Shown: positions 1-64,000 of the stretch, piece after piece
Numbering within the stretch: the stretch's first letter is position 1
How the letters are laid out: each line of letters starts with the position of its first letter
From: Patescibacteria group bacterium
GTDB taxonomy: Bacteria > Patescibacteriota > Saccharimonadia > Saccharimonadales > CAYUUR01
DNA: 64,000 bases
Assembly (NCBI GenBank): GCA_052034685.1
Contig: JBPOIH010000002.1
Location: 7,738-71,737, forward strand
Reading direction: 5' to 3'
Notes under the pieces: model-generated
What the model saw: the letters and a program-made list of their open reading frames with translations, nothing else
The model's database searches: none
What the model was told of the DNA's origin: nothing
Made by a program: the position numbers and the translations under genes

Positions 1-99
1 ATATTTAGTTTCCTCATCTTTTCCTTTAAAACCTTCTTATCGTCAAGTTCGTCCTGTTTAACAACCCGAGACTCGTGGCTTTTCATCAAGCTCTCCATC
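1..99 (-). CDS. 5' end of a CDS that continues beyond the window (MESLMKSHESRVVKQDELDDKKVLKEKMRKLNI...). It may be the frameshifted continuation of the upstream sensor gene.
   Basis: ATG at 99 (rc), preceded by AAGAGAG. The frame is open to nt 1. It starts 11 nt after the stop of 111..1220. Confidence 0.35.
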
Positions 100-110
100 T
101 CTCTTATATC

Positions 111-1220
111 TATCGAATTTGAGGTCGCATCTCCTGTACTAACAATGTATGGGCTGGATGAATTATTCGAGTTGATGGCAAACAGGCAGAACTCGACCTT
201 TATATACTTCTCGATAACCGCCCCCGACACGGATAGCAGATGACGCAAGTCAATGGTTGAAACAATCGCCTGGTTAAATTCGTTCAGAAGATCTTGAGAG
301 TCATAAGCGTCTTGGTAAAATAGCTGGTTGCTTTTCCGATTAAAATACTTCAGAAGAGGATTGAAGGTAAACGACAAAACTATAGCCAGCACAGCGTATA
401 CAATAGGTGCATACTTTGCGCTGTCTGAAAACAATCTTATGGCTTGATCCGCAAAAACAAACACAAAAATGCCTACCATCAGCCCAATACTGAGCGTCGA
501 TAAAATGTAACCGACGGAGCGCGCCACCAAAAAACGAATATCAAAGAAACGGTGCTTAATAATCGCATATGCCACCAGAATAGAGAATATCAGTACGGCG
601 AAATTGCCCAAAAGTAGCAATATTGAATCCGCCTGAACAATCCGTAAAAGAACTATTCCTGTAACTGCATTTGTCACTCCAACAATAAGTGTTGCGATTA
701 GCATAATTTTTAACTGGTTCTTTTCGTTAACTTCACGTGTTCTTTTATATTTCTTGATCAGGACGACTAAGCTCAAGAAAACCAATGCAAGACTCATTAG
801 ATCTGAAAAGTCATATAACGGACCAACATCAACCGGTAAAACTCCGTAGTCGAGAATCTCAACGCTTATTACGTTCAATTTCGTTAACGCCAAAGCCGAA
901 AACAGTCCGTAGAGCGATCCGACTATAATCTGCTTCCGCCTGTTGACACTACTGGTGTACGGAAAGACAAGGACAAGGTAATAGAGCATTAGTGGGACAA
1001 GCTGTCCAAACATTAACGCAAATCGTAAAGCCCAGAGGGCAACAATTTCCTGTGATGTGGTATCGCTAATGAATAGCAAAGTGAGCCATAAGCTGGATAT
1101 TAGGTTAAACGCTGCAAAGATTCGATTCTTAAGCCTTTTTGGGTCGTTTAAGAAAACGGCGAGCCCGATAAGGATCAATCCGATTATGGCAGGTATATAG
1201 GCAATTATCTTAAGAATCAT
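111..1220 (-). CDS. Polytopic membrane sensor-type protein (histidine-kinase N-terminal 7TM-like region plus the start of a GAF-like segment), 369 aa
   Basis: Missing from the ORF track and translated by hand: ATG 1220, TAG 111-113. The translation MILKIIAYIPAIIGLILIGLAVF... has about 7 hydrophobic helices, then KHRFFDIRFLVARS and a soluble tail. Confidence 0.6.
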
Positions 1221-1279
1221 CTTTGTTTTTCGTTGTTTTTACAAAGTTATTGTATCATGAGTGACTAAAGGTTTACACA

Positions 1280-2179
1280 ATGCAAATACAGAGAATTCCT
1301 GTGTTCCCAAATTTTTCAAAGCTTGATATTGCTCATCAAGAAGAGTTTGATCGACTGAGTAAAGATTTTGAACCATATGCAGAATTCAGCTTTCCTTGTC
1401 TTTTTTGCTGGGATACTGACGGAAGTACTCAATTATCGGTGTTGAACGGCAACCTGGTAATACGAATGCCTGACTATATTACTGGGGAGCCATTTTACTC
1501 ATTAATTGGTACGTCTATGATTGATGAATCTATGAATCAACTTCTTTCGATTACAGACTCTTTAAAACTAGTCCCAGAGGTAACAATCGATCATATCAAG
1601 CGAGCTGAGAACTTTGTTGTTACGGCCGATCGTGATCAATTTGACTATATATATTCACTTGATCAGTTAGTCAACTTACCTGGGGCACACTTCAAGGGTC
1701 GCCGAAACAAAAAGGGCCGATTCGTCAAGGTTTACGAAGATCAGCTGCATATCAGTAAGATCAAATTTGGGTCGTCCGAAACCATACCTCAACTTCTCAA
1801 TGTATTTGATCGATGGGCTAAACAACGCGGTAGGTCAATCAGTGAAGCCAGTCACGAGCGCTTGGCGCTATCACGGTTACTGACTGAGTCAACACGATTC
1901 AACTTAATTGGAATAGTCGTTGAGGTTGATGACGAAATTGTAGGATTTTCAATAAACGAGATTGTTCAAAAAAATTACGCCGTATGCCGATTTCAAAAAT
2001 CACTACTAGACATAGATCACTTGGACGCTTTTCTTTCAAACCTTGTTGCTGTTGAGTTAAAACACTACGGCTGCGATCTGATAAGCTGGGAGCAAGATCT
2101 TGGAATAGAAGGGTTGAGGCAATTTAAAGAGTCGTATAAGCCTGTTATGTTTCTTAAAAAATACACGGTTACAAAGTAG
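1280..2179 (+). CDS. Stand-alone DUF2156 protein (MprF C-terminal, aminoacyl-tRNA-dependent transferase-like fold)
   Basis: Family-typical blocks are present: FSKLDI...EFSFPCLFCWD and DRDQFDYIYSLDQLVNLPGAHFKGRRNKKGRF. Confidence 0.7.
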   Translation: MQIQRIPVFPNFSKLDIAHQEEFDRLSKDFEPYAEFSFPCLFCWDTDGSTQLSVLNGNLVIRMPDYITGEPFYSLIGTSMIDESMNQLLSITDSLKLVPEVTIDHIKRAENFVVTADRDQFDYIYSLDQLVNLPGAHFKGRRNKKGRFVKVYEDQLHISKIKFGSSETIPQLLNVFDRWAKQRGRSISEASHERLALSRLLTESTRFNLIGIVVEVDDEIVGFSINEIVQKNYAVCRFQKSLLDIDHLDAFLSNLVAVELKHYGCDLISWEQDLGIEGLRQFKESYKPVMFLKKYTVTK

Positions 2180-2181
2180 TC

Positions 2182-3297
2182 TTAGGCTACCTGCTGCTTA
2201 CTTAAAGCATAATACTCGATTGCACCCACGGGTTTATCCAGCCCACTGACTGTTGCCACACCACTTGCATTTATTGTGTCTGTAACAATATCCGGTATGT
2301 AGGTGGTACTTACTTCAGTGCACTCAAATGTAATTAGTAGGTCGGCTCCACGTTTGGCAGCCAGTTTGATACTGAAATCTACTACATCCGCAGAGTAGCG
2401 ATTTCCACGCCTAGACTCATCAGAAACTATGCCAGGGAAAATGAATATATTATTTGTAGCGTAGTACTCTTCATACTCTCTTTCAAACGCGCTCTTATTA
2501 AACCAAGGTGCTTTATTTATATCCTGTAAGAAAATCATCAAAGTTGTTATCTCGCCATCAACACGATTTACAACTTTTGCAATGTCTCGATCTTTTAGAA
2601 TATCGATTAATGCTTCCTTGTCAAACCCAGCCAGTGTCGGGTCATTCTCGCCCAATCCTTCAAATGGTTTTTCATAAAATGACCACACATGTTCAGCTTC
2701 ATCGCCCTCAATACTAGCCACAAGGGATGGGCCGTTTCTCGCATCTCTCTCGTAGATTCCCTCATCAAGCGCTTGCTCGTATGCCTCAAACATGGTTGGT
2801 GCAGTTGACACATTTTGCGCCCCACTATTAATAGCCACATGCCCTACAAAAAAATCTACCCTACTTTCGACGCCATCTTCTCCCCCAAATGCTTCAACCC
2901 TAAACCTTTGATCTAGTTTTGCCTCGCGTACAAGTTCAGCTATTGGACTTGCATTATCGTCACTATACTTTTCAGTAACAACCACTCCACCGCGCTCTAT
3001 AACTTCTTCAATCATTGATTTAACAGACTCGTGTGATTCCGCGTCAGCTGTAGGCGGGTGGACATAGCAGTAAATATCCGCATTTTTACCATAAGTCCTC
3101 TCTAGTAGAGCAGTGTTGTACCATTCAAGTGCCTCAACAGGTACAAGCACTGGGGCACTAACCTCATTTCCGTCCTGGTTTAGATAGTCGTAGTGTAAGG
3201 TTCCTGGGTTTTCTAATGCTCTTTCTAGATCTTCGCCAAAAATGCCGACAACTAGTATTTGATTATTCTCAGCCCTGTAATCGCTGTACTCGCTCAT
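2182..3297 (-). CDS. Acidic hypothetical protein; the C-terminal ~150 aa may have a GNAT-like fold
   Basis: ATG at 3297 is preceded by GGAGAG, 1 nt after the upstream stop. The motif FIFPGIVSDESRRGNRYSADVV resembles GNAT motif A. Confidence 0.55.
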   Translation of the reverse strand: MSEYSDYRAENNQILVVGIFGEDLERALENPGTLHYDYLNQDGNEVSAPVLVPVEALEWYNTALLERTYGKNADIYCYVHPPTADAESHESVKSMIEEVIERGGVVVTEKYSDDNASPIAELVREAKLDQRFRVEAFGGEDGVESRVDFFVGHVAINSGAQNVSTAPTMFEAYEQALDEGIYERDARNGPSLVASIEGDEAEHVWSFYEKPFEGLGENDPTLAGFDKEALIDILKDRDIAKVVNRVDGEITTLMIFLQDINKAPWFNKSAFEREYEEYYATNNIFIFPGIVSDESRRGNRYSADVVDFSIKLAAKRGADLLITFECTEVSTTYIPDIVTDTINASGVATVSGLDKPVGAIEYYALSKQQVA

Positions 3298-3298
3298 A

Positions 3299-4120
3299 TT
3301 ACTCTCCAACTTGGACTTTTCGCTTAATGTACTTATTATACATGCCCGTCACGCCGGCAAGCAGTAACAATCCACCAACTATTGTCTTTGGCACACCGAA
3401 AGAACCCAGGGCCTCTCCTGTCAAAACCCCTTCAGCCGTAAAGTACACACCCATACAACCTGCTGTCCTTAAGCCAGATACAACATTCTCCTCCTTGCTC
3501 CTTTCAGGATGCACAACTTGCTTTGCTGCTAGTAAAACCGCAGTTCCACCCACCATAGCAATAGCAGCACGTAAAGGTAATGGGATCTCCTTGTTACTTT
3601 CAAAATTCTTACCCGTAATTTTTTCAACACTCTGATGAACTTTCTCAAGAGCCTTTTTAGTACCTTTGCCACTTAAAACATCCGCAGCGACAACAGCAGC
3701 AAGACCTTCGATAGCAAATGTTGCTAATCCAAATGCAAACGCACTTGCAAGAGTGTTGCCTTGTGTGGCTTGGTAGGTTGCGCCGAAAACAGCATACCTA
3801 CTCGCTTCATTACCGAATGATGCTTCAAATGAAAGAAAGCCGGCCTGCAAAGTCCTTTTACTATAGTGAATTGGGTCGTTCTGTAGTGCCACTGCCGCAT
3901 ATTGCGCCCGATAGTTTACTGCTTGTGCGTGACCAACAATAAATGAGCCAGCTCTCGCGAGGAAGCCTTTGCTTACTGAATTGTCAGGGTTGTCCTGGTT
4001 AATCTCAACTATTGAGGCATTATTAATATCCAGCTCACTGACACTTTGAGACGGTATTTCTTTAAATGGGTCTAGATTTTCTTGCATAAATTTAACCTTG
4101 TCGATTGAGTTAAAAAACAC
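3299..4120 (-). CDS. Polytopic membrane protein, unknown function
   Basis: Long ORF with several hydrophobic segments, translationally coupled to 2182..3297. An alternative ATG lies at 4087. Confidence 0.55.
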   Translation of the reverse strand: MFFNSIDKVKFMQENLDPFKEIPSQSVSELDINNASIVEINQDNPDNSVSKGFLARAGSFIVGHAQAVNYRAQYAAVALQNDPIHYSKRTLQAGFLSFEASFGNEASRYAVFGATYQATQGNTLASAFAFGLATFAIEGLAAVVAADVLSGKGTKKALEKVHQSVEKITGKNFESNKEIPLPLRAAIAMVGGTAVLLAAKQVVHPERSKEENVVSGLRTAGCMGVYFTAEGVLTGEALGSFGVPKTIVGGLLLLAGVTGMYNKYIKRKVQVGE

Positions 4121-4222
4121 AGCTCCCTATCATAAGTGATAGCTCGCTGTGTTTTTCGTCTGAAAATGAACTTAGTACGACGTTGGATATGTTACTATAT
4201 TAATATGAAGTTGTCAATGTAG

Positions 4223-4253
4223 TTGACATTGGTGTAGTTATTTGGCATAGTAT
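4223..4253 (+). promoter_or_regulatory. Putative promoter of the Cys-repeat peptide gene
   Basis: A perfect TTGACA (4223-4228) sits within the inverted repeat TGTCAA-N5-TTGACA. An AT-rich -10 candidate (CATAGT/TAGTAT) lies 5-8 nt before ATG 4259, with no SD. Confidence 0.35.
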
Positions 4254-4258
4254 ATAAC

Positions 4259-4570
4259 ATGTTTAAAGAATTAAGACCTGGCACCCTAAACCGAAAGTTT
4301 ATCGCTATACCTCTGTCCGCGTTTTTTTTATTCAGCGCGCATGATACCCAATCGACAATATCGCCAAATTACGATCAGCAACAGCAAGAGGATATCAATA
4401 CAGATTTGAATAGGGTTTGTACGAATATCTATTTTGACAATCCGGATAGGTGTCAGCAAGCAGAAGACAAAACACACGATATCGGAAGTGATCCCATTTC
4501 AAACGCACAATCACTGGGAACAATTTGTACGAATATCTATTTTGACAATCCAGATAGGTGTCAGCAGTAA
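4259..4570 (+). CDS. Small secreted/anchored peptide with two identical C-x10-C repeats (CTNIYFDNPDRCQQ x2)
   Basis: N-terminal basic plus hydrophobic segment (KFIAIPLSAFFLFSA). Two 14-aa identical repeats are 36 aa apart, and the second ends the protein. Confidence 0.6.
   Translation: MFKELRPGTLNRKFIAIPLSAFFLFSAHDTQSTISPNYDQQQQEDINTDLNRVCTNIYFDNPDRCQQAEDKTHDIGSDPISNAQSLGTICTNIYFDNPDRCQQ
4417..4566 (+). repeat. Two 42-nt direct repeats (4417-4458 and 4525-4566; 1 mismatch, 108-nt period) encoding the Cys-bracketed motif
   Basis: ttgtacgaatatctattttgacaatcc(g/a)gataggtgtcagca was read directly in both places. Confidence 0.9.
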
Positions 4571-4587
4571 AACGTAAATTGACACGT

Positions 4588-5712
4588 TTACTCGGACAGG
4601 AAGATTTGGCTGGGTATTTGAAAGTCATTGAACGGAGCGCCATAAACAACTGTGTACGCACCAGCTGAGCCAAAATATACCTTGTCTCCAATCATAAGTG
4701 TCTCTGGCAAAAGTGCGTTATGCGTTATAGTGTCGCAAGAATCGCATGTCGGCCCAGTAAGAACATAGTTCGTTAGTTTGGCGTTTGGTCCATCTTTACT
4801 GGATGTTACCGGGTATTGAATACTATCTGACTCAAACATTTCGACAAATGCTTGAAACCGCCCAACATCTAGAAATAGCCAATCCTGATCTCCACGCCTG
4901 ACTTTACCAATTATTGACGATACAATCACACTACTTTCTGCCACCAAATAGCGTCCAGGCTCGCACCACAGATCAACTTCGTATGGCAGCTTAGCAACAT
5001 TTGCACGGATTCTTGCGGCAATATCCTCAATTGAAGGAATCGGCTGACAATGATCTACAGGGAAACCTCCCCCAATGTTTACCACTTTCATTTTGATGCC
5101 TGCCTTTAGCAACTCCTTCATAAGTTTTACTGTCCGCGAAAAAGCAGAGTCCCAAACTTCAAGACTTTCCGCTTGAGAGCCAACATGGAAAGCAATTCCT
5201 ATAGGCTCCAGTCCTTGCTTTCGTGCATAGGTTAAAATTGAGACAGCACTATCAATTGTGGCGCCAAACTTATCGCTTAGTTTTATCAAGCTACCTTTAT
5301 TCGATACGTTTATTCGCAAATATACTTTGCTGTGTGGTGCGTATTCGTGTAGCTTATCGACTTCCTCCGTTGAATCAACTGCATAAAATATGACTCCCTT
5401 ATCATAAGCCTGTTTTATATGACTAGGGATTTTTACTGGGTTACTGAAAATTACATCTCTTGGTTCTACATCCAGTTCGGTTAGGCGATCTAACTCACCG
5501 ATCGACGCAATCTCGAAACCACAACCTGTAGAATAAAGTCTCTTGAGGATAGGCTTAGCTGGACATGCCTTAACAGCGTAGTAAATCTTTGTATTGGGCA
5601 GGTTAGCCTTTAAGCCATAGAATTGCCGTTGAATATAATCGAGGTCAGTAACCATCAACGGAGTACTTGCAACACTACCCTTCAAGTATCGTGCATTAAG
5701 TCTGCTCGTCAT
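4588..5712 (-). CDS. PLP-dependent decarboxylase, ornithine/lysine/DAP decarboxylase family (fold type III)
   Basis: Motifs present: YYAVKACP (PLP lysine), GGGFPV, CEPGRYLVAES and GPTCDSCD. Confidence 0.85.
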   Translation of the reverse strand: MTSRLNARYLKGSVASTPLMVTDLDYIQRQFYGLKANLPNTKIYYAVKACPAKPILKRLYSTGCGFEIASIGELDRLTELDVEPRDVIFSNPVKIPSHIKQAYDKGVIFYAVDSTEEVDKLHEYAPHSKVYLRINVSNKGSLIKLSDKFGATIDSAVSILTYARKQGLEPIGIAFHVGSQAESLEVWDSAFSRTVKLMKELLKAGIKMKVVNIGGGFPVDHCQPIPSIEDIAARIRANVAKLPYEVDLWCEPGRYLVAESSVIVSSIIGKVRRGDQDWLFLDVGRFQAFVEMFESDSIQYPVTSSKDGPNAKLTNYVLTGPTCDSCDTITHNALLPETLMIGDKVYFGSAGAYTVVYGAPFNDFQIPSQIFLSE

Positions 5713-6671
5713 GTCTTGATTGTATCATCATGCCAAACATCTACTGGCCTGACACAATACATGCGCAAAAAGTTGGTAGGCGCTAACGACAACTTGATGT
5801 TTCTGAGTAATGGAAATCCCGAATCAGCCTCGATGTTTACAAATTTTACCCTCTCTTCTTTGAACCATCTTGCATACATATATATTGAAATCTCCATTAA
5901 ATATGGAAGTTCGTAACTAAAACGAGCATGTGACATTATCTTGTAATCGTCAGCAGGGCTATCTTGTAGAATCAAGAAACTATGTAGCTCTCCATCCAAA
6001 TACATGCCCAGTCCGTTAAAGCCAAGATCATTAGCCTTACGAATCGCAATCAACAGACAATCCTCTTCGTGTTTTGCGAAGTTATTCACGCCCCCCTTTA
6101 ACTTCCATCTGGAAACAAGCTCAATCAGCTCGTCAGCTTGATAAACCGAGCTCAGATCAAGCGGCGCAACTTTTATTCGCTCATTATTGTATTCATCTAG
6201 GAATCGCTTTAATTTCCACTGTTTGTGTCTTGGCAACGCATCAATATTGGCTAGTTGACGACAGTCCACAATACACTCATCGTGTTCACGCTCTGCAGTA
6301 AAGCGAAAGAGTTCTGGGTATCGGACTTGGCTAACCACATGTTCCGGGACATGAGTCAGACATTGCTTTTGTCCCTTTGACCGCTGAAAATCAAATACGG
6401 CGCAAAAAGTCTCATCGACATTATCGTTACCTAAAACCGTCAAGCCTGAATATTCATCATAACCTGGATACCACAAACATATCACCATGTTATTCCCGTG
6501 CATGGCAATTCTGCACGGCTCAAGCGCACTCCACCAAGTAAGTAAAGTACCGAAGCTTAGAGAAGCAGAAGGCTGAAATCGGCTACAAAATTGCTCGTAA
6601 AGCTCGCGGTCGGCAAGTGTGAGTTTGGTGAACTCAGGGAAGGTTTTGAAGTGAGAGGCACCTTTTTGCAT
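5709..6671 (-). CDS. Second, divergent stand-alone DUF2156 protein
   Basis: FPEFTKLTLADRELYEQF...SLSFGTLLTWW matches the N-terminal pattern of 1280..2179. ATG 6671 follows GGAG. Its 3' end makes an ATGA overlap with the decarboxylase start. Confidence 0.65.
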   Translation of the reverse strand: MQKGASHFKTFPEFTKLTLADRELYEQFCSRFQPSASLSFGTLLTWWSALEPCRIAMHGNNMVICLWYPGYDEYSGLTVLGNDNVDETFCAVFDFQRSKGQKQCLTHVPEHVVSQVRYPELFRFTAEREHDECIVDCRQLANIDALPRHKQWKLKRFLDEYNNERIKVAPLDLSSVYQADELIELVSRWKLKGGVNNFAKHEEDCLLIAIRKANDLGFNGLGMYLDGELHSFLILQDSPADDYKIMSHARFSYELPYLMEISIYMYARWFKEERVKFVNIEADSGFPLLRNIKLSLAPTNFLRMYCVRPVDVWHDDTIKT

Positions 6672-6770
6672 GATGGGCTCCAATTTGCACTTATCGTACT
6701 ATCTTTTGACAGGAATGAAAATTGCTTGTGCTAGACAGTATGTAATAACTGGTGCACAATAAAACTAAAG

Positions 6771-7136
6771 ATGAAACAAAAAGTCGCTGTTATCGAAGAT
6801 GATCTGCCAATCTGTGAGATGTATGAGTTCAAGCTACAAAACTCTGGGTTTGAGGTCAAGACGGCTCACAATGGACAGGATGGCTACAAGCTAGTAGAAG
6901 TCTTTAAGCCAGATCTTATTCTACTGGACCTCAAAATGCCCATCATGACGGGGGACGCCATGCTGCAAAAACTCCGCCAAACAGACTGGGGTGCTAACCT
7001 GCGCGTTATTATCCTGACAAATATTAGCCGCGACGAAGCACCGCACAGCCTCCGCTTCCTAAACGTTGACCGCTATATCGTCAAAGCACACCACACGCCG
7101 CAACAGGTAATAGATATCGTCAAAGAACTCATCTAG
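6771..7136 (+). CDS. Stand-alone response-regulator receiver domain protein (RR1)
   Basis: VAVIEDD...DLILLDLKMP...ILTN...KA is a CheY-like receiver. There is no output domain. Confidence 0.9.
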   Translation: MKQKVAVIEDDLPICEMYEFKLQNSGFEVKTAHNGQDGYKLVEVFKPDLILLDLKMPIMTGDAMLQKLRQTDWGANLRVIILTNISRDEAPHSLRFLNVDRYIVKAHHTPQQVIDIVKELI

Positions 7137-7233
7137 CAGTACGGCATTGTTTGAACTTTGGAGTACGACTCTCTCATCGTTTTCAGATTCTCCGAATTTA
7201 ATCACAAAGCTTAGCAATTGTTCAGAGTTTCAA

Positions 7234-7749
7234 TCACTTAGAAACTACTTTGTTAACCGCACTCCGCAATTTGCGGTTGCTCAATGCATAGATTGAGGTT
7301 AGCAATTCTAAATCACATCCATTCAAATCATTTGATGTTAGATTATTCTTTGGCCTAAAGATTGTGTGACCATACCTCAATATAATGCTTGTTATCAACG
7401 ATCTTTTGATAAGCTCTACGTTTACATCGGATGGTTCCGTAACCTTTTCTTCTATACCTAAAGTATCCGGGTTGATTTCACTGTTGAAGGCACAAGACTG
7501 TGGTATTTGCTCGAGGTTAGCCTTGGTAGCAACAAAAGAAATCTGTCTGCCCTGTGAGTCGTAAAGTTTAAAGTCGACATCCAGGATTGCTGTCCCGAAA
7601 TTATACACGTATTCAATGCTGTCGCTTATCTCATCGACAGAATAACCATCTTTATAACGATCAAGAAGGTAGTAGGGAGACTTTGTGTGGGAAGCTGCCA
7701 TGTTCATCATCTCCAGAATAACAAACTTCGCATAAATGAGTGTAACCAT
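7234..7749 (-). CDS. Hypothetical protein (171 aa) in the inserted segment
   Basis: ORF only, visibly more AT-rich than its flanks. An internal GGAG-ATG alternative start lies near 7701. Confidence 0.45.
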   Translation of the reverse strand: MVTLIYAKFVILEMMNMAASHTKSPYYLLDRYKDGYSVDEISDSIEYVYNFGTAILDVDFKLYDSQGRQISFVATKANLEQIPQSCAFNSEINPDTLGIEEKVTEPSDVNVELIKRSLITSIILRYGHTIFRPKNNLTSNDLNGCDLELLTSIYALSNRKLRSAVNKVVSK

Positions 7750-7807
7750 TCTATCGTACTGATTATCGCAAATTAAATACTATTGATATCGGGTCACTAT
7801 TATAAGC

Positions 7808-8224
7808 TCATTTTATGGACGTTTGTTGCGACGAATATGGCTCAAAATGTCGTACTTTGACAAGTGAACTTTTCCTCTTTAATAGCGCATTAATATTAAA
7901 CTTCTCTTTACCGACCTGCACTTTGTACGAGGTATGCTGTTTATCATACTCGTGAATTGTTATTTTTCCAGCAACCACATCATTAATTAGCTTTCTAAGA
8001 CTAGGGGCGAGTCGTTCAGGATGTTTTGGATTCTGGAACAATTCGATGGTGTAAGTATCATCGAAGAGGACTAGGGCTGTCCAGGGCTCAACATCAATTA
8101 CAATCTTACATGCATCACTGTTTAAAAGAGGGCTTACTTCAAGCCTTCCATCCGCACACTCAACTCGCGCCTTGTCTTCAAGGTTCTTTTTTAACTCCAA
8201 ACACAACTCGTTAAATGCTGTCAT
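7808..8224 (-). CDS. Hypothetical protein (138 aa) in the inserted segment
   Basis: ORF only; small soluble protein. Confidence 0.5.
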   Translation of the reverse strand: MTAFNELCLELKKNLEDKARVECADGRLEVSPLLNSDACKIVIDVEPWTALVLFDDTYTIELFQNPKHPERLAPSLRKLINDVVAGKITIHEYDKQHTSYKVQVGKEKFNINALLKRKSSLVKVRHFEPYSSQQTSIK

Positions 8225-8315
8225 TATGTATATGCTTCACTTTAATATATGATGGTTTATTGGAGATGAGAGTGGCTTTCATTGTTGTGGCTAGAATCTG
8301 ATAATAGTTATCATT

Positions 8316-8813
8316 CTACTTGTTTAATAGTTTGGAAAAAAATCCTCGTTTTTGTTTACGAATGTCGAGTAGCAGCCCTGATTTCAACTCTCTTCGTACA
8401 ATTCCTGGTGACTGTTGCACATTCCCAGTTTTAGTTATTTCGAAGTAGTATTTCTCGTCCTGACCAAGGATGACGCACCCGAAACTAGCGTCAGCGGTTA
8501 GTTCTTGTAGAAATGGAAGCTTCGAAAGTTGCGTCCCAATACTAATAAGTTGTTCTTCCGTACAATTACTTTTTTGAGGCATATCAACTTTAGTATTGAG
8601 GCTTATTTTCCCGTACTTCGTAGAATCATCATAAAATGCCGTTAGTGTGTCGCTTTGATAGTGCAGTGTGACCTCGACTTGTTTCTCAAAGTTACGCTCT
8701 CTTACACAATACGTAATTGGCACTTTTGACATTGCAATAAGTAGCAGGAGATTTTGGTCTAGTTTCAAAATCTGATTAACTTGGTGCTCTAGATTATTCG
8801 ACATTGTCTTCAT
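8316..8813 (-). CDS. Hypothetical protein (~165 aa) in the inserted segment
   Basis: ATG at 8813. The track's TTG start at 8834 would abut the response-regulator fragment. Confidence 0.45.
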   Translation of the reverse strand: MKTMSNNLEHQVNQILKLDQNLLLLIAMSKVPITYCVRERNFEKQVEVTLHYQSDTLTAFYDDSTKYGKISLNTKVDMPQKSNCTEEQLISIGTQLSKLPFLQELTADASFGCVILGQDEKYYFEITKTGNVQQSPGIVRRELKSGLLLDIRKQKRGFFSKLLNK

Positions 8814-8838
8814 TATCTCATAGGCAGTCGCCAAAATT

Positions 8839-8927
8839 GCCTACGCTTCCTAAATGTTGACCGCTACATCGTCAAGGCTCACCACACACCACAACAAGTC
8901 ATAGATATCGTCAAAGAACTTATCTGA
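8839..8927 (+). pseudogene. Displaced 3' end of a response-regulator gene (encodes LRFLNVDRYIVKAHHTPQQVIDIVKELI*)
   Basis: This 89-nt stretch aligns to 7048..7136. There are 10 substitutions, all third-codon-position synonymous, plus TGA in place of TAG. No upstream receiver sequence is present. Confidence 0.75.
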
Positions 8928-8963
8928 TAACTTACTAGCGCAACTATCCAGCTAAAAACAAGA

Positions 8964-8991
8964 TTGACTGCAGCTATAGACGCGCTATTAT
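8964..8991 (+). promoter_or_regulatory. Putative sigma70-type promoter of RR2
   Basis: TTGACT-16 nt-TATTAT. ATG 8995 and GTG 8998 follow within 3-6 nt, which looks leaderless. Confidence 0.4.
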
Positions 8992-8994
8992 CTG

Positions 8995-9375
8995 ATGGTG
9001 CCAAAAAACAAAACCATCTTACTTATCGAAGACGACGAAGCCATACGCGAAATGTATCGGCTCAAATTTGAGCATTTGGGCGTAGCTATTACAACAGCAG
9101 AGGACGGTAAAGAAGCGCTAAAAATTGCCCTAAAGATCAAGCCGTCTATACTCCTGCTCGACATCAAGATCCCTACTATTGGCGGCGAAGAAGTGCTTGA
9201 AGAACTCCAAAAACACGCTTGGGCCAAAGACATGAAGGTCATCATCCTTAGCAACATCAACGAAAAAGAGGCCCCGGCCAAACTCCGTGAGCTCCACTAC
9301 GACCGTTATATGGTCAAAGCACACTTTACGCCAGCAAAGGTAGTAGCCGCAGTAGCTGAAGTTATTGCCGAGTAG
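8995..9375 (+). CDS. Stand-alone response-regulator receiver domain protein (RR2)
   Basis: ILLIEDDEAIREMY...ILLLDIKIP...ILSN...KA. Confidence 0.9.
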   Translation: MVPKNKTILLIEDDEAIREMYRLKFEHLGVAITTAEDGKEALKIALKIKPSILLLDIKIPTIGGEEVLEELQKHAWAKDMKVIILSNINEKEAPAKLRELHYDRYMVKAHFTPAKVVAAVAEVIAE

Positions 9376-9487
9376 TTTATTGCCAAGCCGCCAACAGCGT
9401 GCTAGAGTGTACCATCATGCATATACATAAGCGTACAACCAAGACCAAGGTATCGTCCTAGCTGGTTCAGCGCGTCACTAAATACGA

Positions 9488-9513
9488 CCCCCGCTCATCC
9501 AGCGGGGGTTTTT
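9488..9513 (+). terminator. Rho-independent terminator
   Basis: cccccgc-tcatcca-gcggggg followed by ttttt. Confidence 0.65.
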
Positions 9514-9580
9514 GTTGTCTGCACAGAAGCCTCACTTAGGACCAAACCAAGACATATATCACCTAAATTGAGACCTAATC

Positions 9581-9976
9581 ATGAGACCGTTTATTACACA
9601 ATCAGAGCTACTGCCCAGCCAGGACAGAGAAACCCTCGCAACGCACGAGCTAGTAGAAGCCGCAGGGCGCCCACTTATGGTGTTCCGTCAGAACGGCTGG
9701 GATAGCTACTATAACGAATGTCAGGTAGAACCCAGGCGCGTCCTACTCACCACCAGTGTTCAGCTGGTGGCAATCCCCGATGCTGGGCATCTACATATAG
9801 AACCGTGCTTTAGAGGCACATACATTACCCTCAGCGGCATACACGTTCCGTCTGGTGACGAGTACGTTTTTGGCATGCGGCCAGAACTTGGCTTTTCGTT
9901 TGAGCCAGTTCATATTGATGCAGTGACAGCCTGGCGAGAAATAGACAACACTATCGCTCTTGAAACGAGTGAGTAG
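9581..9976 (+). CDS. Hypothetical protein (131 aa)
   Basis: ORF only. Confidence 0.4.
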   Translation: MRPFITQSELLPSQDRETLATHELVEAAGRPLMVFRQNGWDSYYNECQVEPRRVLLTTSVQLVAIPDAGHLHIEPCFRGTYITLSGIHVPSGDEYVFGMRPELGFSFEPVHIDAVTAWREIDNTIALETSE

Positions 9977-9989
9977 AGAACACTCCAAC

Positions 9990-10289
9990 CTAGTCTGGCT
10001 GGACTGATCTACTCCTCAGGTAGCCTATGCAAACTCCCAGCCCGAGTGCAATAGTAATGTAATACGCCAAGCCAGCGCGAAGTTCTATGGACACTTTGTA
10101 ACCGTCTGTGACTGGTACCTTGGCAAGTTCAAGTAATTGTAATGGCCCGATTGCTACAATTTCATTCCCCGATGCGCTGGCCTGCGTCGAGCCCAAAACT
10201 GTCAATGCAAAGAAAATCAATGCAGCGAACAGTAGTGCCCCGATAATGCTGGTTGTGAGCGCTTTATATTGTTTTGATCTATCTAACAT
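9990..10289 (-). CDS. Small two-TM membrane protein, last gene of the peptide/ABC operon (immunity-like position)
   Basis: Two hydrophobic helices. Its start overlaps the upstream permease gene end (10279-10289). Confidence 0.5.
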   Translation of the reverse strand: MLDRSKQYKALTTSIIGALLFAALIFFALTVLGSTQASASGNEIVAIGPLQLLELAKVPVTDGYKVSIELRAGLAYYITIALGLGVCIGYLRSRSVQPD

Positions 10290-11616
10290 ATCCGTAACTC
10301 CTTTGTCGTTTTAATTCTATCAACCATACAACACCCTCAAACATGACTGCTAGCAACACAAAGCCCAGTACCTGCCCAGGTAGGGGAAAATATTTTCCCA
10401 TGACAAGGAGGCAGACGTACAACAAGCAGCCTCCGGCAATTACCGATAACAGTTGTCCGCCCGTATTATCTGGCGTGGAGGCAAATAGGCTGCCAGACAA
10501 AATGCCAATCGCCACAGCGAGCGATTGGAGTGCAATATAGGTAAAAATCATCCATAGCGGATCCCTGAGCGTAGCAAGCACAACAAAGAGGAGCGGTAAG
10601 CCCAGCAGTACGCTGAGTAACCTCAGCGATTGCAACTGCACCCGTACTAGGCTTCCCACTCCACTAAGATGTGCTTCTAACGATTTATACTTTCTAAAGG
10701 TGATGCGCGCATCGCAAAACACTGCCATAGTCATAAACGCAATCAGGTGCAAACAGTCTTCTACTGATATAGTTGCTGGGTTTTTTCTCATAAACAAAGC
10801 AGCTATACATAAGACAATGAGACTAAACACGAACGACGTCTGAGACTTTTTGTTGCGCAAGAACTTGATAGCGAACCAGAAATGCACGATGCAAAACTGT
10901 GGCCAACGCAGCCATACAGCCGGTAATCGGGCTCGGTACATGTACCGTTGCAAAAAAACAGCCGACAGAACTGCAATTAAAAGACAAACACCACACAGTA
11001 GGTACACATAGTTGAGCATGGCTATGTTAGATTGCGTAATGAATACCTTGTTTATTATGCGCCCCATACCGTATACCACTAGCCCAAAACTCGCGAACTT
11101 TAGGAAGAAGTAGCGCGTATAGGTAGCCGTTACTAAAGCCAGGCAACTAAAACAACCGAGTGCCAAAGTCAGCATAGTAAACACACTTGAAACTGAGTTA
11201 ACACCAGCAATGTAAAGCGCTGCAGGCATGAGGAAAATATAGCCAACAACGGCGAGTAGAAGCGCAGAGATATTGTGAAGTAAGTACCTTTTAGGTCGAG
11301 ATACTGGCAGCAGTGCGAGTACTTTAAGTGAGTTATTGTTTCGCAGTTCCACCATGCCGCTTGCACCAAAGGAAAATAAGACCAATCCAGTAACCAGGAA
11401 GCCGAAGATTGTAATCATCGCTAGTACAAGACCCTGCGGTAGATCGCCACTAATCCCCATTGTCCGTATAAACTCACGTGCACAAAACCCAAGTACGCCC
11501 GCAGCAATACAGCTAAATCCAAGCTTATAGGCGGCCGCCTGAGCTGGAGATGAGGCGTTTGCACCAAAGGTACTAATGATTACCGTTCGTAGAAGCATGC
11601 TAATCTTCCAGCCCAT
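10279..11616 (-). CDS. Polytopic permease (445 aa, about 10-12 TM), partner of the ABC ATPase
   Basis: Highly hydrophobic throughout. It overlaps the ATPase gene by 17 nt. Confidence 0.65.
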   Translation of the reverse strand: MGWKISMLLRTVIISTFGANASSPAQAAAYKLGFSCIAAGVLGFCAREFIRTMGISGDLPQGLVLAMITIFGFLVTGLVLFSFGASGMVELRNNNSLKVLALLPVSRPKRYLLHNISALLLAVVGYIFLMPAALYIAGVNSVSSVFTMLTLALGCFSCLALVTATYTRYFFLKFASFGLVVYGMGRIINKVFITQSNIAMLNYVYLLCGVCLLIAVLSAVFLQRYMYRARLPAVWLRWPQFCIVHFWFAIKFLRNKKSQTSFVFSLIVLCIAALFMRKNPATISVEDCLHLIAFMTMAVFCDARITFRKYKSLEAHLSGVGSLVRVQLQSLRLLSVLLGLPLLFVVLATLRDPLWMIFTYIALQSLAVAIGILSGSLFASTPDNTGGQLLSVIAGGCLLYVCLLVMGKYFPLPGQVLGFVLLAVMFEGVVWLIELKRQRSYGYVR

Positions 11617-12328
11617 ATACTTGTTTGAATTTGTTTTCTAAACTCCCATGATCAGCTAGAACATTCGCTGTGTCGTCAGCGTAGACTAACCTTCCAGCAT
11701 GTATCATCAATGTCTGGTCAGAAAATCTTTCTGCCCACCATAGATCATGCGTAGATGCCAGCACGCTACCCTGATTGTTTACAAAATCCTTCATAAGACG
11801 TTCCACTTGAATGATTGCCACTGGGTCAAGTCCATTGCGGAGCTCATCAACAATCAAAACTTTTGGTTGATGTGCCAGTGCAGCGATAATTTGCAGTTTC
11901 TTCTTATTTCCATGACTAAGGGACCCGATCTGTAAGCGCCGATTCTTAAAATCTAATTGGTCGCAAAGTTGATTAATGCGTTTGTCAACCCCACGGCCGT
12001 AGATGTCAGAGAGCAAAACAAAAAACTCATCAGCGCAAAGTTCTGGTATTACCCAGTTATCATCGTCAGGGATAAACCCCATAATCGAATTGATACGTTT
12101 TTGGGTTTTAAAGGACGATTCTATGCCGCAGATCCTAACGCGCCCACTATACGCCGATATTAATCCCACCACTGCTTCAATAAGCGTTGTTTTACCGCTG
12201 CCGTTCGCACCGACAAGGCAAGTTACCTTGCCCTTTTGTAGCCGCACATTATCGACTTGTAGGGTGAAGTTCTTGCTCCGGTTAATAGTGAGGTTCTCGA
12301 TCACTAAAACATTACTACTTTGTCTCAT
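11600..12328 (-). CDS. ABC transporter ATP-binding protein (ABC-2/DrrA-like)
   Basis: Walker A GANGSGKTT, signature LSHGNKKKL and Walker B LIVDE. Confidence 0.9.
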   Translation of the reverse strand: MRQSSNVLVIENLTINRSKNFTLQVDNVRLQKGKVTCLVGANGSGKTTLIEAVVGLISAYSGRVRICGIESSFKTQKRINSIMGFIPDDDNWVIPELCADEFFVLLSDIYGRGVDKRINQLCDQLDFKNRRLQIGSLSHGNKKKLQIIAALAHQPKVLIVDELRNGLDPVAIIQVERLMKDFVNNQGSVLASTHDLWWAERFSDQTLMIHAGRLVYADDTANVLADHGSLENKFKQVYGLED

Positions 12329-13170
12329 GATGCTTTGCTCCTGTTAGAAACGAGCTTCATAAGTTGCTTCCCGTCACCATAGAACGGCAGCCAGCTCGAG
12401 AAATGAAACGCCATACACACATACCCCACCAATAGCGCCTCAGAACCGACTACCAAGCCTACGCCAAGCGCTATGCCGTAGCATAGGAGCGCGCCTCCGA
12501 GTGGACCCAATAAAGAAGATAGCAGCTCGTTGCGCGGACTTAGTGGCTTGTGTAGAATGCCGATTCTCAAACCACGCCGTATAAGTACTCGATGCGTCTG
12601 AGAATTTGCAAAGAAACTGTGAATGTACTCATGTAAAGAAAGAGAAGCTATGACGGTAACATTAAACTGTACGTACAGCATAATAATCTTGTTCGCATTA
12701 AATAATCCAGTACCGTACATGAGAAAACTTACAAAAAGTGACGCCAAAACAACCGGGAGTGACGCCAGGATTACCATCTGCAGAATGCCGTCAAAATCCG
12801 CACTACCCCGCGACGACCGTCCTCTGGTTGGCAGCCGATACAGAATAACTCGCAGACGGTACTCATATCTTTTAAGATCGAGTATCTTGCCTCGACGAAT
12901 TGACAAGCCAGCAATAGTGTCAAGAAAAGATATTATCTCATCAAGCTCTTCGCCTTTTATTTTGAGATCATTTGCCTTTCTCAACCAGGCATCACCTTGT
13001 GCTCCATTGCTCAGCAAGGTAATCAGTTCTGCTGCTCGAGATTCCATAATGTGATGTCTTCCTGTGGCATCATCTGCGAGCACCTTGCCCTTGATACGCA
13101 AACCAGCAGAGAGCGACAATACGTCACTCTCTGCAAATGCACCCGTACTGGCGAGTAAACAGCTGTCCAT
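12325..13170 (-). CDS. Membrane HExxH metalloprotease-like protein with an N-terminal PqqD/RRE-like domain
   Basis: HEYIH lies in a hydrophobic segment, followed by further TM helices. The N-terminal ~100 aa (VLADDATGRHHIMESRAAELITLLSNG...EELDEIISFLDTIAGLSI) fits the PqqD-like pattern. Confidence 0.55.
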   Translation of the reverse strand: MDSCLLASTGAFAESDVLSLSAGLRIKGKVLADDATGRHHIMESRAAELITLLSNGAQGDAWLRKANDLKIKGEELDEIISFLDTIAGLSIRRGKILDLKRYEYRLRVILYRLPTRGRSSRGSADFDGILQMVILASLPVVLASLFVSFLMYGTGLFNANKIIMLYVQFNVTVIASLSLHEYIHSFFANSQTHRVLIRRGLRIGILHKPLSPRNELLSSLLGPLGGALLCYGIALGVGLVVGSEALLVGYVCMAFHFSSWLPFYGDGKQLMKLVSNRSKAS

Positions 13171-13171
13171 A

Positions 13172-13369
13172 TTAGCGACAGTAAATTGTTACTCTTCCGC
13201 GAAGCCACTCGGTTGATACTTTTCGTACTCCTCGCCAACCACATAAAATGGTTGCTGCGGCTACGACACCACCAAGCGCTATACAAAACGCTAAAGCTGC
13301 GACAATTACCGCAGCCTCTTTGACTTCATAGTCGGCCAATTGGTCGGCTACAATCATTTGTTTTGTCAT
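13172..13369 (-). CDS. 65-aa hydrophobic, Cys-containing peptide (candidate precursor/bacteriocin-like peptide)
   Basis: A strong SD (AGGAGG) lies 11 nt upstream of the ATG. The stop is 1 nt before the next gene's ATG. Sequence: MTKQMIVADQLADYEVKE-AAVIVAALAFCIALGGVVAAATILCGW-RGVRKVSTEWLRGRVTIYCR. Confidence 0.6.
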   Translation of the reverse strand: MTKQMIVADQLADYEVKEAAVIVAALAFCIALGGVVAAATILCGWRGVRKVSTEWLRGRVTIYCR

Positions 13370-13407
13370 GTTATTAGCACCCTCCTATTTAGTTAATAAC
13401 ACGCTCA

Positions 13408-13436
13408 TATTTACCGCCGTTTTTTACACGCGTCAA
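13408..13436 (-). promoter_or_regulatory. Putative promoter of the peptide/ABC operon
   Basis: On the minus strand: TTGACG-17 nt-TAAATA, upstream of the SD. Confidence 0.3.
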
Positions 13437-13631
13437 GGGCTAATTTTTCTTGCTTTTCATCTCTGTTATGCTACGCTAACATTGTTCGAAGCTGTGCCAA
13501 AATTCTGAACTAACATACTGCCCACACAATGCTCTCTGTTGCAAGTAAAATTTGGCTCAAAATTTGCTCTTTTCCCATAGTATTTACATTAACGATGTAG
13601 AAAATACTTGGTGCGATGATTTAAAAACAAA

Positions 13632-13660
13632 TTGAGTTAGTTGCAAACATCACCTACAAT
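13632..13660 (+). promoter_or_regulatory. Putative promoter of RR3 (leaderless layout)
   Basis: TTGAGT-17 nt-TACAAT, then 6 nt to ATG 13667, with no SD. Confidence 0.4.
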
Positions 13661-13666
13661 TAGTGC

Positions 13667-14038
13667 ATGTCAGTCAAAATCGCCATTATTGAAGACGATC
13701 AAGCGATTTCTCAAATGTACCGTATTAAGTTTGAGGCGGAAGGTTATAGTGTGGAAACCGCCGAAAACGGCAAGCTCGGGCTAGAACTCTGTGAAAAGAT
13801 GCGCCCAGAGATCATACTGCTCGACCTGATGATGCCAGAAATGACCGGAGACGTCATGCTCGACAAACTCCGTAAAACCACCTGGGGCAAAAGCATCAAG
13901 GTTGTTATCCTTACCAACATGGGCGAACAAGAAATTCCTGAAAGCGTCAAAAAGCTTGGTGTTTCTGCGGTAATCCTCAAGGCCGATATGACGCCGCGCC
14001 AGGTTGCAGAACTCGTCAAAAAACAACTCGGAAACTAA
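13667..14038 (+). CDS. Stand-alone response-regulator receiver domain protein (RR3)
   Basis: IAIIEDDQAISQMY...IILLDLMMP...ILTN...KA. Confidence 0.9.
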   Translation: MSVKIAIIEDDQAISQMYRIKFEAEGYSVETAENGKLGLELCEKMRPEIILLDLMMPEMTGDVMLDKLRKTTWGKSIKVVILTNMGEQEIPESVKKLGVSAVILKADMTPRQVAELVKKQLGN

Positions 14039-14042
14039 CAAC

Positions 14043-15374
14043 ATGAAGATTGCTATCCTTGGCTTTGCTAGTCAGGGCCGTGCCGCCTACGAATATTGGA
14101 AGAGCCCTGATAACCAGATAACCATCTGTGATTCACGCGATTCAATTGATATACCTGATGATACGACGCCACAACTTGGGGCAGATTATCTGCAAGGTCT
14201 AGACCAGTTTGATCTGATTGTGCGGGGAGCACCAATTATCCACCCACGCGACATAATTGCAGCAAACTCACCGGAGATTGTAGCCAAGGTCACGTCTGCA
14301 ACCAATGAGTTCTTCCGCGTGTGCCCAAGCAAAAATATCATCGGCGTGACCGGTACCAAGGGCAAAGGTACGACATCTACACTGATTGCCCGCTTGCTAG
14401 AAGCTGCTGGCAAAAAGGTGCATTTGGGCGGCAACATCGGCATACCGCCGCTTGATATGCTGAAGGGCAACATCCAGCCAGAAGATTGGGTCGTGCTAGA
14501 ACTAGCCAACTACCAACTGATTGACCTTAAATACTCCCCCGCAACTGCAGTCTGCTTGATGGTTGTGCCTGAACACCTTGATTGGCATACTGACATGGAA
14601 GAATACGTAGAGTCAAAACAACAGCTATTTAAGTATCAGACGCACGAAGACCGCGCAATTTATAACCGCAATAACCAGTATTCGCAAGATGTCGTCAGCG
14701 TATCTATGGCAGCCAAGCAATCATATGAAGTGCCAGGGCCGGGAGCAGAACCAACCGAACGCAGAGGCGCATATGTAATGGATGACCTCGTATACATGGA
14801 CAATGTGGCAGTTTGTCACACCGGTGACGTCAAGCTACTTGGCCGGCATAACCTCGAAAACGTTTGTGCTGCTCTGGCAACAACCTGGGAGCTTATCAAC
14901 CAAGACGCAAGTTTATTTAAACAAGTGGTGAGCGAATTCAGCGGGTTAGAGCATCGTTTAGAGCTCGTCCGTGAACTAGACGGCGTCAAGTACTACGACG
15001 ATTCTTTTGGGACAACACCAGAGACCGCAACGGTGGCAATCCAGGCTTTTGAGCAACCCAAAGTTATAATTCTAGGTGGATCAGACAAAGGCGCAACCTA
15101 TGATGAACTGGCCCACGCCGTGGCATCAAACAATGTTAAGCATGTAGTACTCATCGGCAAAACTGGGCCAGCAATCAAGGCAGCATTACAAACAGCTGGC
15201 TTTGATGACATCAGTGACGGCGGCGAATCCATGCCAGAGATTGTAGCAACAGCACAACGCCTCGCTGAACCCGGAGATATTGTGTTGTTATCTACGGCTT
15301 GTGCAAGTTTTGATATGTTTGAAAACTATCAGGACCGAGGCGAACAGTTCAAGCGCGCGGCTCAATCTCTGTAA
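14043..15374 (+). CDS. murD: UDP-N-acetylmuramoylalanine--D-glutamate ligase
   Basis: MKIAILGFASQG... and GVTGTKGKGTTS show Mur ligase architecture. ATG 14043 is preferred over the track's start at 14004. Confidence 0.9.
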   Translation: MKIAILGFASQGRAAYEYWKSPDNQITICDSRDSIDIPDDTTPQLGADYLQGLDQFDLIVRGAPIIHPRDIIAANSPEIVAKVTSATNEFFRVCPSKNIIGVTGTKGKGTTSTLIARLLEAAGKKVHLGGNIGIPPLDMLKGNIQPEDWVVLELANYQLIDLKYSPATAVCLMVVPEHLDWHTDMEEYVESKQQLFKYQTHEDRAIYNRNNQYSQDVVSVSMAAKQSYEVPGPGAEPTERRGAYVMDDLVYMDNVAVCHTGDVKLLGRHNLENVCAALATTWELINQDASLFKQVVSEFSGLEHRLELVRELDGVKYYDDSFGTTPETATVAIQAFEQPKVIILGGSDKGATYDELAHAVASNNVKHVVLIGKTGPAIKAALQTAGFDDISDGGESMPEIVATAQRLAEPGDIVLLSTACASFDMFENYQDRGEQFKRAAQSL

Positions 15375-16035
15375 GTAAACGTTCTACCTGACGCACTACA
15401 GCTGCTTCTGGTTGGACTACAATTGCCTTGTTGCCTACTGCTGCTTTTATCTCTTCTTCTATCCAGTGGTAATGTGTGCAGCCAAGCACGATAACATCAG
15501 CACCTGCCTGCAGGGCTGATTCCAAACCTGTGTCAATGTGTTGTCTGTTAATGAGGTTGTTTTCTATCAGATAGGACCAGTTACTGCAATCAGGCTCAAT
15601 AACAGTGATACCCTCTGCGTACTCTTGTTTGAGCCAAGCATACCGCGGACTAGCCAGCGTTGTTGGTGTGGCGCAGACTGCAATCACTTTGGTCTTTGTC
15701 GATGCAACGGCCGGCTTGACCATTGGCTCTACCGCAACAAGCGGGACAGGAATAATGGTTCTGAGCTCTTCAATCAGCGTCGTGCTAACAGTGTTGCAGG
15801 CAACCACAATGACGTCACAGCCATCAGCAGCCAAGCTTTGTAGTATTGGCACAACAAAGCCTTTTATCTCTTCTGGGGTACGCGTTGCATACGGCACGTG
15901 TTCGACGTCATTACGGAACAGGACCTGATGTTCGGGCAAAGCTGCTTCAATCGCGTTGGCAACTGACTTGCCGCCAACCCCAGAATCAAACACACCTATC
16001 TTAGACATTTGCATACCGCCATAACTCTGAGTCAT
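15349..16035 (-). CDS. murI: Glutamate racemase
   Basis: VFDSGVGG, ACNT and GCTHY motifs. The true start is possibly ATG 16008. Confidence 0.85.
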   Translation of the reverse strand: MTQSYGGMQMSKIGVFDSGVGGKSVANAIEAALPEHQVLFRNDVEHVPYATRTPEEIKGFVVPILQSLAADGCDVIVVACNTVSTTLIEELRTIIPVPLVAVEPMVKPAVASTKTKVIAVCATPTTLASPRYAWLKQEYAEGITVIEPDCSNWSYLIENNLINRQHIDTGLESALQAGADVIVLGCTHYHWIEEEIKAAVGNKAIVVQPEAAVVRQVERLLTEIEPRA

Positions 16036-16609
16036 CCGGTAGCATATTGGGGATGGATAATACTTCTAGTGTATGCAAACGCAACCGAGACGCGTCTGAT
16101 TGTAGTAAGGCCGGGTCACCACGATGCGCAATACTGAAGAAATCAATATCTTTACCAGTCATCTCTTCCATTGCCAGCATACCGTTCAGCGAAGTGAACT
16201 TAGTGCTGAAATCGTCAACCATAACAATACGCTGTGCCGCGGCAAGCGCACGCCTATCATTTGCGCGCAGTGGAGAAAAGCGCTTGATGCCGCGCAGCGC
16301 GTCTTCTTTACGAAAGTATAATACGGGTATGCGGTACGTGGGAGCCAGCTCATCACTCAGTCCTTCAGCAAACCGCGTGCCACCATTAGGAATACCACAG
16401 ATGTAGTCAACGTCAGACAGATCGGGAACTTCTTCAATAACTTGCGCTTTCATACGGCGCACCGTCCGCATAAAGAACGGACTTCCTTGCACAATTCGGT
16501 CGGCTTCTAGTTTGTTATTTGCCGCTTCGCCACTGGCAAATGGCTCGTCTGTCACAGGATCACGACGCTCAAGACACGTTACGAGCAGTTCCTCGCGAAA
16601 ACTAAGCAT
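16001..16609 (-). CDS. Type I phosphoribosyltransferase family protein (PyrE-like)
   Basis: ICGIPNGG and the PRPP-binding-like IVMVDDFSTKFTS. Confidence 0.55.
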   Translation of the reverse strand: MLSFREELLVTCLERRDPVTDEPFASGEAANNKLEADRIVQGSPFFMRTVRRMKAQVIEEVPDLSDVDYICGIPNGGTRFAEGLSDELAPTYRIPVLYFRKEDALRGIKRFSPLRANDRRALAAAQRIVMVDDFSTKFTSLNGMLAMEEMTGKDIDFFSIAHRGDPALLQSDASRLRLHTLEVLSIPNMLPDDSELWRYANV

Positions 16610-17420
16610 TGTCCACCACGGCGCGTGCGGCGCGAATTACGTTATCAAAAAGTGCTGTTACGGTGAGCGGTCCAACACCGCCCTTTTCTGGCGTAATCTT
16701 GATGTTAGGCATATCCCGAACAGACGGGGCAACATCCCCTATCAGTCCGTTCTTGTCAGTTGCCACACCGGCATCAACAACCACCGCATCATCCTTAACC
16801 ATATCCGTAGTAATTAAGCCAGGGACACCAGTGGCACTGACAATAACATCGGCCTCGCGCAGTTTTTCTGGCAAATCAGGCGTTTGTTTGTCGGCCACTA
16901 ATACATCGTAATCAGAATGTGACCATAGCTTGGCGAGTGGACGGCCAACCAGGCGGCCATGCCCCACAATCACAATCTTCTTGCCAGCAGATAGCTCAAC
17001 ATTATAACCAGCAAGCAACCAGCTAATCGCTATAGGCGTAGGCGCATCATAGATAGCTTCACTGCTCAGACCGTCAACATCTTTTTCTGCAGCGACAGCG
17101 TTGAGAATATCATCTGTCTGCGTGGGGTCTGGGAGTGGAATCTGCACAATAATGCCATGCACTGATTCATCTTCATTCAGTTGCTTGATACGGTCAAGTG
17201 CTTCAGCTTGGTCGATGGTGTGCACATCTACCGCCACGCCAATCTCTTCGCCATAGTTTTGTTTGAGCTGCATGTAGCGATCAACAATTGGGTCCGGGTT
17301 GGTCCTTATGATTGCGAGCTTGGGCTGCAACTGGTCTGCTTGCACCAAGGCACGCACCTGTTTTGCTTGGCGCTCTTTGATGTATTCGGCCAGATCTTTG
17401 CCATTTAACAACTTTGTCAT
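16602..17420 (-). CDS. folD: Bifunctional methylenetetrahydrofolate dehydrogenase/cyclohydrolase
   Basis: LNGKDLAEYIK..., VQIPLP and VIVGHGRLVGRPLA. Confidence 0.9.
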   Translation of the reverse strand: MTKLLNGKDLAEYIKERQAKQVRALVQADQLQPKLAIIRTNPDPIVDRYMQLKQNYGEEIGVAVDVHTIDQAEALDRIKQLNEDESVHGIIVQIPLPDPTQTDDILNAVAAEKDVDGLSSEAIYDAPTPIAISWLLAGYNVELSAGKKIVIVGHGRLVGRPLAKLWSHSDYDVLVADKQTPDLPEKLREADVIVSATGVPGLITTDMVKDDAVVVDAGVATDKNGLIGDVAPSVRDMPNIKITPEKGGVGPLTVTALFDNVIRAARAVVDNA

Positions 17421-17446
17421 GCAATGAATTCTACCATAACAACAGA

Positions 17447-17472
17447 GAAGAGCCGAACTTAGTCGGCTCTTC
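17447..17472. terminator. Strong hairpin between two minus-strand genes
   Basis: gaagagccga-acttag-tcggctcttc, a 10-bp stem with T-rich flanks. Confidence 0.5.
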
Positions 17473-17495
17473 TTTTGCTGTTTGCTTTGCGCTAT

Positions 17496-17990
17496 TTAGG
17501 CAGCTACAGGTGCTTTTGGTTTTGCAGAACCACCTGGCTTGCCACCAGGGCCTACGTACTTTGCGTCACCAAAGGCGAAGTATAGAACTCCAACAATTGG
17601 TACGAAGAACAGCAATGCGTAGATTGGCTCTTTACCAAAGGACTTAGCTAGTTCAATACAGATAATAATCGTAACCGCGAGACTGGCAAGATAACCAACA
17701 AATGGAACCCAAGAGATGAGCCATACAAGTGACCACCAACCTGGCTTACCAGCGATTTCACAGAGAACCCAGTAGTTATAGAAAGGAATCAAGACCTTCC
17801 AGCCTTCGACACCGGCCTTTTCAAAAATCTTCCAACCAGCAACAACACTGACCACGAGAATGACGAGGTAAAAAATCAGGAAGAATCCGCTAAAAATAGC
17901 CAATCCTGCAAGACCTGCCTTATCGTCTGCCGTTAATGTTGTGTTGTCATACGTATATGTCGTATACGTCTGAGCAAGTAAATTGAGCAT
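17496..17990 (-). CDS. DUF5684-like small membrane protein
   Basis: GWKIFEKAG..GWKVLIPFYNYWVLCEIAGKPGWW. Confidence 0.6.
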   Translation of the reverse strand: MLNLLAQTYTTYTYDNTTLTADDKAGLAGLAIFSGFFLIFYLVILVVSVVAGWKIFEKAGVEGWKVLIPFYNYWVLCEIAGKPGWWSLVWLISWVPFVGYLASLAVTIIICIELAKSFGKEPIYALLFFVPIVGVLYFAFGDAKYVGPGGKPGGSAKPKAPVAA

Positions 17991-18129
17991 AATACCCCTC
18001 CAGTTATTTATATAGCTTCAGTATAGCCTACTGTTGTTAAGAATGGAATATGTGCATAACCTCTTGTCAATAACAGAGGTATATGCTATGATTTGACGGT
18101 TATTTTCGTCCGTGACACCTAAGGTAACC

Positions 18130-18147
18130 GGGCCAGTGGCTCAGCTG
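18130..18147 (+). other. Orphan 18-nt copy of the tRNA-Lys 5' end (17/18 identical)
   Basis: gggccagtGgctcagctg against tRNA gggccagtAgctcagctg. It does not continue into a foldable tRNA. Confidence 0.6.
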
Positions 18148-18251
18148 CCCTGTCCGAGGCTTCAGCCGAGTAAAGTTATTAGCACCAGGTGCTCTAACCA
18201 CTCAAACTGAACTTTCGCAGATAAAACAAGCTTGCACCTTTCATACATCAT

Positions 18252-18328
18252 GGGCCAGTAGCTCAGCTGGTTAGAGCACCTGCCTCTTAAGCAGGGTGTC
18301 GAGGGTTCGAGTCCCTCCTGGCCCTCCA
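18252..18328 (+). tRNA. tRNA-Lys(CTT), CCA encoded
   Basis: Hand-folded cloverleaf: GGGCCAG/CTGGCCC acceptor, anticodon loop CTCTTAA, T-arm GAGGG-TTCGAGT-CCCTC. Confidence 0.9.
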
Positions 18329-18336
18329 ATGAAAGA

Positions 18337-18359
18337 ACCGTCCTTGTGGGCGGTTTTTT
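18337..18359 (+). terminator. Rho-independent terminator after tRNA-Lys
   Basis: accgtcc-ttgt-gggcggt followed by ttttt. Confidence 0.6.
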
Positions 18360-18385
18360 CATTGGTCGTCCGGAGCGGCTCGGTT

Positions 18386-18544
18386 CCTCGACTTGGCTGC
18401 TTTAGCAGACAAAAGTCGAGGGTTCGGTCACAAGGAGCTCTCGCAGATGCTTGCATCGAGAAAGCAACGCAGTGTGCATTGCCCCTCCTGCCTTGTTTTC
18501 ATAGACGAAGTTTCGGGCCGGCTGAAAGTCGGTCGAGTCCCTCC
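18386..18544 (+). repeat. tRNA-linked structured element E1 (a family-A unit plus a 3' fragment of a family-B unit)
   Basis: It shares about 85% identity over its first 45 nt with the element after tRNA-Pro. It contains GTCGAGGGTTCG (identical to the tRNA-Lys T-arm 5' part), CCCTCCTG-CC and TCGAGTCCCTCC (tRNA-Lys 3' part mimics). Confidence 0.65.
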
Positions 18545-18588
18545 AGTGGAGACTGCTTCACAGAGAAGTTCTTTGTTATACTAAAAAT

Positions 18589-18966
18589 ATGAAACGTGGT
18601 GCTTTTGCGGTTATTCTAAAGGGAGATAAGCTTCTATTTGTTAAACCCCCTGATTGGGTATCGCAATTTAGTGGCCATTGGAATTTTCCTGGAGGAGTTG
18701 TCGAACCTGGCGAGTCTCTTGAGGAGGGGGCAAAAAGAGAAGCTTTTGAGGAAACAAACATCGTGTGTGAAATAGAAAGCCTTTTGATGACCGATCACAA
18801 CGAAAAATTCGACACATCCATAGCAATATTTAAAGCAAAGTACATATCTGGAGAAGTCACAATTCAACCAGAGGAAATATCAGAGGCAAGATGGATGACA
18901 ATTGAAGAAGCCCTTAATGAGCCTCTCGCCTTTGACATCAAGCAGGCGTTACTAGCTTTAGCCTAA
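18589..18966 (+). CDS. NUDIX hydrolase
   Basis: Nudix box GGVVEPGESLEEGAKREAFEETN. Confidence 0.85.
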   Translation: MKRGAFAVILKGDKLLFVKPPDWVSQFSGHWNFPGGVVEPGESLEEGAKREAFEETNIVCEIESLLMTDHNEKFDTSIAIFKAKYISGEVTIQPEEISEARWMTIEEALNEPLAFDIKQALLALA

Positions 18967-19022
18967 TGTTTGCTTCAGTTTAGATATGGTTTAATCGCTA
19001 AACTCCGAGAACGAGTACAACC

Positions 19023-19080
19023 GTGCGTTGCCCCTCCGACCAAAAGTTTCGGGCCGGCTGAAAGTCGGTCGAGTCCCTCC
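19023..19080 (+). repeat. Element E2, a direct repeat of the E1 3' part
   Basis: 19044-19080 is 37/37 identical to 18508-18544. 19023-19037 matches 18474-18488 with 1 mismatch. Confidence 0.85.
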
Positions 19081-19163
19081 TTCCAACGAAAAGATCGAGT
19101 AGTATAACCCGACGACAAACCAGCTTACCGCTATGCTAAAATTACCTAAGAGACCAAACGACA

Positions 19164-19457
19164 ATGATTGACTCAAACGAACGTATACTCACTGGTGAAC
19201 GCTTACGCATATACAAGCGAAACCGTAAAATTAACTTCCTATTGTTTGTTGCCTTGCTGTTCATAGCACTAATCCGAGGGACAAACGATTACAGTGAACT
19301 ACTCATACTTCTCGCCGCAACAGTGGCCGTGTGGTACTTGTATAAGTTTCTAACTAAGCAGACTGCACATCAACTGAGGAGGCAAGAACTTAAAATTGGC
19401 AGAAACGAAGCAGAAAAGATACTACAAAGCGCCGGAGTAAAAACAAGCAATAGCTAA
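19164..19457 (+). CDS. Small membrane protein, unknown function
   Basis: ORF with two hydrophobic helices. Confidence 0.45.
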   Translation: MIDSNERILTGERLRIYKRNRKINFLLFVALLFIALIRGTNDYSELLILLAATVAVWYLYKFLTKQTAHQLRRQELKIGRNEAEKILQSAGVKTSNS

Positions 19458-19524
19458 GCTGCGAAACTTCTCCTCACATAAAACGGTCTTTCCAATCCAT
19501 CGATCGAAAATGCCCTAGAAGAGC

Positions 19525-19956
19525 TTGTTAGCAAGCCACGCTCGGAGACCAAAATTGTTCTCAGAAGCTAAAGCGAAACGAGTTGGTCCCAGAATTGACT
19601 TATTATTACACGAGACTACGCATTCCTTCCTTTTCTTGACCCAACAATCAGAATCGACACAAAGGCTCTTGCAATTGGTCACTGATGTTCGAGGTGCAAC
19701 TGAAGGAGTAAAAGGCCTGACGGCTCTAGGCTCGTTAGATTTTTACAAGGGTGACAAGAAAATTGTAGAGGATACTACTGAACTAATGACAATGTATGCT
19801 TGGGACCCAGACTACGCAGAAGAATTTACTGACTTTTTAGCACAGCCTGAAGCTCGGTTGGTCAGAAATAGAGTAGGCCTCGTATCGGTCAGTAACTCCG
19901 CTCCGATTTTTGAGATACTGTCTGCAGCTGTCGAACAAAATATTGCTGCAGCTTAA
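19525..19956 (+). CDS. Hypothetical protein (contains HETTH), TTG start only
   Basis: ORF only. There is no ATG start and an upstream in-frame stop at 19516. Confidence 0.3.
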   Translation: MLASHARRPKLFSEAKAKRVGPRIDLLLHETTHSFLFLTQQSESTQRLLQLVTDVRGATEGVKGLTALGSLDFYKGDKKIVEDTTELMTMYAWDPDYAEEFTDFLAQPEARLVRNRVGLVSVSNSAPIFEILSAAVEQNIAAA

Positions 19957-20051
19957 GCTGCCTTAGTTCAAATAGCTCACACGATAACCCTCCAACACGG
20001 TTATGTTGAAACTCTTCCTTGTGAGGACTTTTTGTTTGATATAGTTATCCC

Positions 20052-20972
20052 ATGAACGAATCAGCAATTAGACGTCTTTTCTTGAACAATAATATTGATG
20101 TGACTGGCGATATTCGTAAAATTGAAGTCGGATTTACAAACACGGTCTATTGCGTAGACGATAAATACATACTTAAAATTTGTAGACTCACTGACAACGA
20201 GGTTTACTTTAAACGAGAAGTGCAGCTATACGAATACTTTGGCGCAAGCTTGCCGGTTCCTCGAGTACATACCTACGACGACTCAAAGTCTATCATCGAC
20301 AATCACTACATGATCTACCCACTCATTGAAGGAGAAAACCTTTACAATGTCTGGCACGCATTATCAGAAGAACAACGAAAAGATATCATAAGCCAACTGT
20401 GTGAAATATTAAAGCAAATCAACCAGACAGATATAGGTGCGCTGCCTAATGGCATAGATCTCGGAGATGGCACATCCTGGAAAGAAAAAATCCTGACCAA
20501 ACTATATAAGCATCTAGACGCTGTCGACAAAATGGGTACGCTTAGTGCGAGTGAAATAGCTCAGATTCGAAACTACGTTGAAGAACACCAAGACGTTTTG
20601 GATGAACAAAAGATGGCGCTGGTGTACTGGGACGCGCACTTTGACAATGTCATTGTTAAGGGCAGCAAAATTGTTGGGCTACTTGATTTTGAGAGGACTG
20701 AGTTAGCCTCGATTGACTTTGCTTTGGATATTGTTCAAAGGATGGTTGATATTCCAAAGAAGTACATGTCGGAATATGCAGAACAGTTTGCCAAGGATGA
20801 AGATTATGCTCAGCTTATGGAGTGGTACAAGGAATACTACCCAGAGTTATTTGATTTCCACGATATAGCAACCAGAATTAATTTGTATTCCATCGCACAC
20901 GACCTCGAAGATCTTGAGGGATGGCCCGATGTCCAATCTCTAAAGGACAATGTCTTGAAAATAACCGCCTAG
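20052..20972 (+). CDS. Aminoglycoside/choline-kinase-type phosphotransferase (APH family)
   Basis: VYWDAHFDNVIV...GLLDFE is the catalytic HxDxxxxN...D motif. Confidence 0.8.
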   Translation: MNESAIRRLFLNNNIDVTGDIRKIEVGFTNTVYCVDDKYILKICRLTDNEVYFKREVQLYEYFGASLPVPRVHTYDDSKSIIDNHYMIYPLIEGENLYNVWHALSEEQRKDIISQLCEILKQINQTDIGALPNGIDLGDGTSWKEKILTKLYKHLDAVDKMGTLSASEIAQIRNYVEEHQDVLDEQKMALVYWDAHFDNVIVKGSKIVGLLDFERTELASIDFALDIVQRMVDIPKKYMSEYAEQFAKDEDYAQLMEWYKEYYPELFDFHDIATRINLYSIAHDLEDLEGWPDVQSLKDNVLKITA

Positions 20973-21070
20973 CTTGCTGTAACGGCTGCGGTCATCCCTG
21001 CTATGACCTTCCAAAACAGTCCTGCTTAAAACAGAAGTTATTCGTATCCCCCTTTTGATATACTTCCCCC

Positions 21071-21553
21071 ATGCCCATACACCGTCCTAAACTCATATCA
21101 AGCATTGAAGGTCTCGGCCTTAATACAACCAAATCCATGAGATACACATCTAAGACAACGGCTATTGGCACTGAAATTTGGAATGAGTTAGAAGAACCCT
21201 GGCAAGAGGGCGAAACCATCATTGCGCGCCCAGGTTACAAATGGGTTACGCGGTGGGAGGTCGGCAAACCGTACATTATTAATAAGTTCTACGATGACGC
21301 TAATCATCTAGTCGGTATTTATTGCGATGTTGCTCGGCCAGTACGGCAAATTGAGGGTGGTTTTGAATTTGATGATCTTTACCTCGACGTCTGGTGGACT
21401 ACAGGTAAGCCAATCAGCGTGCTTGACGAGGATGAATTACAGGATGCCTTAAAGGCTGGCTACATTACAACAAATGAAGCCGACGAAGCTCATCGAGTTG
21501 CTAAAGAGCTGATAGAGTTGCTGAAGCAACAATCAGAAATTCTACAATTTTAG
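21071..21553 (+). CDS. DUF402 family protein (nucleoside tri/diphosphatase-like)
   Basis: GIYCDVARP...DDLYLDVWW...LDEDEL pattern. Confidence 0.65.
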   Translation: MPIHRPKLISSIEGLGLNTTKSMRYTSKTTAIGTEIWNELEEPWQEGETIIARPGYKWVTRWEVGKPYIINKFYDDANHLVGIYCDVARPVRQIEGGFEFDDLYLDVWWTTGKPISVLDEDELQDALKAGYITTNEADEAHRVAKELIELLKQQSEILQF

Positions 21554-21630
21554 ACCCATAACATCGGAGGCTGCCTTCTAATAGAGGCCACCTTAAACAG
21601 AGTTCATCTTCTTTTTGCTATACTTCAGAC

Positions 21631-22158
21631 ATGAAATTGATATTCATCTACGGGCCACCCGCCGCTGGTAAGCTAACTGTTTCAGAAAAGCTATCCGAAT
21701 TAACAGGCATACCTGTTTTTCATAATCATCATTCCAGAGATCTGGTGAAGGATATCTATGGGGATGGCCTAAATCAGCACTACGCACTCGTAGACAAAAT
21801 TCGCTATGACGTGATGGAGTACTGCGCACAGAACAATACCGATTTAATATTTACCTACGTATACGGTGGACCCCAAGATGACGATAACGTAAAAGGCTTC
21901 ACAAAAACGATTGAATCAAATGGCGGTCAAGTTTTGTTTGTAGAACTCACGGCCGATGCAAGTGATCTAGTAGACAGAGTCGATAATGATTCACGGAAAA
22001 GATTCAAAAAGTTACTGGACAAAAAGATAATGACAGAACTTACAGAAAACATGTCAATTTTTACCATTCCATACGTTGAATCATTGAAAATAAACACATC
22101 AGATACTAGTCCTGCTCAATCCGCTGATATCATCGCAAACAAACTAGGGTTGCTTTAG
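21631..22158 (+). CDS. P-loop kinase-like ATPase
   Basis: Walker A GPPAAGKLT close to the N-terminus. Confidence 0.6.
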   Translation: MKLIFIYGPPAAGKLTVSEKLSELTGIPVFHNHHSRDLVKDIYGDGLNQHYALVDKIRYDVMEYCAQNNTDLIFTYVYGGPQDDDNVKGFTKTIESNGGQVLFVELTADASDLVDRVDNDSRKRFKKLLDKKIMTELTENMSIFTIPYVESLKINTSDTSPAQSADIIANKLGLL

Positions 22159-22182
22159 TTTAGTAAGCTGAAGATAGTTATC

Positions 22183-22914
22183 TTGGACTTGGATGGCACG
22201 ACCGTTGCATCAAATGAAGCAGCTATGCCAAGCAAACGTGTTATTGAGGCAGTCAAAAGTGCCCAAAACAAAGTTCACGTAGCTGTAGCAACTGGCAGGC
22301 CATATAGTTACGCCTTGCCCGTTATCAAAGCGCTTAATCTACGCGGCCCGAGTGTATTTAACGGGGGTGCAGAGATAGTTGAAAGTGATACCGGCAAAGT
22401 ACTGCACCGCCAGATGTTGTCTATAGATGCGCTCCAAGAACTAGCTACTCTTAGCTTACCATTCGGCTATAAAATATACAGCGATGAAGATGACTACTCC
22501 TCACCAATAACGAATCCTAAACAGGTTACAGGAGAAGCTGCGAAGTTTTTTATTGAAGCGGTCAAAACCAACGACGCAATACATATACTTGAGGAGCTAG
22601 CTGCCGTCAAAACAGCGGCAGCTCACCCGACAACTTCATGGGATACAGGCGATGTGGTTGATATTCATGTCACACATGTAGATGGCACCAAAAGGCATGG
22701 CGTAGAAAGATTAATCACAATGCTTGGTATCGACAAGGAACATGCCCTTGCCATTGGCGACAGCCATAATGACATACCCATGATGGAGGCGGCTGGCTTT
22801 AAAGTAGCCATGGGCGACGCACCAAAAGAAGTGAAGGTTCTAGCTGATTATATAGCCCCCTCGCTACATGATGATGGCGTAGCCGAAACAATAGAACGCT
22901 TCATATTAGCTTAA
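22183..22914 (+). CDS. Cof-type HAD-IIB phosphatase
   Basis: LDLDGT and GDSHNDIPMMEAAG. The start codon is uncertain (TTG 22183 or further upstream). Confidence 0.85.
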   Translation: MDLDGTTVASNEAAMPSKRVIEAVKSAQNKVHVAVATGRPYSYALPVIKALNLRGPSVFNGGAEIVESDTGKVLHRQMLSIDALQELATLSLPFGYKIYSDEDDYSSPITNPKQVTGEAAKFFIEAVKTNDAIHILEELAAVKTAAAHPTTSWDTGDVVDIHVTHVDGTKRHGVERLITMLGIDKEHALAIGDSHNDIPMMEAAGFKVAMGDAPKEVKVLADYIAPSLHDDGVAETIERFILA

Positions 22915-23084
22915 GGATCAGTTGCAAAAAACTAAGAGGCTCTGCAGACATTGACTTAATTTAGCAAGCAAAGGTCGTGGCTCTAGTTCCACACGGGCCC
23001 ATCTAGAAACCCATAACAAGTTATTTGCTAATTAGTAAAGAGTATTTTAGAATGGTTTAAACAGTAGGTAGGAGAGTTAGCTCA

Positions 23085-24008
23085 ATGCATTATGAAGTTA
23101 TGTATTCCCCAGGCGATCCAAACAAAGAAGGCTGGGCGCAGAAAGAACAAGATGTAAATGACCGTCACCAGAATTGGTACAGACTTTCAAGAATCGTCTT
23201 AACTGATTTGTTTCACGAAACTGGCGTCTATGACAATCTGAAGCGTGGCCAGCGCGCAAAACTCGAACGAAAGAACCAACTGGCGCTCAACCCACAACTT
23301 CCGCTTACGCGCGGTGAGCGATCTGCCAATCGCGGACACGCCAGCGGGATCCCTCTGTGGGCTATACCTATTCTACTCGGCGCTTCTGTTGTTGGAGCAG
23401 GGGTCGACGCCGTTGAAGGGTATTCCAAGACCGAGCGGATAGGTAGCCAGTATTTGGCAAGTAAGTTCCAGAACCTACACCAACGTTTGGGAATTGACGA
23501 AACAATTCGTGGCATTGATGGCGTGAATGAAGGCATCGTGTCTCGACTGGCACCACAGTTGAGGGTTGGAAGCGCTGCTGTACTGGCAAGCCAAGAGCCT
23601 GCCAACTATATTGTGAACATGGCTGATCTTTTGGAAGCAACCGAAGAGGCATTACGGCAAGATGGCACAACCGCCAACTTAGAACGTAGGAGAAGACTCA
23701 ATACTCTGTTTACTGAGAAGGCGCCACAACCACTGTCAGCGCAAGACCAAAGAGTTCGCGCAGCTGAAGTATTTATGAGCAGTAGCCTGTTAAGTAACGG
23801 CGAAATCTGTGACATCAGTCTAGAGCGACGGGCAGATTTTCTTCCGGACGGAGAAAAGACATTCCGAATAGAGACGACAACTCCCTATGCGTATCTGTAC
23901 GAGGGTACTGACATGACTGGCGCATACGAGCCGTACAGAAGACTCTATGCCGACAGATTACTCAATCCAGACCCAATAGCTGAACTAGTACAGAACTCCA
24001 TCGCCTAA
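23085..24008 (+). CDS. Hypothetical protein with one TM segment
   Basis: ORF only. Confidence 0.45.
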   Translation: MHYEVMYSPGDPNKEGWAQKEQDVNDRHQNWYRLSRIVLTDLFHETGVYDNLKRGQRAKLERKNQLALNPQLPLTRGERSANRGHASGIPLWAIPILLGASVVGAGVDAVEGYSKTERIGSQYLASKFQNLHQRLGIDETIRGIDGVNEGIVSRLAPQLRVGSAAVLASQEPANYIVNMADLLEATEEALRQDGTTANLERRRRLNTLFTEKAPQPLSAQDQRVRAAEVFMSSSLLSNGEICDISLERRADFLPDGEKTFRIETTTPYAYLYEGTDMTGAYEPYRRLYADRLLNPDPIAELVQNSIA

Positions 24009-24050
24009 GAGAGTAGAGAGCGTAGATTATTATTTTGTTATACTTGGCAA

Positions 24051-24698
24051 ATGGATAAAGCTGCCAAGACTGTCTGGGACTATATGCTTCTCGGGCACCC
24101 CATAAAAAAGTGTGATGTTATTCTCGTGCTGTGTAGCGTAGATGAGCGCGTAGCTGAATATGCAGCTCAGTTATTTCTAGATGGGCGTGGTGACTATCTG
24201 GTGTTTTCTGGTGGGGTAGCCCACCAAGGTGACTTGCTTGCCACCAATTGGGAAGGAAGTGAAGCCGATCACTTTGCAGAAATTGCTGTTTCAAGAGGAG
24301 TACCGAAAGACAAGATCATTATTGAAGACAAGGCGCAGAACACCGGCGAGAATATTAGGTTTTCATATGACCTTCTTAAGAATCGAGCAGTCAAAATGAA
24401 TTCTATATTGCTTGTGCAGAAGCCATATATGGAACGACGCACATTCGCTACTTTTAAGGCTCAGTGGCCAGACATAACTACAGAGATTGTCGTGACATCA
24501 CCACCCATCAAGTACGACGACTACTTTGATACGGTCAATCCAAAAGAAATGGTTCTGAACATCATGGTTGGTGACCTGCAGCGCATAAAGGAATATCCAA
24601 AACTAGGCTTTCAAATTCTGCAGGATATTCCTGAAGACGTCTGGCAATCGTATGAGCAACTCGTAGCCGCAGGTTACACAGAACACCTCATGAAGTAA
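24051..24698 (+). CDS. DUF218/YdcF-like protein
   Basis: VILVLCS...YLVFSGG...NTGENI pattern. Confidence 0.7.
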   Translation: MDKAAKTVWDYMLLGHPIKKCDVILVLCSVDERVAEYAAQLFLDGRGDYLVFSGGVAHQGDLLATNWEGSEADHFAEIAVSRGVPKDKIIIEDKAQNTGENIRFSYDLLKNRAVKMNSILLVQKPYMERRTFATFKAQWPDITTEIVVTSPPIKYDDYFDTVNPKEMVLNIMVGDLQRIKEYPKLGFQILQDIPEDVWQSYEQLVAAGYTEHLMK

Positions 24699-24765
24699 GC
24701 AGTAACTGTAGAATTATCATGAATTAAAAACAGGATATGGTAGCTGTTTTTGTTATAGTTTAACT

Positions 24766-25290
24766 ATGAAAGAAGTCGCTTGGGTGTTTGGAAATAGTGC
24801 TGCAGGTAAAGAGACGTTTATAAAGTACGTAACCGGAAATAGCGACAAACGGCTTTTTGATAGGCTGGGCTGGACGAACAGAAAAGTAAAAGTTGCCCTA
24901 TCCAGCATTGATAACATTGGGCAGTTTCTGAACGACCCTATTACATTAAAGCGTGATGGCATTCTTACAGAAACGCCACACTTACTAAAAGAGGCGGATG
25001 TCGTGCTCATTAAGTGGCAAACGGTAGATAGTGAGGCGGACAGAATAGAAAAACTTATGGCGCTATTGCCCAATGTTCTGCATAGGATAATACTCATATC
25101 TACGCCAAAATCAGAACTCACAAAAAGGCTACCAAACAAAAGTTGGTGGGACGACGATGACATTGACGCTTTTATTCAAGAAGAAAATGAGAGTCTTGAA
25201 CAAATAATTAACGACCTAAAAGACAAGCTACCGGTTATTGAGATCTCTGGTAATCCAACCGAGCATTACCATCCTATCTCTAATTCATAA
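24766..25290 (+). CDS. P-loop protein, unknown function
   Basis: GNSAAGKET Walker-A-like motif. Confidence 0.5.
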   Translation: MKEVAWVFGNSAAGKETFIKYVTGNSDKRLFDRLGWTNRKVKVALSSIDNIGQFLNDPITLKRDGILTETPHLLKEADVVLIKWQTVDSEADRIEKLMALLPNVLHRIILISTPKSELTKRLPNKSWWDDDDIDAFIQEENESLEQIINDLKDKLPVIEISGNPTEHYHPISNS

Positions 25291-25324
25291 GACCCGTCTT
25301 GATGCCTTTTGATACAATACAAGC

Positions 25325-25606
25325 ATGTCATTTCAAGCCTATCTAGACAATATTGAAACCAAAAGCGGCAAGACTCCCAACGAGTACATTGAACTTGCTA
25401 AGGCCAAAGGTTTTAGTAAAGACACTAATGCCGGCGAAATAGCGACCTGGCTCAAGCAAGATTACCAGCTTGGCCACGGTCACGCCATGGCACTGGTGCA
25501 CGTTATAAAGAACGGTGCCAAGATTAGTGATAAACACGTTGATACCGGTAGTGCACATAGCGACGACAGTAACGAACTCCGCCTCGACGGCCTCAAAAAC
25601 AGATAA
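25325..25606 (+). CDS. DUF4287 domain protein
   Basis: MSFQAYLDNIETKSGKTPNEYIELAKAKG...GHGHAMALV. Confidence 0.65.
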   Translation: MSFQAYLDNIETKSGKTPNEYIELAKAKGFSKDTNAGEIATWLKQDYQLGHGHAMALVHVIKNGAKISDKHVDTGSAHSDDSNELRLDGLKNR

Positions 25607-25759
25607 ATCCCTCGGTATATTCAGGTTTTATTAACAACGTTTACTTCTTAGTTGCATTTTTGTTGCATAAAACTACAGGGGTGGATGTTGCATTATTTAC
25701 ATTTGTGTTTCATAGATGGTGCGTTATGCTTGCGAAGCAATTAAGCAAGGAGAGCACCC

Positions 25760-26791
25760 ATGGAAGATTTTACATTCATAACTGGCCGTCCCCTGCCTTC
25801 ACCAGAAGCAATCGCCCGACGTCCAGAAATGTACCGTCAGGAAAAGTATGAGGCCAAGCGCGGCGAAATCCAGGACAAAATCACTGAATTACAAACAGAG
25901 CTAGAAGGACTGCAGGAAAGTCTGGAAAACCCCGCTACGTATGAGCGGGTGCCATTTTTAGAGACATTAGACCCTGAAACCAAGGAGCAACTAGAGGCAC
26001 GACGCCACGAAAGAGAAGAGAAAGCCAAAACTGCGGCTTGTTTATTATTGGCTGACGTTAACCTAGGCGACGATGAAGCGGCTACTGCACACTATACAAA
26101 CAAAGTAGACCACGACTTGGCCGGCGGATACATAGAATACCATAGCGTGTTTTTGGCCAAGCAAGTCGGAGTGTACTTAGTTAGCCATCAAGTTAGTTTT
26201 GGTGAAAGCGTTGGTGCAAAACGGGATTACCTCACGCCTCACTACAGACAGTACTTACTGCACACTGACGCGCCACAACCACTGACATCTAGTAACAAAG
26301 GGATGTTAGATGATCTAGGTGAAGTAACTTTGGCCACAACCACACCTACTGACTGGGTGCTTGTGGAGCGGGACGTACAAGCAAGCACAGAAACAATTAG
26401 AACCAAGCGCTTAGCAGACCGTTTGATACCACTACTCAGCCACAATGAATTGCGCCCATTCGTGTCTGCTAACGGCTACACCGACCGTAATCGGCTCACG
26501 AATAGCTACCGTGTAGAATTGGCCGCAGGCGTTGCGATACGGGTAGATGGCACGTACTATCAAGAACTGCGCGGTAGAGTGCCAACAACTGTACTCAAGA
26601 GTGTGAAGATAGGAATTTTCCATGGTGAAGAGGCTGCCGAAGCGTACGTTATCGATATTCCTACGCTGGAGGTTCTTCCCCGCGAATATGATTCGTACGA
26701 AAATATAGGCAACAAACACCTCCACAGCAAAGCCGAGACACTCACTAATATTCTGTTCGAAAACATAGCAAATAGGCCTGTGGAGGAGTAA
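25760..26791 (+). CDS. Hypothetical protein (343 aa)
   Basis: ORF with SD AAGGAGAG 5 nt upstream. Confidence 0.5.
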   Translation: MEDFTFITGRPLPSPEAIARRPEMYRQEKYEAKRGEIQDKITELQTELEGLQESLENPATYERVPFLETLDPETKEQLEARRHEREEKAKTAACLLLADVNLGDDEAATAHYTNKVDHDLAGGYIEYHSVFLAKQVGVYLVSHQVSFGESVGAKRDYLTPHYRQYLLHTDAPQPLTSSNKGMLDDLGEVTLATTTPTDWVLVERDVQASTETIRTKRLADRLIPLLSHNELRPFVSANGYTDRNRLTNSYRVELAAGVAIRVDGTYYQELRGRVPTTVLKSVKIGIFHGEEAAEAYVIDIPTLEVLPREYDSYENIGNKHLHSKAETLTNILFENIANRPVEE

Positions 26792-26794
26792 GAT

Positions 26795-27346
26795 ATGAAC
26801 GAAATGCACCCTATTTACTTTGTTACTGGCAACCCACATAAGTTCCGCGAAGCAAAAGCTTTGCTGCCACAGCTTGAGCAAGTCGAGTTTGATCTGCCAG
26901 AAGAACAATCGCTCGACCCACAACTCGTTATCCGCAAAAAACTAGAAGTAGCTAAGACTAAACATGACGGTCCGCTCATTGTCGAGGACACGTCACTTTA
27001 CTTAGACGGCTTGAATGGCTTCCCTGGCCCACTCATTAAGTGGATGGCACAAGCCGTCAGTAACGACGGTATATACCAATTATGTCAGCGCATTCACAAC
27101 ACCGGGGCAGTCGCAAAAACGGTCATTGGTTACGACGATGGCGAAACGGTGCAGTTCTTTGAAGGTGAGATTCATGGCGAGATCGTTAAGCCGTACGGCA
27201 ACGAAGGTTTTGGTTGGGACGAGATATTCCGACCCAACGGACTCAGTGAAACCTTTGCAGAAATGGGCGACGAATTCAAACCAGAATTCAGCATGCGCAC
27301 CCATGCCTTCAACCAGCTGAGTGATTACTTGCAATCAAAACAGTAA
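26795..27346 (+). CDS. rdgB: RdgB/HAM1 non-canonical purine NTP pyrophosphatase
   Basis: FVTGNPHKFREA, EDTSL, FPGP and FGWDEIF. Confidence 0.85.
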   Translation: MNEMHPIYFVTGNPHKFREAKALLPQLEQVEFDLPEEQSLDPQLVIRKKLEVAKTKHDGPLIVEDTSLYLDGLNGFPGPLIKWMAQAVSNDGIYQLCQRIHNTGAVAKTVIGYDDGETVQFFEGEIHGEIVKPYGNEGFGWDEIFRPNGLSETFAEMGDEFKPEFSMRTHAFNQLSDYLQSKQ

Positions 27347-27402
27347 GTACTTCTACCCCGTTATATTTCTACTACATGTGGGCCGTTGCTATACTGTCAT
27401 AC

Positions 27403-27807
27403 ATGAGCGATAACAGCGACTTCATGCACAAAGACCTACCTGTCTATTCTTTCAAGACCGAGCAGCACTTTGAGAAATGGCTATCACAGAACTACGAACG
27501 TGAAGCCGGTTTTTGGTTGCGTTTCTATAAAAAAGCCACCAACATACCAACGATTCAGATAGGTGAAGCTGTGGATGTGGCGCTTTGTTACGGCTGGATC
27601 GATGGACTACTCAATTCATACAATGAGGAGTCCTACCTCGTGCGGTTCACGCCACGAAGAGCAAAGAGTGTTTGGTCCCAAGTAAACGTTGCCAAAGTAA
27701 AAAAGCTGACCGCGGAGGGGCGTATGCAACCAAGTGGCCAAGCCCATGTGGATGCCGCCCAGAAAGACGGCAGGTGGGCAGCGGCATATTCAAGCAAGAG
27801 ACGGTGA
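27403..27807 (+). CDS. YdeI/OmpD-associated family protein
   Basis: GFWLRFYKK...ALCYGWIDG...RFTPRRAKSVWS. TATACT lies 7 nt before ATG 27403. Confidence 0.65.
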   Translation: MSDNSDFMHKDLPVYSFKTEQHFEKWLSQNYEREAGFWLRFYKKATNIPTIQIGEAVDVALCYGWIDGLLNSYNEESYLVRFTPRRAKSVWSQVNVAKVKKLTAEGRMQPSGQAHVDAAQKDGRWAAAYSSKRR

Positions 27808-27837
27808 TAGCTAAAATATGCTGTTAGAATAAATAGC

Positions 27838-28272
27838 ATGAGTTCAAAAATTGAATCGATGAGCCCAAGACAATTTGCCTTTCAGGAATTATTTGTGGGC
27901 ACGCTCATTTATGCTGTTGTGCTTGGGTTTTTTAACGACTACACAACTATCGTTAGTGCCAGAAGCTTTTCGACGATTTTCTTTGCTTCATTCGTACTAG
28001 AGATCCTAACCTATCTAGCTTTTCAGTTAAAAGGTAGCATCGTTGCGCGGCTAAAAAATCGCCACGGTCTGTCGTATAGAATATTGATGTTCTTTTGCGT
28101 CTGGCTTGTTATGTTCCTGTCTAAGTTCATATTTCTTTGGGCGCTCGATTCGCTATTCGATGACTACATTATCATCAACGGCTTCTTTGGGATTTTGTTT
28201 ATAGTCTTATGTGTAACAATAGTTCAGCGACTTGCAAACAAAATATTTGTGCTTCTAGGTGGCCACAAATAA
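27838..28272 (+). CDS. Four-TM membrane protein, unknown function
   Basis: Hydrophobic ORF. Confidence 0.5.
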   Translation: MSSKIESMSPRQFAFQELFVGTLIYAVVLGFFNDYTTIVSARSFSTIFFASFVLEILTYLAFQLKGSIVARLKNRHGLSYRILMFFCVWLVMFLSKFIFLWALDSLFDDYIIINGFFGILFIVLCVTIVQRLANKIFVLLGGHK

Positions 28273-28309
28273 TTCTGGCTACAGACTCAAACCTTAGTTA
28301 AATAAAGCG

Positions 28310-29494
28310 TTGTTAAACGCCAATTTCATACAGAATGAAGCGTATACTAATCCTATGATAGTCGCAATCAGCCGCAGTAGTAGCTTCTTTTATACCTATA
28401 TTGCCAAACCCCTGCTCTTTAGGTTTAAGCCTGATGGCGTGCACGATTCTCTGGTCAAATTTGGCACTCACGTACAGAAGCATCATGTTCTCCGCTCTGC
28501 CATTGAGACAAGCTGGGCTTACAAAAACGATGCTATGCTGAGCCAAACAATCAATGGAGTCGCGTTCCACAACCCGGTAGGATTATCGGCAGGGTTTGAT
28601 AAAAACATTGTTTTGGCACGACTTATTAAATCAGTTGGTTTTGGTTTTATGGAGGGCGGCTCACTTACACTCCATGCATGCGATGGCAACCCTCGACCTT
28701 GGTTTTACAGACTGCCAAAAACAAAATCAATAGTTGTATACGCAGGATTAGCCAATGTAGGGGTGCAAGCAATCATTCAAACCGTGAAAAACTATCCAGC
28801 CAGCACGTTCAGCGATTTTCCGCTCAACATATCAGTAGCAAAAACCAACTCTAAAGAAACATGTACTGACAAAGAAGCGATTAACGACTACATAGGCAGT
28901 CTTATGCAACTTCAGCGCGCAAATGCATGCAGCATGTACACATTGAACATCTCGTGTCCCAATACTTATGGTGGTGAGCCGTTTACTACCCCCAAACGCT
29001 TAGAATCTTTGCTGGAGGCTGTCGATACATTGGAACTAAAAAAGCCTTTGTTTATAAAAATGCCGGCTCATTTACCATGGGAAGAGTTCAACGAGTTGCT
29101 GAAGGTTGCGCAAAGACACTCTATTCAAGGCTTAACGATTAGCAATCTGGCTAAAGATCGGGGTCAAGCTAAACTTATGGATCATCTGCCGGAATCAGTT
29201 GAAGGCAACCTCAGCGGAGAACCAACGAGAGAGCTAAGTAATGATCTCATTCGAAAAACGTACGAGCAGTATGGTGATCGATTTACGATCATTGGTGTTG
29301 GCGGTATATTCAGCGCAGAAGACGCCTACGAGAAGATACGGTTAGGCGCAACACTTGTGGAGCTGATAACAGGCCTGATATTTGAAGGACCTCAGCTAAT
29401 AGGCCAGATTAACAGTGGTTTGGCGCAACTCCTGGCACAAGACGGTTATAGCACGATCAGCGAAGCAATTGGCGTCGACACCAGAAAAGCCTGA
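28310..29494 (+). CDS. pyrD: Dihydroorotate dehydrogenase (class 2-like)
   Basis: FHNPVGLSAGFDKN, NISCPNT and IGVGGI. The start may be ATG 28355. Confidence 0.85.
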   Translation: MLNANFIQNEAYTNPMIVAISRSSSFFYTYIAKPLLFRFKPDGVHDSLVKFGTHVQKHHVLRSAIETSWAYKNDAMLSQTINGVAFHNPVGLSAGFDKNIVLARLIKSVGFGFMEGGSLTLHACDGNPRPWFYRLPKTKSIVVYAGLANVGVQAIIQTVKNYPASTFSDFPLNISVAKTNSKETCTDKEAINDYIGSLMQLQRANACSMYTLNISCPNTYGGEPFTTPKRLESLLEAVDTLELKKPLFIKMPAHLPWEEFNELLKVAQRHSIQGLTISNLAKDRGQAKLMDHLPESVEGNLSGEPTRELSNDLIRKTYEQYGDRFTIIGVGGIFSAEDAYEKIRLGATLVELITGLIFEGPQLIGQINSGLAQLLAQDGYSTISEAIGVDTRKA

Positions 29495-29589
29495 TAATTC
29501 AGTAATTCGAACCGGCGTATCGTGCCTTTCGCTACTATTGAGAGTCTGGATAAGAATTTTGTAGAAGATGATCCTTTCTTAAGCTTCAG

Positions 29590-30012
29590 TTATCCAGTAG
29601 CATCAAGAGCTCGTAGTGCATCGATCAATTCGTCAAAGACATTTTGATCATCCTCATTGGGTACTGTTATCCCCATTTCGTATTGAGCGTCTATCGATTT
29701 ACACACTTCACTTATGGATGAATCCTGGCCTGTTACGATGTGTTCGAACTCGTCTGGCCTATCAAGGTTGAGGGAGAAAGAGTCGACGACACCCGCTGGC
29801 GAAGTCCGATAGGCTAAAACTTTCCTATTCCCGTCGTTCAGTGCCATGACTCGCCACACCGCAAATGTCATTTTAATGTCTACCCACTCGGGAGCGACGG
29901 GGTTAAACTTATCGGCAAAAAACTCAGAAAGGAAAGTCACACGATCTTCTGGTTGTGATACTTCATGATTCATGAGTTTATTTTCCGCGCTGTTGATGAC
30001 AATTGCAAGCAC
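29590..30012 (-). CDS. Acidic hypothetical protein
   Basis: ORF only. Confidence 0.45.
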   Translation of the reverse strand: MLAIVINSAENKLMNHEVSQPEDRVTFLSEFFADKFNPVAPEWVDIKMTFAVWRVMALNDGNRKVLAYRTSPAGVVDSFSLNLDRPDEFEHIVTGQDSSISEVCKSIDAQYEMGITVPNEDDQNVFDELIDALRALDATG

Positions 30013-30046
30013 GAGTACTATAGGCTATAAATGGTATGATAGAAGT

Positions 30047-30301
30047 ATGCACAAAGAATTTACACCAGAGGAAGCAAAGAAGATTGGCGAAGAAATTGGC
30101 GTTAATTTTGCTGCGTTCAGCCTCGAAGAGTTCAGAAAAGGCTTAGTAGTAGAACTAGAGCATGGCTCAATGTGGGGCGACGAAACCAACGTCACCAAGG
30201 ACGACCCCCACTTTACCGGACGAATTGCCTGGGCACATCTGAAAGAAATTCCTGATTACTACACACGCCTTGAAAAAATGGAAAAAGAAGCCGGCAGCTA
30301 A
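30047..30301 (+). CDS. DUF5661-like small protein
   Basis: FTPEEAKKIGEEIGVNF...VELEHG. ATG 30047 is preferred because the track's start overlaps the divergent gene. Confidence 0.5.
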   Translation: MHKEFTPEEAKKIGEEIGVNFAAFSLEEFRKGLVVELEHGSMWGDETNVTKDDPHFTGRIAWAHLKEIPDYYTRLEKMEKEAGS

Positions 30302-30344
30302 CAACAAGCATTTTGGCATCGATGCACTTTGCTATAGTACTAAC

Positions 30345-30506
30345 ATGAAACTCGTTTGGATATTCGTTTCAATTGGCGGGATCATTGGCGGTTATTTGCC
30401 GACGCTGTTCGGACAAAATCCGCTCTCTGTCATATCTATTCTCTGCGGGGCGGCGGGTTCTTTCTTTGGCATCTGGGTGTATACCAAACTTGACCTTGGA
30501 CAATAA
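30345..30506 (+). CDS. Small two-TM membrane protein
   Basis: MKLVWIFVSIGGIIGG... begins at ATG 30345. Confidence 0.45.
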   Translation: MKLVWIFVSIGGIIGGYLPTLFGQNPLSVISILCGAAGSFFGIWVYTKLDLGQ

Positions 30507-30508
30507 AT

Positions 30509-30536
30509 AACGCCCGGATTGCTCCGGGCGTTTGTT
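30509..30536. terminator. Bidirectional terminator hairpin between convergent genes
   Basis: aacgcccgga-ttgc-tccgggcgtt followed by tgtt. Confidence 0.6.
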
Positions 30537-30551
30537 GCAAAAAACTATTAC

Positions 30552-31124
30552 TTATTTTCGCTTTGAGCTAGCTGGCTGATCAAGCGTGTGCTTCACGTCA
30601 AGTGAAAGCGCAATCAAGAGTGGTCCAGTAACGAGTGCGTACAGACCGAGGATCCATACAAATGCCACACCGGCTGATGCTGGCTGGAAGAGCACTACGA
30701 TACCTGCAAGTACTGAAATAATTGCACCGATCATAATGAGTGTTCGCATACCTGCAGACAAATCATCAGAAAAGGCCGCAACGGCTTCAATGACACCACG
30801 CACGATCAGCGTAAAGCCGATCAGCAAAATCAGTGTTGCAAAACTAACAAGCGGATGACGGATCAGGTAAACACCTACGCCAACCTGCAAAAGCCCGATC
30901 AGCAATACGAGGAACCATGTTCCGCGCTTACCAATAGCGCCGATACCTTGCACGATTTCCATAACGCCTGTTACTAAAATATATGCGCTAAACAAATACA
31001 CCAGTGTTACGAGTGTAATTGCTGGCCAAAACACTGCGGCAATACCAAACAAAAGCGCTGCAACACCACGCAATGTTAGTACCCACCAATAGTTTGACAT
31101 GAACTCTCTCTCAGATGCGTCCAT
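30552..31124 (-). CDS. HdeD/DUF308 family membrane protein
   Basis: WWVLTLRGVAALLFGIAAVFWP and repeated TM pairs. Confidence 0.7.
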   Translation of the reverse strand: MDASEREFMSNYWWVLTLRGVAALLFGIAAVFWPAITLVTLVYLFSAYILVTGVMEIVQGIGAIGKRGTWFLVLLIGLLQVGVGVYLIRHPLVSFATLILLIGFTLIVRGVIEAVAAFSDDLSAGMRTLIMIGAIISVLAGIVVLFQPASAGVAFVWILGLYALVTGPLLIALSLDVKHTLDQPASSKRK

Positions 31125-31157
31125 TATCTCTCCCTTTCGTTATATTGTGACCCTATA

Positions 31158-31565
31158 ATGCGCTTCTTTCCAATTTGTTGTCAAGTACACTTGTTTTTTG
31201 TGATAGTTAGCGAGATGATAGAGGTAATGAAAAACATGAACAAAGGCTATTTGGTAATCGGTATCGCCGTCGTCGTGCTGGGTATGCTGGTGCTCGCAAA
31301 CTTGCTTGATGTCGTACGCGGCAACAACATATATGAACTACTGTGGCCGATTACGATCTTTGCAACCGGGCTTGGACTCGTCAGCAGCCCCGGCGCTAAA
31401 GGTTTGGGCTACATCATTCTATGGATCGGCTTCTTGCTATTGCTACGCCAAATGCACGTCTTTGATTCTGACGCCGGCAAAACGATTCTGGTATTCGTTC
31501 TTGCCCTTACGGGCCTAGGCATCCTCACGCAAGCTGGTGACCGTATTGCCCCAAAAGACAGCTAG
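31158..31565 (+). CDS. Small membrane protein
   Basis: Hydrophobic ORF. The likely start is nearer 31227 (MKNMNKGY). Confidence 0.4.
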   Translation: MRFFPICCQVHLFFVIVSEMIEVMKNMNKGYLVIGIAVVVLGMLVLANLLDVVRGNNIYELLWPITIFATGLGLVSSPGAKGLGYIILWIGFLLLLRQMHVFDSDAGKTILVFVLALTGLGILTQAGDRIAPKDS

Positions 31566-31617
31566 CGTCTACACAATACTTTGAACCATAAGCAGAAACA
31601 CCGTACAATACCTGGTA

Positions 31618-32538
31618 ATGATTCAGTATTTGCGAAGTACCGACTACAAGCCACGCATTGGCGTCAAAAAAGATCTGCAGCCAGGCAGCTGGATTCGTGT
31701 TGAGAACCCAAACGACGATGAGCGCAGCAAACTCATCAAAGACTTTAAGTTAGACGAGACAATCCTACAGGACGCCCTTGACCCACACGAAGTCCCACGT
31801 ATTGAGACTGAAGACAAAAACATCTACCTGATCACGCGCCTGCCAGACACAGACGACGAATTTAATGACTTCACGACACCGGTAATGTTTGTTGTCCACC
31901 CAAAGCATCTTATTACTGTTAGTCGTGACCCGCTGGCCCGCCTGTGGCAGCCGTTCATCGACAAGACAGCAGTCGCTACCACACAGCAAACACAGACACT
32001 GCTCATGATGCTCGAAGCAATCGTGCTCCAATACGAACGACGCGTTGCCATCATTAACCGTCAAATGCGTGCAGCTATTGGCGACGTTACGCGTCTGCGT
32101 CCTACTGACATCGCAACTTTTGTGGAGTACGAACGAAAGCTAAATGATTACCTGGACGCACTTATTCCGAGCAACAACGCTATTGAAAAGCTACTTGGCG
32201 GACGTTTCTTGAAGCTCCATGAGGACGACAAGGATTTGGTGGAAGATCTGTCAATCGACCTCGAGCAAATTATTGTGCGTTGTAAAAGTTTGTTGCGTAC
32301 CATTACAAACGTACGCGATTCATACCGCGCCGTCATGGACACCAAACTGAATGAAACAATCCGCATCCTGACCGTCATTACCCTCGCAGTAACGGTCCCG
32401 ACCATGCTTGCCGGCTTGTACGGTATGAACGTCCACTTGCCGGGTGAAAACTCACCGATCATGTTCTGGATAATCGCCGGGATCTCTCTGCTTACCAGTG
32501 GAGCGCTAGCCTTCTACTTCCTCCGCAAACGCCGTTAA
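31618..32538 (+). CDS. corA: CorA magnesium/cobalt transporter
   Basis: YGMN motif (GLYGMNV) and two C-terminal TM helices. Confidence 0.9.
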   Translation: MIQYLRSTDYKPRIGVKKDLQPGSWIRVENPNDDERSKLIKDFKLDETILQDALDPHEVPRIETEDKNIYLITRLPDTDDEFNDFTTPVMFVVHPKHLITVSRDPLARLWQPFIDKTAVATTQQTQTLLMMLEAIVLQYERRVAIINRQMRAAIGDVTRLRPTDIATFVEYERKLNDYLDALIPSNNAIEKLLGGRFLKLHEDDKDLVEDLSIDLEQIIVRCKSLLRTITNVRDSYRAVMDTKLNETIRILTVITLAVTVPTMLAGLYGMNVHLPGENSPIMFWIIAGISLLTSGALAFYFLRKRR

Positions 32539-33230
32539 CCCAGGATTATGCGGTCTGTGTCAATCATCGCACGGCGCTGACTATCTGCAATCTCATCAAG
32601 ATCATGCTGTAAACTCGCTCGTGCTGCTGACTGCCTTTGTGCAGCTTCATCAAGCATTTCTTGCTCTTGAGAGTACGGCACGGTGAAATCTTCAATAAAG
32701 TATGCTTGGACAATTGGGTCAAGCAATGCCGCAAAGAGCTTTTCAGCCTCAGGATTTTCCATTATTCGAGAAAAGTGTGCTCCACCCTCGTATAATCCAT
32801 GACCCCATGGTGCAGATTCGTACTTCTTCCGTATGTCTTCTCCTGATTGCTGCACCCATACACGCGCTTCGAGTCCGCCGCGTTCTGCAAATCGATTAAT
32901 CAGCACCTCGTTTCTTCTCGGTCGCTTGTGCTCTGCGTATACCACTTCGACTTGCGGCAAGGCAATTCTTCTCGTATCAAAGTCTCTGCCAAACTCTACA
33001 TACCCGTCGTTGCTATTCCTGTAGTCAAAAGGCATAGAAACCACCGTGCCAATCTGTCGACTGTATCTGTCTACTGGCTGCGCTGCATTAGGAAGCGATG
33101 TAACCATCGTTTCAACCACAGCTGCTAGCTGTTCATTAAGCGGCATTGCAGTATCAAGGTTTTCTCCGTTACGGCCGGGCATAGTATCCTCCTGGGTGGT
33201 TATTAGATTCTTTAATAGTATGCGCGTCAA
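32535..33230 (-). CDS. Hypothetical protein (231 aa)
   Basis: ORF only. Confidence 0.45.
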   Translation of the reverse strand: MTRILLKNLITTQEDTMPGRNGENLDTAMPLNEQLAAVVETMVTSLPNAAQPVDRYSRQIGTVVSMPFDYRNSNDGYVEFGRDFDTRRIALPQVEVVYAEHKRPRRNEVLINRFAERGGLEARVWVQQSGEDIRKKYESAPWGHGLYEGGAHFSRIMENPEAEKLFAALLDPIVQAYFIEDFTVPYSQEQEMLDEAAQRQSAARASLQHDLDEIADSQRRAMIDTDRIILG

Positions 33231-33232
33231 AC

Positions 33233-33526
33233 TTACACGTCAAATGTATAGTCAACAAGTGCCCACGTACAAATAGTCCCCAGGTGTGCGGCCAGTTCGC
33301 GGTGCGCCGGGTGCGCTTTGTATTCGTCTAAACCCTGCTGGTCTGCAAAGTCGGCTACTTCAGCCACATCATAGGCACTTGGTGATTCGGCCTCATTGAC
33401 GCCAATACTCCAGCTTTCTACAGTCGGGCATTGTGCGCCCAAAGCTTCGAGCCGCTCGATGGCATCTTCTTGAACACTATCTGTCACGCCTTCATTAAAC
33501 TTGAAGAGCAAAATGTGTCTGATCAT
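33233..33526 (-). CDS. Dabb (stress-responsive alpha/beta barrel) protein
   Basis: MIRHILLFKFNEGVT... and ~97 aa size. Confidence 0.7.
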   Translation of the reverse strand: MIRHILLFKFNEGVTDSVQEDAIERLEALGAQCPTVESWSIGVNEAESPSAYDVAEVADFADQQGLDEYKAHPAHRELAAHLGTICTWALVDYTFDV

Positions 33527-33960
33527 TTGGTGTGTTCCTTTGCATGCCTATAGCCACCATGGCCTTTATCGTTCATTGTGGCGACTTCATCCCACTGCAC
33601 CGCTTCTGTCTTAATAATCATGCCTTGGACTACTTTGTCGCCAGCTTCTACGGTCACTGGGCTGTCGGTTATGTTGTGCAGGAAGGCGTAGTTCTCGTCG
33701 TCATTGCCACAATAGAACGGATCAACAACTCCAACTCCGTTTGCCAACATCAGACCTTTGCGCATGGGCGTACTACTGCGGCTAAACAGCAGGAGTGCAT
33801 GGCCATCGGGTACTTTGAGCGCAACGTTCTGAGCGACCGGTTTGATCTCGCCAGGACCAATCGTAACTGTCTCGCGACAGACAAGATCAAAACACGCCGC
33901 GCCTACTTCGGGAGCCGGCAATGCATAGGATTTGTCAAAGCGTTTTATGGGTATTTTCAT
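33523..33960 (-). CDS. dut: dUTP diphosphatase
   Basis: GVGVVDPFYCGNDDE (motif 3), 145 aa. Confidence 0.7.
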   Translation of the reverse strand: MKIPIKRFDKSYALPAPEVGAACFDLVCRETVTIGPGEIKPVAQNVALKVPDGHALLLFSRSSTPMRKGLMLANGVGVVDPFYCGNDDENYAFLHNITDSPVTVEAGDKVVQGMIIKTEAVQWDEVATMNDKGHGGYRHAKEHTK

Positions 33961-33998
33961 TGTTTTATCATAGTATCATTTTTGTAGCTTGGTAGTGT

Positions 33999-34484
33999 TT
34001 ATTTATAGAAATCGTAGGAGAGTTGGTTAAATTCAGGTAGTGTAAATATCTCTGCCTGACCATTATTCCACAGTGCAAAGTCAGCAACTCCGGCATCCAT
34101 AGTGAGGCGACTGCAGGTCGTACAGAACGGTTCACCTGCATCGGTGAAATTACCACCTTCATCAATCCGCATAAAGTATAGGGTCGAACCTGCAATTTTA
34201 TCAGCATGGTGCTTGAAGGCGTCTAGCACAGCGCGCCATTCTGCATGTACGCAACACGTTAAGTCATACTTTGGTTTTTTGCTATAGTTCCAGGTCATAC
34301 CACAGGTTCGGGCTGTCTCGTCCTCGCATACTGGGGAATTATAGCCTTCACCGATCACCTGGCCGTCTTTCACAATGACCGAACCACAATGACCCCGCTG
34401 GCAGGTGGCTTTGGCAGCAACGTGCGCAGCCAAGGTAAAGTACTTTTTAATCTTTTGAAGTTCGCGGCCATCAACTGTCTGCAT
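33999..34484 (-). CDS. Deoxycytidylate (dCMP) deaminase
   Basis: CVHAE and PCTTC zinc motifs. Confidence 0.8.
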   Translation of the reverse strand: MQTVDGRELQKIKKYFTLAAHVAAKATCQRGHCGSVIVKDGQVIGEGYNSPVCEDETARTCGMTWNYSKKPKYDLTCCVHAEWRAVLDAFKHHADKIAGSTLYFMRIDEGGNFTDAGEPFCTTCSRLTMDAGVADFALWNNGQAEIFTLPEFNQLSYDFYK

Positions 34485-34548
34485 GCATATATCCTACCAG
34501 ACAATCAAAAAGTGGAATACGCCACGTAATATGTGTATATTACTAACT

Positions 34549-35094
34549 ATGAGCAGCGTCGAAGCACCAAATTGTCGTCATTACCCAATAGGCTATTATG
34601 ACGGGGCTATCGCTGAGTTTGATACTGCTCCACCAGAACACCTCAAAGTTGAGTCATTTATTGATGAGGTAGGTATTCACTGGACGACTAACCTACCTGC
34701 GGCCGAGGTGCCTGCTGCTGTCGCAAATGTTGTACCAGGCGTCGTAGACATAGATGTATTCATGCAGGACGACAAGATCACGATTAACAGCGATGACATT
34801 GAAGGTTTGTTACGCACTGCAACACCCGAAGAAACCATTCGTCTAGCGTACACCTTTGAGCCAGACCGACTGAGCAAAGACGGATTGAAGCGCGCAATGG
34901 TTGTTGCGTGGAGAATTCAAAGAGAGGATATCCACGCGCCGTATCAGCTCGGAGTACTCATGCCTCGTGACACGCTTGAGATTCCAAATGAACTTATCGC
35001 CGCAACTGCCACAGAGAATGTCCGTGCAACGCCTGATCTACTGGATAGACTCATCAAAATCACTGCCGACGCATCCAGCATTTGGACAGATTAG
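34549..35094 (+). CDS. Hypothetical protein
   Basis: ORF only. ATG 34549 is preferred over the track's start at 34483. Confidence 0.4.
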   Translation: MSSVEAPNCRHYPIGYYDGAIAEFDTAPPEHLKVESFIDEVGIHWTTNLPAAEVPAAVANVVPGVVDIDVFMQDDKITINSDDIEGLLRTATPEETIRLAYTFEPDRLSKDGLKRAMVVAWRIQREDIHAPYQLGVLMPRDTLEIPNELIAATATENVRATPDLLDRLIKITADASSIWTD

Positions 35095-35118
35095 TTTGCA
35101 CTTACAAAATGCTCGTTA

Positions 35119-35496
35119 CTAAGGAGTGTTCGGCTCGGCATCTGCAATAATCTGTTCCATTGCAGTTATTGTATTTGGTCGAGCAAATCGCAGAACTTCT
35201 AATGCCGTCTCAGAGAAACTGCCCATCATTACACGAGCTGCGGCAAGTTTGAAGTCGTCAGACGCGCCTGGTTCATAACTTGCCTCGTCTTCAGGATTGA
35301 ATACGCATGTGAGACTTGCAGAAAAATCACAGGTTTGACATGCAACCCCGTACAGTTCTCCATCGGCACGCTCTTCTATAATGTACCAGCCCATCGTGCA
35401 CTCTTCGTCCTTATCGCACGTAATTCTTTCTCCTGCTTTGTCTTCAAACGCATGATCAAGCTTCCATTCACTAATTGGTTTTTCTATTCCTGCCAT
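35119..35496 (-). CDS. Acidic Cys-rich hypothetical protein
   Basis: ORF only. Confidence 0.45.
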   Translation of the reverse strand: MAGIEKPISEWKLDHAFEDKAGERITCDKDEECTMGWYIIEERADGELYGVACQTCDFSASLTCVFNPEDEASYEPGASDDFKLAAARVMMGSFSETALEVLRFARPNTITAMEQIIADAEPNTP

Positions 35497-35585
35497 AATA
35501 ACTCCTTATTACGATAATCATATATACCGCTGACAAATATGCAAGCATGAGTATTATGCGCTGTGTCGTTCTTCTATATACCAAT

Positions 35586-35609
35586 GAAAAAGCCGTCCAA
35601 ATGGACGAC
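35586..35609 (-). terminator. Terminator after tRNA-Arg(TCG)
   Basis: On the minus strand: gtcgtcc-attt-ggacggc followed by ttttt. Confidence 0.5.
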
Positions 35610-35617
35610 TCTTACAA

Positions 35618-35694
35618 TGGTACCCGCGGCAAGATTCGAACTTGCGACACCTGGTTCCGAAGACCAGTGCTCTAATCCACTGAGCTACGCGGGC
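35618..35694 (-). tRNA. tRNA-Arg(TCG), CCA encoded
   Basis: Hand-folded: GCCCGCG/CGCGGGT acceptor, anticodon loop CTTCGGA, T-arm GCAAG-TTCGAAT-CTTGC. Confidence 0.9.
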
Positions 35695-36047
35695 TTATCT
35701 TTTTTCACGTCTATTTTTGCCTGAATTTGTCGACTGTACGTGCGTTTCCTATGACAATTAGAACACACGACTTCGCATTTAGCAATCTCTGTAGTTAACT
35801 TCGTTATGCTACAACTGTTTATCAGCTTGTTCACCTCATAAAGCTTACCTTCTAGATGGTCAAAGTCCATAACGTAATATGGGTACTTTTCATTACAATC
35901 AACACACGGGGATGATTCTTTTACATCATTCAACCACAAACGAATGTCTTTCTTTCTTTTCAATGCTTTTTTAATGTACGTTTCCCGGTTCGCATAATAA
36001 TGACGACGGATTGCTGCTCGCTGCTTTTCAATATCTTTCCACGGCAT
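35685..36047 (-). CDS. Free-standing HNH endonuclease
   Basis: CVDC...DFDHL...CSNCHRKRT motifs. The last 10 nt, including the stop codon, are the first 10 nt of the tRNA. Confidence 0.8.
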   Translation of the reverse strand: MPWKDIEKQRAAIRRHYYANRETYIKKALKRKKDIRLWLNDVKESSPCVDCNEKYPYYVMDFDHLEGKLYEVNKLINSCSITKLTTEIAKCEVVCSNCHRKRTYSRQIQAKIDVKKDKPA

Positions 36048-36144
36048 AATGGGATTATAACAAACTACGAGTTTCGAAGCTATGCAAATTGCGGGTATCC
36101 ATTTATGTGCTTCACTTTTGAAAACCCGATATAATCATAACCAG

Positions 36145-37551
36145 ATGAAACTAAAAGCAAACCTGCACAAACTACGCTTACGCGCGGTAGCACTCAGCAA
36201 GAAACGCAATTTCAGAGTCGCGTGTACTGTGTTTGTAGCACTGTTTTTTATCATAAATATTGGTCTATACGGCTACTACAAAGAACGCACCTATCCACGC
36301 ACCACGCTAGAAGATATCCGTGTTGGTAGCGTCGAAAACGCTGGGCTCAGTGAGTTTGTAAGCAGTACTGATCTGTTACCAGAACAGGTGACATTAGTGC
36401 TCAGTGACACAAAAATAGAGACCAAAACAGCCGACCTCGGCATTTCTTTTGATCAAGAGGCCACGCTACAGCAACTGCAAACGGCCCGTTCTTGGTTGCC
36501 AATATATAACCTCATCGTAGCGCCAAAGGCGACTGCCGCATTTAGCGTAAATGATGACGTGTTCAGCAAGTTGCTTGCGAAAATATCAGCAAAGTACGGC
36601 AAAAAACCAGTCGATGCGCAAATCACATTAGAGAACAAAGTGTTCGTCGTCAAAGACAGTACTGACGGCAATGAAATCGATGTAGAAAGCGCCAAGACAA
36701 CAGTGCTAAATGGACTGCTCGGCGGCCAGCCAATAGAATTGCCAACCAAAGTCGTGACTGCCAAAACAACTGCCAAGGAGCTCGAGAAGTCCAATACTTC
36801 ACTGAATGCCCAACTCAAAACACAGGTCACCTACACCTTTGCTGGCAAAGAATCGACCCTTGACCCAACTAAAGTTTTTGCCCGCAAAGGGCAGTCCTAT
36901 CAGCTTTCTAACTCACTTATAGAAAGCCAGGTCACCAGCATCGGAGCGAGCTTTGGTATACGCGTTGCCAATACGGCGGGCGCAGTCAGCGCCACCCAAA
37001 AAGCAATTGCGGCGGGCAGTACGCTCAAATTTGCTCTAGAAGAACTCAAAGCCGAACGTTCATACAGTTACTGTGTTGCAGCACGAGGGGTTGCTACAAG
37101 TAATCTTGGCACCCTCAGAACAAAGCTCATCAGTGTATACGGTGATAAACGTGGCTGGTCGCTCAATGGGCGCGTCAACCTTGACCGTGTTAACAGCGGT
37201 TGTGATTTTACTGTCTGGCTAAGCGCCGCATCGCAAATGCCAACGTTTGGAGCAATCTGTGATTCAATGTGGAGTTGCCGTGTTGGCGCAAATGTCGTCA
37301 TCAACTTTGACCGCTGGCAAGGCGCCAGCCCAGCATGGAACGCAGCAGGCGGCAGCCTCGACGAGTATAGGGCCATGGTTATTAATCACGAAACGGGTCA
37401 CTGGTTTGAATTTGGACACAGCAACTGTGGCGGCAGCGGCCAGCCGGCACCTGTCATGCAACAACAATCAATTAATTTGCAGGGTTGTAAGTTTAACGCT
37501 TGGCCTACCTCAAGTGAACGAGCCAGACTAGCAAACGCGCTAGGTATCTGA
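36145..37551 (+). CDS. Membrane-anchored protein with a C-terminal DUF3152-like zinc-metalloprotease domain
   Basis: N-terminal TM, then C-terminal VINHETGHWFEFGH (HExxH). TATAAT lies 9 nt upstream of ATG 36145. Confidence 0.6.
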   Translation: MKLKANLHKLRLRAVALSKKRNFRVACTVFVALFFIINIGLYGYYKERTYPRTTLEDIRVGSVENAGLSEFVSSTDLLPEQVTLVLSDTKIETKTADLGISFDQEATLQQLQTARSWLPIYNLIVAPKATAAFSVNDDVFSKLLAKISAKYGKKPVDAQITLENKVFVVKDSTDGNEIDVESAKTTVLNGLLGGQPIELPTKVVTAKTTAKELEKSNTSLNAQLKTQVTYTFAGKESTLDPTKVFARKGQSYQLSNSLIESQVTSIGASFGIRVANTAGAVSATQKAIAAGSTLKFALEELKAERSYSYCVAARGVATSNLGTLRTKLISVYGDKRGWSLNGRVNLDRVNSGCDFTVWLSAASQMPTFGAICDSMWSCRVGANVVINFDRWQGASPAWNAAGGSLDEYRAMVINHETGHWFEFGHSNCGGSGQPAPVMQQQSINLQGCKFNAWPTSSERARLANALGI

Positions 37552-38085
37552 CTTGCCGTCAGACAGTTGCTTGGGCGGCTGTTCTGATTGCTTGAGGGTG
37601 TTTTCAAGCACCTTGATGATACTGCGAGCATGTTCTTTGCTCATGCCCATGCGTGCAATTGTCTGTGGCTGACCAGTTGTACCAGCGTTCTGCAAAAAGT
37701 TCATCACAACACCGTAGTTATTGACGGTTACATTTACCATGTCGGTGTATTGCACGCGTGTGTCTTGCGGAACCACCATTACAACCGGCGCACTTGGCTG
37801 GGTCATGTCACTGAAGCCGGTGTTCTGCAGGAGTTCTTCTGCGTTGTAGCCAGCGAGTTGCCAGATCTTACTTGCCTCTTCTTCTTTAACACTCAGATGG
37901 CTCAACAGTAGGAGTAGGATGTCTTCACTCGGCTTCATTGAACCGTCTTCAATCCGAAGTAACATCTCGGCATCAATCTCAACAGCACCTGATACGTCAG
38001 CTATCGTCTCCTGCAAACGAACACGCAGTGAACGAAGCTGCGATCCAAGCATTTGGTATGGTTTTTCCCTATCTGTCTTACTCAT
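37540..38085 (-). CDS. XRE-type HTH protein with a DUF3467-like C-terminal domain
   Basis: LGSQLRSLRVRLQETIADVS... is an HTH. The C-terminal NNYGVVMNFLQ...MSKEHARSIIKVLENTL resembles DUF3467. Confidence 0.65.
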   Translation of the reverse strand: MSKTDREKPYQMLGSQLRSLRVRLQETIADVSGAVEIDAEMLLRIEDGSMKPSEDILLLLLSHLSVKEEEASKIWQLAGYNAEELLQNTGFSDMTQPSAPVVMVVPQDTRVQYTDMVNVTVNNYGVVMNFLQNAGTTGQPQTIARMGMSKEHARSIIKVLENTLKQSEQPPKQLSDGKSDT

Positions 38086-38096
38086 TCCTACCAGAT

Positions 38097-39239
38097 ATGG
38101 TACGCCTTCACATCACGTCCTGCAAGCACAAGCTGAGCCGTAAATCACTAATTGACGCTTGGTCTTGGTATACTAAATGCGTGAAGATTATCAAAAACCA
38201 AGATTTATCCCTACTCACCTCATTCCAAACAGGCGGACCGGCCGAGACGTTTATCGTCATTGAGCAAACCAATGACTTACGCCAAGTGCTGACTGATTAT
38301 AAAAAGCCACTTTGGTTGCTGGGTTCTGGGGCAAACACGCTTATTTCTGACCATGGATTACCGGGCACTACGCTGCAGTTTCGTAACGACAAGATTGAGA
38401 TCCGTGAAGAGTCAGACGGCGCGCTGTGCATTGCTGATGCGGGTGTCGACTGGGATGCCTTTGTGCAGGCCACGATTGCTCATGGGTTATGGGGTCTGGA
38501 ATTCACGAGTGGGATTCCTGGCACGGTAGGGGCGGCAGTTGTTGGCAACATTGCGGCTTATGGCCAAGCAGTATCAGACAGATTAGCCTGGGTAGAGGTC
38601 GTGAGTACTAAAGGAGACCCTACAATCACTGAATGCCTGAAGACGCCTGAACTTGGGCTCAAGTATCGCTACTCTGACTTTCAGAACGCTAAGCTTGGTG
38701 ACCGCGTTATCGTCAGAGCCGCCTTTCAGCTTTCAACTAAGCCAACTGGCGACCTGGCATATGCATCTGCGCAAAAGGCTGCAAGCGACCTTGGACTGAG
38801 CACAGACTCACTCGCACATCGGCGAACGATAATTATGGAAGCTCGTAAACGCGCCGGGTCGCTGATTGAGCCAGGCAATACACACAAGACAGCTGGTTCA
38901 TTCTTCCGTAATCCTCATGTCAGCAAAGCACAAGCCGAGCAAATCATCGCTCACGAAGAAAACAACATCAGCATGGAACAAATCATGGGTCAAAACAGCG
39001 CCCATAGCGGTGACGCCTACCGTGTTTCTGCCGCTCATGTATTACTAGCTGCCGGCTTCAAGCGCGGCCAAGCGTGGGGAGCCGTACGCCTTCACCCCGA
39101 CCACATCCTTAAGATTGAAAACACTGGCGGCGCAACTTCTCAGCAAATTTATGATGTAGCTCAGGAAATTATCCGCACTGTTAAAGAGAAGCTCCACATC
39201 GACCTGGAGGCCGAAGTACGTTTCCTTGGCGAATTCTAG
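38097..39239 (+). CDS. murB: UDP-N-acetylenolpyruvoylglucosamine reductase
   Basis: TSFQTGGPAE and LGSGANTLISD. The start is ATG 38097 or GTG 38181; the track's start at 37938 overlaps the divergent gene. Confidence 0.85.
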   Translation: MVRLHITSCKHKLSRKSLIDAWSWYTKCVKIIKNQDLSLLTSFQTGGPAETFIVIEQTNDLRQVLTDYKKPLWLLGSGANTLISDHGLPGTTLQFRNDKIEIREESDGALCIADAGVDWDAFVQATIAHGLWGLEFTSGIPGTVGAAVVGNIAAYGQAVSDRLAWVEVVSTKGDPTITECLKTPELGLKYRYSDFQNAKLGDRVIVRAAFQLSTKPTGDLAYASAQKAASDLGLSTDSLAHRRTIIMEARKRAGSLIEPGNTHKTAGSFFRNPHVSKAQAEQIIAHEENNISMEQIMGQNSAHSGDAYRVSAAHVLLAAGFKRGQAWGAVRLHPDHILKIENTGGATSQQIYDVAQEIIRTVKEKLHIDLEAEVRFLGEF

Positions 39240-39257
39240 CGGGCTCTTGCTAGAAAC

Positions 39258-39797
39258 TTATTGGAGTGCGGATACGACTTGAACAATGACCAGCGACAAT
39301 ACCGTAGATACAGCCAGGTTACCAAGCACTACAAACGCTGGCCTAGCGTTAATACTTGGCTTGAACTGCAGCAGCAAGAACTTACCAGCATTGTAGAAGC
39401 CGCTCACGAGAAACAGTAAAGCGTTACATAACACGTAACCGCGCATGTCCTCACTTGTCTGAGAGGAAATTAACAAAACTAACAATCCGACAACTACCAA
39501 ACCAACTGCAGACAGCATGTACATTCGACGAGTTGCTTGAGCTTGGGCTTTTTTGGACAAGACCCGTTCTTGCCGAGCTGAGAACGCCCCAACTAGCCAG
39601 CAAATCGCACTAGCCGGCAATAACACTGTAACTGCGAACGCTAGTCCGAGCAGTGATATCGATTCCGTCTCTGCAGCGCTACCCGTCAATGTCAGCAACC
39701 ACGAAGCAACCGCTACTATTAGTGCTGCCCAGGCTAATTCCTTGGCACCTTTTGATAGTTTGTTCTCTGGACCGATAGCTTTAGCTTTCATCTTCAC
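39258..39797 (-). CDS. Multi-TM membrane protein
   Basis: Hydrophobic ORF with a 4-nt overlap with glyA. Confidence 0.5.
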   Translation of the reverse strand: MKMKAKAIGPENKLSKGAKELAWAALIVAVASWLLTLTGSAAETESISLLGLAFAVTVLLPASAICWLVGAFSARQERVLSKKAQAQATRRMYMLSAVGLVVVGLLVLLISSQTSEDMRGYVLCNALLFLVSGFYNAGKFLLLQFKPSINARPAFVVLGNLAVSTVLSLVIVQVVSALQ

Positions 39798-41086
39798 TCC
39801 TTGTCGCTGGGCAATGCGTATTGCACTGCAAAAGCGACTACTTCTTGTTTGAGAACATTCAGCGCTTTGGCATCATTGCGCTGCAGAATTGCTTGTTTCA
39901 TCCATTCAGCGACCAAGGCCATGTCATCAGGCTTTAGACCTCTGGTCGTAATTGCTGGCGTACCGATACGCAGACCACTCGGACGGAATGGCGGCAGAGG
40001 ATCATTTGGAATGGCGTTGCAGTTGGCGGTTAGACCAATGCTATCAAGTATATTTTGTGCTTCGCGTCCATCAATCTTATAGCTCGTCATCATGTCGATT
40101 TGGATCAAATGATTGTCTGTCCCATTAGTAACGAGTTTGAAGCCCCGTTTCATCAGCTCATCTGCCAGGCGTTTAGCGTTGTCTAAAACTGTTTGCGCAT
40201 ACACTTTGAATTCTGGCTGCAATGCTTCACCAAATGCGACAGCCTTGCCAGCAATCGTGTGCATATGCGGGCCGCCCTGAAATCCCGGGAAGACTTCGCG
40301 GTCAATCAATGTTGGCAAGTTTTCTACTGTTTTCTCCGGTGCTTTGAGCGGGTTGCCAGCCGTGCCTTTAGTCAAAATAAGACCACCCCGCGGACCCCGT
40401 AAGGTTTTGTGCGTTGTCGTGGTAATAACGTGGAAGCCATGGTCAAATGGGTTTGGCAGCACACCGCCCGCAATCAAACCAGCGATATGCGCCATGTCAG
40501 CCATGAGCACTGCATTGACCTCGCGGCCAATCTCGGCAAACTTAGCATAATCCAAACTACGCGGGAAACCACTGAAACCTGCCAAGATAATCTTTGGCTT
40601 CTCTTTGAGGGCCACAGCGCGCATTTCGTCATAATCAATCTCACCTGTTTCCAGATCTTTGATGCCATAACGAACAAAGTTATACAGTTTGGCGCTACTG
40701 GTAATTGGATGCCCGTGAGTGAGATGACCGCCATGATCCAAACGCATTGCCATAACTGTGTCACCCGGCTCAAGCCATGCTTGATACACGGCTATGTTTG
40801 CAGGAGCGCCGGAATGCGGTTGCACATTAGCATGGTCTGCGCCAAACAACTGCTTTGATCTATCAATTGCAAGTTGCTCAATGAGGTCTGTATTCTCTTG
40901 GCCACCGTAATACCGTCGGCCGGGGTACCCTTCAGAATATTTGTTTGTCAGGATACTACCATTCGCTTTAAGTACATCACGGCTTACATAGTTTTCGCTT
41001 GGGATAAGCTCAAGTCCCTCACGCTGTCGTTTTTCTTCTGCCGCAATTATGTTTGCTACTACTTGGTCTTTCATCATTTTCTCCAT
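39794..41086 (-). CDS. glyA: Serine hydroxymethyltransferase
   Basis: LELIPSENY and TTTTHKTLRGPRGG (PLP lysine motif). Confidence 0.95.
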   Translation of the reverse strand: MEKMMKDQVVANIIAAEEKRQREGLELIPSENYVSRDVLKANGSILTNKYSEGYPGRRYYGGQENTDLIEQLAIDRSKQLFGADHANVQPHSGAPANIAVYQAWLEPGDTVMAMRLDHGGHLTHGHPITSSAKLYNFVRYGIKDLETGEIDYDEMRAVALKEKPKIILAGFSGFPRSLDYAKFAEIGREVNAVLMADMAHIAGLIAGGVLPNPFDHGFHVITTTTHKTLRGPRGGLILTKGTAGNPLKAPEKTVENLPTLIDREVFPGFQGGPHMHTIAGKAVAFGEALQPEFKVYAQTVLDNAKRLADELMKRGFKLVTNGTDNHLIQIDMMTSYKIDGREAQNILDSIGLTANCNAIPNDPLPPFRPSGLRIGTPAITTRGLKPDDMALVAEWMKQAILQRNDAKALNVLKQEVVAFAVQYALPSDKE

Positions 41087-41214
41087 TCACATTGGGTTCG
41101 TAAAAGTCGTTTCTGGAGTAGAACAGCTATATCATGCCTCTATTCTACCCGAAAGTATCAATAGACACACAAAAATGCTTTTCATACACCAGATATGGTA
41201 TATAATTGGGTGCA

Positions 41215-42738
41215 ATGTCTTCGACCAACGAAAAGATTGGCAATCTTATTGCCCAGATACGACAAGAGCGCGGCCTCACGCAAGCTGAGTTCGCCCGTCG
41301 GCTCAAAACCAGTCAGTCAGCCATCAACCGCATAGAGCGTGGTGGCCAAAATCTCAGCCTAGAAACACTTGGCCGTATCAGTGACGTACTTAACAAGCAG
41401 ATTATCAGCCTTGGTGAGGGTGGTATCAACCTGCGCGTCGAAGGCGGGCAAGAACTCCATGGCGAGATTACACTCAAAACCAGCAAAAATGCTGCGGTTG
41501 CCCTTTTGTGCGCGAGCCTTCTAAACTACGGGGTTACCAAGTTCAAGTCCTTCCCGAGGATCGAAGAAGTCTATCGGATAATCGAAGTGCTGGAAAGCAT
41601 TGGCGTTAAGGTTAAGTGGCTCCCTGGCAACGACCTTGAGATTCGTCGCCCTGAGAAGCTGGAAATGGAAAAGATAAACAAAGTCTCAGCCAAAAAAACC
41701 CGCAGTGTTCTTATGTTACTTGGGCCACTCCTGCACGACTTCAAGACCTTTAATATCCCATACGCCGGCGGTTGCAAACTCGGCGAGCGGACAGTAACAC
41801 CGCACTTGTACGCTCTAGAAGAGTTCGGCATGAGCGTCATCGCCAAAACCGGCAGATACGAAGTTACCGTCAATAAACAAACTCCAAAACAACGGATTGT
41901 ACTGTATGAAACTGGTAACACTGTCACCAACAACGCCTTGATGGCAGCAGCACGAACAAATGGTACGACGACTATTCAAGCAGCAAGCGCTGACTACATG
42001 GTTCAGGACCTCTGCTTATTCCTGCAAAAGCTCGGTGTTAAGGTTAACGGCTTTGGCTCGTCAGTACTCGAAATAACTGGCGTCCCTCACATCAAAAAGA
42101 ACGTTACCTTTGCCCCTACCGAAGACCCTATTGAAGCTATGTTCTTTATATCTACCGCTGTCACAACAAATTCCAAGCTGACTATTCGGCGCGTGCCAAT
42201 TGATTGGATTGGCCTGGAACTGTTCAAGCTTAAAACCATGGGTTTGCAGTTTAAGATCGGCGAGCAATATAAAGCAACCAATGGTGTTATTAACCTGGCA
42301 GATATTGTCATCCAAAAGCATGACGGCACATTACAGGCGCCTGCTGATAAGCTTCATCCTAATCTCTGGCCAGGCATCAACCCTGACTGCATACCGTACT
42401 TTGTGCCAATTGTAGCCGTTGCCAAAGGCCGAACGCTCATCCACGACTGGATGTTTGAAAACCGCGCTATTTATTACACAGAGATGTCAAAGATTGGCGT
42501 CAACATAGAACTGGCAGACCCACACCGCGTGTACATTAATGGTCCGACTAAATTCACCCATGCTGATGTTGTCTCGCCACCTGCACTTCGACCCGCCAGC
42601 TTACTCCTCATTGGCATGCTCGCAGCCGAAGGGACTTCGATGCTGCGCAATGTATATACCATCAACCGAGGCTACGAAGACCTGGCGGAACGCCTTAATT
42701 CACTTGGCGCTAAGATTACCGTCCTACACGAACTGTAG
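41215..42738 (+). CDS. murA: UDP-N-acetylglucosamine 1-carboxyvinyltransferase with an N-terminal XRE-type HTH domain
   Basis: aa 1-65 (IGNLIAQIRQERGLTQAEFARRLKTSQSAINRIERG) form an HTH. The rest is MurA (GEITLKTSKNAA, YAGGCKLGERTV). Confidence 0.9.
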   Translation: MSSTNEKIGNLIAQIRQERGLTQAEFARRLKTSQSAINRIERGGQNLSLETLGRISDVLNKQIISLGEGGINLRVEGGQELHGEITLKTSKNAAVALLCASLLNYGVTKFKSFPRIEEVYRIIEVLESIGVKVKWLPGNDLEIRRPEKLEMEKINKVSAKKTRSVLMLLGPLLHDFKTFNIPYAGGCKLGERTVTPHLYALEEFGMSVIAKTGRYEVTVNKQTPKQRIVLYETGNTVTNNALMAAARTNGTTTIQAASADYMVQDLCLFLQKLGVKVNGFGSSVLEITGVPHIKKNVTFAPTEDPIEAMFFISTAVTTNSKLTIRRVPIDWIGLELFKLKTMGLQFKIGEQYKATNGVINLADIVIQKHDGTLQAPADKLHPNLWPGINPDCIPYFVPIVAVAKGRTLIHDWMFENRAIYYTEMSKIGVNIELADPHRVYINGPTKFTHADVVSPPALRPASLLLIGMLAAEGTSMLRNVYTINRGYEDLAERLNSLGAKITVLHEL

Positions 42739-44056
42739 ATCGCCAGTTTGGTCGCAGTAAATGCCCGATGTCACGACGGTATTGCATGCCGTCAAAATGC
42801 ACACCGTCTGAGCCAATCGCTGCATATGCTTTGGCGGCTGCTTCGTCCAGAGTTTCAGCCAGTGCTGTCACATACGCCACTCGACCACCACTTGCACGTA
42901 AGTCTAAACCATCGATTGTTACCCCAGCAAACTGCAACAGAATGTCGGCAGGCACACGATCAAGTCCATAGATGTGCTGAGATTCTGGGGAGACTCCAAC
43001 TGGGTAGCCCGCCCGTGCCAGCGCCACAGTAATTGCCGCTCGTGAACTCCGTGTCATATCACGCGGCAGTGTTAGTTCGCCATGCGCAGCCGCAAGATGC
43101 ATCTGCAGAACATCGACTCCTCCGGCACTAAGGACTGGCATTTGTACTTGCGTTTCTGGGTCACCCCATCGGGCATTAAACTCAAACACTGCTGGGTCAC
43201 CACCAAGTTCTTCTGCCAACATAATGCCTGCGTACAGTACACCCGCGTAGCCTGTGCCGTCAGTCTGCATACCCCTAACGATTTGATCAGCGATGCCCAT
43301 GAGTTTCTTGCGCTGACGATCACTCAGTAATTCATCGATCGGCAGGTAGGCTCCCATACCGCCGGTATTTAATCCCTTATCGTCTTCGCCGATCCGCTTA
43401 TGATCTTGCACAAATGGCAATACGCTATAGCCACCATTTCCATCCATCACGATAAACATCGAGACTTCCGGTCCGTGGAAACGCTCCTGGATAACTACTC
43501 GCTCTAGGCCACCCCCGGCATAAGCGCCATCAACCATAAGTTTATGTAGTTCTCGGCGGGATTCCTCTTCTGTTTTGGGCAAAATAACACCCTTGCCATC
43601 AGCCAGGCCATCGGCTTTTATCACATAAGATTCTGGATCACGTCCGCTGATTGCGTCAATCGCGCTATCAATATCCTCAACTATCCAATGTTTCGGTTTG
43701 GCAATTTTATGCCGTTCGCAAAAGTCGGCTCCGTATGCCTTGCTGGTTTCGTGCTTTGCAGACGTTGCATCAGGACCAAATGCTATAATGCCTTCTTTGG
43801 CGAGCGCACCGATAAAGTCACGTTCAAGTTGACGCTCTGAACTCACAACTGCCAGGTCTGCCTCTAATTCGTAAGCCAGGTGCGCAAATGCTTCTGGCGT
43901 GTTTGAAATATCATGCGACAGCGCATCAAGGTATGGATGCTGCATCGCACCATTGGCATATGCATAGTGCACTTCTGGGGCTAGATCAGACCCCAAGAAA
44001 GATCGGCCCAGTTCAAACTCACGACCCCCGGACCCTGCAATAAGTACCCTCGTCAT
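42716..44056 (-). CDS. purD: Phosphoribosylamine--glycine ligase
   Basis: VLIAGSGGRE, DHKRIGEDDKGLNTGGMGAY and FNARWGDPETQ. ATG 44056. Confidence 0.9.
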   Translation of the reverse strand: MTRVLIAGSGGREFELGRSFLGSDLAPEVHYAYANGAMQHPYLDALSHDISNTPEAFAHLAYELEADLAVVSSERQLERDFIGALAKEGIIAFGPDATSAKHETSKAYGADFCERHKIAKPKHWIVEDIDSAIDAISGRDPESYVIKADGLADGKGVILPKTEEESRRELHKLMVDGAYAGGGLERVVIQERFHGPEVSMFIVMDGNGGYSVLPFVQDHKRIGEDDKGLNTGGMGAYLPIDELLSDRQRKKLMGIADQIVRGMQTDGTGYAGVLYAGIMLAEELGGDPAVFEFNARWGDPETQVQMPVLSAGGVDVLQMHLAAAHGELTLPRDMTRSSRAAITVALARAGYPVGVSPESQHIYGLDRVPADILLQFAGVTIDGLDLRASGGRVAYVTALAETLDEAAAKAYAAIGSDGVHFDGMQYRRDIGHLLRPNWRSTVRVGR

Positions 44057-44253
44057 TACACATATTGTACTAGTTACTTGCCGAGCGCACAAAGAATCAG
44101 TTATAAAAACAGGTTTATTTTACGGAAATCTACGGGAATGACACGCCGAGTTTGTATAATTTCGCGCACATGGTTAATTTGTTACTTTAGATTATAATGC
44201 CCCCTATGAATAGCCTAGGACTTCCTTCATTCTCAAAGGCATGGAGTTAGCAA

Positions 44254-44895
44254 ATGAACCCAGCACTTAACCCGGCCGAAATTGCAGGTGGTAAACTTAC
44301 TTTCTCTCAGCACGTTATTGCGCCTGAACATAATTACCTTCAAGATGCCTATAATCCACTTTTAGCAGTTGCCTTTAATGGTTTTTCTGCATCTTGCATG
44401 GATTACTATCGTCATGCGTCAGAGACGAATCCTCAGGCAGTCATGCACGTTGAACCAAAACCTGTTGATATCAAACCAGGCACAATATCCTTCATGGTTG
44501 CTTGGGGCAGAAAAACAGAATTACCACACCCGCGCGCCCACAAGATACCCGAATACTTCGGGAAGAAAGTTATTAAATACGCCCTGGCACGCTCAAAGAC
44601 TCAGGAAACAGAACTGTTAGATGCTAAAGGATTCGTAGGTCGTGCTCGATTAGTCGATGGCATTCCTGAAGTAACCGTTGCGGTGGGTCAAGTCGGAGTA
44701 AGCTCATTGTTAACGCGATCTTACTCGATTGCAACGCCAGCGCTGGCAGAAATGTCAGTTGTCGAGATTGACTCCGATGTAAAGGCTTGCCGACCACTAC
44801 GATTTCATGAAGGGATCAAGTGGCATCCGAATAATGGATACATTGGTGTTGAATATTACCCGGATGATGAGCTGAGGGCTTTGAGGCAGATTTAG
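44254..44895 (+). CDS. Hypothetical protein (213 aa)
   Basis: ORF only. Confidence 0.45.
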   Translation: MNPALNPAEIAGGKLTFSQHVIAPEHNYLQDAYNPLLAVAFNGFSASCMDYYRHASETNPQAVMHVEPKPVDIKPGTISFMVAWGRKTELPHPRAHKIPEYFGKKVIKYALARSKTQETELLDAKGFVGRARLVDGIPEVTVAVGQVGVSSLLTRSYSIATPALAEMSVVEIDSDVKACRPLRFHEGIKWHPNNGYIGVEYYPDDELRALRQI

Positions 44896-44957
44896 AGTAG
44901 CGCTATGGGGCAACGGTGCTGCGCCACTTACTCGAAGCGAGCTTCTGCGTGAGGTTT

Positions 44958-45080
44958 ATGGGGATCGGTCACGTTCCGCGACCCCGAAACTTCATCTTTG
45001 AAAACAAGTTTTCAAGAGAAGGTTTCCTTGCAAAATGCCATCAGGCATTTTTCACCCACGACAGTCGTGGGTTCGTTCAC
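44958..45080 (-). repeat. tRNA-linked structured element E3 (family B), downstream of tRNA-His
   Basis: Five hairpins whose arms covary with the copy at 48321..48470. It ends with GATCCCCAT, identical to the tRNA-His T-loop/T-stem 3' part. Confidence 0.65.
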
Positions 45081-45087
45081 TATTCAG

Positions 45088-45131
45088 CCCCAAATAAAAA
45101 CGACCCCATTTGGGATCATTTTTATTTGGGG
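45088..45131. terminator. Long inverted repeat abutting the tRNA-His 3' end
   Basis: ccccaaataaaaa...tttttatttgggg. Confidence 0.5.
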
Positions 45132-45204
45132 CGAGCTATGGGGATCGAACCCACGACCTCCGGAACCACAACCCGGCGCTCTAACCAACTGAGCTAAGCC
45201 CGCC
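45127..45204 (-). tRNA. tRNA-His(GTG) with encoded G-1 and CCA
   Basis: Hand-folded: G-1 opposite C73, anticodon loop TTGTGGT, T-arm GTGGG-TTCGATC-CCCAT. Confidence 0.9.
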
Positions 45205-45290
45205 ATAAATAACAGAGGTGATTATATACCAAAACCACTCCTTAAACAAACGTATTTGTCACATGCGTTCAGCAATACTCAGGTAGTTCT

Positions 45291-45797
45291 TTATGTTTTA
45301 CTTGGTGTGATTGTGCCAGCGCGGAGCTCGTCACGGAGTTTCATCCAGATTTTGCCAAGCTCATTACGGCCATTACGTTTTGGTCCCCAGCCCCAGAAGT
45401 CATCCTTTGGAGAATCCTCAATGATGTCGAGGTCACCACTAAGTGATAACTTTTCTAGTACATACGGGTTTTGGGCTAGCTTGAGCTTGCAGATTTCATA
45501 CATGACGCCGACCTTCACTTCTTCCCAGTTTTTTGGCGCCTTGTCTGCATTTGCCTTTGCAATCTTATAGGCATCGTGAGCCGAACGTGCCTCAAAGATT
45601 GCTTCTACCAGTTCTGGAGCGGTCTCAAAGAAATGCGAGGCTTGATAAGCGTGCTCTGATGTCGGCCAACGCCGCCCCTTGTAGTCGACCTGGAATGACG
45701 AGAAGTTATCAAAGATATAAAACTCACGTGGGTAGAACCCAATTATATTACCGGAAGTGTCTAGTTGTGGATCACGAAATTGCACAGGTCTTTTCAT
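45291..45797 (-). CDS. NADAR (YbiA/DUF1768) family protein
   Basis: FYIFDNFSSFQVDYKGRRWPTSEHAYQA pattern. Confidence 0.8.
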   Translation of the reverse strand: MKRPVQFRDPQLDTSGNIIGFYPREFYIFDNFSSFQVDYKGRRWPTSEHAYQASHFFETAPELVEAIFEARSAHDAYKIAKANADKAPKNWEEVKVGVMYEICKLKLAQNPYVLEKLSLSGDLDIIEDSPKDDFWGWGPKRNGRNELGKIWMKLRDELRAGTITPSKT

Positions 45798-45824
45798 GTC
45801 TATATGATAGCACTGGCAGTAGCG

Positions 45825-46484
45825 TTAAATCGTGTATTTTTTATCCATAAAGAACAAGCCTGGCTTTTGTAATTCTCTAGCCAAATCAGGCATACTCGGT
45901 ATCATCTCTACTGAATTAAAGTCCGGTCTTGTCAACCATAGATTCTCCCCATGATTGTCTTTTTCTTGTAAAACCCCCGACGTATTTGTTACTTCTAGCA
46001 TGGTAAAGTGCGAATACGCCACCAGGCCATTTTCATCCTCTATTTGAACATATCCGGACCCTTTCACTGACATGTCACCTTTCAGACCTGTTCTATATCG
46101 CAGTATCCTATCGCCAGCTTGGCTTATCGTCTCACCCGCCTCTGGCTCGCCATGCATAAAACCAACTCTGCCAAATAGTGGCTGCACGAGTCGTTTCCTG
46201 ACCAGCCAGCGGTCTCCATCACGAATGCTCAATAGTATTATGGAATGTGCTTGGGCGAGCAAATTTTGGGGTCGTACTGCACCGTTAATACCGTAAAGCT
46301 TTCCGTTGTTGGTTAAAGTATACTCACCCTTATCTTTTGTAATGAGTTTTTGCTTGATGAGATTGTTCAGGTGATAGGTAAAAACATTGCCTTCGATATT
46401 CGCCGGCTTAAGCCTCGAGTACGTTAGTGACTCGCTCTCAACAAGGTCTGAAATAATTTTCCTCTGAATGTGATGCTCAATCAT
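45825..46484 (-). CDS. Winged-helix DNA-binding protein with a Nudix-fold-like C-terminal domain (no Nudix box seen)
   Basis: N-terminal IISDLVESESLTYSRLKPANIEGNVFTYHLNNLIKQKLI is wHTH-like. Confidence 0.5.
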   Translation of the reverse strand: MIEHHIQRKIISDLVESESLTYSRLKPANIEGNVFTYHLNNLIKQKLITKDKGEYTLTNNGKLYGINGAVRPQNLLAQAHSIILLSIRDGDRWLVRKRLVQPLFGRVGFMHGEPEAGETISQAGDRILRYRTGLKGDMSVKGSGYVQIEDENGLVAYSHFTMLEVTNTSGVLQEKDNHGENLWLTRPDFNSVEMIPSMPDLARELQKPGLFFMDKKYTI

Positions 46485-46553
46485 TACTCAATTTTATTCG
46501 ACTAGATGCAAACTTCCTAGTGTTTCATAGTGAACCCACAGGAGGAAAGAACT

Positions 46554-47663
46554 ATGAAACACGAACAAGCGACTGATTACAGCGAGACAATTAACCTAAA
46601 CGATCCTATTACAGAATTACTGCCACGCTATTATGAAGTGCACGGCACAAACCCAACGTACGAAATAGAAGAAAGTATGTTGCTCGATGGGCATGAAGTT
46701 GCCTGGATGCGCTACACTGGCGAAATCACTTACGACATTATGCAGCAAGGCCGCGAAGGTAACGCATATGAAGGTCACTCCTTGCATTGTGCCTGTCATT
46801 TCATGGAAGGGGTGGGCTGGGAAGAAAACGAGCGTGGGCCAATTGGACTATCAGGTGGTGACGGTTGTGAGAAAAAAGCTGCCGTAGTTGCTCTCCAGCA
46901 GCTACGGCTCCATGATGAATACAAGGCCTCAGGCATACTTGATGATCTGGACACAGAGGGCGTAAAGCATGTCTTGCTCGACCTTATCGAAAAGCACAAA
47001 GCAGGTGTTTTTTTTGAGGCACATAACGGAGCGGAATTTTGGGGTGGACATTACTACTTGCAAACTGCAGCAACAATTATGGGCATACCGTTTCGAGAAG
47101 TTTGGCCAGGACTTCGACAACTCTGCGCAGAAAAACGTGTTGACCTAGAAGGCATGGTCGTTCAGGAATACCGTCAACCTGCCCAACCACAAAACTACGA
47201 AACCGATGACCTACCCCAACCAGCCATTCATCACGAAAAACCCGACAAAGTATGGGCGTTGGTACCACAACCTGGTCAGACGCTTGATCTAGAAACAACT
47301 GAGATCGAAGCAAAGAATCGTTGGTCAGTCATCGGACGATGCGTCAGCGGCCTAGCGCATGAGCCGGCACTTGCACAGCGTCGTCTGGAAGAGGCCCTTT
47401 TACATCCCCGCGTCAGTAACGACCGGCTGTATCAAATGAGCTTTGTAGAACCAGATCACCATGCAGGTGCGCTAGCAGTGGTTGCCTACACTGCGCGTAA
47501 TAGTAACCAACCAGAAGAATGGGTCGTTGAAGGCTTCGTAGGTGATGCGGTTGTTCCAGAAGTTCACACTTTAGAAATGCATCACCCAACTATCTTTGGT
47601 ATCGATGCCGAAGATCATGCAATGATCAATCAAAAGATAGAAGAATGGTGGCCACAAGCCTGA
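46554..47663 (+). CDS. Hypothetical protein (369 aa)
   Basis: AGGAGG lies 8 nt upstream of ATG 46554. Confidence 0.5.
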   Translation: MKHEQATDYSETINLNDPITELLPRYYEVHGTNPTYEIEESMLLDGHEVAWMRYTGEITYDIMQQGREGNAYEGHSLHCACHFMEGVGWEENERGPIGLSGGDGCEKKAAVVALQQLRLHDEYKASGILDDLDTEGVKHVLLDLIEKHKAGVFFEAHNGAEFWGGHYYLQTAATIMGIPFREVWPGLRQLCAEKRVDLEGMVVQEYRQPAQPQNYETDDLPQPAIHHEKPDKVWALVPQPGQTLDLETTEIEAKNRWSVIGRCVSGLAHEPALAQRRLEEALLHPRVSNDRLYQMSFVEPDHHAGALAVVAYTARNSNQPEEWVVEGFVGDAVVPEVHTLEMHHPTIFGIDAEDHAMINQKIEEWWPQA

Positions 47664-47707
47664 GCCGATACGCATACTTACCAAACAAATTATTGCACAG
47701 ATTAAAA

Positions 47708-48292
47708 CTATTTTGTTGCTTGAATGTCCTGTAACTTAGTAATTAATTCTTGGGTATTTCCGCTCTGCTTCATAGACCAGTCAGGCTTAATGTCCTTTGT
47801 GGCTTTGTTATAATCCCGAAGTTGATCAGGCAGTTCACTAAGTATCTGAGCAACATTAACGCCTCTAACTTGAATGCGATTAGCCAGCTCTTCTTCCGTA
47901 GCCTCAAGACCAATAATAAACACAGGCCTTCTATTTGCATTAGCCACATTAAGATAGCTATCACCATGCATGTAGTATTGAATTATATTATTGTCAAAAA
48001 CCACTAGCTTATTGGGTGCTACGGCAAAAATTTTCTCTACTACCTCCGCCACAATTGCTTTTAGTTCAATACCTTGCTCAGTTGCTTTAGGGTACTTCTT
48101 TAGAAGTATACGAACTTCATCATTACATACATAGGTAGCATCCAATTTATCAACTAGTAGTCGTCGAGTCGTAGATTTCCCTGAACCAGAACAGGCAAAG
48201 AAAAATATACATAATGGAGAATTACTTACCTCTAAGTTAGGTCGGCTAGCGTAATATTCTTCAGCCAGCTTTTTTAGTAAATATTCAGACAT
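47708..48292 (-). CDS. P-loop kinase/zeta-toxin-like ATPase
   Basis: Walker A CSGSGKST. The gene is AT-rich. Confidence 0.55.
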   Translation of the reverse strand: MSEYLLKKLAEEYYASRPNLEVSNSPLCIFFFACSGSGKSTTRRLLVDKLDATYVCNDEVRILLKKYPKATEQGIELKAIVAEVVEKIFAVAPNKLVVFDNNIIQYYMHGDSYLNVANANRRPVFIIGLEATEEELANRIQVRGVNVAQILSELPDQLRDYNKATKDIKPDWSMKQSGNTQELITKLQDIQATK

Positions 48293-48320
48293 AAAGTAAT
48301 CATATCAAACAAATGAGTAA

Positions 48321-48470
48321 CAGGGATTCGACCTACCTTTGGCAGGCCCAGAACTTCTGCCATGACAACAAGTTGTCGGGTGAAGATTCTCTTGCAAACT
48401 GCAACCGGGCAGCTTTCACCCCGACCCTTGGGGTCGGGAGCTCGAACCACTTAGATAGACAACTCAAAAA
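48321..48470 (-). repeat. tRNA-linked structured element E4 (family B)
   Basis: Homologous to 44958..45080 with compensatory hairpin changes. It ends with TCGAATCCCTG (tRNA-Arg(TCT) has TCGAATCCTGC). Confidence 0.65.
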
Positions 48471-48515
48471 CCCGCTTGTGCGTGGTACGGCGTGATTACC
48501 GAGATTAAAATACTA

Positions 48516-48755
48516 CTATAGGGGATGAGTTGATTGGTGTAGAGCTTTTATCTGATCCTTTGAGAGTCTTTTTTTGTCGTTCTCTTCCCATACTCTGCGC
48601 CACTCACCGTATATTTTTTGACGAAGCTCAATATCGCCACCGGCTGCATCATCATATGCATACTGAATCCCACAGCTCGGGCAGATTTCAAATGAATCCA
48701 CGGGATCCAAGTCGCCCCAATCTTCGCCGCATACCAGACATTTGTATTTACTCAT
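48516..48755 (-). CDS. CPCC-type cysteine-rich zinc-ribbon protein
   Basis: CLVCG...FEICPSCGIQYAYDD. TATACT lies 6 nt upstream of the ATG, with no SD. Confidence 0.65.
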   Translation of the reverse strand: MSKYKCLVCGEDWGDLDPVDSFEICPSCGIQYAYDDAAGGDIELRQKIYGEWRRVWEENDKKRLSKDQIKALHQSTHPL

Positions 48756-48769
48756 GCAATAAGTATAGC

Positions 48770-48798
48770 AAAAGACCTCTCTAGCGAAGAGGTCTTTT
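48770..48798. terminator. Hairpin after tRNA-Arg(TCT)
   Basis: aaaagacctct-ctagcga-agaggtctttt. Confidence 0.55.
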
Positions 48799-48812
48799 AA
48801 TCATAAGCAAAT

Positions 48813-48889
48813 TGGTGCCCCGGGCAGGATTCGAACCTGCGACCTTGAGCTTAGAAGTCTCCTGCTCTATCCAGCTGAGCTACCAGGGC
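48813..48889 (-). tRNA. tRNA-Arg(TCT), CCA encoded
   Basis: Hand-folded: GCCCTGG/CCGGGGC acceptor, loop CTTCTAA, T-arm GCAGG-TTCGAAT-CCTGC. The anticodon stem has two mismatched end pairs. Confidence 0.8.
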
Positions 48890-48900
48890 ACACCGCCGCT

Positions 48901-48930
48901 ATTATACCTTCACTAGTGCTATTCTTGCAA
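48901..48930 (-). promoter_or_regulatory. Promoter of tRNA-Arg(TCT)
   Basis: On the minus strand: TTGCAA-18 nt-TATAAT, 11 nt upstream of the tRNA 5' end. Confidence 0.5.
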
Positions 48931-49142
48931 AACAGAGGTTATATTCCTCATAGGACTGCCGCACCTTCAGGCAGCAACAGCGCGCAGCTGGCTGGCCGCA
49001 AAGTGCCTATCTTCTGTCAGCGTAGCTTTGGCTACACTTCCATAATCTAATCTCTTTTCGGCTCAGCCATCCCTCACCCTGTTATCTACCAGAAAATACG
49101 GAAGTCCTATATACTACTAAGCATAAACGGAAACCAATTATT

Positions 49143-50474
49143 ATGGATCAAGAGCCGCAAACTCCTAACACAGACGAACAACCAAGTGCGCCGCCCCCTC
49201 CGACACCGCCAATTAAGACAGAGGATGAGCTGTTTCAATCAGCTGGTCAACACATGGAAATGGAATCATCACCAGAGGTTGCACCAAACCCCGTAGTTGC
49301 GCCCAAGAAATCAAAAAAGAAGCCTATCGTCGCCGTTATTGTCCTAGTGGCATTGCTGGCCGGTGCAGGAGTTGTAGGCTATCTGCTCACGCAGGATCGA
49401 CCGGCCGAGACACCTGCCGCAACCGTACAGCCGGCCGAAACCAAACCCGTAGCACTTACCTACGAGCCAAACACTGTAACTTATACTTACCGCGCAAAGT
49501 CCTCTGACCCCGTAGCAGTATTCACACGTCCAGCTGCCGGTGGTGAACGCAAAGAGATCCAACAACTGACGCGCGACAGCATCATAACGGCTTCAGATAC
49601 TTCTGGGCCGAATAGTGCATTTGTTGACGGCAGCACCATTTACGTCAGCACAGATAACGGAGAAACCTACAAAAAAGTGTTTGAAGGAGAAGCCGGCGCG
49701 CAAGTGACTAGTCTCAAATTTGACGCAGACAATACCGGTTTGGCATTCGGCTACCTTAAAAGTGACAAACCAAAAAATGAAGTCAGAACAATTGATATGT
49801 CTGGCCAGAATGCTAAAACACTATTCACTGCAGACACCGCTGGCGCCTACATATTGGGGTGGTCAAGCAAAGCAGAACGCATGGTATACCAAACAGGCTG
49901 TTACAACTGTGATGGCAGGCCAGAAAACACCTACAGCTTTGATACCAAAAGCACCAAGCGGACTGCGCTACTCGAGGACGTAAAAGCTAATGAACTCGCC
50001 AGCATTTCAGTTTCAAGCGACACATCACTGATGATCTATATTGTAGGCGTCTATCCAACTAACTCTGATGATCCACTGCCGGCGCTGGTCCCACCTTACG
50101 TCGTGAACCTCATAAAGCTAAGCGGCACGGACAAACCTACTGAGATTGCGCGCATTGGTAACGCAGGTGAAAAAAACTCTAACGGTACACTCTTAACCCG
50201 AACAACTCTGGCTGGCTTCACAGCTGGCACCAACACACCGTACTACACCGCCGACAAACAGCTCTTCCTGGTGAAGGCAAACGAAGGACTGCTCTTCTAC
50301 GAATCGGCAGATGTCATAGAAAATGTTGATTACATAAGCGACAAGTATGTCATTTCGAGAACCGGTGACCCGAGTGATTTCACCATGGCTAACTACGATA
50401 CTGCCACCAAGAAATCAGTAACTATCCTCCAAGGTGACAACAACACCACTATCTTTGGCGTCACAACCGACTAA
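49143..50474 (+). CDS. N-terminally anchored extracytoplasmic protein, beta-propeller-like
   Basis: Pro-rich N-terminus, one TM, then repetitive beta-strand-rich sequence. Confidence 0.5.
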   Translation: MDQEPQTPNTDEQPSAPPPPTPPIKTEDELFQSAGQHMEMESSPEVAPNPVVAPKKSKKKPIVAVIVLVALLAGAGVVGYLLTQDRPAETPAATVQPAETKPVALTYEPNTVTYTYRAKSSDPVAVFTRPAAGGERKEIQQLTRDSIITASDTSGPNSAFVDGSTIYVSTDNGETYKKVFEGEAGAQVTSLKFDADNTGLAFGYLKSDKPKNEVRTIDMSGQNAKTLFTADTAGAYILGWSSKAERMVYQTGCYNCDGRPENTYSFDTKSTKRTALLEDVKANELASISVSSDTSLMIYIVGVYPTNSDDPLPALVPPYVVNLIKLSGTDKPTEIARIGNAGEKNSNGTLLTRTTLAGFTAGTNTPYYTADKQLFLVKANEGLLFYESADVIENVDYISDKYVISRTGDPSDFTMANYDTATKKSVTILQGDNNTTIFGVTTD

Positions 50475-50776
50475 TCGAGCTCGATTGCCAAAGACTTTTT
50501 AACCACTTTCTTATTTACAGAATTCTGGAAAAGTCTGTATGCATCACGGTTTTCCTTTACGTATATCATTTTAATCCCAAGTTCTTGATCGCAGCCCTGG
50601 CATACAAGTTTGGATTCTTTTGGCGTCAGGTTGATCATTCTATCAACATACATGCGTTTGAGTGGTCCTGGTCCATCCTTTTGGTATAGACAAATGTGGT
50701 CGTCACATTTCTCACAGGTAACATCGATGATCCTTGACCAGCCTCCTCTTGCTTCGCTGTAAGCGTCTTTTTTCAT
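50471..50776 (-). CDS. Small CxxC zinc-finger protein
   Basis: CEKCDDHIC...CQGCDQ. ATG 50776 is preferred because the track's extension runs into the tRNA-linked repeat. Confidence 0.5.
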   Translation of the reverse strand: MKKDAYSEARGGWSRIIDVTCEKCDDHICLYQKDGPGPLKRMYVDRMINLTPKESKLVCQGCDQELGIKMIYVKENRDAYRLFQNSVNKKVVKKSLAIELD

Positions 50777-50827
50777 AGTGCAATTATAACAAAAGACGTC
50801 GGGAAGGACGTCTTTGTGACTGGCTCG

Positions 50828-50993
50828 TGGTGCGGGTGGAGAGACTATCTGATAAATCAGATGCACCGGCAGCGCATGCTCGGAGCAAGCTCCTGTGCGT
50901 GCACTTTGTCTTCGAACTCGTGCTACGCCCAGTAGAGTTCGATTACTTGTTCACATACCAATCCTTTACTCTCGCGCAGCGAGAACAAAGGAT
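50828..50993 (-). repeat. tRNA-linked structured element E6 (family A-like), ending in an exact 17-nt copy of the tRNA-Gly 3' end
   Basis: 50828-50844 is identical to 50994-51010 (tggtgcgggtggagaga). Internal TCGAACTC...GAGTTCGA is an inverted copy of the T-arm, and there is a GTGCAT box. Confidence 0.7.
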
Positions 50994-51068
50994 TGGTGCG
51001 GGTGGAGAGAATCGAACTCTCGTCTCCAGCTTGGAAGGCTAGCATATTAGCCACTATACAACACCCGC
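50994..51068 (-). tRNA. tRNA-Gly(TCC), CCA encoded
   Basis: Hand-folded: GCGGGTG/CACCCGC acceptor, CTAGC-CTTCCAA-GCTGG anticodon arm. Confidence 0.9.
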
Positions 51069-51111
51069 AAAGTGTCGATTGACCACGCTATTATAACAGA
51101 GACAGCCTGGT

Positions 51112-51699
51112 CTATCCAGTGATGAGCTTCTCGAGCAAGTCGCCCAAAACGTAGGCAAGGCCTGCCGCAATCACGCCCAGTACGAGTGTTTCCATGATAG
51201 AACGTACCCGTGGAGCTTGAGCCACGCGACTTTTAAGCAAACCAATGCCAACAAACGCCAATGCCGTCATAAAGGCCGTTAAGTAGAATGCATCCATGTT
51301 GTTCATTCCAAGATCAAAGATAAAGTCAGCAGTAAACACCAGCAACGGCACCAACCCTACGAGGATAAACGAAGCATAGGTGGTAACACCATTCACTGCA
51401 GGTGACGGCTCATCGGCAATTGATTCACCCTTCTTTTCCATAAGTTGCTGCTCTGATTTGGTAGATAGATACGATCCGACTCCCATCGAGAAGCCGTCAG
51501 CAATCAAGTTAGCAAAGCCGAGCACCAACAAAATTTTGGCCTCAAAGCGCGCGCCAGTTGCACCAGCTACAACCGCAAACGTTGTAACTGCCCCATCGAT
51601 ACCGCCATATACAAACTCACTCAAATAATCTTCTAAGTGTTGTCGAGCCTTTTGATATGGGGATTTTTTGGTAGTTTTTTTCTGTGTAGTCATGCTCAC
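51112..51699 (-). CDS. VIT1/CCC1 family iron/manganese transporter
   Basis: YLSEFVYGGIDGAVTTFAVVAG. Confidence 0.8.
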   Translation of the reverse strand: MSMTTQKKTTKKSPYQKARQHLEDYLSEFVYGGIDGAVTTFAVVAGATGARFEAKILLVLGFANLIADGFSMGVGSYLSTKSEQQLMEKKGESIADEPSPAVNGVTTYASFILVGLVPLLVFTADFIFDLGMNNMDAFYLTAFMTALAFVGIGLLKSRVAQAPRVRSIMETLVLGVIAAGLAYVLGDLLEKLITG

Positions 51700-51706
51700 T
51701 AGTATA

Positions 51707-52351
51707 TCAGATAAGTTGCAGCGTATTCAGGCCGGCAACAACAACCAGCGGCACCAAGACATTATCCATTCCCAGCACACCAACATTTTCCATGAAGGCT
51801 GCAATGAGCGGTAGCCAAATGACAATCCAGATATTTGCCAGCGCATATGATGAACCCTGCATCAATACCACATAACCGATCAGCAGAAATGAAATAACCA
51901 GGAACGTAACCGTACCAACCACACTCTTCTTATACGTAAACACACGGTAGTGCCGTCGCTCACCATAAATAGTGCCAAATATAGCTGCAAACCCATCAGC
52001 CAAGGCAAGGTGCAACACGGCAACTGTAAATACAAGTTCTGTAGACGCGAGCAAAGAAGCCATTAGAATGCCCACCGGGAACAATAATTCACCGTGAGTT
52101 TTTCTCTTCACTTCATGGATAGCTTTAAAGGTGTTTAGTCTTTGCGAAACAAGTACCACCAAGAAGAACGCCACGCACATAACCCTGATCTCCTGCCAGG
52201 TCATAAAGTACGGCCAAAAGGCTACGTACATGCCCACGGTGACATGCACTAACTTGCGACCAACCTCGCCCCTCACGTGCTGTGCGCGCCACAGGTACTC
52301 AGACAAAACCAGAAGGAACAGCACACCGGCAATGGCGAATAGATAGTTCAT
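51707..52351 (-). CDS. CTP-dependent polyprenol/diacylglycerol kinase family membrane protein (dolichol-kinase-like)
   Basis: RKLVHV and LADGFAAIFG motifs; polytopic. Confidence 0.5.
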   Translation of the reverse strand: MNYLFAIAGVLFLLVLSEYLWRAQHVRGEVGRKLVHVTVGMYVAFWPYFMTWQEIRVMCVAFFLVVLVSQRLNTFKAIHEVKRKTHGELLFPVGILMASLLASTELVFTVAVLHLALADGFAAIFGTIYGERRHYRVFTYKKSVVGTVTFLVISFLLIGYVVLMQGSSYALANIWIVIWLPLIAAFMENVGVLGMDNVLVPLVVVAGLNTLQLI

Positions 52352-52377
52352 TGACTCCTATTATACGTCGTGAGAGT

Positions 52378-54574
52378 TTACTTCGCTAGGTGCTTCTGCT
52401 TACGTAATACCACGATCAGTACAGCGCTGAAAGCCAGGACAGACGCAGCAGCCACAAAGTACTGTGTGGGTTGCCCAGTATCTGCGAGATCACTATCGCC
52501 TGAGGCGCTTGTTTCATTCAGACTGTGATAAGCCGAAAATTCTGATGTCGAGCCGTGACTGTAAGTACTAGGATCAGGATTTATTTCTGCTGCAAAAGAC
52601 GACTCAGGTACAAATAGAGAAATGGACACGAGCATGAGTACTGCAACTATTATTTTATTCACAGTCCGATACATACGGTGGCCCATTTCCCCTTCGTAGA
52701 TTATCCGTGCAGTTATTGTTTCTCCACAGCACAGTGGCGGTTGCGGAAACAGTCAAGTTATCATCAATATTAGTTACTCCCGAGAAAACGTGCTCGGCAT
52801 TATCCTCACTACCATCAACTATAAAGCTACCCATGTGCTGCTTACCTTCACCATAACCTAGATTGCCAAGCTGATCGTTTAGATAGAAATCCAAACGATA
52901 CCCCACCAAGTCTTCAGCACGTAGTGATGAACCATCTTCACTATCTTCAATTAAGCCTGCGGTGAAGTCGTAGTTAATAGTAAGTTCTGTGCCATTGCTA
53001 CGTGAACTATTGATAACTGGATAATTAATGTAATTATTGGCCTGATCGGATGGATAGGTAAGGATAAACGCACGATTATCATTCGGGCCCGTATCAACAT
53101 CCGCGACATTGTCGTTCGCAGAATCATGAGCTAGATTGATACCTAAGTTCTCATTGCCAAATATACTGTTGCCTATTACGGAAACACCAAACACGTCAGC
53201 GCCTGGAGACTGGAAGATTTGCACTCCATCGTTACCATTACCGGCAATTACGTTACCTTCGGTGCTGTCGCCGCCGATCTCAATGCGATAAATACTTTGG
53301 GCCCCACCGCAAGGTGACGCTGTAGTAGTCTCATTTACTTGGACCCCATTCTGAGTATTTCCATAGCCCTCGGCGATCAATCCTTCAGTATTAGTCCCAA
53401 TGTAATTGCCCTGAACAACACCCCGCTGGTTGACCGTTGCGGAGCAGCTATTATCTGTCTCTAGATTGTTGTAAATCCTTACACCATTGTTACCGTTGGC
53501 AGATATTACGTTACGTTCGGCCGGCGTATCGCCACCAATCCGATAATCTGTAATAGGCGAATTTGCCCGTACCCCATTACCTAGATTACCTAACGGCAGG
53601 CCCGAAACAGATAACCCTATGTAGTTTCCAATTATGCTAACGTCTCCCTGTTCATATGTGTAGAATCGTATTCCGTCGTTTGTGTTCCCAGATATAACGT
53701 TTGTTTCAATAGTTACCTCAGCGAGATTTCCTATCAGTCCATCGTCTTGCTGGAGCGCATTGGTACCGGATGAATCTGTGCCGATTAAGTTATCCTTGAT
53801 ACTTGTTGTGGGGTGTGAAGAATCACCAATAATACCAACCGCACTTGTCGTGATTAGATTATTCTCTATCGAAAGCCCTTCAATAATACTTCCGACGTTA
53901 ATGCCTATTGTGGTGTCTAGACTGGCGGTACCCTGAGTATTTGTACCAATATAGTTACAATTTATTGATATGTCTGTGTCGGCCCCACTACCAAAACTAT
54001 CTGTACCAACGTTAATTGCCCTGAACTCACTATTCCATGACGTGTCGTGATTGATCACTAGTCCTCGTATAGTTGTATTGCTCGCTTCACCAAGACCTGA
54101 TGAATCAATTATAAAAGCAGTGCCGTACGAATCGGCTAGATCATCTACATATGTAACCTCAATGAGTAAATTGTGTGGGGTATTAGATGTGCTTGGAAGA
54201 GCTGGTACTAAGTCACCACAGCTCGCTCCTGGCTGACTCGTCCCATCAATCAGGACTGTTTCCGTAATGACAGGTAGAGCAGTATCGAGTGAAATCCGAT
54301 GCACCCCGGCACCGGCTATCGCAAAGTTGATCGTGTCGCTACCGTCAAGCATGTTTGCCTCTTCTATCGCTGCACGCAACGTGCAGTTACCCGATCCGTC
54401 ATCGCATATACCATTACCCGCATCGCTATCAGTAGTGTCAAGTATCGAATCTACCTGCAATGTCGCGGCAGACGCCTGGGGGCTGAAAAGAAAGCTTGAG
54501 AACACGACGCCAACCATAAGGATAAAAAATCCAACAAAATATGTGTTCCGCCTACTCAATGTTTTGCCCTTCAT
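52378..54574 (-). pseudogene. CSLREA/beta-helix surface-protein paralog split by a frameshift (ORFs 52655..54574 and 52378..52686)
   Basis: The 102-aa ORF carries the C-terminal module (GSTSEFS...LADTG + TM + basic tail) that is contiguous in paralog 54634..57186. The second frame is open back to 52752 and aligns there (IYEGEMGHRMY against PEEGDPGFGMY). Confidence 0.65.
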
Positions 54575-54633
54575 AATACTTATGCTAAGTATACCAAACG
54601 TAGTTAAAATACAGAAAGTTAACGCGCTGGTAG

Positions 54634-57186
54634 TTATCTGGTAGCGATTGATGTCCTGCTTCTGACGGAAAACACCAATCCACCTACACTCAGTAATATG
54701 GCTACGGCAACTAGCGCGCTCGTTCTTGACGCTCCAGTATCGGCCAGGGTATTTGCTGGATCCTCACTGAGGTTGGTAAATGAAGAGAACTCTGAGGTAG
54801 AACCATAAATGTAACTCCCTTCAGCGGGCGTATACTCAGCAGCACTGACTGTGGGCATAAAGAAATCTTTAATCCGACTAACGACGCTGTGTTCAGGTGC
54901 CGCACTAGGAAGTATATACATGCCAAAACCTGGATCTCCTTCTTCTGGGATAAATGAATCGGTGGTAAGCAGTGTTGCGGTTGCAGAGATATTCACGTCA
55001 TCGCCCAGCGCTACATCGGTTACAAAGGTGTGTTCGGCAGCCGATTCATCTCCATTCACATAGAAGTAACCCAAGTGTGTTTTACCCTGCCCATAGCCAG
55101 ACGGGTCTTCACTGTCGTTTAGGTAAAAATCAAGCCGATAGCCAACAACGTCGATCGTCCCATCATCTTCCTTGGCATCAAAATCGTATACAACTTTCAC
55201 ATAGTCTTCACCATACACAGCGCTGGTTACTTCTGGGTAAGCCACGAAGTGATTAGCTTGCTCAGCGGGGTAAGTTGCTGGATCAGCAGTATTCTTGGTT
55301 GCTGGGCCAGTTTCTACATCGGCCACTCCGTCGTTATCGGTGTCGGTCGCCAAATTTATACCCAAACCGCCATTACTATGAATACTGTTCGGCAATATGG
55401 CGATATTGAATACGTCAGAGCCACCACACAGATATGTATCACCGTCGTACTCATCAAACTCATCATCGCACGTCTCATCAGGCTGGCTATATATCTGCAC
55501 ACCGTCCCCTTCGTTACCAGCAATTACGTTTTGCTCACCGGGATTATCGCCGCCGATTGCGTGATTAAAAACAGATACACCGCCGCCGCAATCTTGCGTG
55601 AAAATCTCGTTAGCTTGAACTCCTGCACCACCATTTCCATAGCCGTCAGCAACTTCTCCACCCACGTTTAACCCAATGTAATTCCCAGTTACGCGCGAGT
55701 TTCTGGTGACCGAACAGCCATCATTATAGATATGCACTCCGGCGTTTGTATTTGCGGAGATTACATTCCTGTCTTCAAGGCTATCCCCACCAATAACCGA
55801 AAAGATATCTGTGCCTACAGAATCTGTGTCTGTAAACACCTCAACCCCATCCGTACCGTTACCTGCCGGTTGACCGCTAGCGTCTAAGCCAATGTAATTC
55901 CCAGTAATCGTAGCGCCCTGTTGACGCACTCTGACGCCAGTATAATCATTACTATAGATAGTATTGTTGTGAATAACGGAATTGGCTAACGCTGAGACGC
56001 CATCCCTGTTGCCGTGTATCAAATTGTCACGAAGCGTGTAGCTCCCGCCATCCAAACCAGAGATATTTGCACCGAACAAAGAATTATCTCGAAGCGTGTT
56101 ATCTGATGCTTCTCCTGTACCATCAGATACAGATATGCCAGTCCCGTCGTTATTTGCAACTAGGTTTGAGGTTATCGTCAATGATGTAGATGAACTAGAC
56201 TGGATCCCCTCGGAACCATTACCGACACTATCGCCATTCATATTGGCACCAATATAATTGTTCGTGATAGACACGCTGTCTGCGCCGTTGACGCCTATCC
56301 CTTGATTTTCACAACCTGCGACAACATTATTATTTACCTGGCTCGTTGCTGCGCCTTCTACATAAATTCCTTGCGAATAATCTTCGCTATCCGTCAGCTC
56401 ATTCTGTCCGGTTTCGTCTGTGCAAAATAAATTGGACTCAACTACATAATTACTGCCCTCACTTACAATGAGTCTTTTTGCGAACAGGTTGTCCTCTATT
56501 GTGATGTTTGTACCGTCTCCGTTCACTGAATAGAGGTCCGCTGCGAAATTTTCTGCGAACGTCACGCCGTCTGTATCAGCCCCGAAATAGTTACAGCTAA
56601 TCACCATATTGGAGACATTGTCTCCAATAACTAGCCCATACACTTGATCGTTACCGTCAAGCCCAGCATTAACAATCCCCAACCCGGTTACAGATGAACC
56701 AGACGAGCCAGTTTCAAATCTCAGAATTGCAAGATTCACGTCAACATAGGTTAGGTCTGAGCCATCGATCACGATACGAAGGTCATGTGGGGTATTAGAT
56801 GCTGCTGGCAGCTCATCAGGTACCAAATCACCGCAAGATGCCCCTGTCTGGCTCGTACCATCCATACTGATCGGGGTTGTTATTTCTGGCAGAAAATCCA
56901 GTAGTGCAATAGTGTGTGGGCCCGCACCAGAAATAGCAAAAGTAATAGTATCAGATTCTGGTGTTGCGTTGGCTTCTTGAATCGCTGCCCGAAGCGTACA
57001 ATTGCCCGAACCATCATCGCAAAGACCATTACCGATATTGTCATCAGTGGCATCGAGTGTTGAATCAACTTCAAACGTCGCCGCCGAAGCTTTCATGGTA
57101 AACAAAAAAGTGGGCGTTATAACGCCTATAACGAGAATTACTAATGGCAGTAAATACCTGCTTTTTATTTTCACTTTGTTACCCAA
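54634..57186 (-). CDS. Sortase-anchored CSLREA-domain, right-handed beta-helix repeat surface protein (850 aa)
   Basis: Signal peptide, GNCTLRAAIQEAN, many NxIxGN-type repeats, and a C-terminal LADTG followed by a hydrophobic segment and RSRTSIATR. Confidence 0.8.
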   Translation of the reverse strand: MGNKVKIKSRYLLPLVILVIGVITPTFLFTMKASAATFEVDSTLDATDDNIGNGLCDDGSGNCTLRAAIQEANATPESDTITFAISGAGPHTIALLDFLPEITTPISMDGTSQTGASCGDLVPDELPAASNTPHDLRIVIDGSDLTYVDVNLAILRFETGSSGSSVTGLGIVNAGLDGNDQVYGLVIGDNVSNMVISCNYFGADTDGVTFAENFAADLYSVNGDGTNITIEDNLFAKRLIVSEGSNYVVESNLFCTDETGQNELTDSEDYSQGIYVEGAATSQVNNNVVAGCENQGIGVNGADSVSITNNYIGANMNGDSVGNGSEGIQSSSSTSLTITSNLVANNDGTGISVSDGTGEASDNTLRDNSLFGANISGLDGGSYTLRDNLIHGNRDGVSALANSVIHNNTIYSNDYTGVRVRQQGATITGNYIGLDASGQPAGNGTDGVEVFTDTDSVGTDIFSVIGGDSLEDRNVISANTNAGVHIYNDGCSVTRNSRVTGNYIGLNVGGEVADGYGNGGAGVQANEIFTQDCGGGVSVFNHAIGGDNPGEQNVIAGNEGDGVQIYSQPDETCDDEFDEYDGDTYLCGGSDVFNIAILPNSIHSNGGLGINLATDTDNDGVADVETGPATKNTADPATYPAEQANHFVAYPEVTSAVYGEDYVKVVYDFDAKEDDGTIDVVGYRLDFYLNDSEDPSGYGQGKTHLGYFYVNGDESAAEHTFVTDVALGDDVNISATATLLTTDSFIPEEGDPGFGMYILPSAAPEHSVVSRIKDFFMPTVSAAEYTPAEGSYIYGSTSEFSSFTNLSEDPANTLADTGASRTSALVAVAILLSVGGLVFSVRSRTSIATR

Positions 57187-57236
57187 TTAATGTACTGGGT
57201 AGATTTTACCACAAGCGTGTTGCCCAAGTCTACCTG

Positions 57237-58688
57237 TTAGTCGTTATGAAGTAGCATCAGACGAGCTGCGCCAAGCGACACGATGTCTATCTTGTCTTCT
57301 AGCGCTGCGTCTTCGAGTGCAACGACTTTAGACCGCCGATTTCCAAAACCAGCAGAATCTTCTGGTACGAGCTGGTACTCAAGCAGGTCTAACATTTCTT
57401 TAGGAGTACGAAAAAGCAGAAACGTACTACCTTTTGCAAAACGACTCAGCAACTCGTACGGACTATCAACTGATGACCGCGGGAACATTACGTCTCGCCC
57501 AATATGTGTCGACTGGGTGAGCGTTTGCACCGTGCCACTGCGTAAGTCGGCAATCAAGCGCGTCGTGCTGGCAGTCCGCTCGCCGCGTGATCCACAGCCA
57601 GGCGAGTGCACATCGTCTCGCTCTACAATCAGCCTGCTAGATCTCTGGCTACCGGTATCTATCTCGAGACGCCAGGCACGTCCGCCGATATCTTGCAAAG
57701 GCTTGGCGGTAAATCGAACACCGTACTCAGCCAGACCTTCGTTATATGGCAGTTCTCCAACTAAGTCTGCCAGTCTGTTGAGTACATCAACACTAGATGG
57801 ACGAGTCCGCTCTGCAGCCAACCTGCCAACATGCCTGAAAGCATTCAACCGCCTCGTGTAATGATCAAGGTACGACTCCTTACTGGCCGGGATCATGAGT
57901 GGACCGGCGGGTACTTCGCCTGCGGTCAATACTATACGACCTGTAAGTAGCCAGTTATCTGCATCAAGGATAGCTTCTGGTGACACCGTATCTGCACTAC
58001 GACGAACAAGTGCAGCAGCGTTTATAGTAATCTCGTCAACTTCTTGGACATCCTCTTCTACTACGTGCAACTCTTCAGGATGATAGCTTGGCCCAACCAA
58101 CCGTGCAGTCACTGGGTTGATTGGCAAGACCACGTTACGGTCAACAATCGTTATACCTTCACCCGTTAGTTGGCCGGCTTGTACTGTTTGGAGCTGGTCG
58201 TAAACCGTTATCACTTCCCCACCGTGCTCACGAACAAACTCATCCACTGCCCGCAAACTATCGCGCGCCTGGCGGGCTTCATTAATCACTTCAGCTTGAT
58301 CAACATCGCTCTGTTGTCTGAGTGAATGCCTTAGGCCGTACAAAGTGAACTCGTCAGCCCCTTGCGTCTCAGCATAGGCGATAACTTGTGCCTTGGCCGC
58401 TTCGCGCTCTGATTCTGCCATCGCTCGTAGCTCAAAATGTCTGTCAATTACTTCATCATCATCACGATGCTCAGCAATGTAGTCGTCTAAAGAAAGCCCG
58501 TGAAGGTAAGAAACCGTCTCGCCTGCTTGATCAACTCCATCCATATCTCCATAGCGCTCCTCGAGACTATGATATAGGCTGGTATCATTACTATCGTAGC
58601 GAGCAACCTCTTGCTGCCAATCAGTTAAGAGCGTCATAAGCTCTACACTATCAAGTATTTCTTGCCTCTGTAACGCTTCGCCGCTCAT
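57237..58688 (-). CDS. Large acidic hypothetical protein (483 aa)
   Basis: ORF only. Confidence 0.5.
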   Translation of the reverse strand: MSGEALQRQEILDSVELMTLLTDWQQEVARYDSNDTSLYHSLEERYGDMDGVDQAGETVSYLHGLSLDDYIAEHRDDDEVIDRHFELRAMAESEREAAKAQVIAYAETQGADEFTLYGLRHSLRQQSDVDQAEVINEARQARDSLRAVDEFVREHGGEVITVYDQLQTVQAGQLTGEGITIVDRNVVLPINPVTARLVGPSYHPEELHVVEEDVQEVDEITINAAALVRRSADTVSPEAILDADNWLLTGRIVLTAGEVPAGPLMIPASKESYLDHYTRRLNAFRHVGRLAAERTRPSSVDVLNRLADLVGELPYNEGLAEYGVRFTAKPLQDIGGRAWRLEIDTGSQRSSRLIVERDDVHSPGCGSRGERTASTTRLIADLRSGTVQTLTQSTHIGRDVMFPRSSVDSPYELLSRFAKGSTFLLFRTPKEMLDLLEYQLVPEDSAGFGNRRSKVVALEDAALEDKIDIVSLGAARLMLLHND

Positions 58689-58753
58689 AGTGTTCCCTCG
58701 TTTATAACCTTAATTTTGCGCCACACGCAACAAAATGGCAAGTAGTGGGGATG

Positions 58754-59386
58754 TTACAGTTTGGTCTCGTAGATCAAGAGCGTTCGTGCTAAGTTTGCTT
58801 TAGCTTTGTGTTCTAGCTCATCACGAATCTCTGGTACAGCAAATATGACTTTCGCTTCATCCGACCATTCCGCCAAAAATAGACCTCGCTTTTTACGGAA
58901 CAGATCGGGATCAACGTATGAATATTCCTGGCCGATTGCCGCGTCGTAAGCATCAAAGACTTCTGACTCAGCTGCCAGAATTGACATGTCTGCATCCAAG
59001 AAATAACCTAGGTCACCGTCTGACCCATTCCACTGATGTGATATCGTTGCCAATATATAGGCTGACGCCTTACGCATCCGTTCCGCCGGCTGTTTGTCAG
59101 CAAATGCCTCAAGTGTCAGCGCAGCACTCTGCTCTTCGTTTTGACCGCCACCAAGCTTAGGGTCATATATGACATCATGTCCTAACGTTGCCAGTAGCAC
59201 TGTCGGCATATCTGCAATAATCGCTTCTCGCTCCAGTAGGAATTGCGTCATCTGTTCAATATGCGTGAGCGTGTGGTAATGCCGCCAAGGCTCCTGTTCA
59301 TAGCGACCCAGAAAATCAGCCACACTCGGGTCGTCACCAGGAAGCATGAGTTGCTCTGTATAGATTATTTGTAGTTCTTCTCTCAT
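58754..59386 (-). CDS. HD-superfamily phosphohydrolase-like protein
   Basis: HYHTLTHI...LGHDVIYD. Confidence 0.6.
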   Translation of the reverse strand: MREELQIIYTEQLMLPGDDPSVADFLGRYEQEPWRHYHTLTHIEQMTQFLLEREAIIADMPTVLLATLGHDVIYDPKLGGGQNEEQSAALTLEAFADKQPAERMRKASAYILATISHQWNGSDGDLGYFLDADMSILAAESEVFDAYDAAIGQEYSYVDPDLFRKKRGLFLAEWSDEAKVIFAVPEIRDELEHKAKANLARTLLIYETKL

Positions 59387-59507
59387 GTAGTTTTTCTATG
59401 TACTCCAATATGTTCACCTGTAGTATGCAATAACGGCCGCCAAACCACAACTATCTTATAATGCGTTTCCGCTTGTGCTGACACCACATGTATGGCTATA
59501 ATGAAAC

Positions 59508-60227
59508 ATGGAAACACTACACTCTCCTGAATCACAAATAGCCGTCATGCCCTTGCATGCCATAACTGAGATGCTTGGTACCGAAGGCTTGGTGCAACGT
59601 TTCAGCTATGAAGTCTCACGCTTTAGTGTTGAAGACCAACACAAAGCTAACCAAGCATTCCTTGTAGCCTGCGAACTACACAAAGACCAACACCGTACAC
59701 GTGAACCCTACATCAATCACATCGTGCGGGTGGCGACGCGGATTATGTCTCACTACGAAGTTGATGATATCGATGTCATATGTGCGGCACTCTTGCACGA
59801 TAGCGTCGAAGACCACGCTAAAACCTTGGCAGGCGACAGCGTTGCTGACCCAAAAGCCGCCGCCTTAGCTACCCTCAGCACATGGTTTAACCCACGTGTG
59901 GCACGACTCATTGCAGGCGTCACCAACCCTGAATTCAACCCGGCGACCAAGAATGAAGACTACCTTGCGCATGTTAGCGATCTCTTCCTCAATGGCGACC
60001 CATGGCTGGGTGTTATCAAGTTGTCTGACTTTACGGACAACGCTACGGGACTTATCTATACGGTTGGGCCCAAGGTACCTAAACTGGCGCGTAAATATAC
60101 ACCAGCCGTGCCAGTCATGCGTCTTGCGCTTCGCAGTCCTGATTTCCCACTAGCACCGCACGTTATTGCGCACATCAATGAGCAATTAGACCTGACCGAG
60201 GAGCGGCTCAGCCTCCTCGCCGCCTAG
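59508..60227 (+). CDS. SpoT-type HD-domain protein (small alarmone hydrolase-like)
   Basis: ELHKDQHRTREPYINHIVRV...AALLHDSVEDH. Confidence 0.75.
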   Translation: METLHSPESQIAVMPLHAITEMLGTEGLVQRFSYEVSRFSVEDQHKANQAFLVACELHKDQHRTREPYINHIVRVATRIMSHYEVDDIDVICAALLHDSVEDHAKTLAGDSVADPKAAALATLSTWFNPRVARLIAGVTNPEFNPATKNEDYLAHVSDLFLNGDPWLGVIKLSDFTDNATGLIYTVGPKVPKLARKYTPAVPVMRLALRSPDFPLAPHVIAHINEQLDLTEERLSLLAA

Positions 60228-60241
60228 TGATCTAGTAAAGT

Positions 60242-60345
60242 TGGGTGAAAGGGCAATGCACATGAATCTGTGCGCCGAGCATCTCGGGCAACAGACTCAT
60301 GACCGAACCTGCGACTTTCGTCAGCTAAAGCTGCCGAGTCGAAGG
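60242..60345 (-). repeat. tRNA-linked structured element E5 (family A), downstream of tRNA-Pro
   Basis: Its first 45 nt are about 85% identical to E1. It contains GTCGCAGGTTCG and ends in CCTTTCACCC, both matching tRNA-Pro. Confidence 0.65.
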
Positions 60346-60370
60346 CTCGAGACTTAACTCTTGACCAATC

Positions 60371-60391
60371 AAAAAGCCCACATTGCTGTGG
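60371..60391 (-). terminator. Short terminator after tRNA-Pro
   Basis: On the minus strand: tccaca-gcaa-tgtggg followed by cttttt. Confidence 0.4.
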
Positions 60392-60401
60392 ACTCTTTGA
60401 T

Positions 60402-60478
60402 TGGTCGGGGTGAAAGGACTCGAACCTTCGACCTTGCGGTCCCAAACCGCACGCGCTAGCCAACTGCGCCACACCCCG
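60402..60478 (-). tRNA. tRNA-Pro(TGG), CCA encoded
   Basis: Hand-folded: CGGGGTG/CACCCCG acceptor, loop TTTGGGA, T-arm GAAGG-TTCGAGT-CCTTT. Confidence 0.9.
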
Positions 60479-60634
60479 ATGATGAACTTTTCACTTGTTG
60501 GGAATTGCACTAACAGAGGGAGATTATACCCGAAAACCATGCATCACGCCAGATGTTTCTATTTGTTGTCGTCTGTGACGTGTTGTACATGCTACTCTGG
60601 CGTAACACCGAGGGGTATGGGATAATACTGGCAG

Positions 60635-60793
60635 ATGAGGTACGCGTCGATATTTTTCACTATCTTGTTGATCTGGGTGGCAATTATTTTCATGGCGCTT
60701 ACCAGAGAAGACCCAGACGAGATCTTTCAACTTTTCCTAGCAGTTAACTTCTGTACCCTAGTGCTCTTCCTTATTGGCTTTGCCAAGAAATAG
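60635..60793 (+). CDS. 52-aa two-TM mini-protein (below the track's size cut-off)
   Basis: MRYASIFFTILLIWVAIIFMALTREDPDEIFQLFLAVNFCTLVLFLIGFAKK. Its stop abuts ATG 60794. Confidence 0.35.
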   Translation: MRYASIFFTILLIWVAIIFMALTREDPDEIFQLFLAVNFCTLVLFLIGFAKK

Positions 60794-62365
60794 ATGTTAA
60801 CACCCATGCGTGAAAGCTCAATCGCCGCAATCAAAAGACACCGCACAGCCCGGCTGGCGCGGCTCATAACACGCGCTTATTACATGCACAAACGCGGCCA
60901 AGAGGACAGGCTCTACACAATTGTTTGTGACGAGTTCGTTTCGCTGGGAGGTGTCTATGTGAAGTTTCTGCAAGGTGTCTTGCTCAGAAGTACGGTCATG
61001 AAAAAATGGCACAACCCCGAACGTCTGCGCATTTTTGAAGATTTAGAGACAGAACCGCTCGATATTGTAGGGATACTTCAGAAGGAGCTATCGCCGGAAC
61101 AACTAGCGCAGATAACACTTGTGCAGCCGCAACCATTTGCCGCCGGGAGTTTTGGCCAGGTGTACTACGGGCAGCACGCCAACGGCAAGCCACTTATCAT
61201 AAAGGTACTCCGGCCAATGATTCGCGAGCTGCTGCGCTGGGATCTCAAACTGCTCAGCGCCTTTAGTCGAACATTCTTCACAAAACTATACAAGAATATG
61301 GATGTGAGTGTTGTCTCGGCACTCAAAGAATTCCGCGCTGCCACCCTGCTTGAGACAGACTATAGAGCAGAGGCAGACTTTGCACACGAACTGTACGAAC
61401 ATTACAAAGACCACCCAAAGTACCTCATACCAGAAACATTTGCCAACCTCTGCACCGACCACATCATCGTGCAAGAATACATGGATGGTATTTCAGTCGC
61501 ACCCATCGTCAAACTGCAAGAACAAGGCGTCGACCCCAAACAATATGTTTTTGACCAACTCGGCTCAGACCTAGATGAGCAGCTGATAACTTTAGGCTTT
61601 GAAGAACTAAACGGCATCTTCAACCTAGAGCGCGTTCCGGGCGATCCACACCCTGGCAATATTAAACTATTAACAGATAACCGGGTTGGTTTAATTGATT
61701 TTGGCATTGCCGCACATACTCCACCAGATAAAGCAGCGTTCTTTGGCGTCATATATGAATGGAATCGATTGTTTGAGAGCAATCAAAACATCAGCGGTTT
61801 GTTTGAGCAGTTTATGCGGTTCTTTGTACGTGATTTGTATCGCGCACTCAGGCGGCTCAGCGCATTGTCAAACACTACGACGGCAGACGTCGTCAAAAAA
61901 CAAAACAACTTTACCCAGCAGGTGGGGCAAGTGGCCCAGGAAGCATTTGCTGGCGCAATCGGCACAGCCGACCTCAAGCCAATGCTTGCTGATGGTAGAA
62001 TTGTCAAAATCGTGAATCAGATGATAAACAAGAACAACCGGTTTGGTTTGGTCGTAAAGCTCGAGGCGTCAGAAATTCTGCGTGCTGCGCAAACATACCT
62101 ATCGCTGATTGAAACACTCGGGCGCAACAAAGTAGTCTTGCCTGTTGTGTTTGACGCTGTTATTCGCCAAGTTGAGCACGACCACCCAGAACTCAGTAGC
62201 CAACAGGATGACAACATGAACGTAGCCGATGCGCTGGAGATTGTCAGTAACTGGCTCGAGCGAGTGGCCGAACGCGACCCAGCACTCTTTCGTCAACTCA
62301 CAGAACGTATTAGAATGAAGACACAACCGCCGATAGCGCCAAAGGAGACACCAAGCAATGCTTAA
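60794..62365 (+). CDS. ABC1/UbiB family atypical kinase
   Basis: PFAAGSFGQVYYG and DPHPGNIKLL...GLIDFG. Confidence 0.85.
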   Translation: MLTPMRESSIAAIKRHRTARLARLITRAYYMHKRGQEDRLYTIVCDEFVSLGGVYVKFLQGVLLRSTVMKKWHNPERLRIFEDLETEPLDIVGILQKELSPEQLAQITLVQPQPFAAGSFGQVYYGQHANGKPLIIKVLRPMIRELLRWDLKLLSAFSRTFFTKLYKNMDVSVVSALKEFRAATLLETDYRAEADFAHELYEHYKDHPKYLIPETFANLCTDHIIVQEYMDGISVAPIVKLQEQGVDPKQYVFDQLGSDLDEQLITLGFEELNGIFNLERVPGDPHPGNIKLLTDNRVGLIDFGIAAHTPPDKAAFFGVIYEWNRLFESNQNISGLFEQFMRFFVRDLYRALRRLSALSNTTTADVVKKQNNFTQQVGQVAQEAFAGAIGTADLKPMLADGRIVKIVNQMINKNNRFGLVVKLEASEILRAAQTYLSLIETLGRNKVVLPVVFDAVIRQVEHDHPELSSQQDDNMNVADALEIVSNWLERVAERDPALFRQLTERIRMKTQPPIAPKETPSNA

Positions 62366-62546
62366 AGAAATGATCTTGTTTATCAAATACCCCTACACTG
62401 CGGGCGTCATTGCAACCATCTGGCTTGGAAGCGCTATCCTGCTGGCCGTTAACGCAGAGCTGCCTATGATTAAAATCGTCATGATTAATATGTTCATGAG
62501 TATCATAATCGCTGCCGTCGGCTTTACCGGCAAAAAAGAAATCTAG
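62358..62546 (+). CDS. Small two-TM membrane protein
   Basis: An 8-nt overlap with the upstream gene; hydrophobic. Confidence 0.45.
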   Translation: MLKEMILFIKYPYTAGVIATIWLGSAILLAVNAELPMIKIVMINMFMSIIIAAVGFTGKKEI

Positions 62547-62554
62547 GCTTTAGC

Positions 62555-63220
62555 TCAAGTTGGTTTTGGTGGAGAGAACAAATAAACTTGGCTTACTTCG
62601 ACACTTTTTGACGCCTTATCTGCAATGTATTCAGTCACAATATCTATACCATCCGTGTTTTCTGGGTGGTACATCGCAATATCAAAATAGTAATTGTCGG
62701 GTTCCGTTAAATGCACTTCACCCTTAATTACTTTAGAAATTGACGCCAGTAATAAAGCCCACTCTTCTGAAAGCCACACCTCATCCTCCGCAGCTATCTC
62801 TTGCGAAATCAAGCACACATCAGGGGAAACTTGACGCGTTACTACGTCTCCAACCAACACCTCGGCATAATCATTCAGCTGTGGCGCAGTTTTGTCACGC
62901 AGCCGAACTAGCTCACCGTATAAACCACCGTACCTAATGTTTGGATTCTCTCGGACTACACGCGTGCTTTCCTCGCGACTAATTATATCAATCCCCACAC
63001 GACGCACATTTGTTCTAATCTGTGCCCCAACGCATTTTGCTAACTTTGGAAGTTGGGCATAATACGCAAGATCTTCGCTTGCAGACCGAGGCAGAATGCC
63101 ACGAGTATATCGAAAGCTATTCGGCATATCTGCCTTAAAACCATGTCCCTCTGGCGCTATGTCGCTCATGGAAAATGAGTATACCTGATCTTTACCGACT
63201 AAACACAAGCGCAATATCAA
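62555..63220 (-). CDS. Hypothetical protein (221 aa)
   Basis: ORF with a 4-nt overlap with the upstream gene. Confidence 0.5.
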   Translation of the reverse strand: MILRLCLVGKDQVYSFSMSDIAPEGHGFKADMPNSFRYTRGILPRSASEDLAYYAQLPKLAKCVGAQIRTNVRRVGIDIISREESTRVVRENPNIRYGGLYGELVRLRDKTAPQLNDYAEVLVGDVVTRQVSPDVCLISQEIAAEDEVWLSEEWALLLASISKVIKGEVHLTEPDNYYFDIAMYHPENTDGIDIVTEYIADKASKSVEVSQVYLFSPPKPT

Positions 63221-64000
63221 ACTTGTAAGCGAATTTGTTCAATAGAACGAGCGCGGGTCGTAGATTCATCAACTTCTGCCAATACGGCACAGAACTGCAT
63301 AGGGCCAGCGCCTTCAATCTCATTACGTACGATTTTGCCGTCTTTCCAGCGCGTCAGGACTGATTCAAACGTCACGCCAAGTGACGAATTGAGCGTGCCG
63401 CACATACCGACATCAGTTATGTGAGCCGTACCTTTTGGCAACACACGCGCATCTGCTGTTGGCACGTGCCAATGATCGCCTACTACCAGGCTAGCCCTAC
63501 CATCAAGATAGTGGCCGATTATAACCTTCTCGCTGCTGTAATCACCGTGAAAATTTACAATAATCGCCACAGTGCCTTGCCCGTGCTTAGCGATAATCGT
63601 ATCTATGGTATGCAGAGGGTTATCTACCGGCGTATCAGCATCGCGCCCCACAATCGCACCGAGCAAACTGACCACCAGGACTTTGCCTTGTTTAGTTTCC
63701 GCTATCTTCCAGCCATCGCCTGGACAGTTATGCATGTTGGCGGGACCAATTACTGGGCTATTTGGATCACTCAAAAGAGAATGAATCTCCGTCTTGTGCG
63801 CCGTCCAGTTACCGCCGGTAAAGAAATCAACGCCTGCTTTTTGCAGTCGTTTCATATCAGCCGGTAAGAAGCCCTTACCTTCACTAACGTTCTCTGCCTG
63901 GGCAACTACAAAATCAATTGAGTGATCGGCTCGTAATTTTGGTAGCACACGTTCAACGACTCGAACACCGGGCTCCGCCATCACATCACCAATATAGAGA
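63217..64000 (-). CDS. YmdB-like (TIGR00282) metallophosphoesterase; N-terminus lies beyond the window
   Basis: ...LYIGDVMAEPG reads out of the window edge. Also QAENVSEGKG, GNWTAHK and NFHGD. Confidence 0.8.
   Translation of the reverse strand, partial: LYIGDVMAEPGVRVVERVLPKLRADHSIDFVVAQAENVSEGKGFLPADMKRLQKAGVDFFTGGNWTAHKTEIHSLLSDPNSPVIGPANMHNCPGDGWKIAETKQGKVLVVSLLGAIVGRDADTPVDNPLHTIDTIIAKHGQGTVAIIVNFHGDYSSEKVIIGHYLDGRASLVVGDHWHVPTADARVLPKGTAHITDVGMCGTLNSSLGVTFESVLTRWKDGKIVRNEIEGAGPMQFCAVLAEVDESTTRARSIEQIRLQV

Follow-up and report, generated by a model that had tools for sequence, protein, structure and literature searches.

The DUF2156 proteins of the Saccharibacteria locus described here resemble the aminoacyl-phosphatidylglycerol synthases (MprF) in belonging to PF09924, in their double-GNAT fold and in a basic inter-domain segment, and a fused membrane and tandem-GNAT protein of related genomes mirrors the overall MprF layout. 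Unlike MprF, these DUF2156 proteins are soluble and free-standing, without a flippase domain; the membrane module is joined to another tandem-GNAT protein, not homologous in sequence; and an amino-acid decarboxylase accompanies the system, a linkage that to our knowledge has not been reported for MprF. The DUF2156 enzymes characterised so far all have a lipid hydroxyl, and not an amine, as their acceptor (PMC6103681, PMC7334510, PMC8913301). Among these, the fungal ergosteryl-glycine synthase ErgS is free-standing, as in the window, and obtains aminoacyl-tRNA from a separate synthetase (PMC8913301); ErgS and ErdS differ from the present system in being eukaryotic, in acting on a sterol hydroxyl, and in lacking nearby genes for a decarboxylase, a second tandem-GNAT or a two-component system.

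Small-molecule amines are N-aminoacylated by the Fem-like double-GNAT enzymes VlmA, DhpH/DhpK, PacB and Orf11/Sbb17, which transfer the aminoacyl group of tRNA to give a small-molecule amide (PMC12945691), the reaction type proposed here. By sequence these enzymes are FemABX proteins rather than DUF2156 members, and they come from actinomycete antibiotic clusters. We know of no description of agmatine, putrescine or cadaverine as their acceptor.

Mycothiol synthase (MshD), MAB_4324, VipF and the clavulanate tandem-GNAT 2wpw have a two-GNAT architecture and a size similar to those of a third transferase of the locus, a very acidic tandem-GNAT protein. Catalysis by MshD is confined to its C-terminal GNAT domain, and the C-terminal GNAT is likewise where the acidic family has much of its strongest conservation. 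Homology of the acidic family to these four proteins is not detectable in sequence; further differences are its strong acidity in every member, its conserved Cys, the lack of a canonical acyl-CoA loop and frequent fusion to a membrane module. For the decarboxylase, the closest described enzymes are the L/ODCs of Selenomonas ruminantium and Vibrio vulnificus, with which it aligns end-to-end, keeping all catalytic residues, and the pyruvoyl arginine decarboxylases (PvlArgDC; archaeal PdaD, Chlamydia AaxB), a family used by the window's relatives in the same genomic slot. Polyamine synthesis, peptidoglycan-bound cadaverine and acid resistance are the roles known for L/ODC and PvlArgDC enzymes; we know of no coupling of either to GNAT-fold transferases.

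Genes of the cluster

The window (the whole stretch of 64,000 nucleotides that was analysed) contains the following features:

3..1220, minus strand: 7TM histidine kinase, N-terminal sensor part (PF16927 HisKA_7TM, 8.8e-11)
1280..2179, plus strand: DUF2156-A, stand-alone LPG_synthase_C-type double-GNAT (PF09924, 4e-25, full length)
2182..3297, minus strand: acidic tandem-GNAT protein, 371 aa (AF2 and Foldseek; pI 4.3, net charge -37)
3299..4120, minus strand: membrane module, 273 aa (hydropathy: 3-4 weakly hydrophobic Gly/Ala-rich helices)
4121..4258, no strand: intergenic region with back-to-back promoter-like hexamers, one set for each flanking unit (membrane/tandem-GNAT genes; small ORF)
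4259..4570, plus strand: small ORF, 103 aa (N-terminal hydrophobic segment, doubled CTNIYFDNPDRCQQ motif)
4588..5712, minus strand: fold-type III PLP decarboxylase (PF02784, 189 bits; PF00278, 50.9 bits)
5709..6671, minus strand: DUF2156-B, second stand-alone DUF2156 (PF09924, 1.5e-9), its stop overlapping the decarboxylase start (ATGA)
6771..7136, plus strand: single-domain (receiver-only) response regulator (PF00072, 1.4e-17), marking the module boundary

Reading of ORFs and junctions confirms the five-gene cluster of the first-pass annotation, including the ATGA overlap (5712..5709) and the coupling of the membrane and acidic genes, where the stop TAA is followed by one base and then ATG, with GGAG 6 nt upstream. 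The stops of the convergent DUF2156-A and acidic genes are 2 nt apart. The kinase and response regulator that bracket the cluster had been missed. The kinase gene extends past the window start (open frame 1238..3) and is complete in locus L007; the response regulator has 121 aa and no output domain.

Both DUF2156 assignments hold in Pfam (A 88.9 bits, B 37.8 bits; PF09924 cut-off 27.5), and both proteins match PDB 2hqy (A 6.5e-16, B 5e-8). A K/R-rich segment is retained in both, and in DUF2156-A occupies residues 131-150 (VNLPGAHFKGRRNKKGRFVK). By family, DUF2156-A is a predicted aminoacyl-tRNA-dependent transferase. DUF2156-B (on record as P0045, 320-aa form) is, by family-level alignment, an old, distant paralogue of A (hhalign, E 5e-35, 23% identity).

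The decarboxylase call is borne out by its two Pfam matches and by its best PDB matches, Selenomonas L/ODC 5gjo (1e-61) and Vibrio L/ODC 2plj. Conserved residues (T. brucei numbering) are K69, E94, R154, H197, the GGG motif, E274, R277, D332, C360, D361 and Y389, giving a complete catalytic set that includes D332 and D361, the binders of the distal amine. The enzyme scores below the cut-off of every NCBIfam equivalog; it is of the eukaryote-like ornithine/lysine type, and putrescine or cadaverine is its predicted product.

The acidic protein (on record as P0008, 371-aa form, ATG start) has no Pfam or NCBIfam match. Its AF2 model (pLDDT 91.2, pTM 0.87), searched with Foldseek, has a two-GNAT fold spanning the whole protein, so that of the "GNAT-like C-terminus" first proposed, the fold stands and its confinement to the C-terminus does not. 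The Foldseek matches listed are GNAT-fold proteins, mostly two-GNAT enzymes, with the best TM-scores (0.40-0.43) to MshD, MAB_4324, VipF and 2wpw; structural neighbours include Sbb17 complexed with streptothrisamine. The family comprises about 656 clusters without existing annotation, and GNAT Pfam models match at most weakly, in just 3 of 34 members. C326 (94%) and W265 (100%) are conserved, and the C-terminal GNAT, which holds much of the strongest conservation, has a conserved Asp at the end of beta4, Cys at the end of beta5, and Ser and Pro just after beta5. The beta4-alpha3 loop reads DESRRGNRY, not the canonical acyl-CoA motif. No basic helix was found in the family, the highest net charge of any 20-mer being +3, and tRNA binding by this protein is accordingly disfavoured. 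Acidity throughout the 160 near-full members (pI 4.15-5.99 in all) fits a cationic ligand; the protein is predicted to be an acyltransferase acting on a cationic substrate. The membrane protein matches no Pfam family, the MprF flippase domain included. In 46 of the 160 members the membrane module is fused N-terminally to the tandem-GNAT (600-690 aa forms), and in the AF2 model of a fused protein, P0017, a helical bundle continues into the GNAT domains.

The module across Saccharibacteria

About 20 Saccharibacteria genomes carry a module of which the window cluster is the local form, bearing out the co-localisation that the first-pass annotation had expected. The module layout is single-domain response regulator(s), decarboxylase, acidic tandem-GNAT with or without a fused membrane module, DUF2156 and 7TM histidine kinase. 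Among the 20 non-redundant loci holding the acidic tandem-GNAT gene, a decarboxylase adjoins that gene within the locus in 18, mostly directly upstream on the same strand (spacers often just 3-12 nt; some loci have an intervening membrane gene or a few short ORFs), and a DUF2156 gene lies within about 2 kb in all 20. This three-gene linkage is kept across proteins 24-55% identical and survives changed gene order and strand (L011, L012, L016). In L015 and L047 no decarboxylase occurs in the available sequence. In about 18 loci the gene next to the acidic one is a DUF2156-A orthologue (36-51% identity). In one protein, P0276, an acidic tandem-GNAT (E 1e-33) is joined end-to-end to a complete domain of the DUF2156-A type (E 1e-42; Pfam 1.2e-17); P0276 is a single representative cluster and may have arisen from an assembly or frameshift error.

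In 15 loci the decarboxylase slot is occupied by PvlArgDC, and in three (window/L007, L025 and L037) by an unrelated PLP fold-type III enzyme; L026 has the latter beside DUF2156-A. The exchange is a non-orthologous displacement, and both enzymes yield a cationic primary amine, their only shared property. Refilling of the slot in 15 genomes by the unrelated PvlArgDC lends strong comparative support to the link, first proposed from the window, between the decarboxylase amine and the transferases.

The window's layout, with two DUF2156 genes and a PLP decarboxylase, is a minority form. Most genomes combine one type-A DUF2156 with the acidic tandem-GNAT, so two soluble DUF2156 copies are not the defining trait; DUF2156-B comes from another cassette family. 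It precedes an ODC-type gene in L025, L037, L039, L043 and L056 as well, yet many DUF2156-B loci have no decarboxylase, which is thus not required for DUF2156 function; the decarboxylase is tied more tightly to the acidic tandem-GNAT than to DUF2156-B. The first-pass interpretation is supported in part: its family calls, co-localisation and amine link stand, and its emphasis on two DUF2156 copies and on the decarboxylase/DUF2156-B pairing calls for revision.

The two-component genes belong to the module: one to three single-domain response regulators flank it in nearly all loci, and each related locus has a full-length kinase orthologue after its DUF2156 gene. Loci with the same cassette have a kinase sensor domain 34-42% identical to that of the window; where the cassette differs, the figure is 23-28%, taken over the full length. 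In keeping with the first-pass view that this is not a described pathway, no published description of a decarboxylase/DUF2156/tandem-GNAT module was found in the literature searched.

Proposed amine conjugation and competing explanations

From the gene identities, folds, conserved linkage, decarboxylase displacement and transferase fusion, we infer an amine acceptor, an aminoacyl-tRNA donor, an order of steps and a product. Our best explanation, held tentatively, is that two GNAT-fold transferases, working at the inner face of the membrane, acylate or aminoacylate the amine that the decarboxylase makes; with similar reserve, we regard the window as carrying one variant of a Saccharibacteria-specific amine-acylating biosynthetic module. 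A basic-amino-acid decarboxylase would first generate a cationic primary amine (putrescine or cadaverine by the PLP enzyme in the window, agmatine by PvlArgDC in most relatives). The acidic tandem-GNAT, tethered at the cytoplasmic membrane face by its co-translated or fused helical module, would bind this cation, and its C-terminal GNAT would transfer an acyl group. The stand-alone DUF2156 proteins would then supply or add an aminoacyl group from aminoacyl-tRNA, yielding an N-aminoacyl and/or N-acyl diamine or agmatine conjugate formed at, or inserted into, the membrane, and the 7TM kinase and receiver-only regulators might control the module or sense the product. The complete decarboxylase catalytic set, the decarboxylase displacement, the acidity of the tandem-GNAT family, the K/R-rich segment kept by both DUF2156 proteins, the linkage (18/20 for the decarboxylase, 20/20 for DUF2156), the precedent of VlmA, DhpH/K, PacB and Orf11, kinase sensor identity that tracks the cassette, and P0276 as a Rosetta stone fusion all count in favour. 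Against it count the loci without a decarboxylase (DUF2156-B loci; L015 and L047), the noncanonical loop with few and weak GNAT Pfam matches, the possible artefact in P0276, the position of the whole locus in a recombination hotspot beside murD and murI, and the action of known DUF2156 enzymes, all on lipid hydroxyls.

This last point, free-standing ErgS included (PMC8913301, PMC6103681), favours a split MprF-like lipid remodelling system, which we consider rather unlikely. Here soluble DUF2156 proteins would use aminoacyl-tRNA to O-aminoacylate a membrane lipid that may come from the host; the acidic tandem-GNAT, tethered to the membrane, would N-acylate or otherwise edit the cationic aminoacyl head group; and the decarboxylase would be co-regulated in a separate role, such as polyamine supply or proton consumption in envelope or acid stress. 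A cationic Lys- or Arg-lipid head group would also suit an acidic enzyme, N-succinylation of Lys-PG is on record with its enzyme not named (PMC6103681), and the lack of a decarboxylase in many DUF2156-B loci is accommodated. MprF likewise combines a membrane module with a C-terminal double-GNAT, and full-length MprF (9goe_A) is match 2 for the fused model, with 610 columns aligned, but at a low TM-score (0.24); moreover, the membrane module has no Pfam MprF flippase match and is missing in L004, L005, L008 and L012. Lipid remodelling also leaves unexplained why two unrelated decarboxylases came to occupy one position, directly upstream of the tandem-GNAT and often at such short spacings.

Less probable still is that no pathway is shared and that the recombination hotspot between the response regulators and the 7TM kinase gathers unrelated accessory genes: a decarboxylase for ordinary polyamine synthesis or acid resistance, an acidic GNAT that could be a polyamine N-acetyltransferase, and an independent DUF2156. 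The hotspot is evident from the near relative L022, whose DNA is 82-86% identical to the window as far as window position 5758 and switches to a different cassette there, 50 nt short of the end of gene B; another variable insert lies between two copies of an 87-nt RR fragment, and B-type loci carry assorted unrelated genes with no function assigned. The linkage could thus be partly positional, beside murD (326.7 bits, cut-off 211.95) and murI (147.8 bits, cut-off 146.65). Shuffling by itself does not fit the persistence of the three-gene linkage at such divergence and despite rearrangement, the existence of P0276, or a decarboxylase slot that receives an analogue instead of being lost.

Peptidoglycan carries cadaverine or putrescine in Selenomonas and Veillonella, and Selenomonas L/ODC, the decarboxylase's best solved relative, supplies the peptidoglycan-bound cadaverine. 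Cell-wall modification, by FemX-like action of DUF2156 on peptidoglycan precursors or by diamine or agmatine ending on peptidoglycan, coordinated with the murD and murI of the conserved backbone beside the regulators, is nevertheless the least probable explanation, for although FemX is among the structural neighbours, there is no FemAB match in Pfam, linkage of an amine to peptidoglycan through a carboxyl depends on activating that carboxyl, which GNAT-fold enzymes do not do, and murD and murI are missing from L005 and L022 and lie 7 kb off in the window.

In the intergenic region, hexamers occur on the minus strand (TTGACA-17-TAACAT, 4217..4189) and the plus strand (TTGACA-17-CATAGT, 4223..4251), the count of such matches being not above shuffled expectation. 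The adjacent small ORF, overlooked earlier, sits between the two minus-strand units; it has no Pfam family match, forms a singleton cluster and is uncertain as a gene. It is lineage-specific, being present in L007 and absent from all other loci.

DUF2156 proteins and the decarboxylase

All five ORFs reported in the first-pass annotation are present in the window sequence, and the starts proposed at 3297 and 6671 agree with the protein-collection entries P0008 and P0045, respectively. The module lies between a kinase and a response regulator (RR):

3..1220, minus strand: HisKA_7TM kinase
1280..2179, plus strand: DUF2156-A
2182..3297, minus strand: acidic protein, 371 aa, predicted tandem-GNAT (P0008)
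3299..4120, minus strand: membrane protein
4588..5712, minus strand: PLP decarboxylase
5709..6671, minus strand: DUF2156-B (P0045)
6771..7136, plus strand: receiver-only RR

Both DUF2156 calls held in profile searches. Against a Pfam gathering score of 27.5 bits for PF09924 (LPG_synthase_C/DUF2156), DUF2156-A scores 88.9 bits over profile positions 8-297 of 298, and DUF2156-B scores 37.8 bits over positions 12-297 of 298. Each protein (299 and 320 aa, respectively) consists of the DUF2156 domain alone; the MprF-type N-terminal integral-membrane flippase domain is absent from both (ORFs and Pfam), unlike MprF-type bifunctional aaPGS, in which a flippase and the synthase domain form one protein. 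Among solved structures, the two proteins are closest to 2hqy, a Bacteroides DUF2156 protein that is likewise free-standing; DUF2156-B aligns to it end-to-end and DUF2156-A over residues 109-296. K/R-rich segments in DUF2156-A (131-150) and DUF2156-B (137-156) align with 2hqy KGKKFQAKRNHINRFR. A positively charged helix between the GNAT halves is the proposed tRNA-binding element of the family (PMC7334510), and both window proteins are predicted from their alignments to combine the double-GNAT fold with this basic inter-half helix. The A and B families align to each other with an hhalign E-value of 5e-35 at 23% identity, as would be expected of true but old paralogues; a recent duplication of A giving rise to B was ruled out by the 23-24% identity, the different family and the different neighbourhoods. 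As read from the sequence, the DUF2156-B stop overlaps the decarboxylase start as ATGA, and the convergent stop codons of DUF2156-A and the acidic gene are separated by 2 nt.

The product of 4588..5712 is a PLP decarboxylase as proposed, both fold-type III domains being found by Pfam (PF02784, 1.2e-55; PF00278, 2e-13). It had been assigned to an ODC/DAP-decarboxylase family, of which the family and the ODC side stand: the best solved relatives are the Selenomonas (1e-61) and Vibrio (7e-58) L/ODCs, followed by eukaryotic ODCs. The DAP side does not, with DAP decarboxylases in the PDB matching at 1e-31 or weaker and a lysA (TIGR01048) score of 181.7 vs. a cut-off of 297.9; LysA, the diaminopimelate decarboxylase of lysine synthesis, was ruled out by the NCBIfam cut-offs together with this PDB ranking. 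The enzyme falls below the cut-off of every NCBIfam equivalog (DokD, FslC, nspC, and speA all far below), and an exact-sequence look-up for its genomic context returned nothing on record. In alignments to T. brucei ODC and bacterial L/ODCs, the T. brucei residues K69, E94, R154, H197, the GGG loop, E274, R277, D332, C360, D361, and Y389 are kept; the catalytic set (PLP lysine, HxGS, GGGFP, EPGR, partner-subunit CD, and Y389) is present, the sole change being D88 to E. In the arginine decarboxylase of Chlorella virus, Glu occupies the position of D332; the window enzyme keeps D332, and an Orn/Lys-type substrate is therefore most likely.

The acidic protein and the membrane module

No Pfam or NCBIfam family was matched by the acidic protein or the membrane protein, and comparisons with Pfam, NCBIfam, and PDB sequences gave noise only (Pesticin 0.18, holin 0.004, procollagen enhancer 0.12). 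The earlier guess that the acidic protein has a GNAT-like C-terminus is supported and extended by an AF2 model built with 34 homologues (pLDDT 91.2, pTM 0.87), in which two consecutive GNAT folds are predicted. All 50 Foldseek PDB matches listed have the GNAT fold, and most are two-GNAT enzymes; their probability is 1.0, E-values go down to 3e-7, and TM-scores are only 0.3-0.46; the neighbours listed include MAB_4324, VipF, MshD, the clavulanate tandem-GNAT, N-myristoyltransferase, FemX, and DUF2156. The modelled architecture is thus that of a tandem-GNAT protein. A diverged DUF2156 was considered and rejected (hhalign probability of 0.1% against the DUF2156-A alignment; no PF09924 match). The Pfam GNAT models are passed by no member of the acidic family; weak Acetyltransf_CG matches occur in 3 of 34 members (best E 0.023), and weak Acetyltransf_1 matches in two distant members (0.003 and 0.04). 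The loop after beta4 reads D293-E-S-R-R-G298-N-R-Y, in which Gly alone agrees with the Q/R-x-x-G-x-G/A acyl-CoA loop.

An exhaustive profile search places about 656 clusters (50% identity) in the acidic family, 159 of them at E <= 1e-30. Among 160 near-full members, 113 are stand-alone, 46 bear an N-terminal extension that corresponds to the membrane module, and one bears a C-terminal DUF2156; all 160 are acidic (pI 4.15-5.99). In the protein P0276, the acidic-family module is fused to a full DUF2156-A-type domain. The conserved core of the near-full members comprises W265, P49, Y208, P220, C326, F324, S330, and D293. Within the C-terminal GNAT of the model, D293 ends beta4, C326 ends beta5, and S330 lies just past beta5; the catalytic residues of GNAT enzymes normally sit at these beta4/beta5 ends.

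The membrane protein has three to four weakly hydrophobic, Gly/Ala-rich helices. Its proposed translational coupling to the acidic gene is in keeping with the junction read from the sequence, where the TAA stop is followed by a single t and then the ATG of the acidic gene, with GGAG upstream. The model of a fused relative (P0017) is a helical bundle whose last helix continues into the GNAT domains, and the K/R-rich end (NKYIKRKVQ) of the window membrane protein points to a probable cytoplasmic location of the GNAT part. Promoter and terminator scans gave counts at or below shuffled expectation, and operon boundaries therefore rest on gene spacing alone.

Between the two minus-strand units lies a small 103-aa ORF (4259-4570, plus strand) that has a hydrophobic N-terminal segment and carries the CTNIYFDNPDRCQQ motif twice; it clusters with no other protein of the collection and occurs in none of the related loci.

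The module across Saccharibacteria and its possible function

Genomic contexts were gathered from six acidic-protein homologues and a scan in which each species was represented by a single genome (15 loci), from homologues of DUF2156-B and the decarboxylase, and from a metagenome scan with the DUF2156-B alignment; a single annotation script was used throughout. A MAG of uncultured Candidatus Saccharibacteria (L007) is 100% identical to the window, and the two are treated as one locus. All 15 loci of the species scan are from Saccharibacteria, save one 2.7-kb contig binned as 'uncultured Gammaproteobacteria' (L021; CAZSUZ010000069.1). The acidic gene, DUF2156-A, and the 7TM kinase follow one another on this contig as they usually do in Saccharibacteria, and it is probably mis-binned.

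The recurrent gene order is receiver-only RR(s), decarboxylase, membrane module/acidic tandem-GNAT, DUF2156-A, and HisKA_7TM kinase, with the membrane module separate, fused or missing depending on the locus. The genes are co-localised in related genomes, as the first-pass annotation had anticipated: in all 20 non-redundant loci with an acidic-family gene, a DUF2156 gene lies within about 2 kb, and in 18 of the 20 a decarboxylase is in the locus beside the acidic-family gene, mostly directly upstream. This decarboxylase is a pyruvoyl arginine decarboxylase (PvlArgDC; PF01862, NCBIfam match) in 15 of 18 loci and a PLP-type enzyme in three (window/L007, L025, and L037). Since PvlArgDC fills the slot in most loci, the window differs from most of its relatives in having a PLP enzyme of predicted Orn/Lys type there, with a type-B DUF2156 upstream; no PvlArgDC remnant was found in the window (best tblastn E-value 0.93). 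Genes of the DUF2156-B family (15 close proteins) are always located between the regulators and the kinase, often in arrays of one to three paralogues, and the B-then-ODC order recurs in L025, L037, L039, L043, and L056; many DUF2156-B loci, however, have no decarboxylase.

Several loci show further variation. In L026, a PLP-type decarboxylase adjoins DUF2156-A, with a different small acidic protein. L001 has an ODC-type PLP decarboxylase gene (17484-17863) 7.6 kb downstream of its PvlArgDC-bearing module, so some genomes hold both decarboxylase types near the locus. L004 encodes a 725-aa protein (1-1737, minus strand) combining DUF998 (membrane) and LPG_synthase_C, 6 kb from the module; thus, some Saccharibacteria hold both membrane-fused and free-standing DUF2156. 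In L024 (9352-10845), the neighbours of a DUF2156-B homologue include a PlsC-type acyltransferase and a 274-aa protein that weakly matches the FeeM N-acyl amino acid synthase (E 0.0034), a hint that other cassettes here also make acylated amino compounds.

The most economical reading, which we favour tentatively, is that the module constitutes an amine-acylating pathway: two unrelated enzymes in one slot share a kind of product, a cationic primary amine; this slot is tied to a uniformly very acidic tandem-GNAT; and the tandem-GNAT, in turn, is linked to DUF2156, in one case by fusion. At the membrane, the acidic tandem-GNAT would act on the cationic amine or on a derivative of it, and DUF2156 would add an aminoacyl group from aminoacyl-tRNA. 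Precedent for the reaction type exists in the Fem-like Orf11/Sbb17, VlmA, PacB, and DhpH/K (PMC12945691); unlike these, the DUF2156 family is without precedent for amine acylation, its characterised members all acylating lipid hydroxyls (PMC6103681, PMC7334510, PMC8913301). That lipid chemistry would suit a split MprF-like lipid system beside an independently acting decarboxylase, which we consider less likely: Pfam does not match the window membrane protein to the membrane domain of MprF, and in a membrane-fold search with the fused model GNAT matches dominated, MprF matched at TM 0.24, and no fold was assigned. In relatives, the membrane module is joined to the acidic tandem-GNAT, not to DUF2156. 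Mere co-location in a hotspot is less probable still; in L011, L012, and L016 gene order and strand differ while the gene set is kept.

Beyond the amine-acylating pathway as such, it is possible, if somewhat doubtful, that Saccharibacteria build a new class of aminoacylated, perhaps further acylated, agmatine/diamine conjugates at the membrane, with aminoacyl-tRNA as a ready-made activated donor. Such a conjugate would serve as a cationic component of the surface or membrane, or as a signal that the neighbouring 7TM kinase perceives. In that case, DUF2156 enzymes would for the first time have a place in an amine-centred pathway, and the acidic tandem-GNAT proteins would make up a new enzyme class. 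A cationic amine conjugate as product would also extend tRNA-dependent envelope remodelling past lipid hydroxyl acceptors and would assign a concrete function to the DUF2156 proteins that stand free in bacteria, the 2hqy type among them.

Saccharibacteria live as obligate epibionts, with a minimal metabolism and most biosynthetic pathways missing; to our knowledge, little is understood of the way in which their envelope is assembled and adjusted. The module is kept across this group, includes a sizeable unannotated protein family, and joins predicted tRNA-dependent transferases to an amine-forming step, without parallel among characterised DUF2156 systems. The searched literature links DUF2156 to neither Saccharibacteria nor a decarboxylase, and holds no relevant link of Saccharibacteria with MprF or with agmatine metabolism of this kind, and nothing relevant on aminoacyl-tRNA with agmatine; the initial impression that this is not a described pathway therefore agrees with that literature. 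The building blocks come from known superfamilies; what is undescribed is their combination, together with the family of acidic tandem-GNAT proteins and the displacement of the decarboxylase.

Cassette exchange and flanking genes

In the near relative L022, the RR and DUF2156-B are 97% and 85% identical to those of the window, and the DNA matches at 82-86% over RR2, RR1, and DUF2156-B. This match breaks off at window position 5758, leaving 50 nt to the DUF2156-B stop; past the breakpoint, L022 has a different membrane gene, a PvlArgDC, an unrelated 333-aa protein, and a divergent kinase. The sensor domain of the window kinase is 34-42% identical to kinases of same-cassette loci, vs. 23-28% over full length for kinases of other-cassette loci. 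The swapping of cassettes between near relatives suggests diversifying pressure on the locus, of the kind expected for a surface or host-interaction trait. The 333-aa protein of L022 and the 256-, 348-, and 211-aa proteins of L023 were considered as kin of the acidic family or of each other, and rejected for lack of similarity.

The 5' end of the window DUF2156-B (6588-6671) aligns with L022 5037-5119, in the first of two tandem B-type genes, and its remainder with the second (5998-6890); these alignments suggest that, in the lineage of the window, a tandem B-type pair has merged into a single gene.

The last 87 nt of the RR gene are duplicated (7048-7134 and 8839-8925; 89% identical), and the copies flank a 1.7-kb insert (7137-8838). 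The duplicated RR end and the insert together look like an insertion or recombination scar; the corresponding interval of L022 encodes GreA, a methyltransferase, and a CYTH protein instead. The insert and the genes beyond it are as follows:

7234..7749, minus strand: ORF without family match, in the insert
7808..8224, minus strand: ORF without family match, in the insert
8316..8834, minus strand: ORF without family match, in the insert
11600..12328, minus strand: ABC-transporter ATPase, within 10279-13170
13667..14038: third receiver-only RR
14004..15374: murD
15349..16035: glutamate racemase murI
between murI and folD: 202-aa ORF
16602..17420: folD

The folD-murI-murD genes form an outer backbone that also flanks the module in L001, L002, L004, L006, and L026. 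A cell-wall role, to which murD/murI and a FemX-like fold point, is the least probable reading; no FemAB Pfam match was found for DUF2156-A, DUF2156-B or the acidic protein, and FemX came up only as a structural neighbour of the acidic protein (Foldseek TM 0.40).

The minus-strand genes of 10279-13170, which separate the module from the murD backbone, were not seen in the other loci examined; the ABC-transporter ATPase is flanked there by 445-aa and 281-aa ORFs, both without a Pfam or NCBIfam match.

Follow-up and report, generated by a model that had tools for sequence, protein, structure and literature searches.

The peptide gene lies in a 64,000-nucleotide stretch of Saccharibacteria DNA (hereafter the window) and is a plus-strand ORF of 103 codons plus a stop codon, in which the ATG is the first start codon in frame (Table 1). 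As stated in a preliminary description of this DNA, and in agreement with the translation, the encoded protein carries an identical 14-residue unit bracketed by cysteines (CTNIYFDNPDRCQQ) twice, and the second copy forms the exact C-terminus, with the stop codon (4568-4570) following directly. The gene had also been described as the only plus-strand gene inside a DUF2156/decarboxylase cluster; this holds for the interval 2182-6683, but the flanking genes for a DUF2156 protein and a response regulator are likewise on the plus strand.

Table 1. Coordinates of the peptide gene, its parts, its putative promoters and its neighbors in the window.
Feature	Position	Strand	Basis or remarks
Truncated HisKA_7TM kinase	before 1220	-	Neighbor scan
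DUF2156/LPG_synthase_C protein	1280-2179	+	Pfam/NCBIfam
Tandem-GNAT protein, 375 aa	2182-3309	-	Structure model match
Membrane protein, 273 aa	3299-4120	-	ORF list
Divergent promoter-like site for membrane-protein gene	4189-4217	-	TTGACA, 17-nt spacer, TAACAT
Putative sigma-70-type promoter of peptide gene	4223-4251	+	TTGACA, 17-nt spacer, CATAGT preceded by TG; 7 nt between -10 box and ATG
Peptide gene ORF, 103 aa	4259-4570	+	Identical to P0001; also called as a gene in NCBI MAG GCA_964448075.1
Predicted Sec-type signal peptide, residues 1-27	4259-4339	+	Sequence features, hydropathy
Acidic Gln-rich pro-region, residues 28-53, weak conservation	4340-4417	+	Three alignment indels; pN/pS ~0.48 in homologous segment
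Unit 1, with Cys54 and Cys65 (C-x10-C)	4418-4459	+	Repeat search, translation
Linker, residues 68-89, sequence variable, length conserved	4460-4525	+	Alignment
Unit 2, with Cys90 and Cys101, exact C-terminus	4526-4567	+	Repeat search, translation
PLP-dependent Orn/DAP-type decarboxylase	4588-5712	-	Pfam/NCBIfam
Second, weaker DUF2156 protein	5709-6683	-	Pfam/NCBIfam
Receiver-only response regulator	6771-7136	+	Pfam/NCBIfam

The sole strong direct-repeat family at the locus is a 43-nt pair (4416-4458 and 4524-4566; 98% identical, one mismatch) with a start-to-start distance of 108 nt, and a repeat of this length with a single mismatch far exceeds chance expectation. The 42-nt repeats reported earlier (4417-4458 and 4525-4566) do differ by one mismatch at those coordinates, but their register is displaced by one base: read in codon register, the 14-codon units agree at 40 of 42 nt and differ at two positions, both of them synonymous (CCG/CCA for proline and CAA/CAG for glutamine). 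The back-translated motif TAYTTYGAYAAYCC has no third site within the 64-kb window.

The N-terminus of the window protein is built like a Sec signal peptide, with a positively charged n-region (K3, R6, R12, and K13) and a 14-residue h-region (FIAIPLSAFFLFSA), and cleavage is predicted after S26 or A27 (FS-A↓H). This supports the signal-like N-terminus noted at the outset, and sequence features of the same kind occur in all relatives. The Kyte-Doolittle maximum of the window protein is 2.38 (at residue 14) over 11 residues and 1.12 over 19 residues; since the 19-residue maximum is only 1.1-1.5 across the three Cys-type proteins of the family described below, the hydrophobic stretch appears too short to act as a membrane anchor. 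At the best-placed predicted cleavage site of the window protein the -3 residue is Phe or Leu. The predicted mature protein would be acidic (~8.7 kDa, pI 4.07), with a computed pI of 4.21 for the loop alone and a negative net charge for the core; with two disulfides, its computed average mass would be about 8705 Da.

A small family with two conserved units

The family to which the window protein belongs is very small and unnamed. A word-indexed search of 5.8 billion proteins returned P0001, which is identical to the window protein, and a single relative, P0002 (113 aa, 32% identical); when 1.84 billion cluster representatives were searched exhaustively with HMMER and a two-sequence profile, only P0003 (112 aa) was added. 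The two protein searches together gave three clusters, with P0002 and P0003 being ~32-35% identical to the window protein. In a scan of one genome per species, the gene was found only in the uncultured Candidatus Saccharibacteria MAG GCA_964448075.1, and none of the other 68 pattern matches in the genome-contig scan encodes a relative. The viral contigs and the phage and plasmid collections searched contained no relatives, the peptide had no family match in Pfam or NCBIfam, and no description of the protein was found in a literature search on peptide signaling in Saccharibacteria. A PDB search with the family profile gave T-cell receptor chains as its best match (E = 0.089), which we regard as spurious, and AlphaFold2, run on the three-sequence alignment, produced an unusable model (pLDDT 45, pTM 0.26).

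Two candidate relatives were rejected. P0004, the third match in the HMM search, is a eukaryotic 5042-aa multi-copy assembly product that contains CHEIYFDVPNIC six times, and its score is inflated by the repetition. The sole match in a scan of JGI metagenome contigs (L006; ICTNIYFDSPHSC) overlaps, in antisense orientation, a real gene rich in Cys (1283-1660 on the minus strand), and we regard it as spurious.

P0001, P0002, and P0003 all keep a Sec-like N-terminus, a variable pro-region with indels, and both units, for which the family consensus is C-[TRQ]-[NGK]-[IL]-Y-F-D-N-P-[DG]-R-C. Conservation of the repeat in homologues, which the preliminary description had set as a test, was found in both P0002 and P0003, each of which retains both Cys-bracketed units. 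P0002 and P0003 have a positively charged N-terminus, a 14-residue hydrophobic stretch, and a canonical signal-peptide site (VAA↓E). The copy number of the unit is two in every Cys-type member, and in all three the first cysteines of the two units are 36 residues apart, with a linker free of indels as against three indels in the pro-region. Unit 2 ends two to three residues before the stop codon in P0002 and P0003, and zero in the window protein. The flanks have in common only a hydrophobic residue (V/I/L) directly ahead of the first Cys and, three residues past unit 1, an Ala that does not vary; a set of six units is too small for judging recognition or cleavage sequences. The repeated module also reaches upstream of the cysteine, in the form of an amphipathic stretch (D-h-x2-A-x2-L-h-C) that is present in both halves of the protein as well as in the cysteine-free relative described below.

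The core of the unit hardly varies across lineages with FolD proteins of only 57% identity, and identity between lineages outside the loops is ~15%. Between the genes for P0002 and P0003 (in loci L001 and L005), pN/pS was 0.31 overall, 0 for unit 1, 0.12 for the signal peptide, and ~0.48 for the pro-region plus linker, all from small counts. These values, with the reservation that the counts are small, point to a real gene under purifying selection, in which the signal peptide and the loops would matter most. The two units are identical at 27 of 42 nt within L001 and at 24 of 42 nt within L005, and five to six of the nine codons that specify the same residue in both units differ synonymously in these loci; moreover, the TTGACA contained in unit 2 of the window is absent from unit 2 of L001, which reads TTTGATAAC. 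Divergence at synonymous codons in L001 and L005, and loss of TTGACA in L001, argue for selection on the peptide rather than on a DNA motif. The near-identity of the two units in the window (40/42) indicates recent homogenization or re-duplication in that lineage.

A cysteine-free relative was found in locus L011, where an 84-aa ORF (7140-7394; P0062, a database singleton) occupies the same genomic slot; the tandem-GNAT protein of this locus is 53% identical to that of the window. P0062 has a canonical signal-peptide site (SGA↓TEQ) and contains two units of the form ELG[ND]NLRFDS, the second again being the exact C-terminus. Smith-Waterman scores of P0062 against P0002 and P0003 were 46-54, compared with shuffle means of 22-25 (sd 4), and only zero to two of 2000 shuffles scored as high; hhalign gave P = 9e-4 for an alignment that is collinear over both units. 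Similarity of P0062 to the window protein alone was below significance. When 1206 small ORFs (from the window and all loci) were screened for this architecture, only these four genes had at least 6/7 identities. The core common to the Cys and Cys-free branches is L-[CG]-x2-[LI]-x-F-D-[NS], and the loop-closing NPxRC occurs only in the Cys branch. The L011 relative therefore widens the family and makes it less likely that a disulfide was essential to the ancestral function, and it reinforces the interpretation of these genes as encoding a tandemly duplicated, putatively exported propeptide with its active end at the C-terminus.

Promoters and genomic neighborhood

Each gene of the family is preceded by a putative strong promoter of its own that ends very close to the start codon. 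For the peptide genes of both L001 and L005 it reads TTTACA-17-TATTAT, and 6 nt separate the -10 box from the ATG; for that of L011 it reads TTGCAA-17-TATAAT, with a separation of 8 nt. A Shine-Dalgarno sequence is missing ahead of the peptide ATG. The combination of a -10 box 6-8 nt before the ATG and no Shine-Dalgarno sequence suggests that the peptide gene is transcribed as a leaderless mRNA in all four loci. Promoters of this type are common in this genome: a -10-like hexamer occurs at the same position in 12 of 52 long ORFs of the window (~23%), compared with 4% at random positions. No intrinsic terminator was identified downstream of the stop codon, where folding was no better than that of shuffled sequences (z = -0.29).

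The TTGACA upstream of the gene (4223-4228) had been noted as lying within an inverted repeat and as a possible operator. The sequence is present, with TGTCAA at 4212-4217 as its inverted partner across a 5-nt spacer, but the operator was rejected: each arm measures just 6 nt and coincides with the -35 box of one member of a divergent promoter pair (Table 1), and the layout is not conserved. The divergent promoter of L001 and L005, a perfect TTGACA-17-TATAAT, lies 35 nt from the plus-strand -35 box, and no palindrome is formed.

The genes around the peptide gene in the window belong to a more widespread module that is conserved among Saccharibacteria. From the genomic contexts of nine homologues, the order of the conserved locus was derived as folD, murI, Mur ligase, one to three receiver-only regulators, and a variable slot, followed by pyruvoyl arginine decarboxylase, membrane protein, tandem GNAT, a second variable slot, DUF2156, and HisKA_7TM kinase. 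Homologues of the 375-aa tandem-GNAT protein fall into 57 clusters; its AlphaFold model (pLDDT 92) matched VipF, FemX, the MprF C-terminal (DUF2156) domain, and N-myristoyltransferase in Foldseek (E from 1e-7 to 1e-5, TM 0.3-0.46). In relatives of 600-640 aa, the membrane protein is fused to the tandem-GNAT protein, in an MprF-like architecture. These enzymes resemble a module for envelope or lipid aminoacylation-acylation more than they resemble RiPP maturases.

No peptide relative was found in eight distinct loci that carry this module (L007, L008/L009, L010, L012, L013, L014, L016, and L018). The peptide genes of L001 and L005 have different neighbors: these loci have neither the PLP decarboxylase nor the second DUF2156 gene, and instead an FtsX/MacB-like permease is encoded divergently and a response regulator ~90 nt downstream on the same strand. 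The permease, which scores below the Pfam threshold, is likewise transcribed divergently from the peptide gene in L002 and is absent beside the window gene; BLASTP between the 273-aa membrane protein of the window and a 325-aa protein of L001 gave E = 0.068. Given the peptide-free modules and the differing neighbors in L001 and L005, the peptide gene is best regarded as an accessory gene rather than as part of the enzyme cluster, and it is not tied to the neighboring enzyme genes; the variable slot that it occupies has CheY-like response regulators on one side and the MprF-like module with its 7TM histidine kinase on the other. The earlier assignment of the gene to a DUF2156/decarboxylase cluster, with RiPP-type maturation, is not upheld by these comparisons.

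Scans of neighboring genes revealed no protease, dedicated exporter, or receptor gene conserved beside the peptide genes, and no TPR, Rap, NprR, or PlcR-type protein in Pfam and NCBIfam searches of the scanned neighbors. As a receptor of the peptide, the adjacent 7TM kinase would be an attractive candidate. However, L007, L008, L010, L012, L013, L014, L016, and L018, none of which has the peptide, all encode a HisKA_7TM kinase and receiver-only regulators, so these proteins do not depend on it.

Possible export, processing, and role of the repeat units

The features described above are consistent with a small pre-pro-protein that would be exported by the Sec pathway and that would have originated by tandem duplication of a module comprising a weakly conserved amphipathic stretch and a conserved motif. 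Removal of the signal peptide near residues 26-27 would leave an acidic ~8.7-kDa protein (pI ~4.1), the only strongly conserved parts of which are the two copies of L/V/I-C-x2-[IL]-Y-F-D-N-P-x-R-C, one internal and one C-terminal. C54-C65 and C90-C101 would be oxidized outside the cell to give two 12-residue disulfide loops, which may be the functional epitopes that bind a conserved partner, in the role of an extracellular ligand. Phr-like trimming outside the cell could then produce one or two cyclic peptides of ~1.5-1.7 kDa; a single cut would suffice to release the C-terminal unit. We infer secretion, disulfide formation, proteolytic release, and the ligand or signal role from the sequences and from analogy with known propeptides.

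The product probably acts outside the cell, as a ligand or as a propeptide of the pheromone type. As a tentative first choice, we propose that the gene encodes a Sec-exported, tandemly duplicated, pheromone-like propeptide that is trimmed extracellularly in the manner of Phr. Phr propeptides are exported by Sec, contain tandemly duplicated pheromones, and are matured by extracellular proteases (PMC11343458). A Phr-like route is favored because conservation is concentrated in the units, because the last unit is always C-terminal, and because the Phr design is established (PMC11343458). Against a processed pheromone, no conserved protease site was recognized at the flanks of the six units, and no protease, exporter, or receptor gene is conserved beside the peptide genes. 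Also counting against a pheromone propeptide are the Phe or Leu at -3 of the predicted cleavage site in the window protein, the constant copy number of the units, the near-invariant core, the kinase loci without a peptide, and the unusable AlphaFold model; with regard to the core, classical pheromones usually diversify.

A linker of conserved length, free of indels, is explained by an intact protein with two repeats no less well than by a precursor that is cleaved. A second possibility, to which we attach a lower but still appreciable probability, is accordingly that the exported ~8.7-kDa protein is not cleaved any further and functions as a disulfide-stabilized secreted or wall-associated protein with two repeats, for instance a bivalent ligand or an adhesin directed at the host bacterium or at a cell-surface partner. 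The exact spacing of 36 residues is maintained at ~32% identity, the repeated module includes the amphipathic stretch upstream of the cysteine (in L011 also), neither a conserved cleavage motif nor a protease gene was found, and two identical copies would suit bivalent binding. However, sequence outside the loops evolves near neutrality (pN/pS ~0.48; ~15% identity between lineages), AlphaFold gave no confident fold for an alignment of only three sequences, and the last unit is located at the extreme C-terminus in four of four proteins, as is usual for peptides that undergo maturation.

A Sec-dependent bacteriocin or host-directed toxin, with immunity or export provided by the FtsX-like permease (L001 and L005) or by an ABC transporter (10279-12328 in the window), is improbable. 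The product is a small, Cys-containing peptide that is predicted to be secreted and is encoded by a sporadically distributed accessory gene; genes for a divergent permease (L001, L002, and L005) or, in the window, for an ABC ATPase and a membrane protein 6-8 kb downstream would be in keeping with such a role. Nevertheless, the mature product would be strongly acidic (pI ~4.1), unlike membrane-active class II bacteriocins, which are cationic and amphiphilic. The permease matches are below Pfam thresholds, with neither an ATPase partner nor a homologue beside the window gene, and the phage, plasmid, and viral collections yielded no match.

Still less probable is a multi-core RiPP precursor, the cores of which would be modified by the DUF2156 aminoacyl-transferase-like proteins and the PLP-dependent decarboxylase. 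Two identical cores separated by a variable linker resemble such precursors, the neighboring proteins are enzymes with a transferase fold (DUF2156 occurs twice, and the 375-aa tandem GNAT resembles FemX and MprF) in addition to the decarboxylase, and the related locus L007 contains in the same region a genuine RiPP pair, consisting of an ATP-grasp peptide maturase and a small ORF. This reading is opposed by the eight Saccharibacteria-type loci in which the enzyme module occurs without any peptide relative, by the permease and response regulator that flank the L001 and L005 peptide genes in place of these enzymes, and by the MprF-like fusions of membrane protein and tandem GNAT, which point to lipid or envelope modification; further, the predicted Sec signal at the N-terminus would be atypical as a leader for recognition by a maturase.

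The proposal that the ORF is a non-functional chance ORF or a DNA-level regulatory repeat, for which one could cite its repeated TTGACA-like sites and the lack of a Shine-Dalgarno sequence, is effectively refuted by the conservation of the ORF, its frame, and both units as protein with synonymous divergence (including a unit 2 without TTGACA in L001), by the pN/pS of L001 versus L005, and by the frequency of leaderless-type promoters in this genome. Five TTGACA-like hexamers occur within 370 nt at this locus.

One of the known systems closest in design to the proposed propeptide is the Rap-Phr (RRNPPA) type of Bacillota and their phages, with which it has in common a Sec signal, a variable pro-region, two short motifs with the last at or near the C-terminus, and maturation without a dedicated maturase gene (PMC11343458). 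Phr peptides, however, are linear 5- to 6-mers without cysteine, whereas the window family has 12-residue putative disulfide loops; their cytoplasmic TPR receptor (Rap) is encoded adjacently and is reached by Opp-mediated re-import, whereas there is no nearby TPR receptor gene in the window family; and there is no sequence similarity between the two, the window protein being from a Saccharibacterium. Multi-core RiPP precursors (cyanobactin PatE-type, and the graspetide of L007) likewise have repeated near-identical cores and variable spacers, but their leaders serve cytoplasmic maturases that are encoded together with them, whereas the window protein has a predicted Sec signal and no co-conserved maturase.

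A further likeness is to Agr AIP/AgrC and ComC/ComD, in that the gene for a putatively secreted and possibly cyclized peptide lies in the vicinity of genes for a multi-pass membrane histidine kinase (HisKA_7TM) and for response regulators. In contrast to those systems, the kinase and regulators here occur without the peptide in most related loci, the regulators are receiver-only and have no DNA-binding output, the only candidate for an AgrB- or ComAB-type processing exporter is the sub-threshold FtsX/MacB-like permease of L001, L002, and L005, and the precursor has two cores and a predicted Sec signal.

The C-x10-C loop is also found in somatostatin-14. Eukaryotic single-disulfide signaling peptides of this kind resemble the window family in having a signal peptide, a pro-region, and a C-terminal single-disulfide loop, and multi-copy precursors exist among them, for neuropeptides and for plant peptides; they mature by cleavage at dibasic sites along the secretory pathway and are not homologous, and the comparison is one of analogy only. 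Such peptides are listed in PMC13261660. Twin Cx9C/CHCH proteins share the small size and the four cysteines in two evenly spaced pairs, but a twin-CxnC helical hairpin was rejected: the spacing here is Cx10C, and the invariant Asp-Asn-Pro inside each cysteine pair rules out an uninterrupted helix. CHCH proteins reside in the mitochondrial intermembrane space.

Small exported proteins or propeptides with tandem conserved motifs are thus already known; what is new here is the sequence family, its predicted disulfide-loop units, and the setting in Saccharibacteria. Members of the Saccharibacteria are ultra-small epibionts with reduced genomes, and to our knowledge very little is known of the molecules that they secrete toward each other or toward their actinobacterial hosts. 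Should the loops be released and sensed, peptide pheromone signaling, including the duplicated design of the Phr type, would extend to the Candidate Phyla Radiation; if they are not, the gene would represent one more lineage-restricted small secreted protein. A bolder proposal, which we consider unlikely as a whole, is that these genes constitute a new class of Sec-exported, duplicated signaling propeptides in Saccharibacteria, with one branch cyclized by disulfides and the other linear (L011), that they occupy a variable slot next to the conserved locus of the 7TM kinase and CheY-like regulators, and that the resulting ~1.5-kDa peptides are sensed by the 7TM kinase or by the host bacterium and coordinate epibiont behavior; if true, the Candidate Phyla Radiation would thereby gain its first peptide pheromone system.

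Interest in the family is limited by its occurrence in only three lineages, by a function that is inferred, and by the lack of support for a link to a RiPP cluster. The peptide is now separated from the MprF-like/decarboxylase/histidine-kinase module, which is itself uncharacterized and far more widespread. The accessory gene provides a concrete and synthesizable candidate of 12 to 14 residues for a secreted interaction molecule of Saccharibacteria; for the oxidized forms, the computed average masses are 1458.6 Da for CTNIYFDNPDRC and 1714.8 Da for the 14-mer.

Conserved module and possible decarboxylase replacement

The peptide gene is flanked by a Saccharibacteria module conserved in window 1-4120 and 4588-6683 and in the loci of the homologues of the module's 375-aa protein (L007-L018). 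The products of this module are an arginine decarboxylase, a ~250-aa membrane protein, a 375-420-aa protein, a DUF2156 protein and a histidine kinase of the HisKA_7TM type; the module adjoins one to three receiver-only response regulators and folD, murI and a Mur ligase gene. No Pfam family was found for the 375-aa protein, which was modelled with confidence (pLDDT 92) as a predicted tandem GNAT resembling FemX, the C-terminal domain of MprF, and VipF. Some genomes encode this type of protein and the membrane protein as a single fusion of 600-640 aa, an architecture like that of MprF. The module may represent an uncharacterised system for aminoacylation of the envelope or of lipids.

The pyruvoyl-dependent arginine decarboxylase is absent from the window genome and present in all other sampled loci, including L007, where an apparent intergenic gap of 700 nt arises because the homologue was left uncalled. 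In the window genome, a PLP-dependent decarboxylase looks like a non-orthologous replacement of the pyruvoyl type, and an extra DUF2156 gene is also encoded.

Features of the window and of related loci
Feature	Locus	Coordinates	Strand	Remarks
Hairpin	window	4113-4156		20-nt arms, 85% complementarity; T/U run flanking both sides
PLP-dependent Orn/DAP-type decarboxylase	window	4588-5712	-	beyond peptide gene, opposite side
Extra DUF2156 gene	window	5709-6683	-	divergent; beyond peptide gene, opposite side
Receiver-only (CheY-like) response regulator paralogues (three)	window	6771-7136, 8995-9375, 13667-14038	+	within 7 kb
Three consecutive ORFs	window	7234-8834	-	among the regulator paralogues
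ABC ATPase and membrane protein	window	10279-12328		among the regulator paralogues
Pyruvoyl arginine decarboxylase homologue	L007	6775-7311	+	overlooked in the source's gene calls
70-aa ORF	L007	9400-9612	+	precedes the ATP-grasp maturase-like gene
321-aa ATP-grasp ribosomal peptide maturase-like protein	L007	9666-10631	+	TIGR04187/04185/04184 matches
P0062, 84 aa	L011	7140-7394	+	database singleton; slot equivalent to that of the peptide gene

Probable peptide cargo in related loci

Between the tandem-GNAT and DUF2156 genes of L007 are inserted a 70-aa ORF and the gene for a 321-aa protein with ATP-grasp maturase matches (E 1e-41 to 1e-47, under the curated cut-offs). These two genes of a related Saccharibacteria locus are probably a RiPP pair of the graspetide type, and the conserved locus would therefore be a repeated host of peptide cargo. 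In L011, P0062 has a signal peptide and two ELG[ND]NLRFDS units, the second forming the C-terminus; it is a remote, cysteine-free relative of the peptide family.

The third match of the exhaustive HMM search with the peptide-family profile (P0004) is a eukaryotic protein of 5042 aa, LDL-A/GPCR-like, whose source assembly is duplicated. It contains CHEIYFDVPNIC six times, likewise a C-x10-C motif similar to the peptide unit; the match was judged coincidental, with its score inflated by repetition.

Hairpin and probable leaderless transcription

On the minus strand, the hairpin (-27.1 kcal/mol; z = -4.2 versus shuffles) separates the divergent promoter (4217 to 4189) from the membrane-protein gene, which starts at ATG 4087 or GTG 4120; UUUUUU follows the hairpin. 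It had no Rfam matches at gathering thresholds. The hairpin looks like a terminator or attenuator within a 5' leader; alternatively, it could block transcripts that would otherwise read through from the decarboxylase operon and cross the peptide gene in antisense.

Judging from sequence signals, this Saccharibacterium appears to use leaderless mRNAs commonly: a -10-like hexamer ends 5-9 nt before the start codon in ~23% of long window ORFs, compared with 4% for random positions, and a Shine-Dalgarno-like core is present in only ~35% of the ORFs, both being rough counts in which the first ATG of each ORF was taken as the start.

Base composition and neighbouring genes

GC content is 0.40-0.44 in window 1-8000 versus 0.45-0.50 across most of the window. 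On the NCBI contig, the peptide gene is preceded at a distance of ~8-10 kb, outside the window, by a large serine recombinase (L003 1-1666). This region may be variable or acquired. The third response regulator is the closest of the three paralogues (69% identity) to the regulator downstream of the peptide gene in L001, a locus of a peptide homologue. The three minus-strand ORFs among these paralogues gave no family match.

Follow-up and report, generated by a model that had tools for sequence, protein, structure and literature searches.

In a Saccharibacteria chromosome, tRNA-Lys(CTT) anchors a flexible gene array, the tRNA-side edge of which was probably built by serial site-specific insertion at the segment of the tRNA gene that runs from the T-loop to the CCA end. 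The array lies in a stretch of 64,000 nucleotides, hereafter the window, and four kinds of observation bear on its origin: the anatomy of the tRNA-Lys locus, the recurrence of the same arrangement at five other tRNAs, the conserved structure of the inserts, and the polymorphism of insertions and cargo among relatives. Altogether, the system is best read as a previously undescribed form of flexible island seeded by tRNA genes.

Saccharibacteria and other Patescibacteria are epibiotic organisms with genomes of about 1 Mb and few recognised mobile elements, and little is understood of how they gain and exchange accessory genes. Between close relatives, entire units and cassettes differ exactly at tRNA points. 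If the insertion reading holds, tRNA genes would be landing sites of fixed polarity for cassettes of one gene and for non-coding units of 200 bp, offering a concrete, testable mechanism for flexible content that includes nucleotide house-cleaning enzymes, kinases and toxin-antitoxin pairs. Conserved cores could moreover mark flexible regions in Patescibacteria genomes, and partial tRNA copies can mislead both tRNA annotation and the assembly of MAGs.

The anchor of the array, an intact tRNA-Lys(CTT) with encoded CCA, occupies 18252-18328 on the + strand (Rfam, 72 bits). Its CCA starts the left arm of T1 (18326-18365, +), a long terminator-like hairpin with 18-nt arms that are 89% complementary, which escaped a simple terminator scan because its T-run sits within the extended stem; T1-type architecture is also found 3' of tRNA-His, tRNA-Pro and tRNA-Arg(TCG) in the window. 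A decayed inverted copy of the 3' part of tRNA-Lys follows (18363-18392, - strand; z=3.2), comprising CCA, acceptor 3' strand, T-arm and variable loop. Inverted tRNA 3' copies recur at tRNA-His (z=6.9), at tRNA-Pro (4.8) and in the related loci L004 (5.8) and L001 (5.4; L-numbers denote related loci throughout), and none was detected 3' of either tRNA-Arg gene in the window. The hairpin CCTCGACTT-(GGCTGCTTTAGCAGAC)-AAGTCGAGG (18386-18421, +), which folds as described in the initial annotation, joins the inverted copy to a second direct one (tRNA positions ~46-57) and runs, up to 18426, into the 12-mer GTCGAGGGTTCG (at 18415, and at 18298 within tRNA-Lys). A homologue of this hairpin with compensatory changes lies 3' of tRNA-Pro.

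The partial tRNA copy is interrupted in its T-loop by a structured insert of type B (GTCACAAGG...GTGCATTG; 18427-18481, +), succeeded by CCCCTCCTGCC (18482-18492, +), which represents the tRNA-Lys T-stem 3' strand and an acceptor remnant with one G missing. Next comes the 3' portion of a type A module whose 5' half is absent (18493-18532, +), consisting of the P2 3' strand and the P3 hairpin GGCCGGC-TGAAA-GTCGGTC; a partial covariance-model match for type A at 18460-18534 (14.7 bits) agrees with the comparison to full modules. These elements had been described as T-arm mimics. Their likeness to tRNA is upheld, whereas mimicry is not the apt term: they are genuine partial copies of the tRNA 3' part, in direct, inverted and direct order, with the T-loop broken by small, conserved structured inserts.

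The type A remnant leads into the first of two copies of a 37-mer, AAGTTTCGGGCCGGCTGAAAGTCGGTCGAGTCCCTCC, composed of the final 25 nt of the type A insert and 12 nt of tRNA T-loop and T-stem, the core TCGAGTCCCTCC. Copy A (18508-18544, +) and copy B (19044-19080, or to 19086 with its continuation, +; ...CCCTCCT|TCCAA) are the only two in the window, 536 nt apart (chance expectation 0.00), and no further copy was found there with up to three mismatches. The core itself occurs three times, first inside tRNA-Lys from 18307 (+) and then at 18533 and 19069 (chance expectation 0.15). Copy A with its next base, A, reads ...CCCTCC|A, the tRNA 3' end minus the 9 nt that separate its two CCCTCC repeats; copy B is a displaced tRNA-Lys 3' end without GGCCC, followed by ACGAAAAG, as is a tRNA-Lys-end copy in L006. 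In both 37-mers the end falls exactly 10 nt past the P3 hairpin. The box GTGCRTTGCCCCTCC at 18474 recurs as GTGCGTTGCCCCTCC (19023-19037, +; 14 of 15 positions identical to 18474-18488), placed 21 nt upstream of copy A and 7 nt upstream of copy B. The tRNA-Lys gene, the tRNA-derived 12-mers, the recurring GTGC-type box (18474 and 19023) and the exact 37-nt pair, for which chance expects none, all lie where the initial annotation had placed them; the inverted tRNA 3' copy and the internal deletions in the 37-mer ends had gone unseen there.

The 37-mers bracket a NUDIX hydrolase gene (18589-18966, +; 378 nt, 125 aa; PF00293, E=1e-21), as was originally noted; an exact look-up of its protein returned no record. 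The left end of the NUDIX cassette (18545-18588, +) comprises a decayed hairpin and TTTGTTATACT (18572-18582). The latter, 6 nt ahead of the ATG, resembles an extended -10 motif and is kept as TTTGTTATACT or TTTGCTATACT in L005, L006 and L081 and as TATTGTATAGT in L004. At the other end, the cassette has in relatives a 3' end of its own, AGTTGCRAC-N10-CTGGCCCTCCA, and the 37-mers are a property of the flanking non-coding units and not of the cassette. The proposal of serial T-loop insertion with NUDIX as cargo is supported by the relatives, L085 included.

All genes after NUDIX lie on the + strand to ~29.5 kb, in keeping with the same-strand run of accessory-type genes first reported, and include APH kinase, DUF402, AAA_18, HAD phosphatase, DUF218, Ham1 and DHODH. 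Decayed tRNA-Lys 3' ends mark two of their junctions, CCCTCCAA (19988-19995, +) after a 143-aa ORF and CCTTCCAA (21007-21014, +) after the APH kinase gene, each followed by an R motif, which after the former consists of ACACGGTTATGTTGAAAC, a hairpin and TTTTGTTTGATATAGT. The sequence TTATG(C/T)TTAAA within the R motif may resemble the XerD arm of dif. CC[CT]TCCAA occurs five times in the 64-kb window, and four of these copies are + strand junctions that lie between 18.3 and 21.0 kb. A simple promoter and terminator scan returned no promoter-like site, and its sole terminator-like match (19094-19113, - strand) does not exceed the average of 1.4 in shuffles.

Among relatives syntenic with the window on the upstream side (response regulators, MurD, MurI, FolD, tRNA-Lys), what follows differs, and NUDIX may be replaced by other genes. 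In L001 the unit is present and NUDIX is absent; in L004 and L081-84 NUDIX stands immediately behind the first repeat unit, and it is the third gene in L005 and the sixth in L006, so that the gene is not fixed among relatives. Two full-length units flank NUDIX in L081-84, and the 37-mers of the window are fragments of that kind of unit. The 37-mer was seen at tRNA-Lys loci only, which sets aside a widespread, genome-wide terminator-like repeat; metagenome matches L002 and L003 were dismissed as chance, since their flanks do not resemble the context of the 37-mer and the contig has no tRNA gene. Full tRNA ends persist elsewhere, with 22 nt in L001 (TCGAGTCCCTCCTGGCCCTCCA, after the same arm) and 20 nt in L005, and the tRNA-Lys end copies of the window are deletion derivatives of such ends. 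Direct repeats of tRNA ends accordingly measure 22 nt in L001, 20 nt in L005, 19 nt at tRNA-His of L085 and 17 nt at tRNA-Gly of the window, and 12-13 nt, plus deletion derivatives, at tRNA-Lys of the window. Copies of tRNA-Lys ends number seven in L005 and four in L006 and mostly fall at gene junctions; in L077 a homologous cassette adjoins a tRNA-Gln-like 3' fragment.

The clearest polymorphism is provided by L085 (GCA_964448075.1), a close relative with PurD 94% identical. At tRNA-His it carries, relative to the window, an extra 156-nt unit bounded by a 19-nt duplication, ATCCCCATAGCTCGCCCCA, which is the tRNA 3' end beginning in the T-loop; this unit brings its own T1 and displaces the old one outward (T1a versus T1b). 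The extra unit with its duplication is the signature of an attL/attR pair, with the newest unit beside the tRNA. At tRNA-Arg(TCT), where the window has 362 nt with a small ORF, L085 has 45 nt.

Similar structures follow other tRNA genes of the window, five of whose six tRNA genes seed them; those at tRNA-His, tRNA-Pro, tRNA-Gly and the tRNA-Arg(TCT) array had not been noticed at first. The unit after tRNA-His (44956-45126, -) contains T1, an inverted tRNA-His 3' copy, GTCGTGG, a full type A module (44966-45055; 99.2 bits with the covariance model) and GATCCCCATA, and it faces a convergent ORF. In the tRNA-Arg(TCT) array, a unit at 48318-48452 (-) with a full type A module (48330-48419, 87.2 bits) is flanked by the T-arm halves of a tRNA-Arg(TCT) allele found in L085 and L087, and is separated by the above-mentioned 362 nt from the tRNA-Arg(TCT) of the window. 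Its likeness to L077 had raised the possibility of a misplaced tRNA-Gln derivative, which is ruled out by the allele of L085 and L087, since that allele has exactly the T-arm of this 48.4-kb unit, with the unit directly behind. The unit after tRNA-Pro (60236-60401, -; fold z=-5.3) holds a type B insert between tRNA-Pro T-arm halves, and that after tRNA-Gly (50826-50993, -) holds a third insert type, C, and ends in TCTCTCCACCCGCACCA, 17 nt that are identical to the tRNA-Gly 3' end, CCA included.

Several lines of evidence converge on insertion: the repeats are tRNA-derived and end as the tRNA 3' end does; the presence and position of NUDIX vary among syntenic relatives; the interval at tRNA-Arg(TCT) differs between the window and L085; tRNA-Lys ends recur mostly at gene junctions, in L005 and L006 and as CC[CT]TCCAA in the window; the ends of the NUDIX cassette are conserved and adjoin tRNA-end copies; and type A is a discrete, conserved unit on the flanks of several tRNAs, one copy being nested in another. 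Precedent is furnished by the tRNA-seeded islands of Prochlorococcus with their scattered partial tRNAs (bioRxiv 10.1101/2020.12.28.424599).

In the proposed mechanism, the T-loop-to-CCA segment of the tRNA would serve as attachment core, and each event would leave one copy of it. A non-coding unit of ~150-230 bp comprises, in order, a replacement tRNA 3' end, T1, an inverted tRNA 3' copy, a direct copy of the variable loop and T-stem 5' strand, an insert of type A, B or C in the T-loop, and the displaced old 3' end. Gene cassettes of one or a few genes, NUDIX among them, carry their own terminator and promoter on the left and a short motif with a tRNA-3'-end copy on the right. On this reading the NUDIX gene of the window lies between two non-coding units, both mostly lost, and the 37-mer is what survives of each, the right end of a type A insert with 12 nt of tRNA. 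We infer that recombination is site-specific and conservative, of tyrosine-recombinase type, that the enzyme is encoded elsewhere, and that units excise as circles.

Local rearrangement without mobile elements, by which template switching at hairpins would produce the direct, inverted and direct copies and slippage or unequal crossing-over would duplicate the 37-mer, is considered unlikely. The order of the copies, with a hairpin at both junctions, does match a fold-back template-switch pattern; no recombinase was found in the scanned ORFs; and the 37-mers are 100% identical, with the nearby upstream box almost so. Their identity amid decayed surroundings counts against insertion in its own right, as local duplication or gene conversion could give it. 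Yet the terminators of the units differ from those they displaced (T1a versus T1b in L085, T1 versus R in L005), which argues that the proximal copy was not copied from the local trailer. Moreover, the three insert families are spread over six different tRNAs and several genera, the units around NUDIX in L081 (GCA_025453305.1) are just ~60% alike, and the 37-mer upstream of NUDIX is identical in L004 despite a NUDIX that is 73% identical.

The structured inserts provide a further line of evidence. Type A is a ~89-nt element of three hairpins (P1-P3), seen on the flanks of tRNA-Lys, tRNA-His, tRNA-Arg(TCT) and tRNA-Gln, in which 95.3% of cells are paired and 26 of 35 pairs have changed on both sides; none of 500 shuffles reached the observed value, and slid controls were 30-44% paired. 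One G.U pair, which pairs on the tRNA-sense strand only, is retained in 10 of 11 copies. Likeness between copies is independent of tRNA type, one copy lies within another, and copies in L004 occupy tRNA positions 26/27 and 47/48. The end hairpins P1 and P3 differ from each other; the ends, GTGARAA... and ...GTGACC or GTCGGTC, do not form inverted repeats; no short target duplication is present; and insertion substitutes for 1-2 nt of the T-loop TT. Regarding the other types, the type B insert at tRNA-Lys and that after tRNA-Pro (about 60240-60330, -) share 80% column identity, and type C is found at tRNA-Gly of the window as well as at tRNA-His in L085.

Rfam 15 at gathering thresholds found only tRNAs in the whole window, and at E<=10 the tRNA-Lys and tRNA-His regions gave no credible match beyond tRNA, only noise. 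The ~89-nt module is accordingly a strongly covarying structure without an Rfam family and deserves description whatever its role. Three other identities were rejected: the P3 3' strand as a decayed T-stem, since identical P3 variants accompany different tRNAs; a riboswitch in the NUDIX 5' UTR, since the module also occurs without NUDIX and after tRNA-His with its convergent ORF; and a group I intron, which would have a catalytic core of at least 200 nt in the anticodon loop of an otherwise complete tRNA, the element being 89 nt long, located in the T-loop of a host copy without 5' half, and giving no Intron_gpI match.

Such covariation, together with the strand-specific G.U pair, would also suit functional structured RNAs under selection, whether trailer sRNAs, processing or stability signals, or regulators of the tRNA or the downstream gene, with gene turnover incidental. 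Conservation of the 37-mer beyond that of flanking genes (31 of 32 positions in L001, against 67% identity of FolD DNA) points the same way, as does the location of both window copies upstream of + strand genes. A selected RNA nonetheless has a small probability in our assessment: the units lie behind a strong terminator-like hairpin with no promoter-like site found, are not consistently upstream of co-directional genes, as the tRNA-His unit illustrates, and lack an Rfam match; their nesting and presence or absence are insertion-like; and the tRNA-Lys copies of the window are without half the module in an otherwise intact locus.

Single-strandedness also bears on the insertion reading itself. 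Covariation and the retained G.U pair count against it insofar as they point to a single-stranded structure, in RNA or ssDNA, of which classical double-strand att arms have no need. An inverted tRNA copy and an insert between T-arm halves are likewise foreign to ordinary attP and attR sites, and cassette junctions repeat a further sequence, the R motif, ~50 nt rightward of the core, which plain core-only recombination does not predict. It is possible, if doubtful, that the units are miniature integrative elements of a new class, active as a folded single strand and making up an integron-like, tRNA-anchored cassette system of Patescibacteria. In such a fold, the direct tRNA 3' part and the left arm of T1 would pair with the right arm of T1 and the inverted copy; the resulting rod would mimic the tRNA gene duplex from variable loop to terminator, and the ~89-nt three-hairpin module would protrude exactly at the T-loop crossover point. 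A trans-acting or host tyrosine recombinase, Xer-like or integron-integrase-like, would then recombine the mimic and the cassettes with tRNA genes. Equally, the module could be a new mobile structured element that targets T-loops, as the nested copy and the positions of the L004 copies suggest.

The failure to find a recombinase also speaks against serial insertion. Neither integrase, transposase nor Cas1 domains were found in ~70 window ORFs (Pfam, NCBIfam), nor recombinase domains in Pfam gene calls at the tRNA-Lys loci of L005, L006 and L081-84, and the failure to find a free or viral copy also counts against it. Phage origin was rejected: a megablast search with 17-23 kb gave no match, the 37-mer and the 22-nt core were absent from viral contigs, and all 69 matches of a gapped module pattern in viral sequences were attributed to chance, none being confirmed by the covariance model.

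Single-strand transposition of the HUH/Y1 (IS200/IS605-like) kind, in which units and cassettes would be non-autonomous and insert 3' of a short target at the tRNA end, would be compatible with the strand specificity of the units, their hairpins close to the ends and their lack of terminal inverted repeats, with the constant 10-nt distance between the P3 hairpin and the end of both 37-mers, and with the hairpin ~17 nt from the junction at cassette left ends. Y1_Tnp genes (PF01797) moreover adjoin NUDIX homologues in L007 and L077. These may be ordinary insertion sequences, however, and neither the window nor the tRNA-Lys loci of relatives yielded a Y1 gene; IS200/IS605 elements use targets of 4-5 nt and produce neither the 17-22-nt target duplication present here nor inverted target copies; and the left and right hairpins, P1 and P3, are dissimilar. 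Such transposition is accordingly judged very unlikely.

Among known systems, the tycheposons, or tRNA-seeded islands, of Prochlorococcus are hypervariable islands with a full-length tRNA on the proximal side, in which scattered partial tRNA copies separate insertions and the newest lies beside the tRNA (bioRxiv 10.1101/2020.12.28.424599). Like the array of the window, the tycheposons of Hackl et al. occur in small, streamlined genomes with few classical mobile elements. They are kilobases long and encode tyrosine or serine recombinases and replication genes, whereas no recombinase was found here, the units are 150-230-bp non-coding segments or single genes, and each non-coding one includes an inverted copy of the tRNA as well as a conserved, structured T-loop insert.

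Integrase-mediated islands at tRNA T-loops and their derivatives without an integrase, such as cis-mobilisable elements (CIMEs), generate a direct repeat from T-loop to 3' end, the incoming element restoring the tRNA and displacing its old 3' end, and accrete in tandem at one site; Williams, in 2002, reportedly distinguished sublocation classes of integrase-mediated islands at T-loops. Such repeats and displaced old ends are seen in L001, L005 and L085, but the examined loci have no cis integrase and known CIMEs are far larger than the units. To our knowledge, internal direct, inverted and direct tRNA copies with a structured T-loop insert have no counterpart among T-loop islands. Of the marks of integrative elements, a direct repeat of the tRNA 3' end at both ends and variation in cargo and presence are found, an adjacent recombinase is not; those of a MITE, terminal inverted repeats and a short target duplication, are both absent.

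Integrons are resembled in the same-strand arrays of mostly single-gene cassettes, in their variable order between relatives, and in junctions conserved in structure over sequence, where strand-specific imperfect pairing would suit a folded single strand. In contrast to integrons, a tRNA 3' end serves as the recombination core, cassettes bring promoter-like and terminator-like sequences of their own, and neither intI nor attI was found in the scanned ORFs and window. By eye, the junctions show AGTTGCRAC, the tRNA end and the R motif, and not the attC boxes R''/R' (RYYYAAC/GTTRRRY).

Casposons insert at the tRNA gene 3' end with a 14-15-bp target duplication (PMC5137440). Together with CRISPR-type leader-proximal insertion with its repeat duplication, they share with the present system a site at the tRNA 3' end, target duplication and polar array growth; here, by contrast, duplications measure 11-22 nt, terminators are borne by the units, and a Cas1 or casposase domain was found in no scanned ORF. 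The tRNA introns of the same phylum are also structured insertions in tRNAs, but they interrupt functional tRNAs at the anticodon loop (35/36) and self-splice, whereas the 89-nt element occupies the T-loop in tRNA copies that are truncated and redundant, next to an intact gene.

Finally, fragments of the tRNA-Lys 5' part, likewise unseen in the initial annotation, lie upstream of the gene: a partial direct copy of its first 18 nt (18130-18147, +; 17 of 18 positions identical) and an inverted copy of the D-arm and anticodon-stem segment TGGTTAGAGCACCTG (18186-18200, -; 15 of 15).

Downstream of tRNA-Lys(CTT) (18252-18328, + strand; ARAGORN and Rfam), all the repeats reported in the initial annotation are present, and its observation is confirmed. 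The 37-mer AAGTTTCGGGCCGGCTGAAAGTCGGTCGAGTCCCTCC stands at 18508-18544 (copy A) and 19044-19080 (copy B) with a 125-aa NUDIX ORF between, TCGAGTCCCTCC occurs three times (once inside the tRNA), GTCGAGGGTTCG and the box GTGCRTTGCCCCTCC each occur twice, and the next 11 kb carry small accessory-type genes, all on the same strand. A third copy of the 37-mer is absent from the window even at three mismatches, the chance expectation being none.

Read 5' to 3', the tRNA flank comprises the long terminator-like hairpin T1, whose left arm begins with CCA (18326-18365), a decayed copy of the entire tRNA 3' part in inverted orientation (18363-18392), a hairpin in which the 3' arm repeats the variable loop and T-stem 5' strand in direct orientation, as a second copy, and leads into GGTTCG (18413-18426), a structured insert of type B, 55 nt long (18427-18481), CCCCTCCTGCC, corresponding to the T-stem 3' strand plus acceptor (18482-18492), and the 3' two-fifths only of a second insert, of type A (18493-18532), after which copy A ends with TCGAGTCCCTCC and then A. 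Because CCCTCC occurs twice in the tRNA (T-stem and acceptor end), this CCCTCC-A junction is the tRNA 3' end minus the 9 nt between the repeats, while copy B ends in CCCTCCT followed by TCCAACGAAAAG, the tRNA end CCCTCCTGGCCCTCCAATGAAAG without GGCCC. Upstream, 50-120 nt before the intact gene, nucleotides 1-18 of tRNA-Lys are repeated in direct orientation (17/18 identical; 18130-18147) and its D-arm/anticodon-stem segment in inverted orientation (15/15; 18186-18200); the tRNA 5' side therefore also bears direct and inverted pieces. In the related locus L004, two longer, truncated upstream tRNA-Lys copies are each interrupted by a type A module.

The unit pattern is general rather than peculiar to tRNA-Lys. 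The same architecture lies directly 3' of tRNA-His, tRNA-Pro and tRNA-Gly in the window, and a fourth non-Lys unit lies 370 nt past tRNA-Arg(TCT). After T1 come the inverted copy of the tRNA 3' part, a loop and the T-stem 5' strand in direct orientation; the structured insert is next, and the 3' part of the T-loop follows together with the T-stem 3' strand (plus acceptor and CCA). In every unit the tRNA pieces come from the cognate tRNA. Inverted copies are significant after tRNA-Lys, tRNA-His and tRNA-Pro and absent after both tRNA-Arg genes of the window. Three insert families were distinguished: type A (Lys, His, Arg(TCT), and Gln in the related locus L077), type B (Lys and Pro, with 80% column identity and T-arm halves swapped) and type C (Gly, and His in L085).

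The structure of the type A insert is genuine. A covariance model built from eight copies matched full copies only (80-102 bits), besides the two partial window tRNA-Lys copies (12-15 bits). Across 11 distinct copies, 95.3% of cells are paired and 26 of 35 pairs vary at both positions, values reached by none of 500 shuffles; pairing falls to 30-44% in a control with slid partners. A G.U pair in the last hairpin of 10 of the 11 copies assigns the structure to the tRNA-sense strand, in the form of RNA or of single-stranded DNA; no Rfam family matches the insert. The insert always takes the place of TT at T-loop positions 54-55; it also lies at 26/27 and 47/48 of the truncated L004 copies, and in L081 one copy is nested within another's last hairpin. 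How alike the copies are does not track tRNA type: the window tRNA-His copy shares 82% and 78% identity with two tRNA-Lys copies, while tRNA-Lys copies at the same locus across genomes share 52-69%.

For comparison, a repeat-arm search (one genome scan, one metagenome scan) yielded L001 and L004, and L005-L007 and L077-L088 were reached through NUDIX and PurD homologues; the window is bacterial, and its relatives carry Saccharibacteria or Patescibacteria annotation. Loci with the same upstream synteny as the window show differences downstream of tRNA-Lys. L001 has a unit with the full 22-nt tRNA end and lacks NUDIX; L004 has the identical 37-mer and then NUDIX; in L081-84 two full units flank NUDIX, with nested modules in the second; L005 has two copies of the unit, separated by two other genes, with NUDIX following the second copy; and in L006 NUDIX is the sixth gene. 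The tRNA-Lys of L005 has a different T-arm, with which its units agree. The right end of the NUDIX cassette is conserved (stop codon, AGTTGCRAC, about 10 nt, CTGGCCCTCCA), and the left end consists of a hairpin plus TTTGTTATACT and begins at a tRNA-end copy; in L077 a homologous left end adjoins a tRNA-Gln-like fragment. Copies of the tRNA-Lys end number seven in L005 and four in L006, mostly at gene junctions, and in L005 are usually followed by the R motif (ATACGCTTATGCTTAAAAC, hairpin, TTTTG-TATA-T). CC[CT]TCCAA occurs five times in the 64-kb window, four of them + strand junctions at 18.3-21.0 kb followed by R.

Nearly all cassette starts show TTTTG(T/A/C)TATA(C/G/A)T 5-15 nt upstream of the start codon with a hairpin ahead (window 18572-18582, 20036-20046, 21054-21064, 24035-24045; L005 junctions), which looks like a common terminator joined to an extended -10 promoter whose leaders are very short; the window's tRNA promoters share TATAAT followed by CCTCTGTT. 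A trailer after tRNA ends, A(T/C)ACG(C/G)TTATG(C/T)T(T/G)AAA(A)C, is kept across genomes and tRNAs (L005 5340-5360, 5932-5950, 8800-8818; window 19996-20013 and, after tRNA-Arg(TCT), 48790-48811 on the - strand). Its TTATG(C/T)TTAAA presumably resembles the XerD-binding arm of dif (TTATGTTAAAT), and an 11-nt tRNA end, 6-nt spacer and this arm would give an 11-6-11 layout. More debris of this sort occurs farther into the array, in two longer intergenic regions (22915-23084 and 25607-25759): one has AGTTGCAAA past a stop codon as well as GGTCGTGGCTCTAGTTCCAC, a T-arm fragment resembling tRNA-His, and the other has three GTTGCAT repeats and GTTTCATAGATGGTGCGTTATGCTTGCG, joining module-like, box-like and trailer-like pieces.

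The cleanest comparative case for insertion is L085, whose PurD is 94% identical to that of the window. Its tRNA-His carries one type C unit more, bounded by a 19-nt duplication of the tRNA-His 3' end starting in the T-loop; the extra unit brings its own T1, so that the window-type T1 now lies behind the displaced copy. At tRNA-Arg(TCT), L085 and L087 have a unit directly 3', whereas in the window 362 nt with a small ORF precede it and the tRNA allele also differs. Differences run along the whole gene (window 48812-48948 versus L085 3099-3244; 81.5% identity over a 146-nt alignment), including the anticodon stem and T-stem, and the old allele's T-arm survives in the window only in the 48.4 kb unit; the whole tRNA appears to have been replaced along with a cassette. 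Past the type A module in L085 (3400-3455) and L087 (8580-8620), a hairpin of about 27-28 nt, GTCCGCCCTGTCTGG(C)AGACAGGCGGGC, splits the displaced tRNA-Arg(TCT) 3' end between CCCT and CTCCCGGGGTACCA, and is read as one more structured insertion, of smaller size, within the T-stem 3' strand.

These data agree with recurrent insertion at the segment of tRNA genes that runs from the T-loop to CCA, and the cargo and unit differences among relatives, together with the L085 duplication, support with refinements the serial insertion at a tRNA T-loop site proposed earlier; the comparison with relatives suggested there found NUDIX absent, present or shifted in position. Arriving DNA would restore the tRNA and push the old 3' end outward, the classical mark of tRNA-targeting site-specific recombination, and the 37-mers are the remaining right ends of two non-coding units either side of the NUDIX cassette. 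That the two copies match perfectly is probably owed to constraint, in addition to or instead of recency: L004 has the sequence unchanged beside a NUDIX that is just 73% identical, and L001 matches at 31/32.

The phenomenon falls into a known class, that of tRNA-anchored flexible islands carrying partial-tRNA repeats, and the array would grow outward from the tRNA, as has been proposed for islands of Prochlorococcus (bioRxiv 10.1101/2020.12.28.424599). The window differs in its miniature, non-coding units, their direct, inverted, direct architecture, three structured T-loop insert families, single-gene cassettes and patescibacterial host; no description of this unit/cassette phenomenon was found in the searchable literature. 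Ordinary att sites leave unexplained the inverted tRNA copy, the structured insert exactly at the would-be crossover position, the repeated R trailer and the lack of a recombinase in cis, none being found among the scanned window ORFs. All four would be understandable with a folded single strand, mimicking the tRNA-gene duplex, as the active substrate, a reading we advance tentatively and consider rather unlikely. Rivals to repeated insertion at tRNA genes are local template-switch rearrangement, a functional RNA, and Y1/HUH single-strand transposition, the last of them raised because Y1_Tnp genes adjoin NUDIX homologues in L007 and L077. These are IS200/IS605-type transposase genes (PF01797, 142-145 aa; L007 6314-6742, L077 7751-8188) less than 1 kb from the homologues, that of L077 lying 260 nt from the unit behind tRNA-Gln.

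Elsewhere in the window, MurD, MurI, FolD and MurA score well under equivalog cut-offs. The MurA (UDP-GlcNAc 1-carboxyvinyltransferase; 41206-42738) carries an N-terminal Xre-type helix-turn-helix domain at residues ~10-65, and the 507-aa HTH_3 plus EPSP_synthase fusion was called also in L085, L086 and L087.
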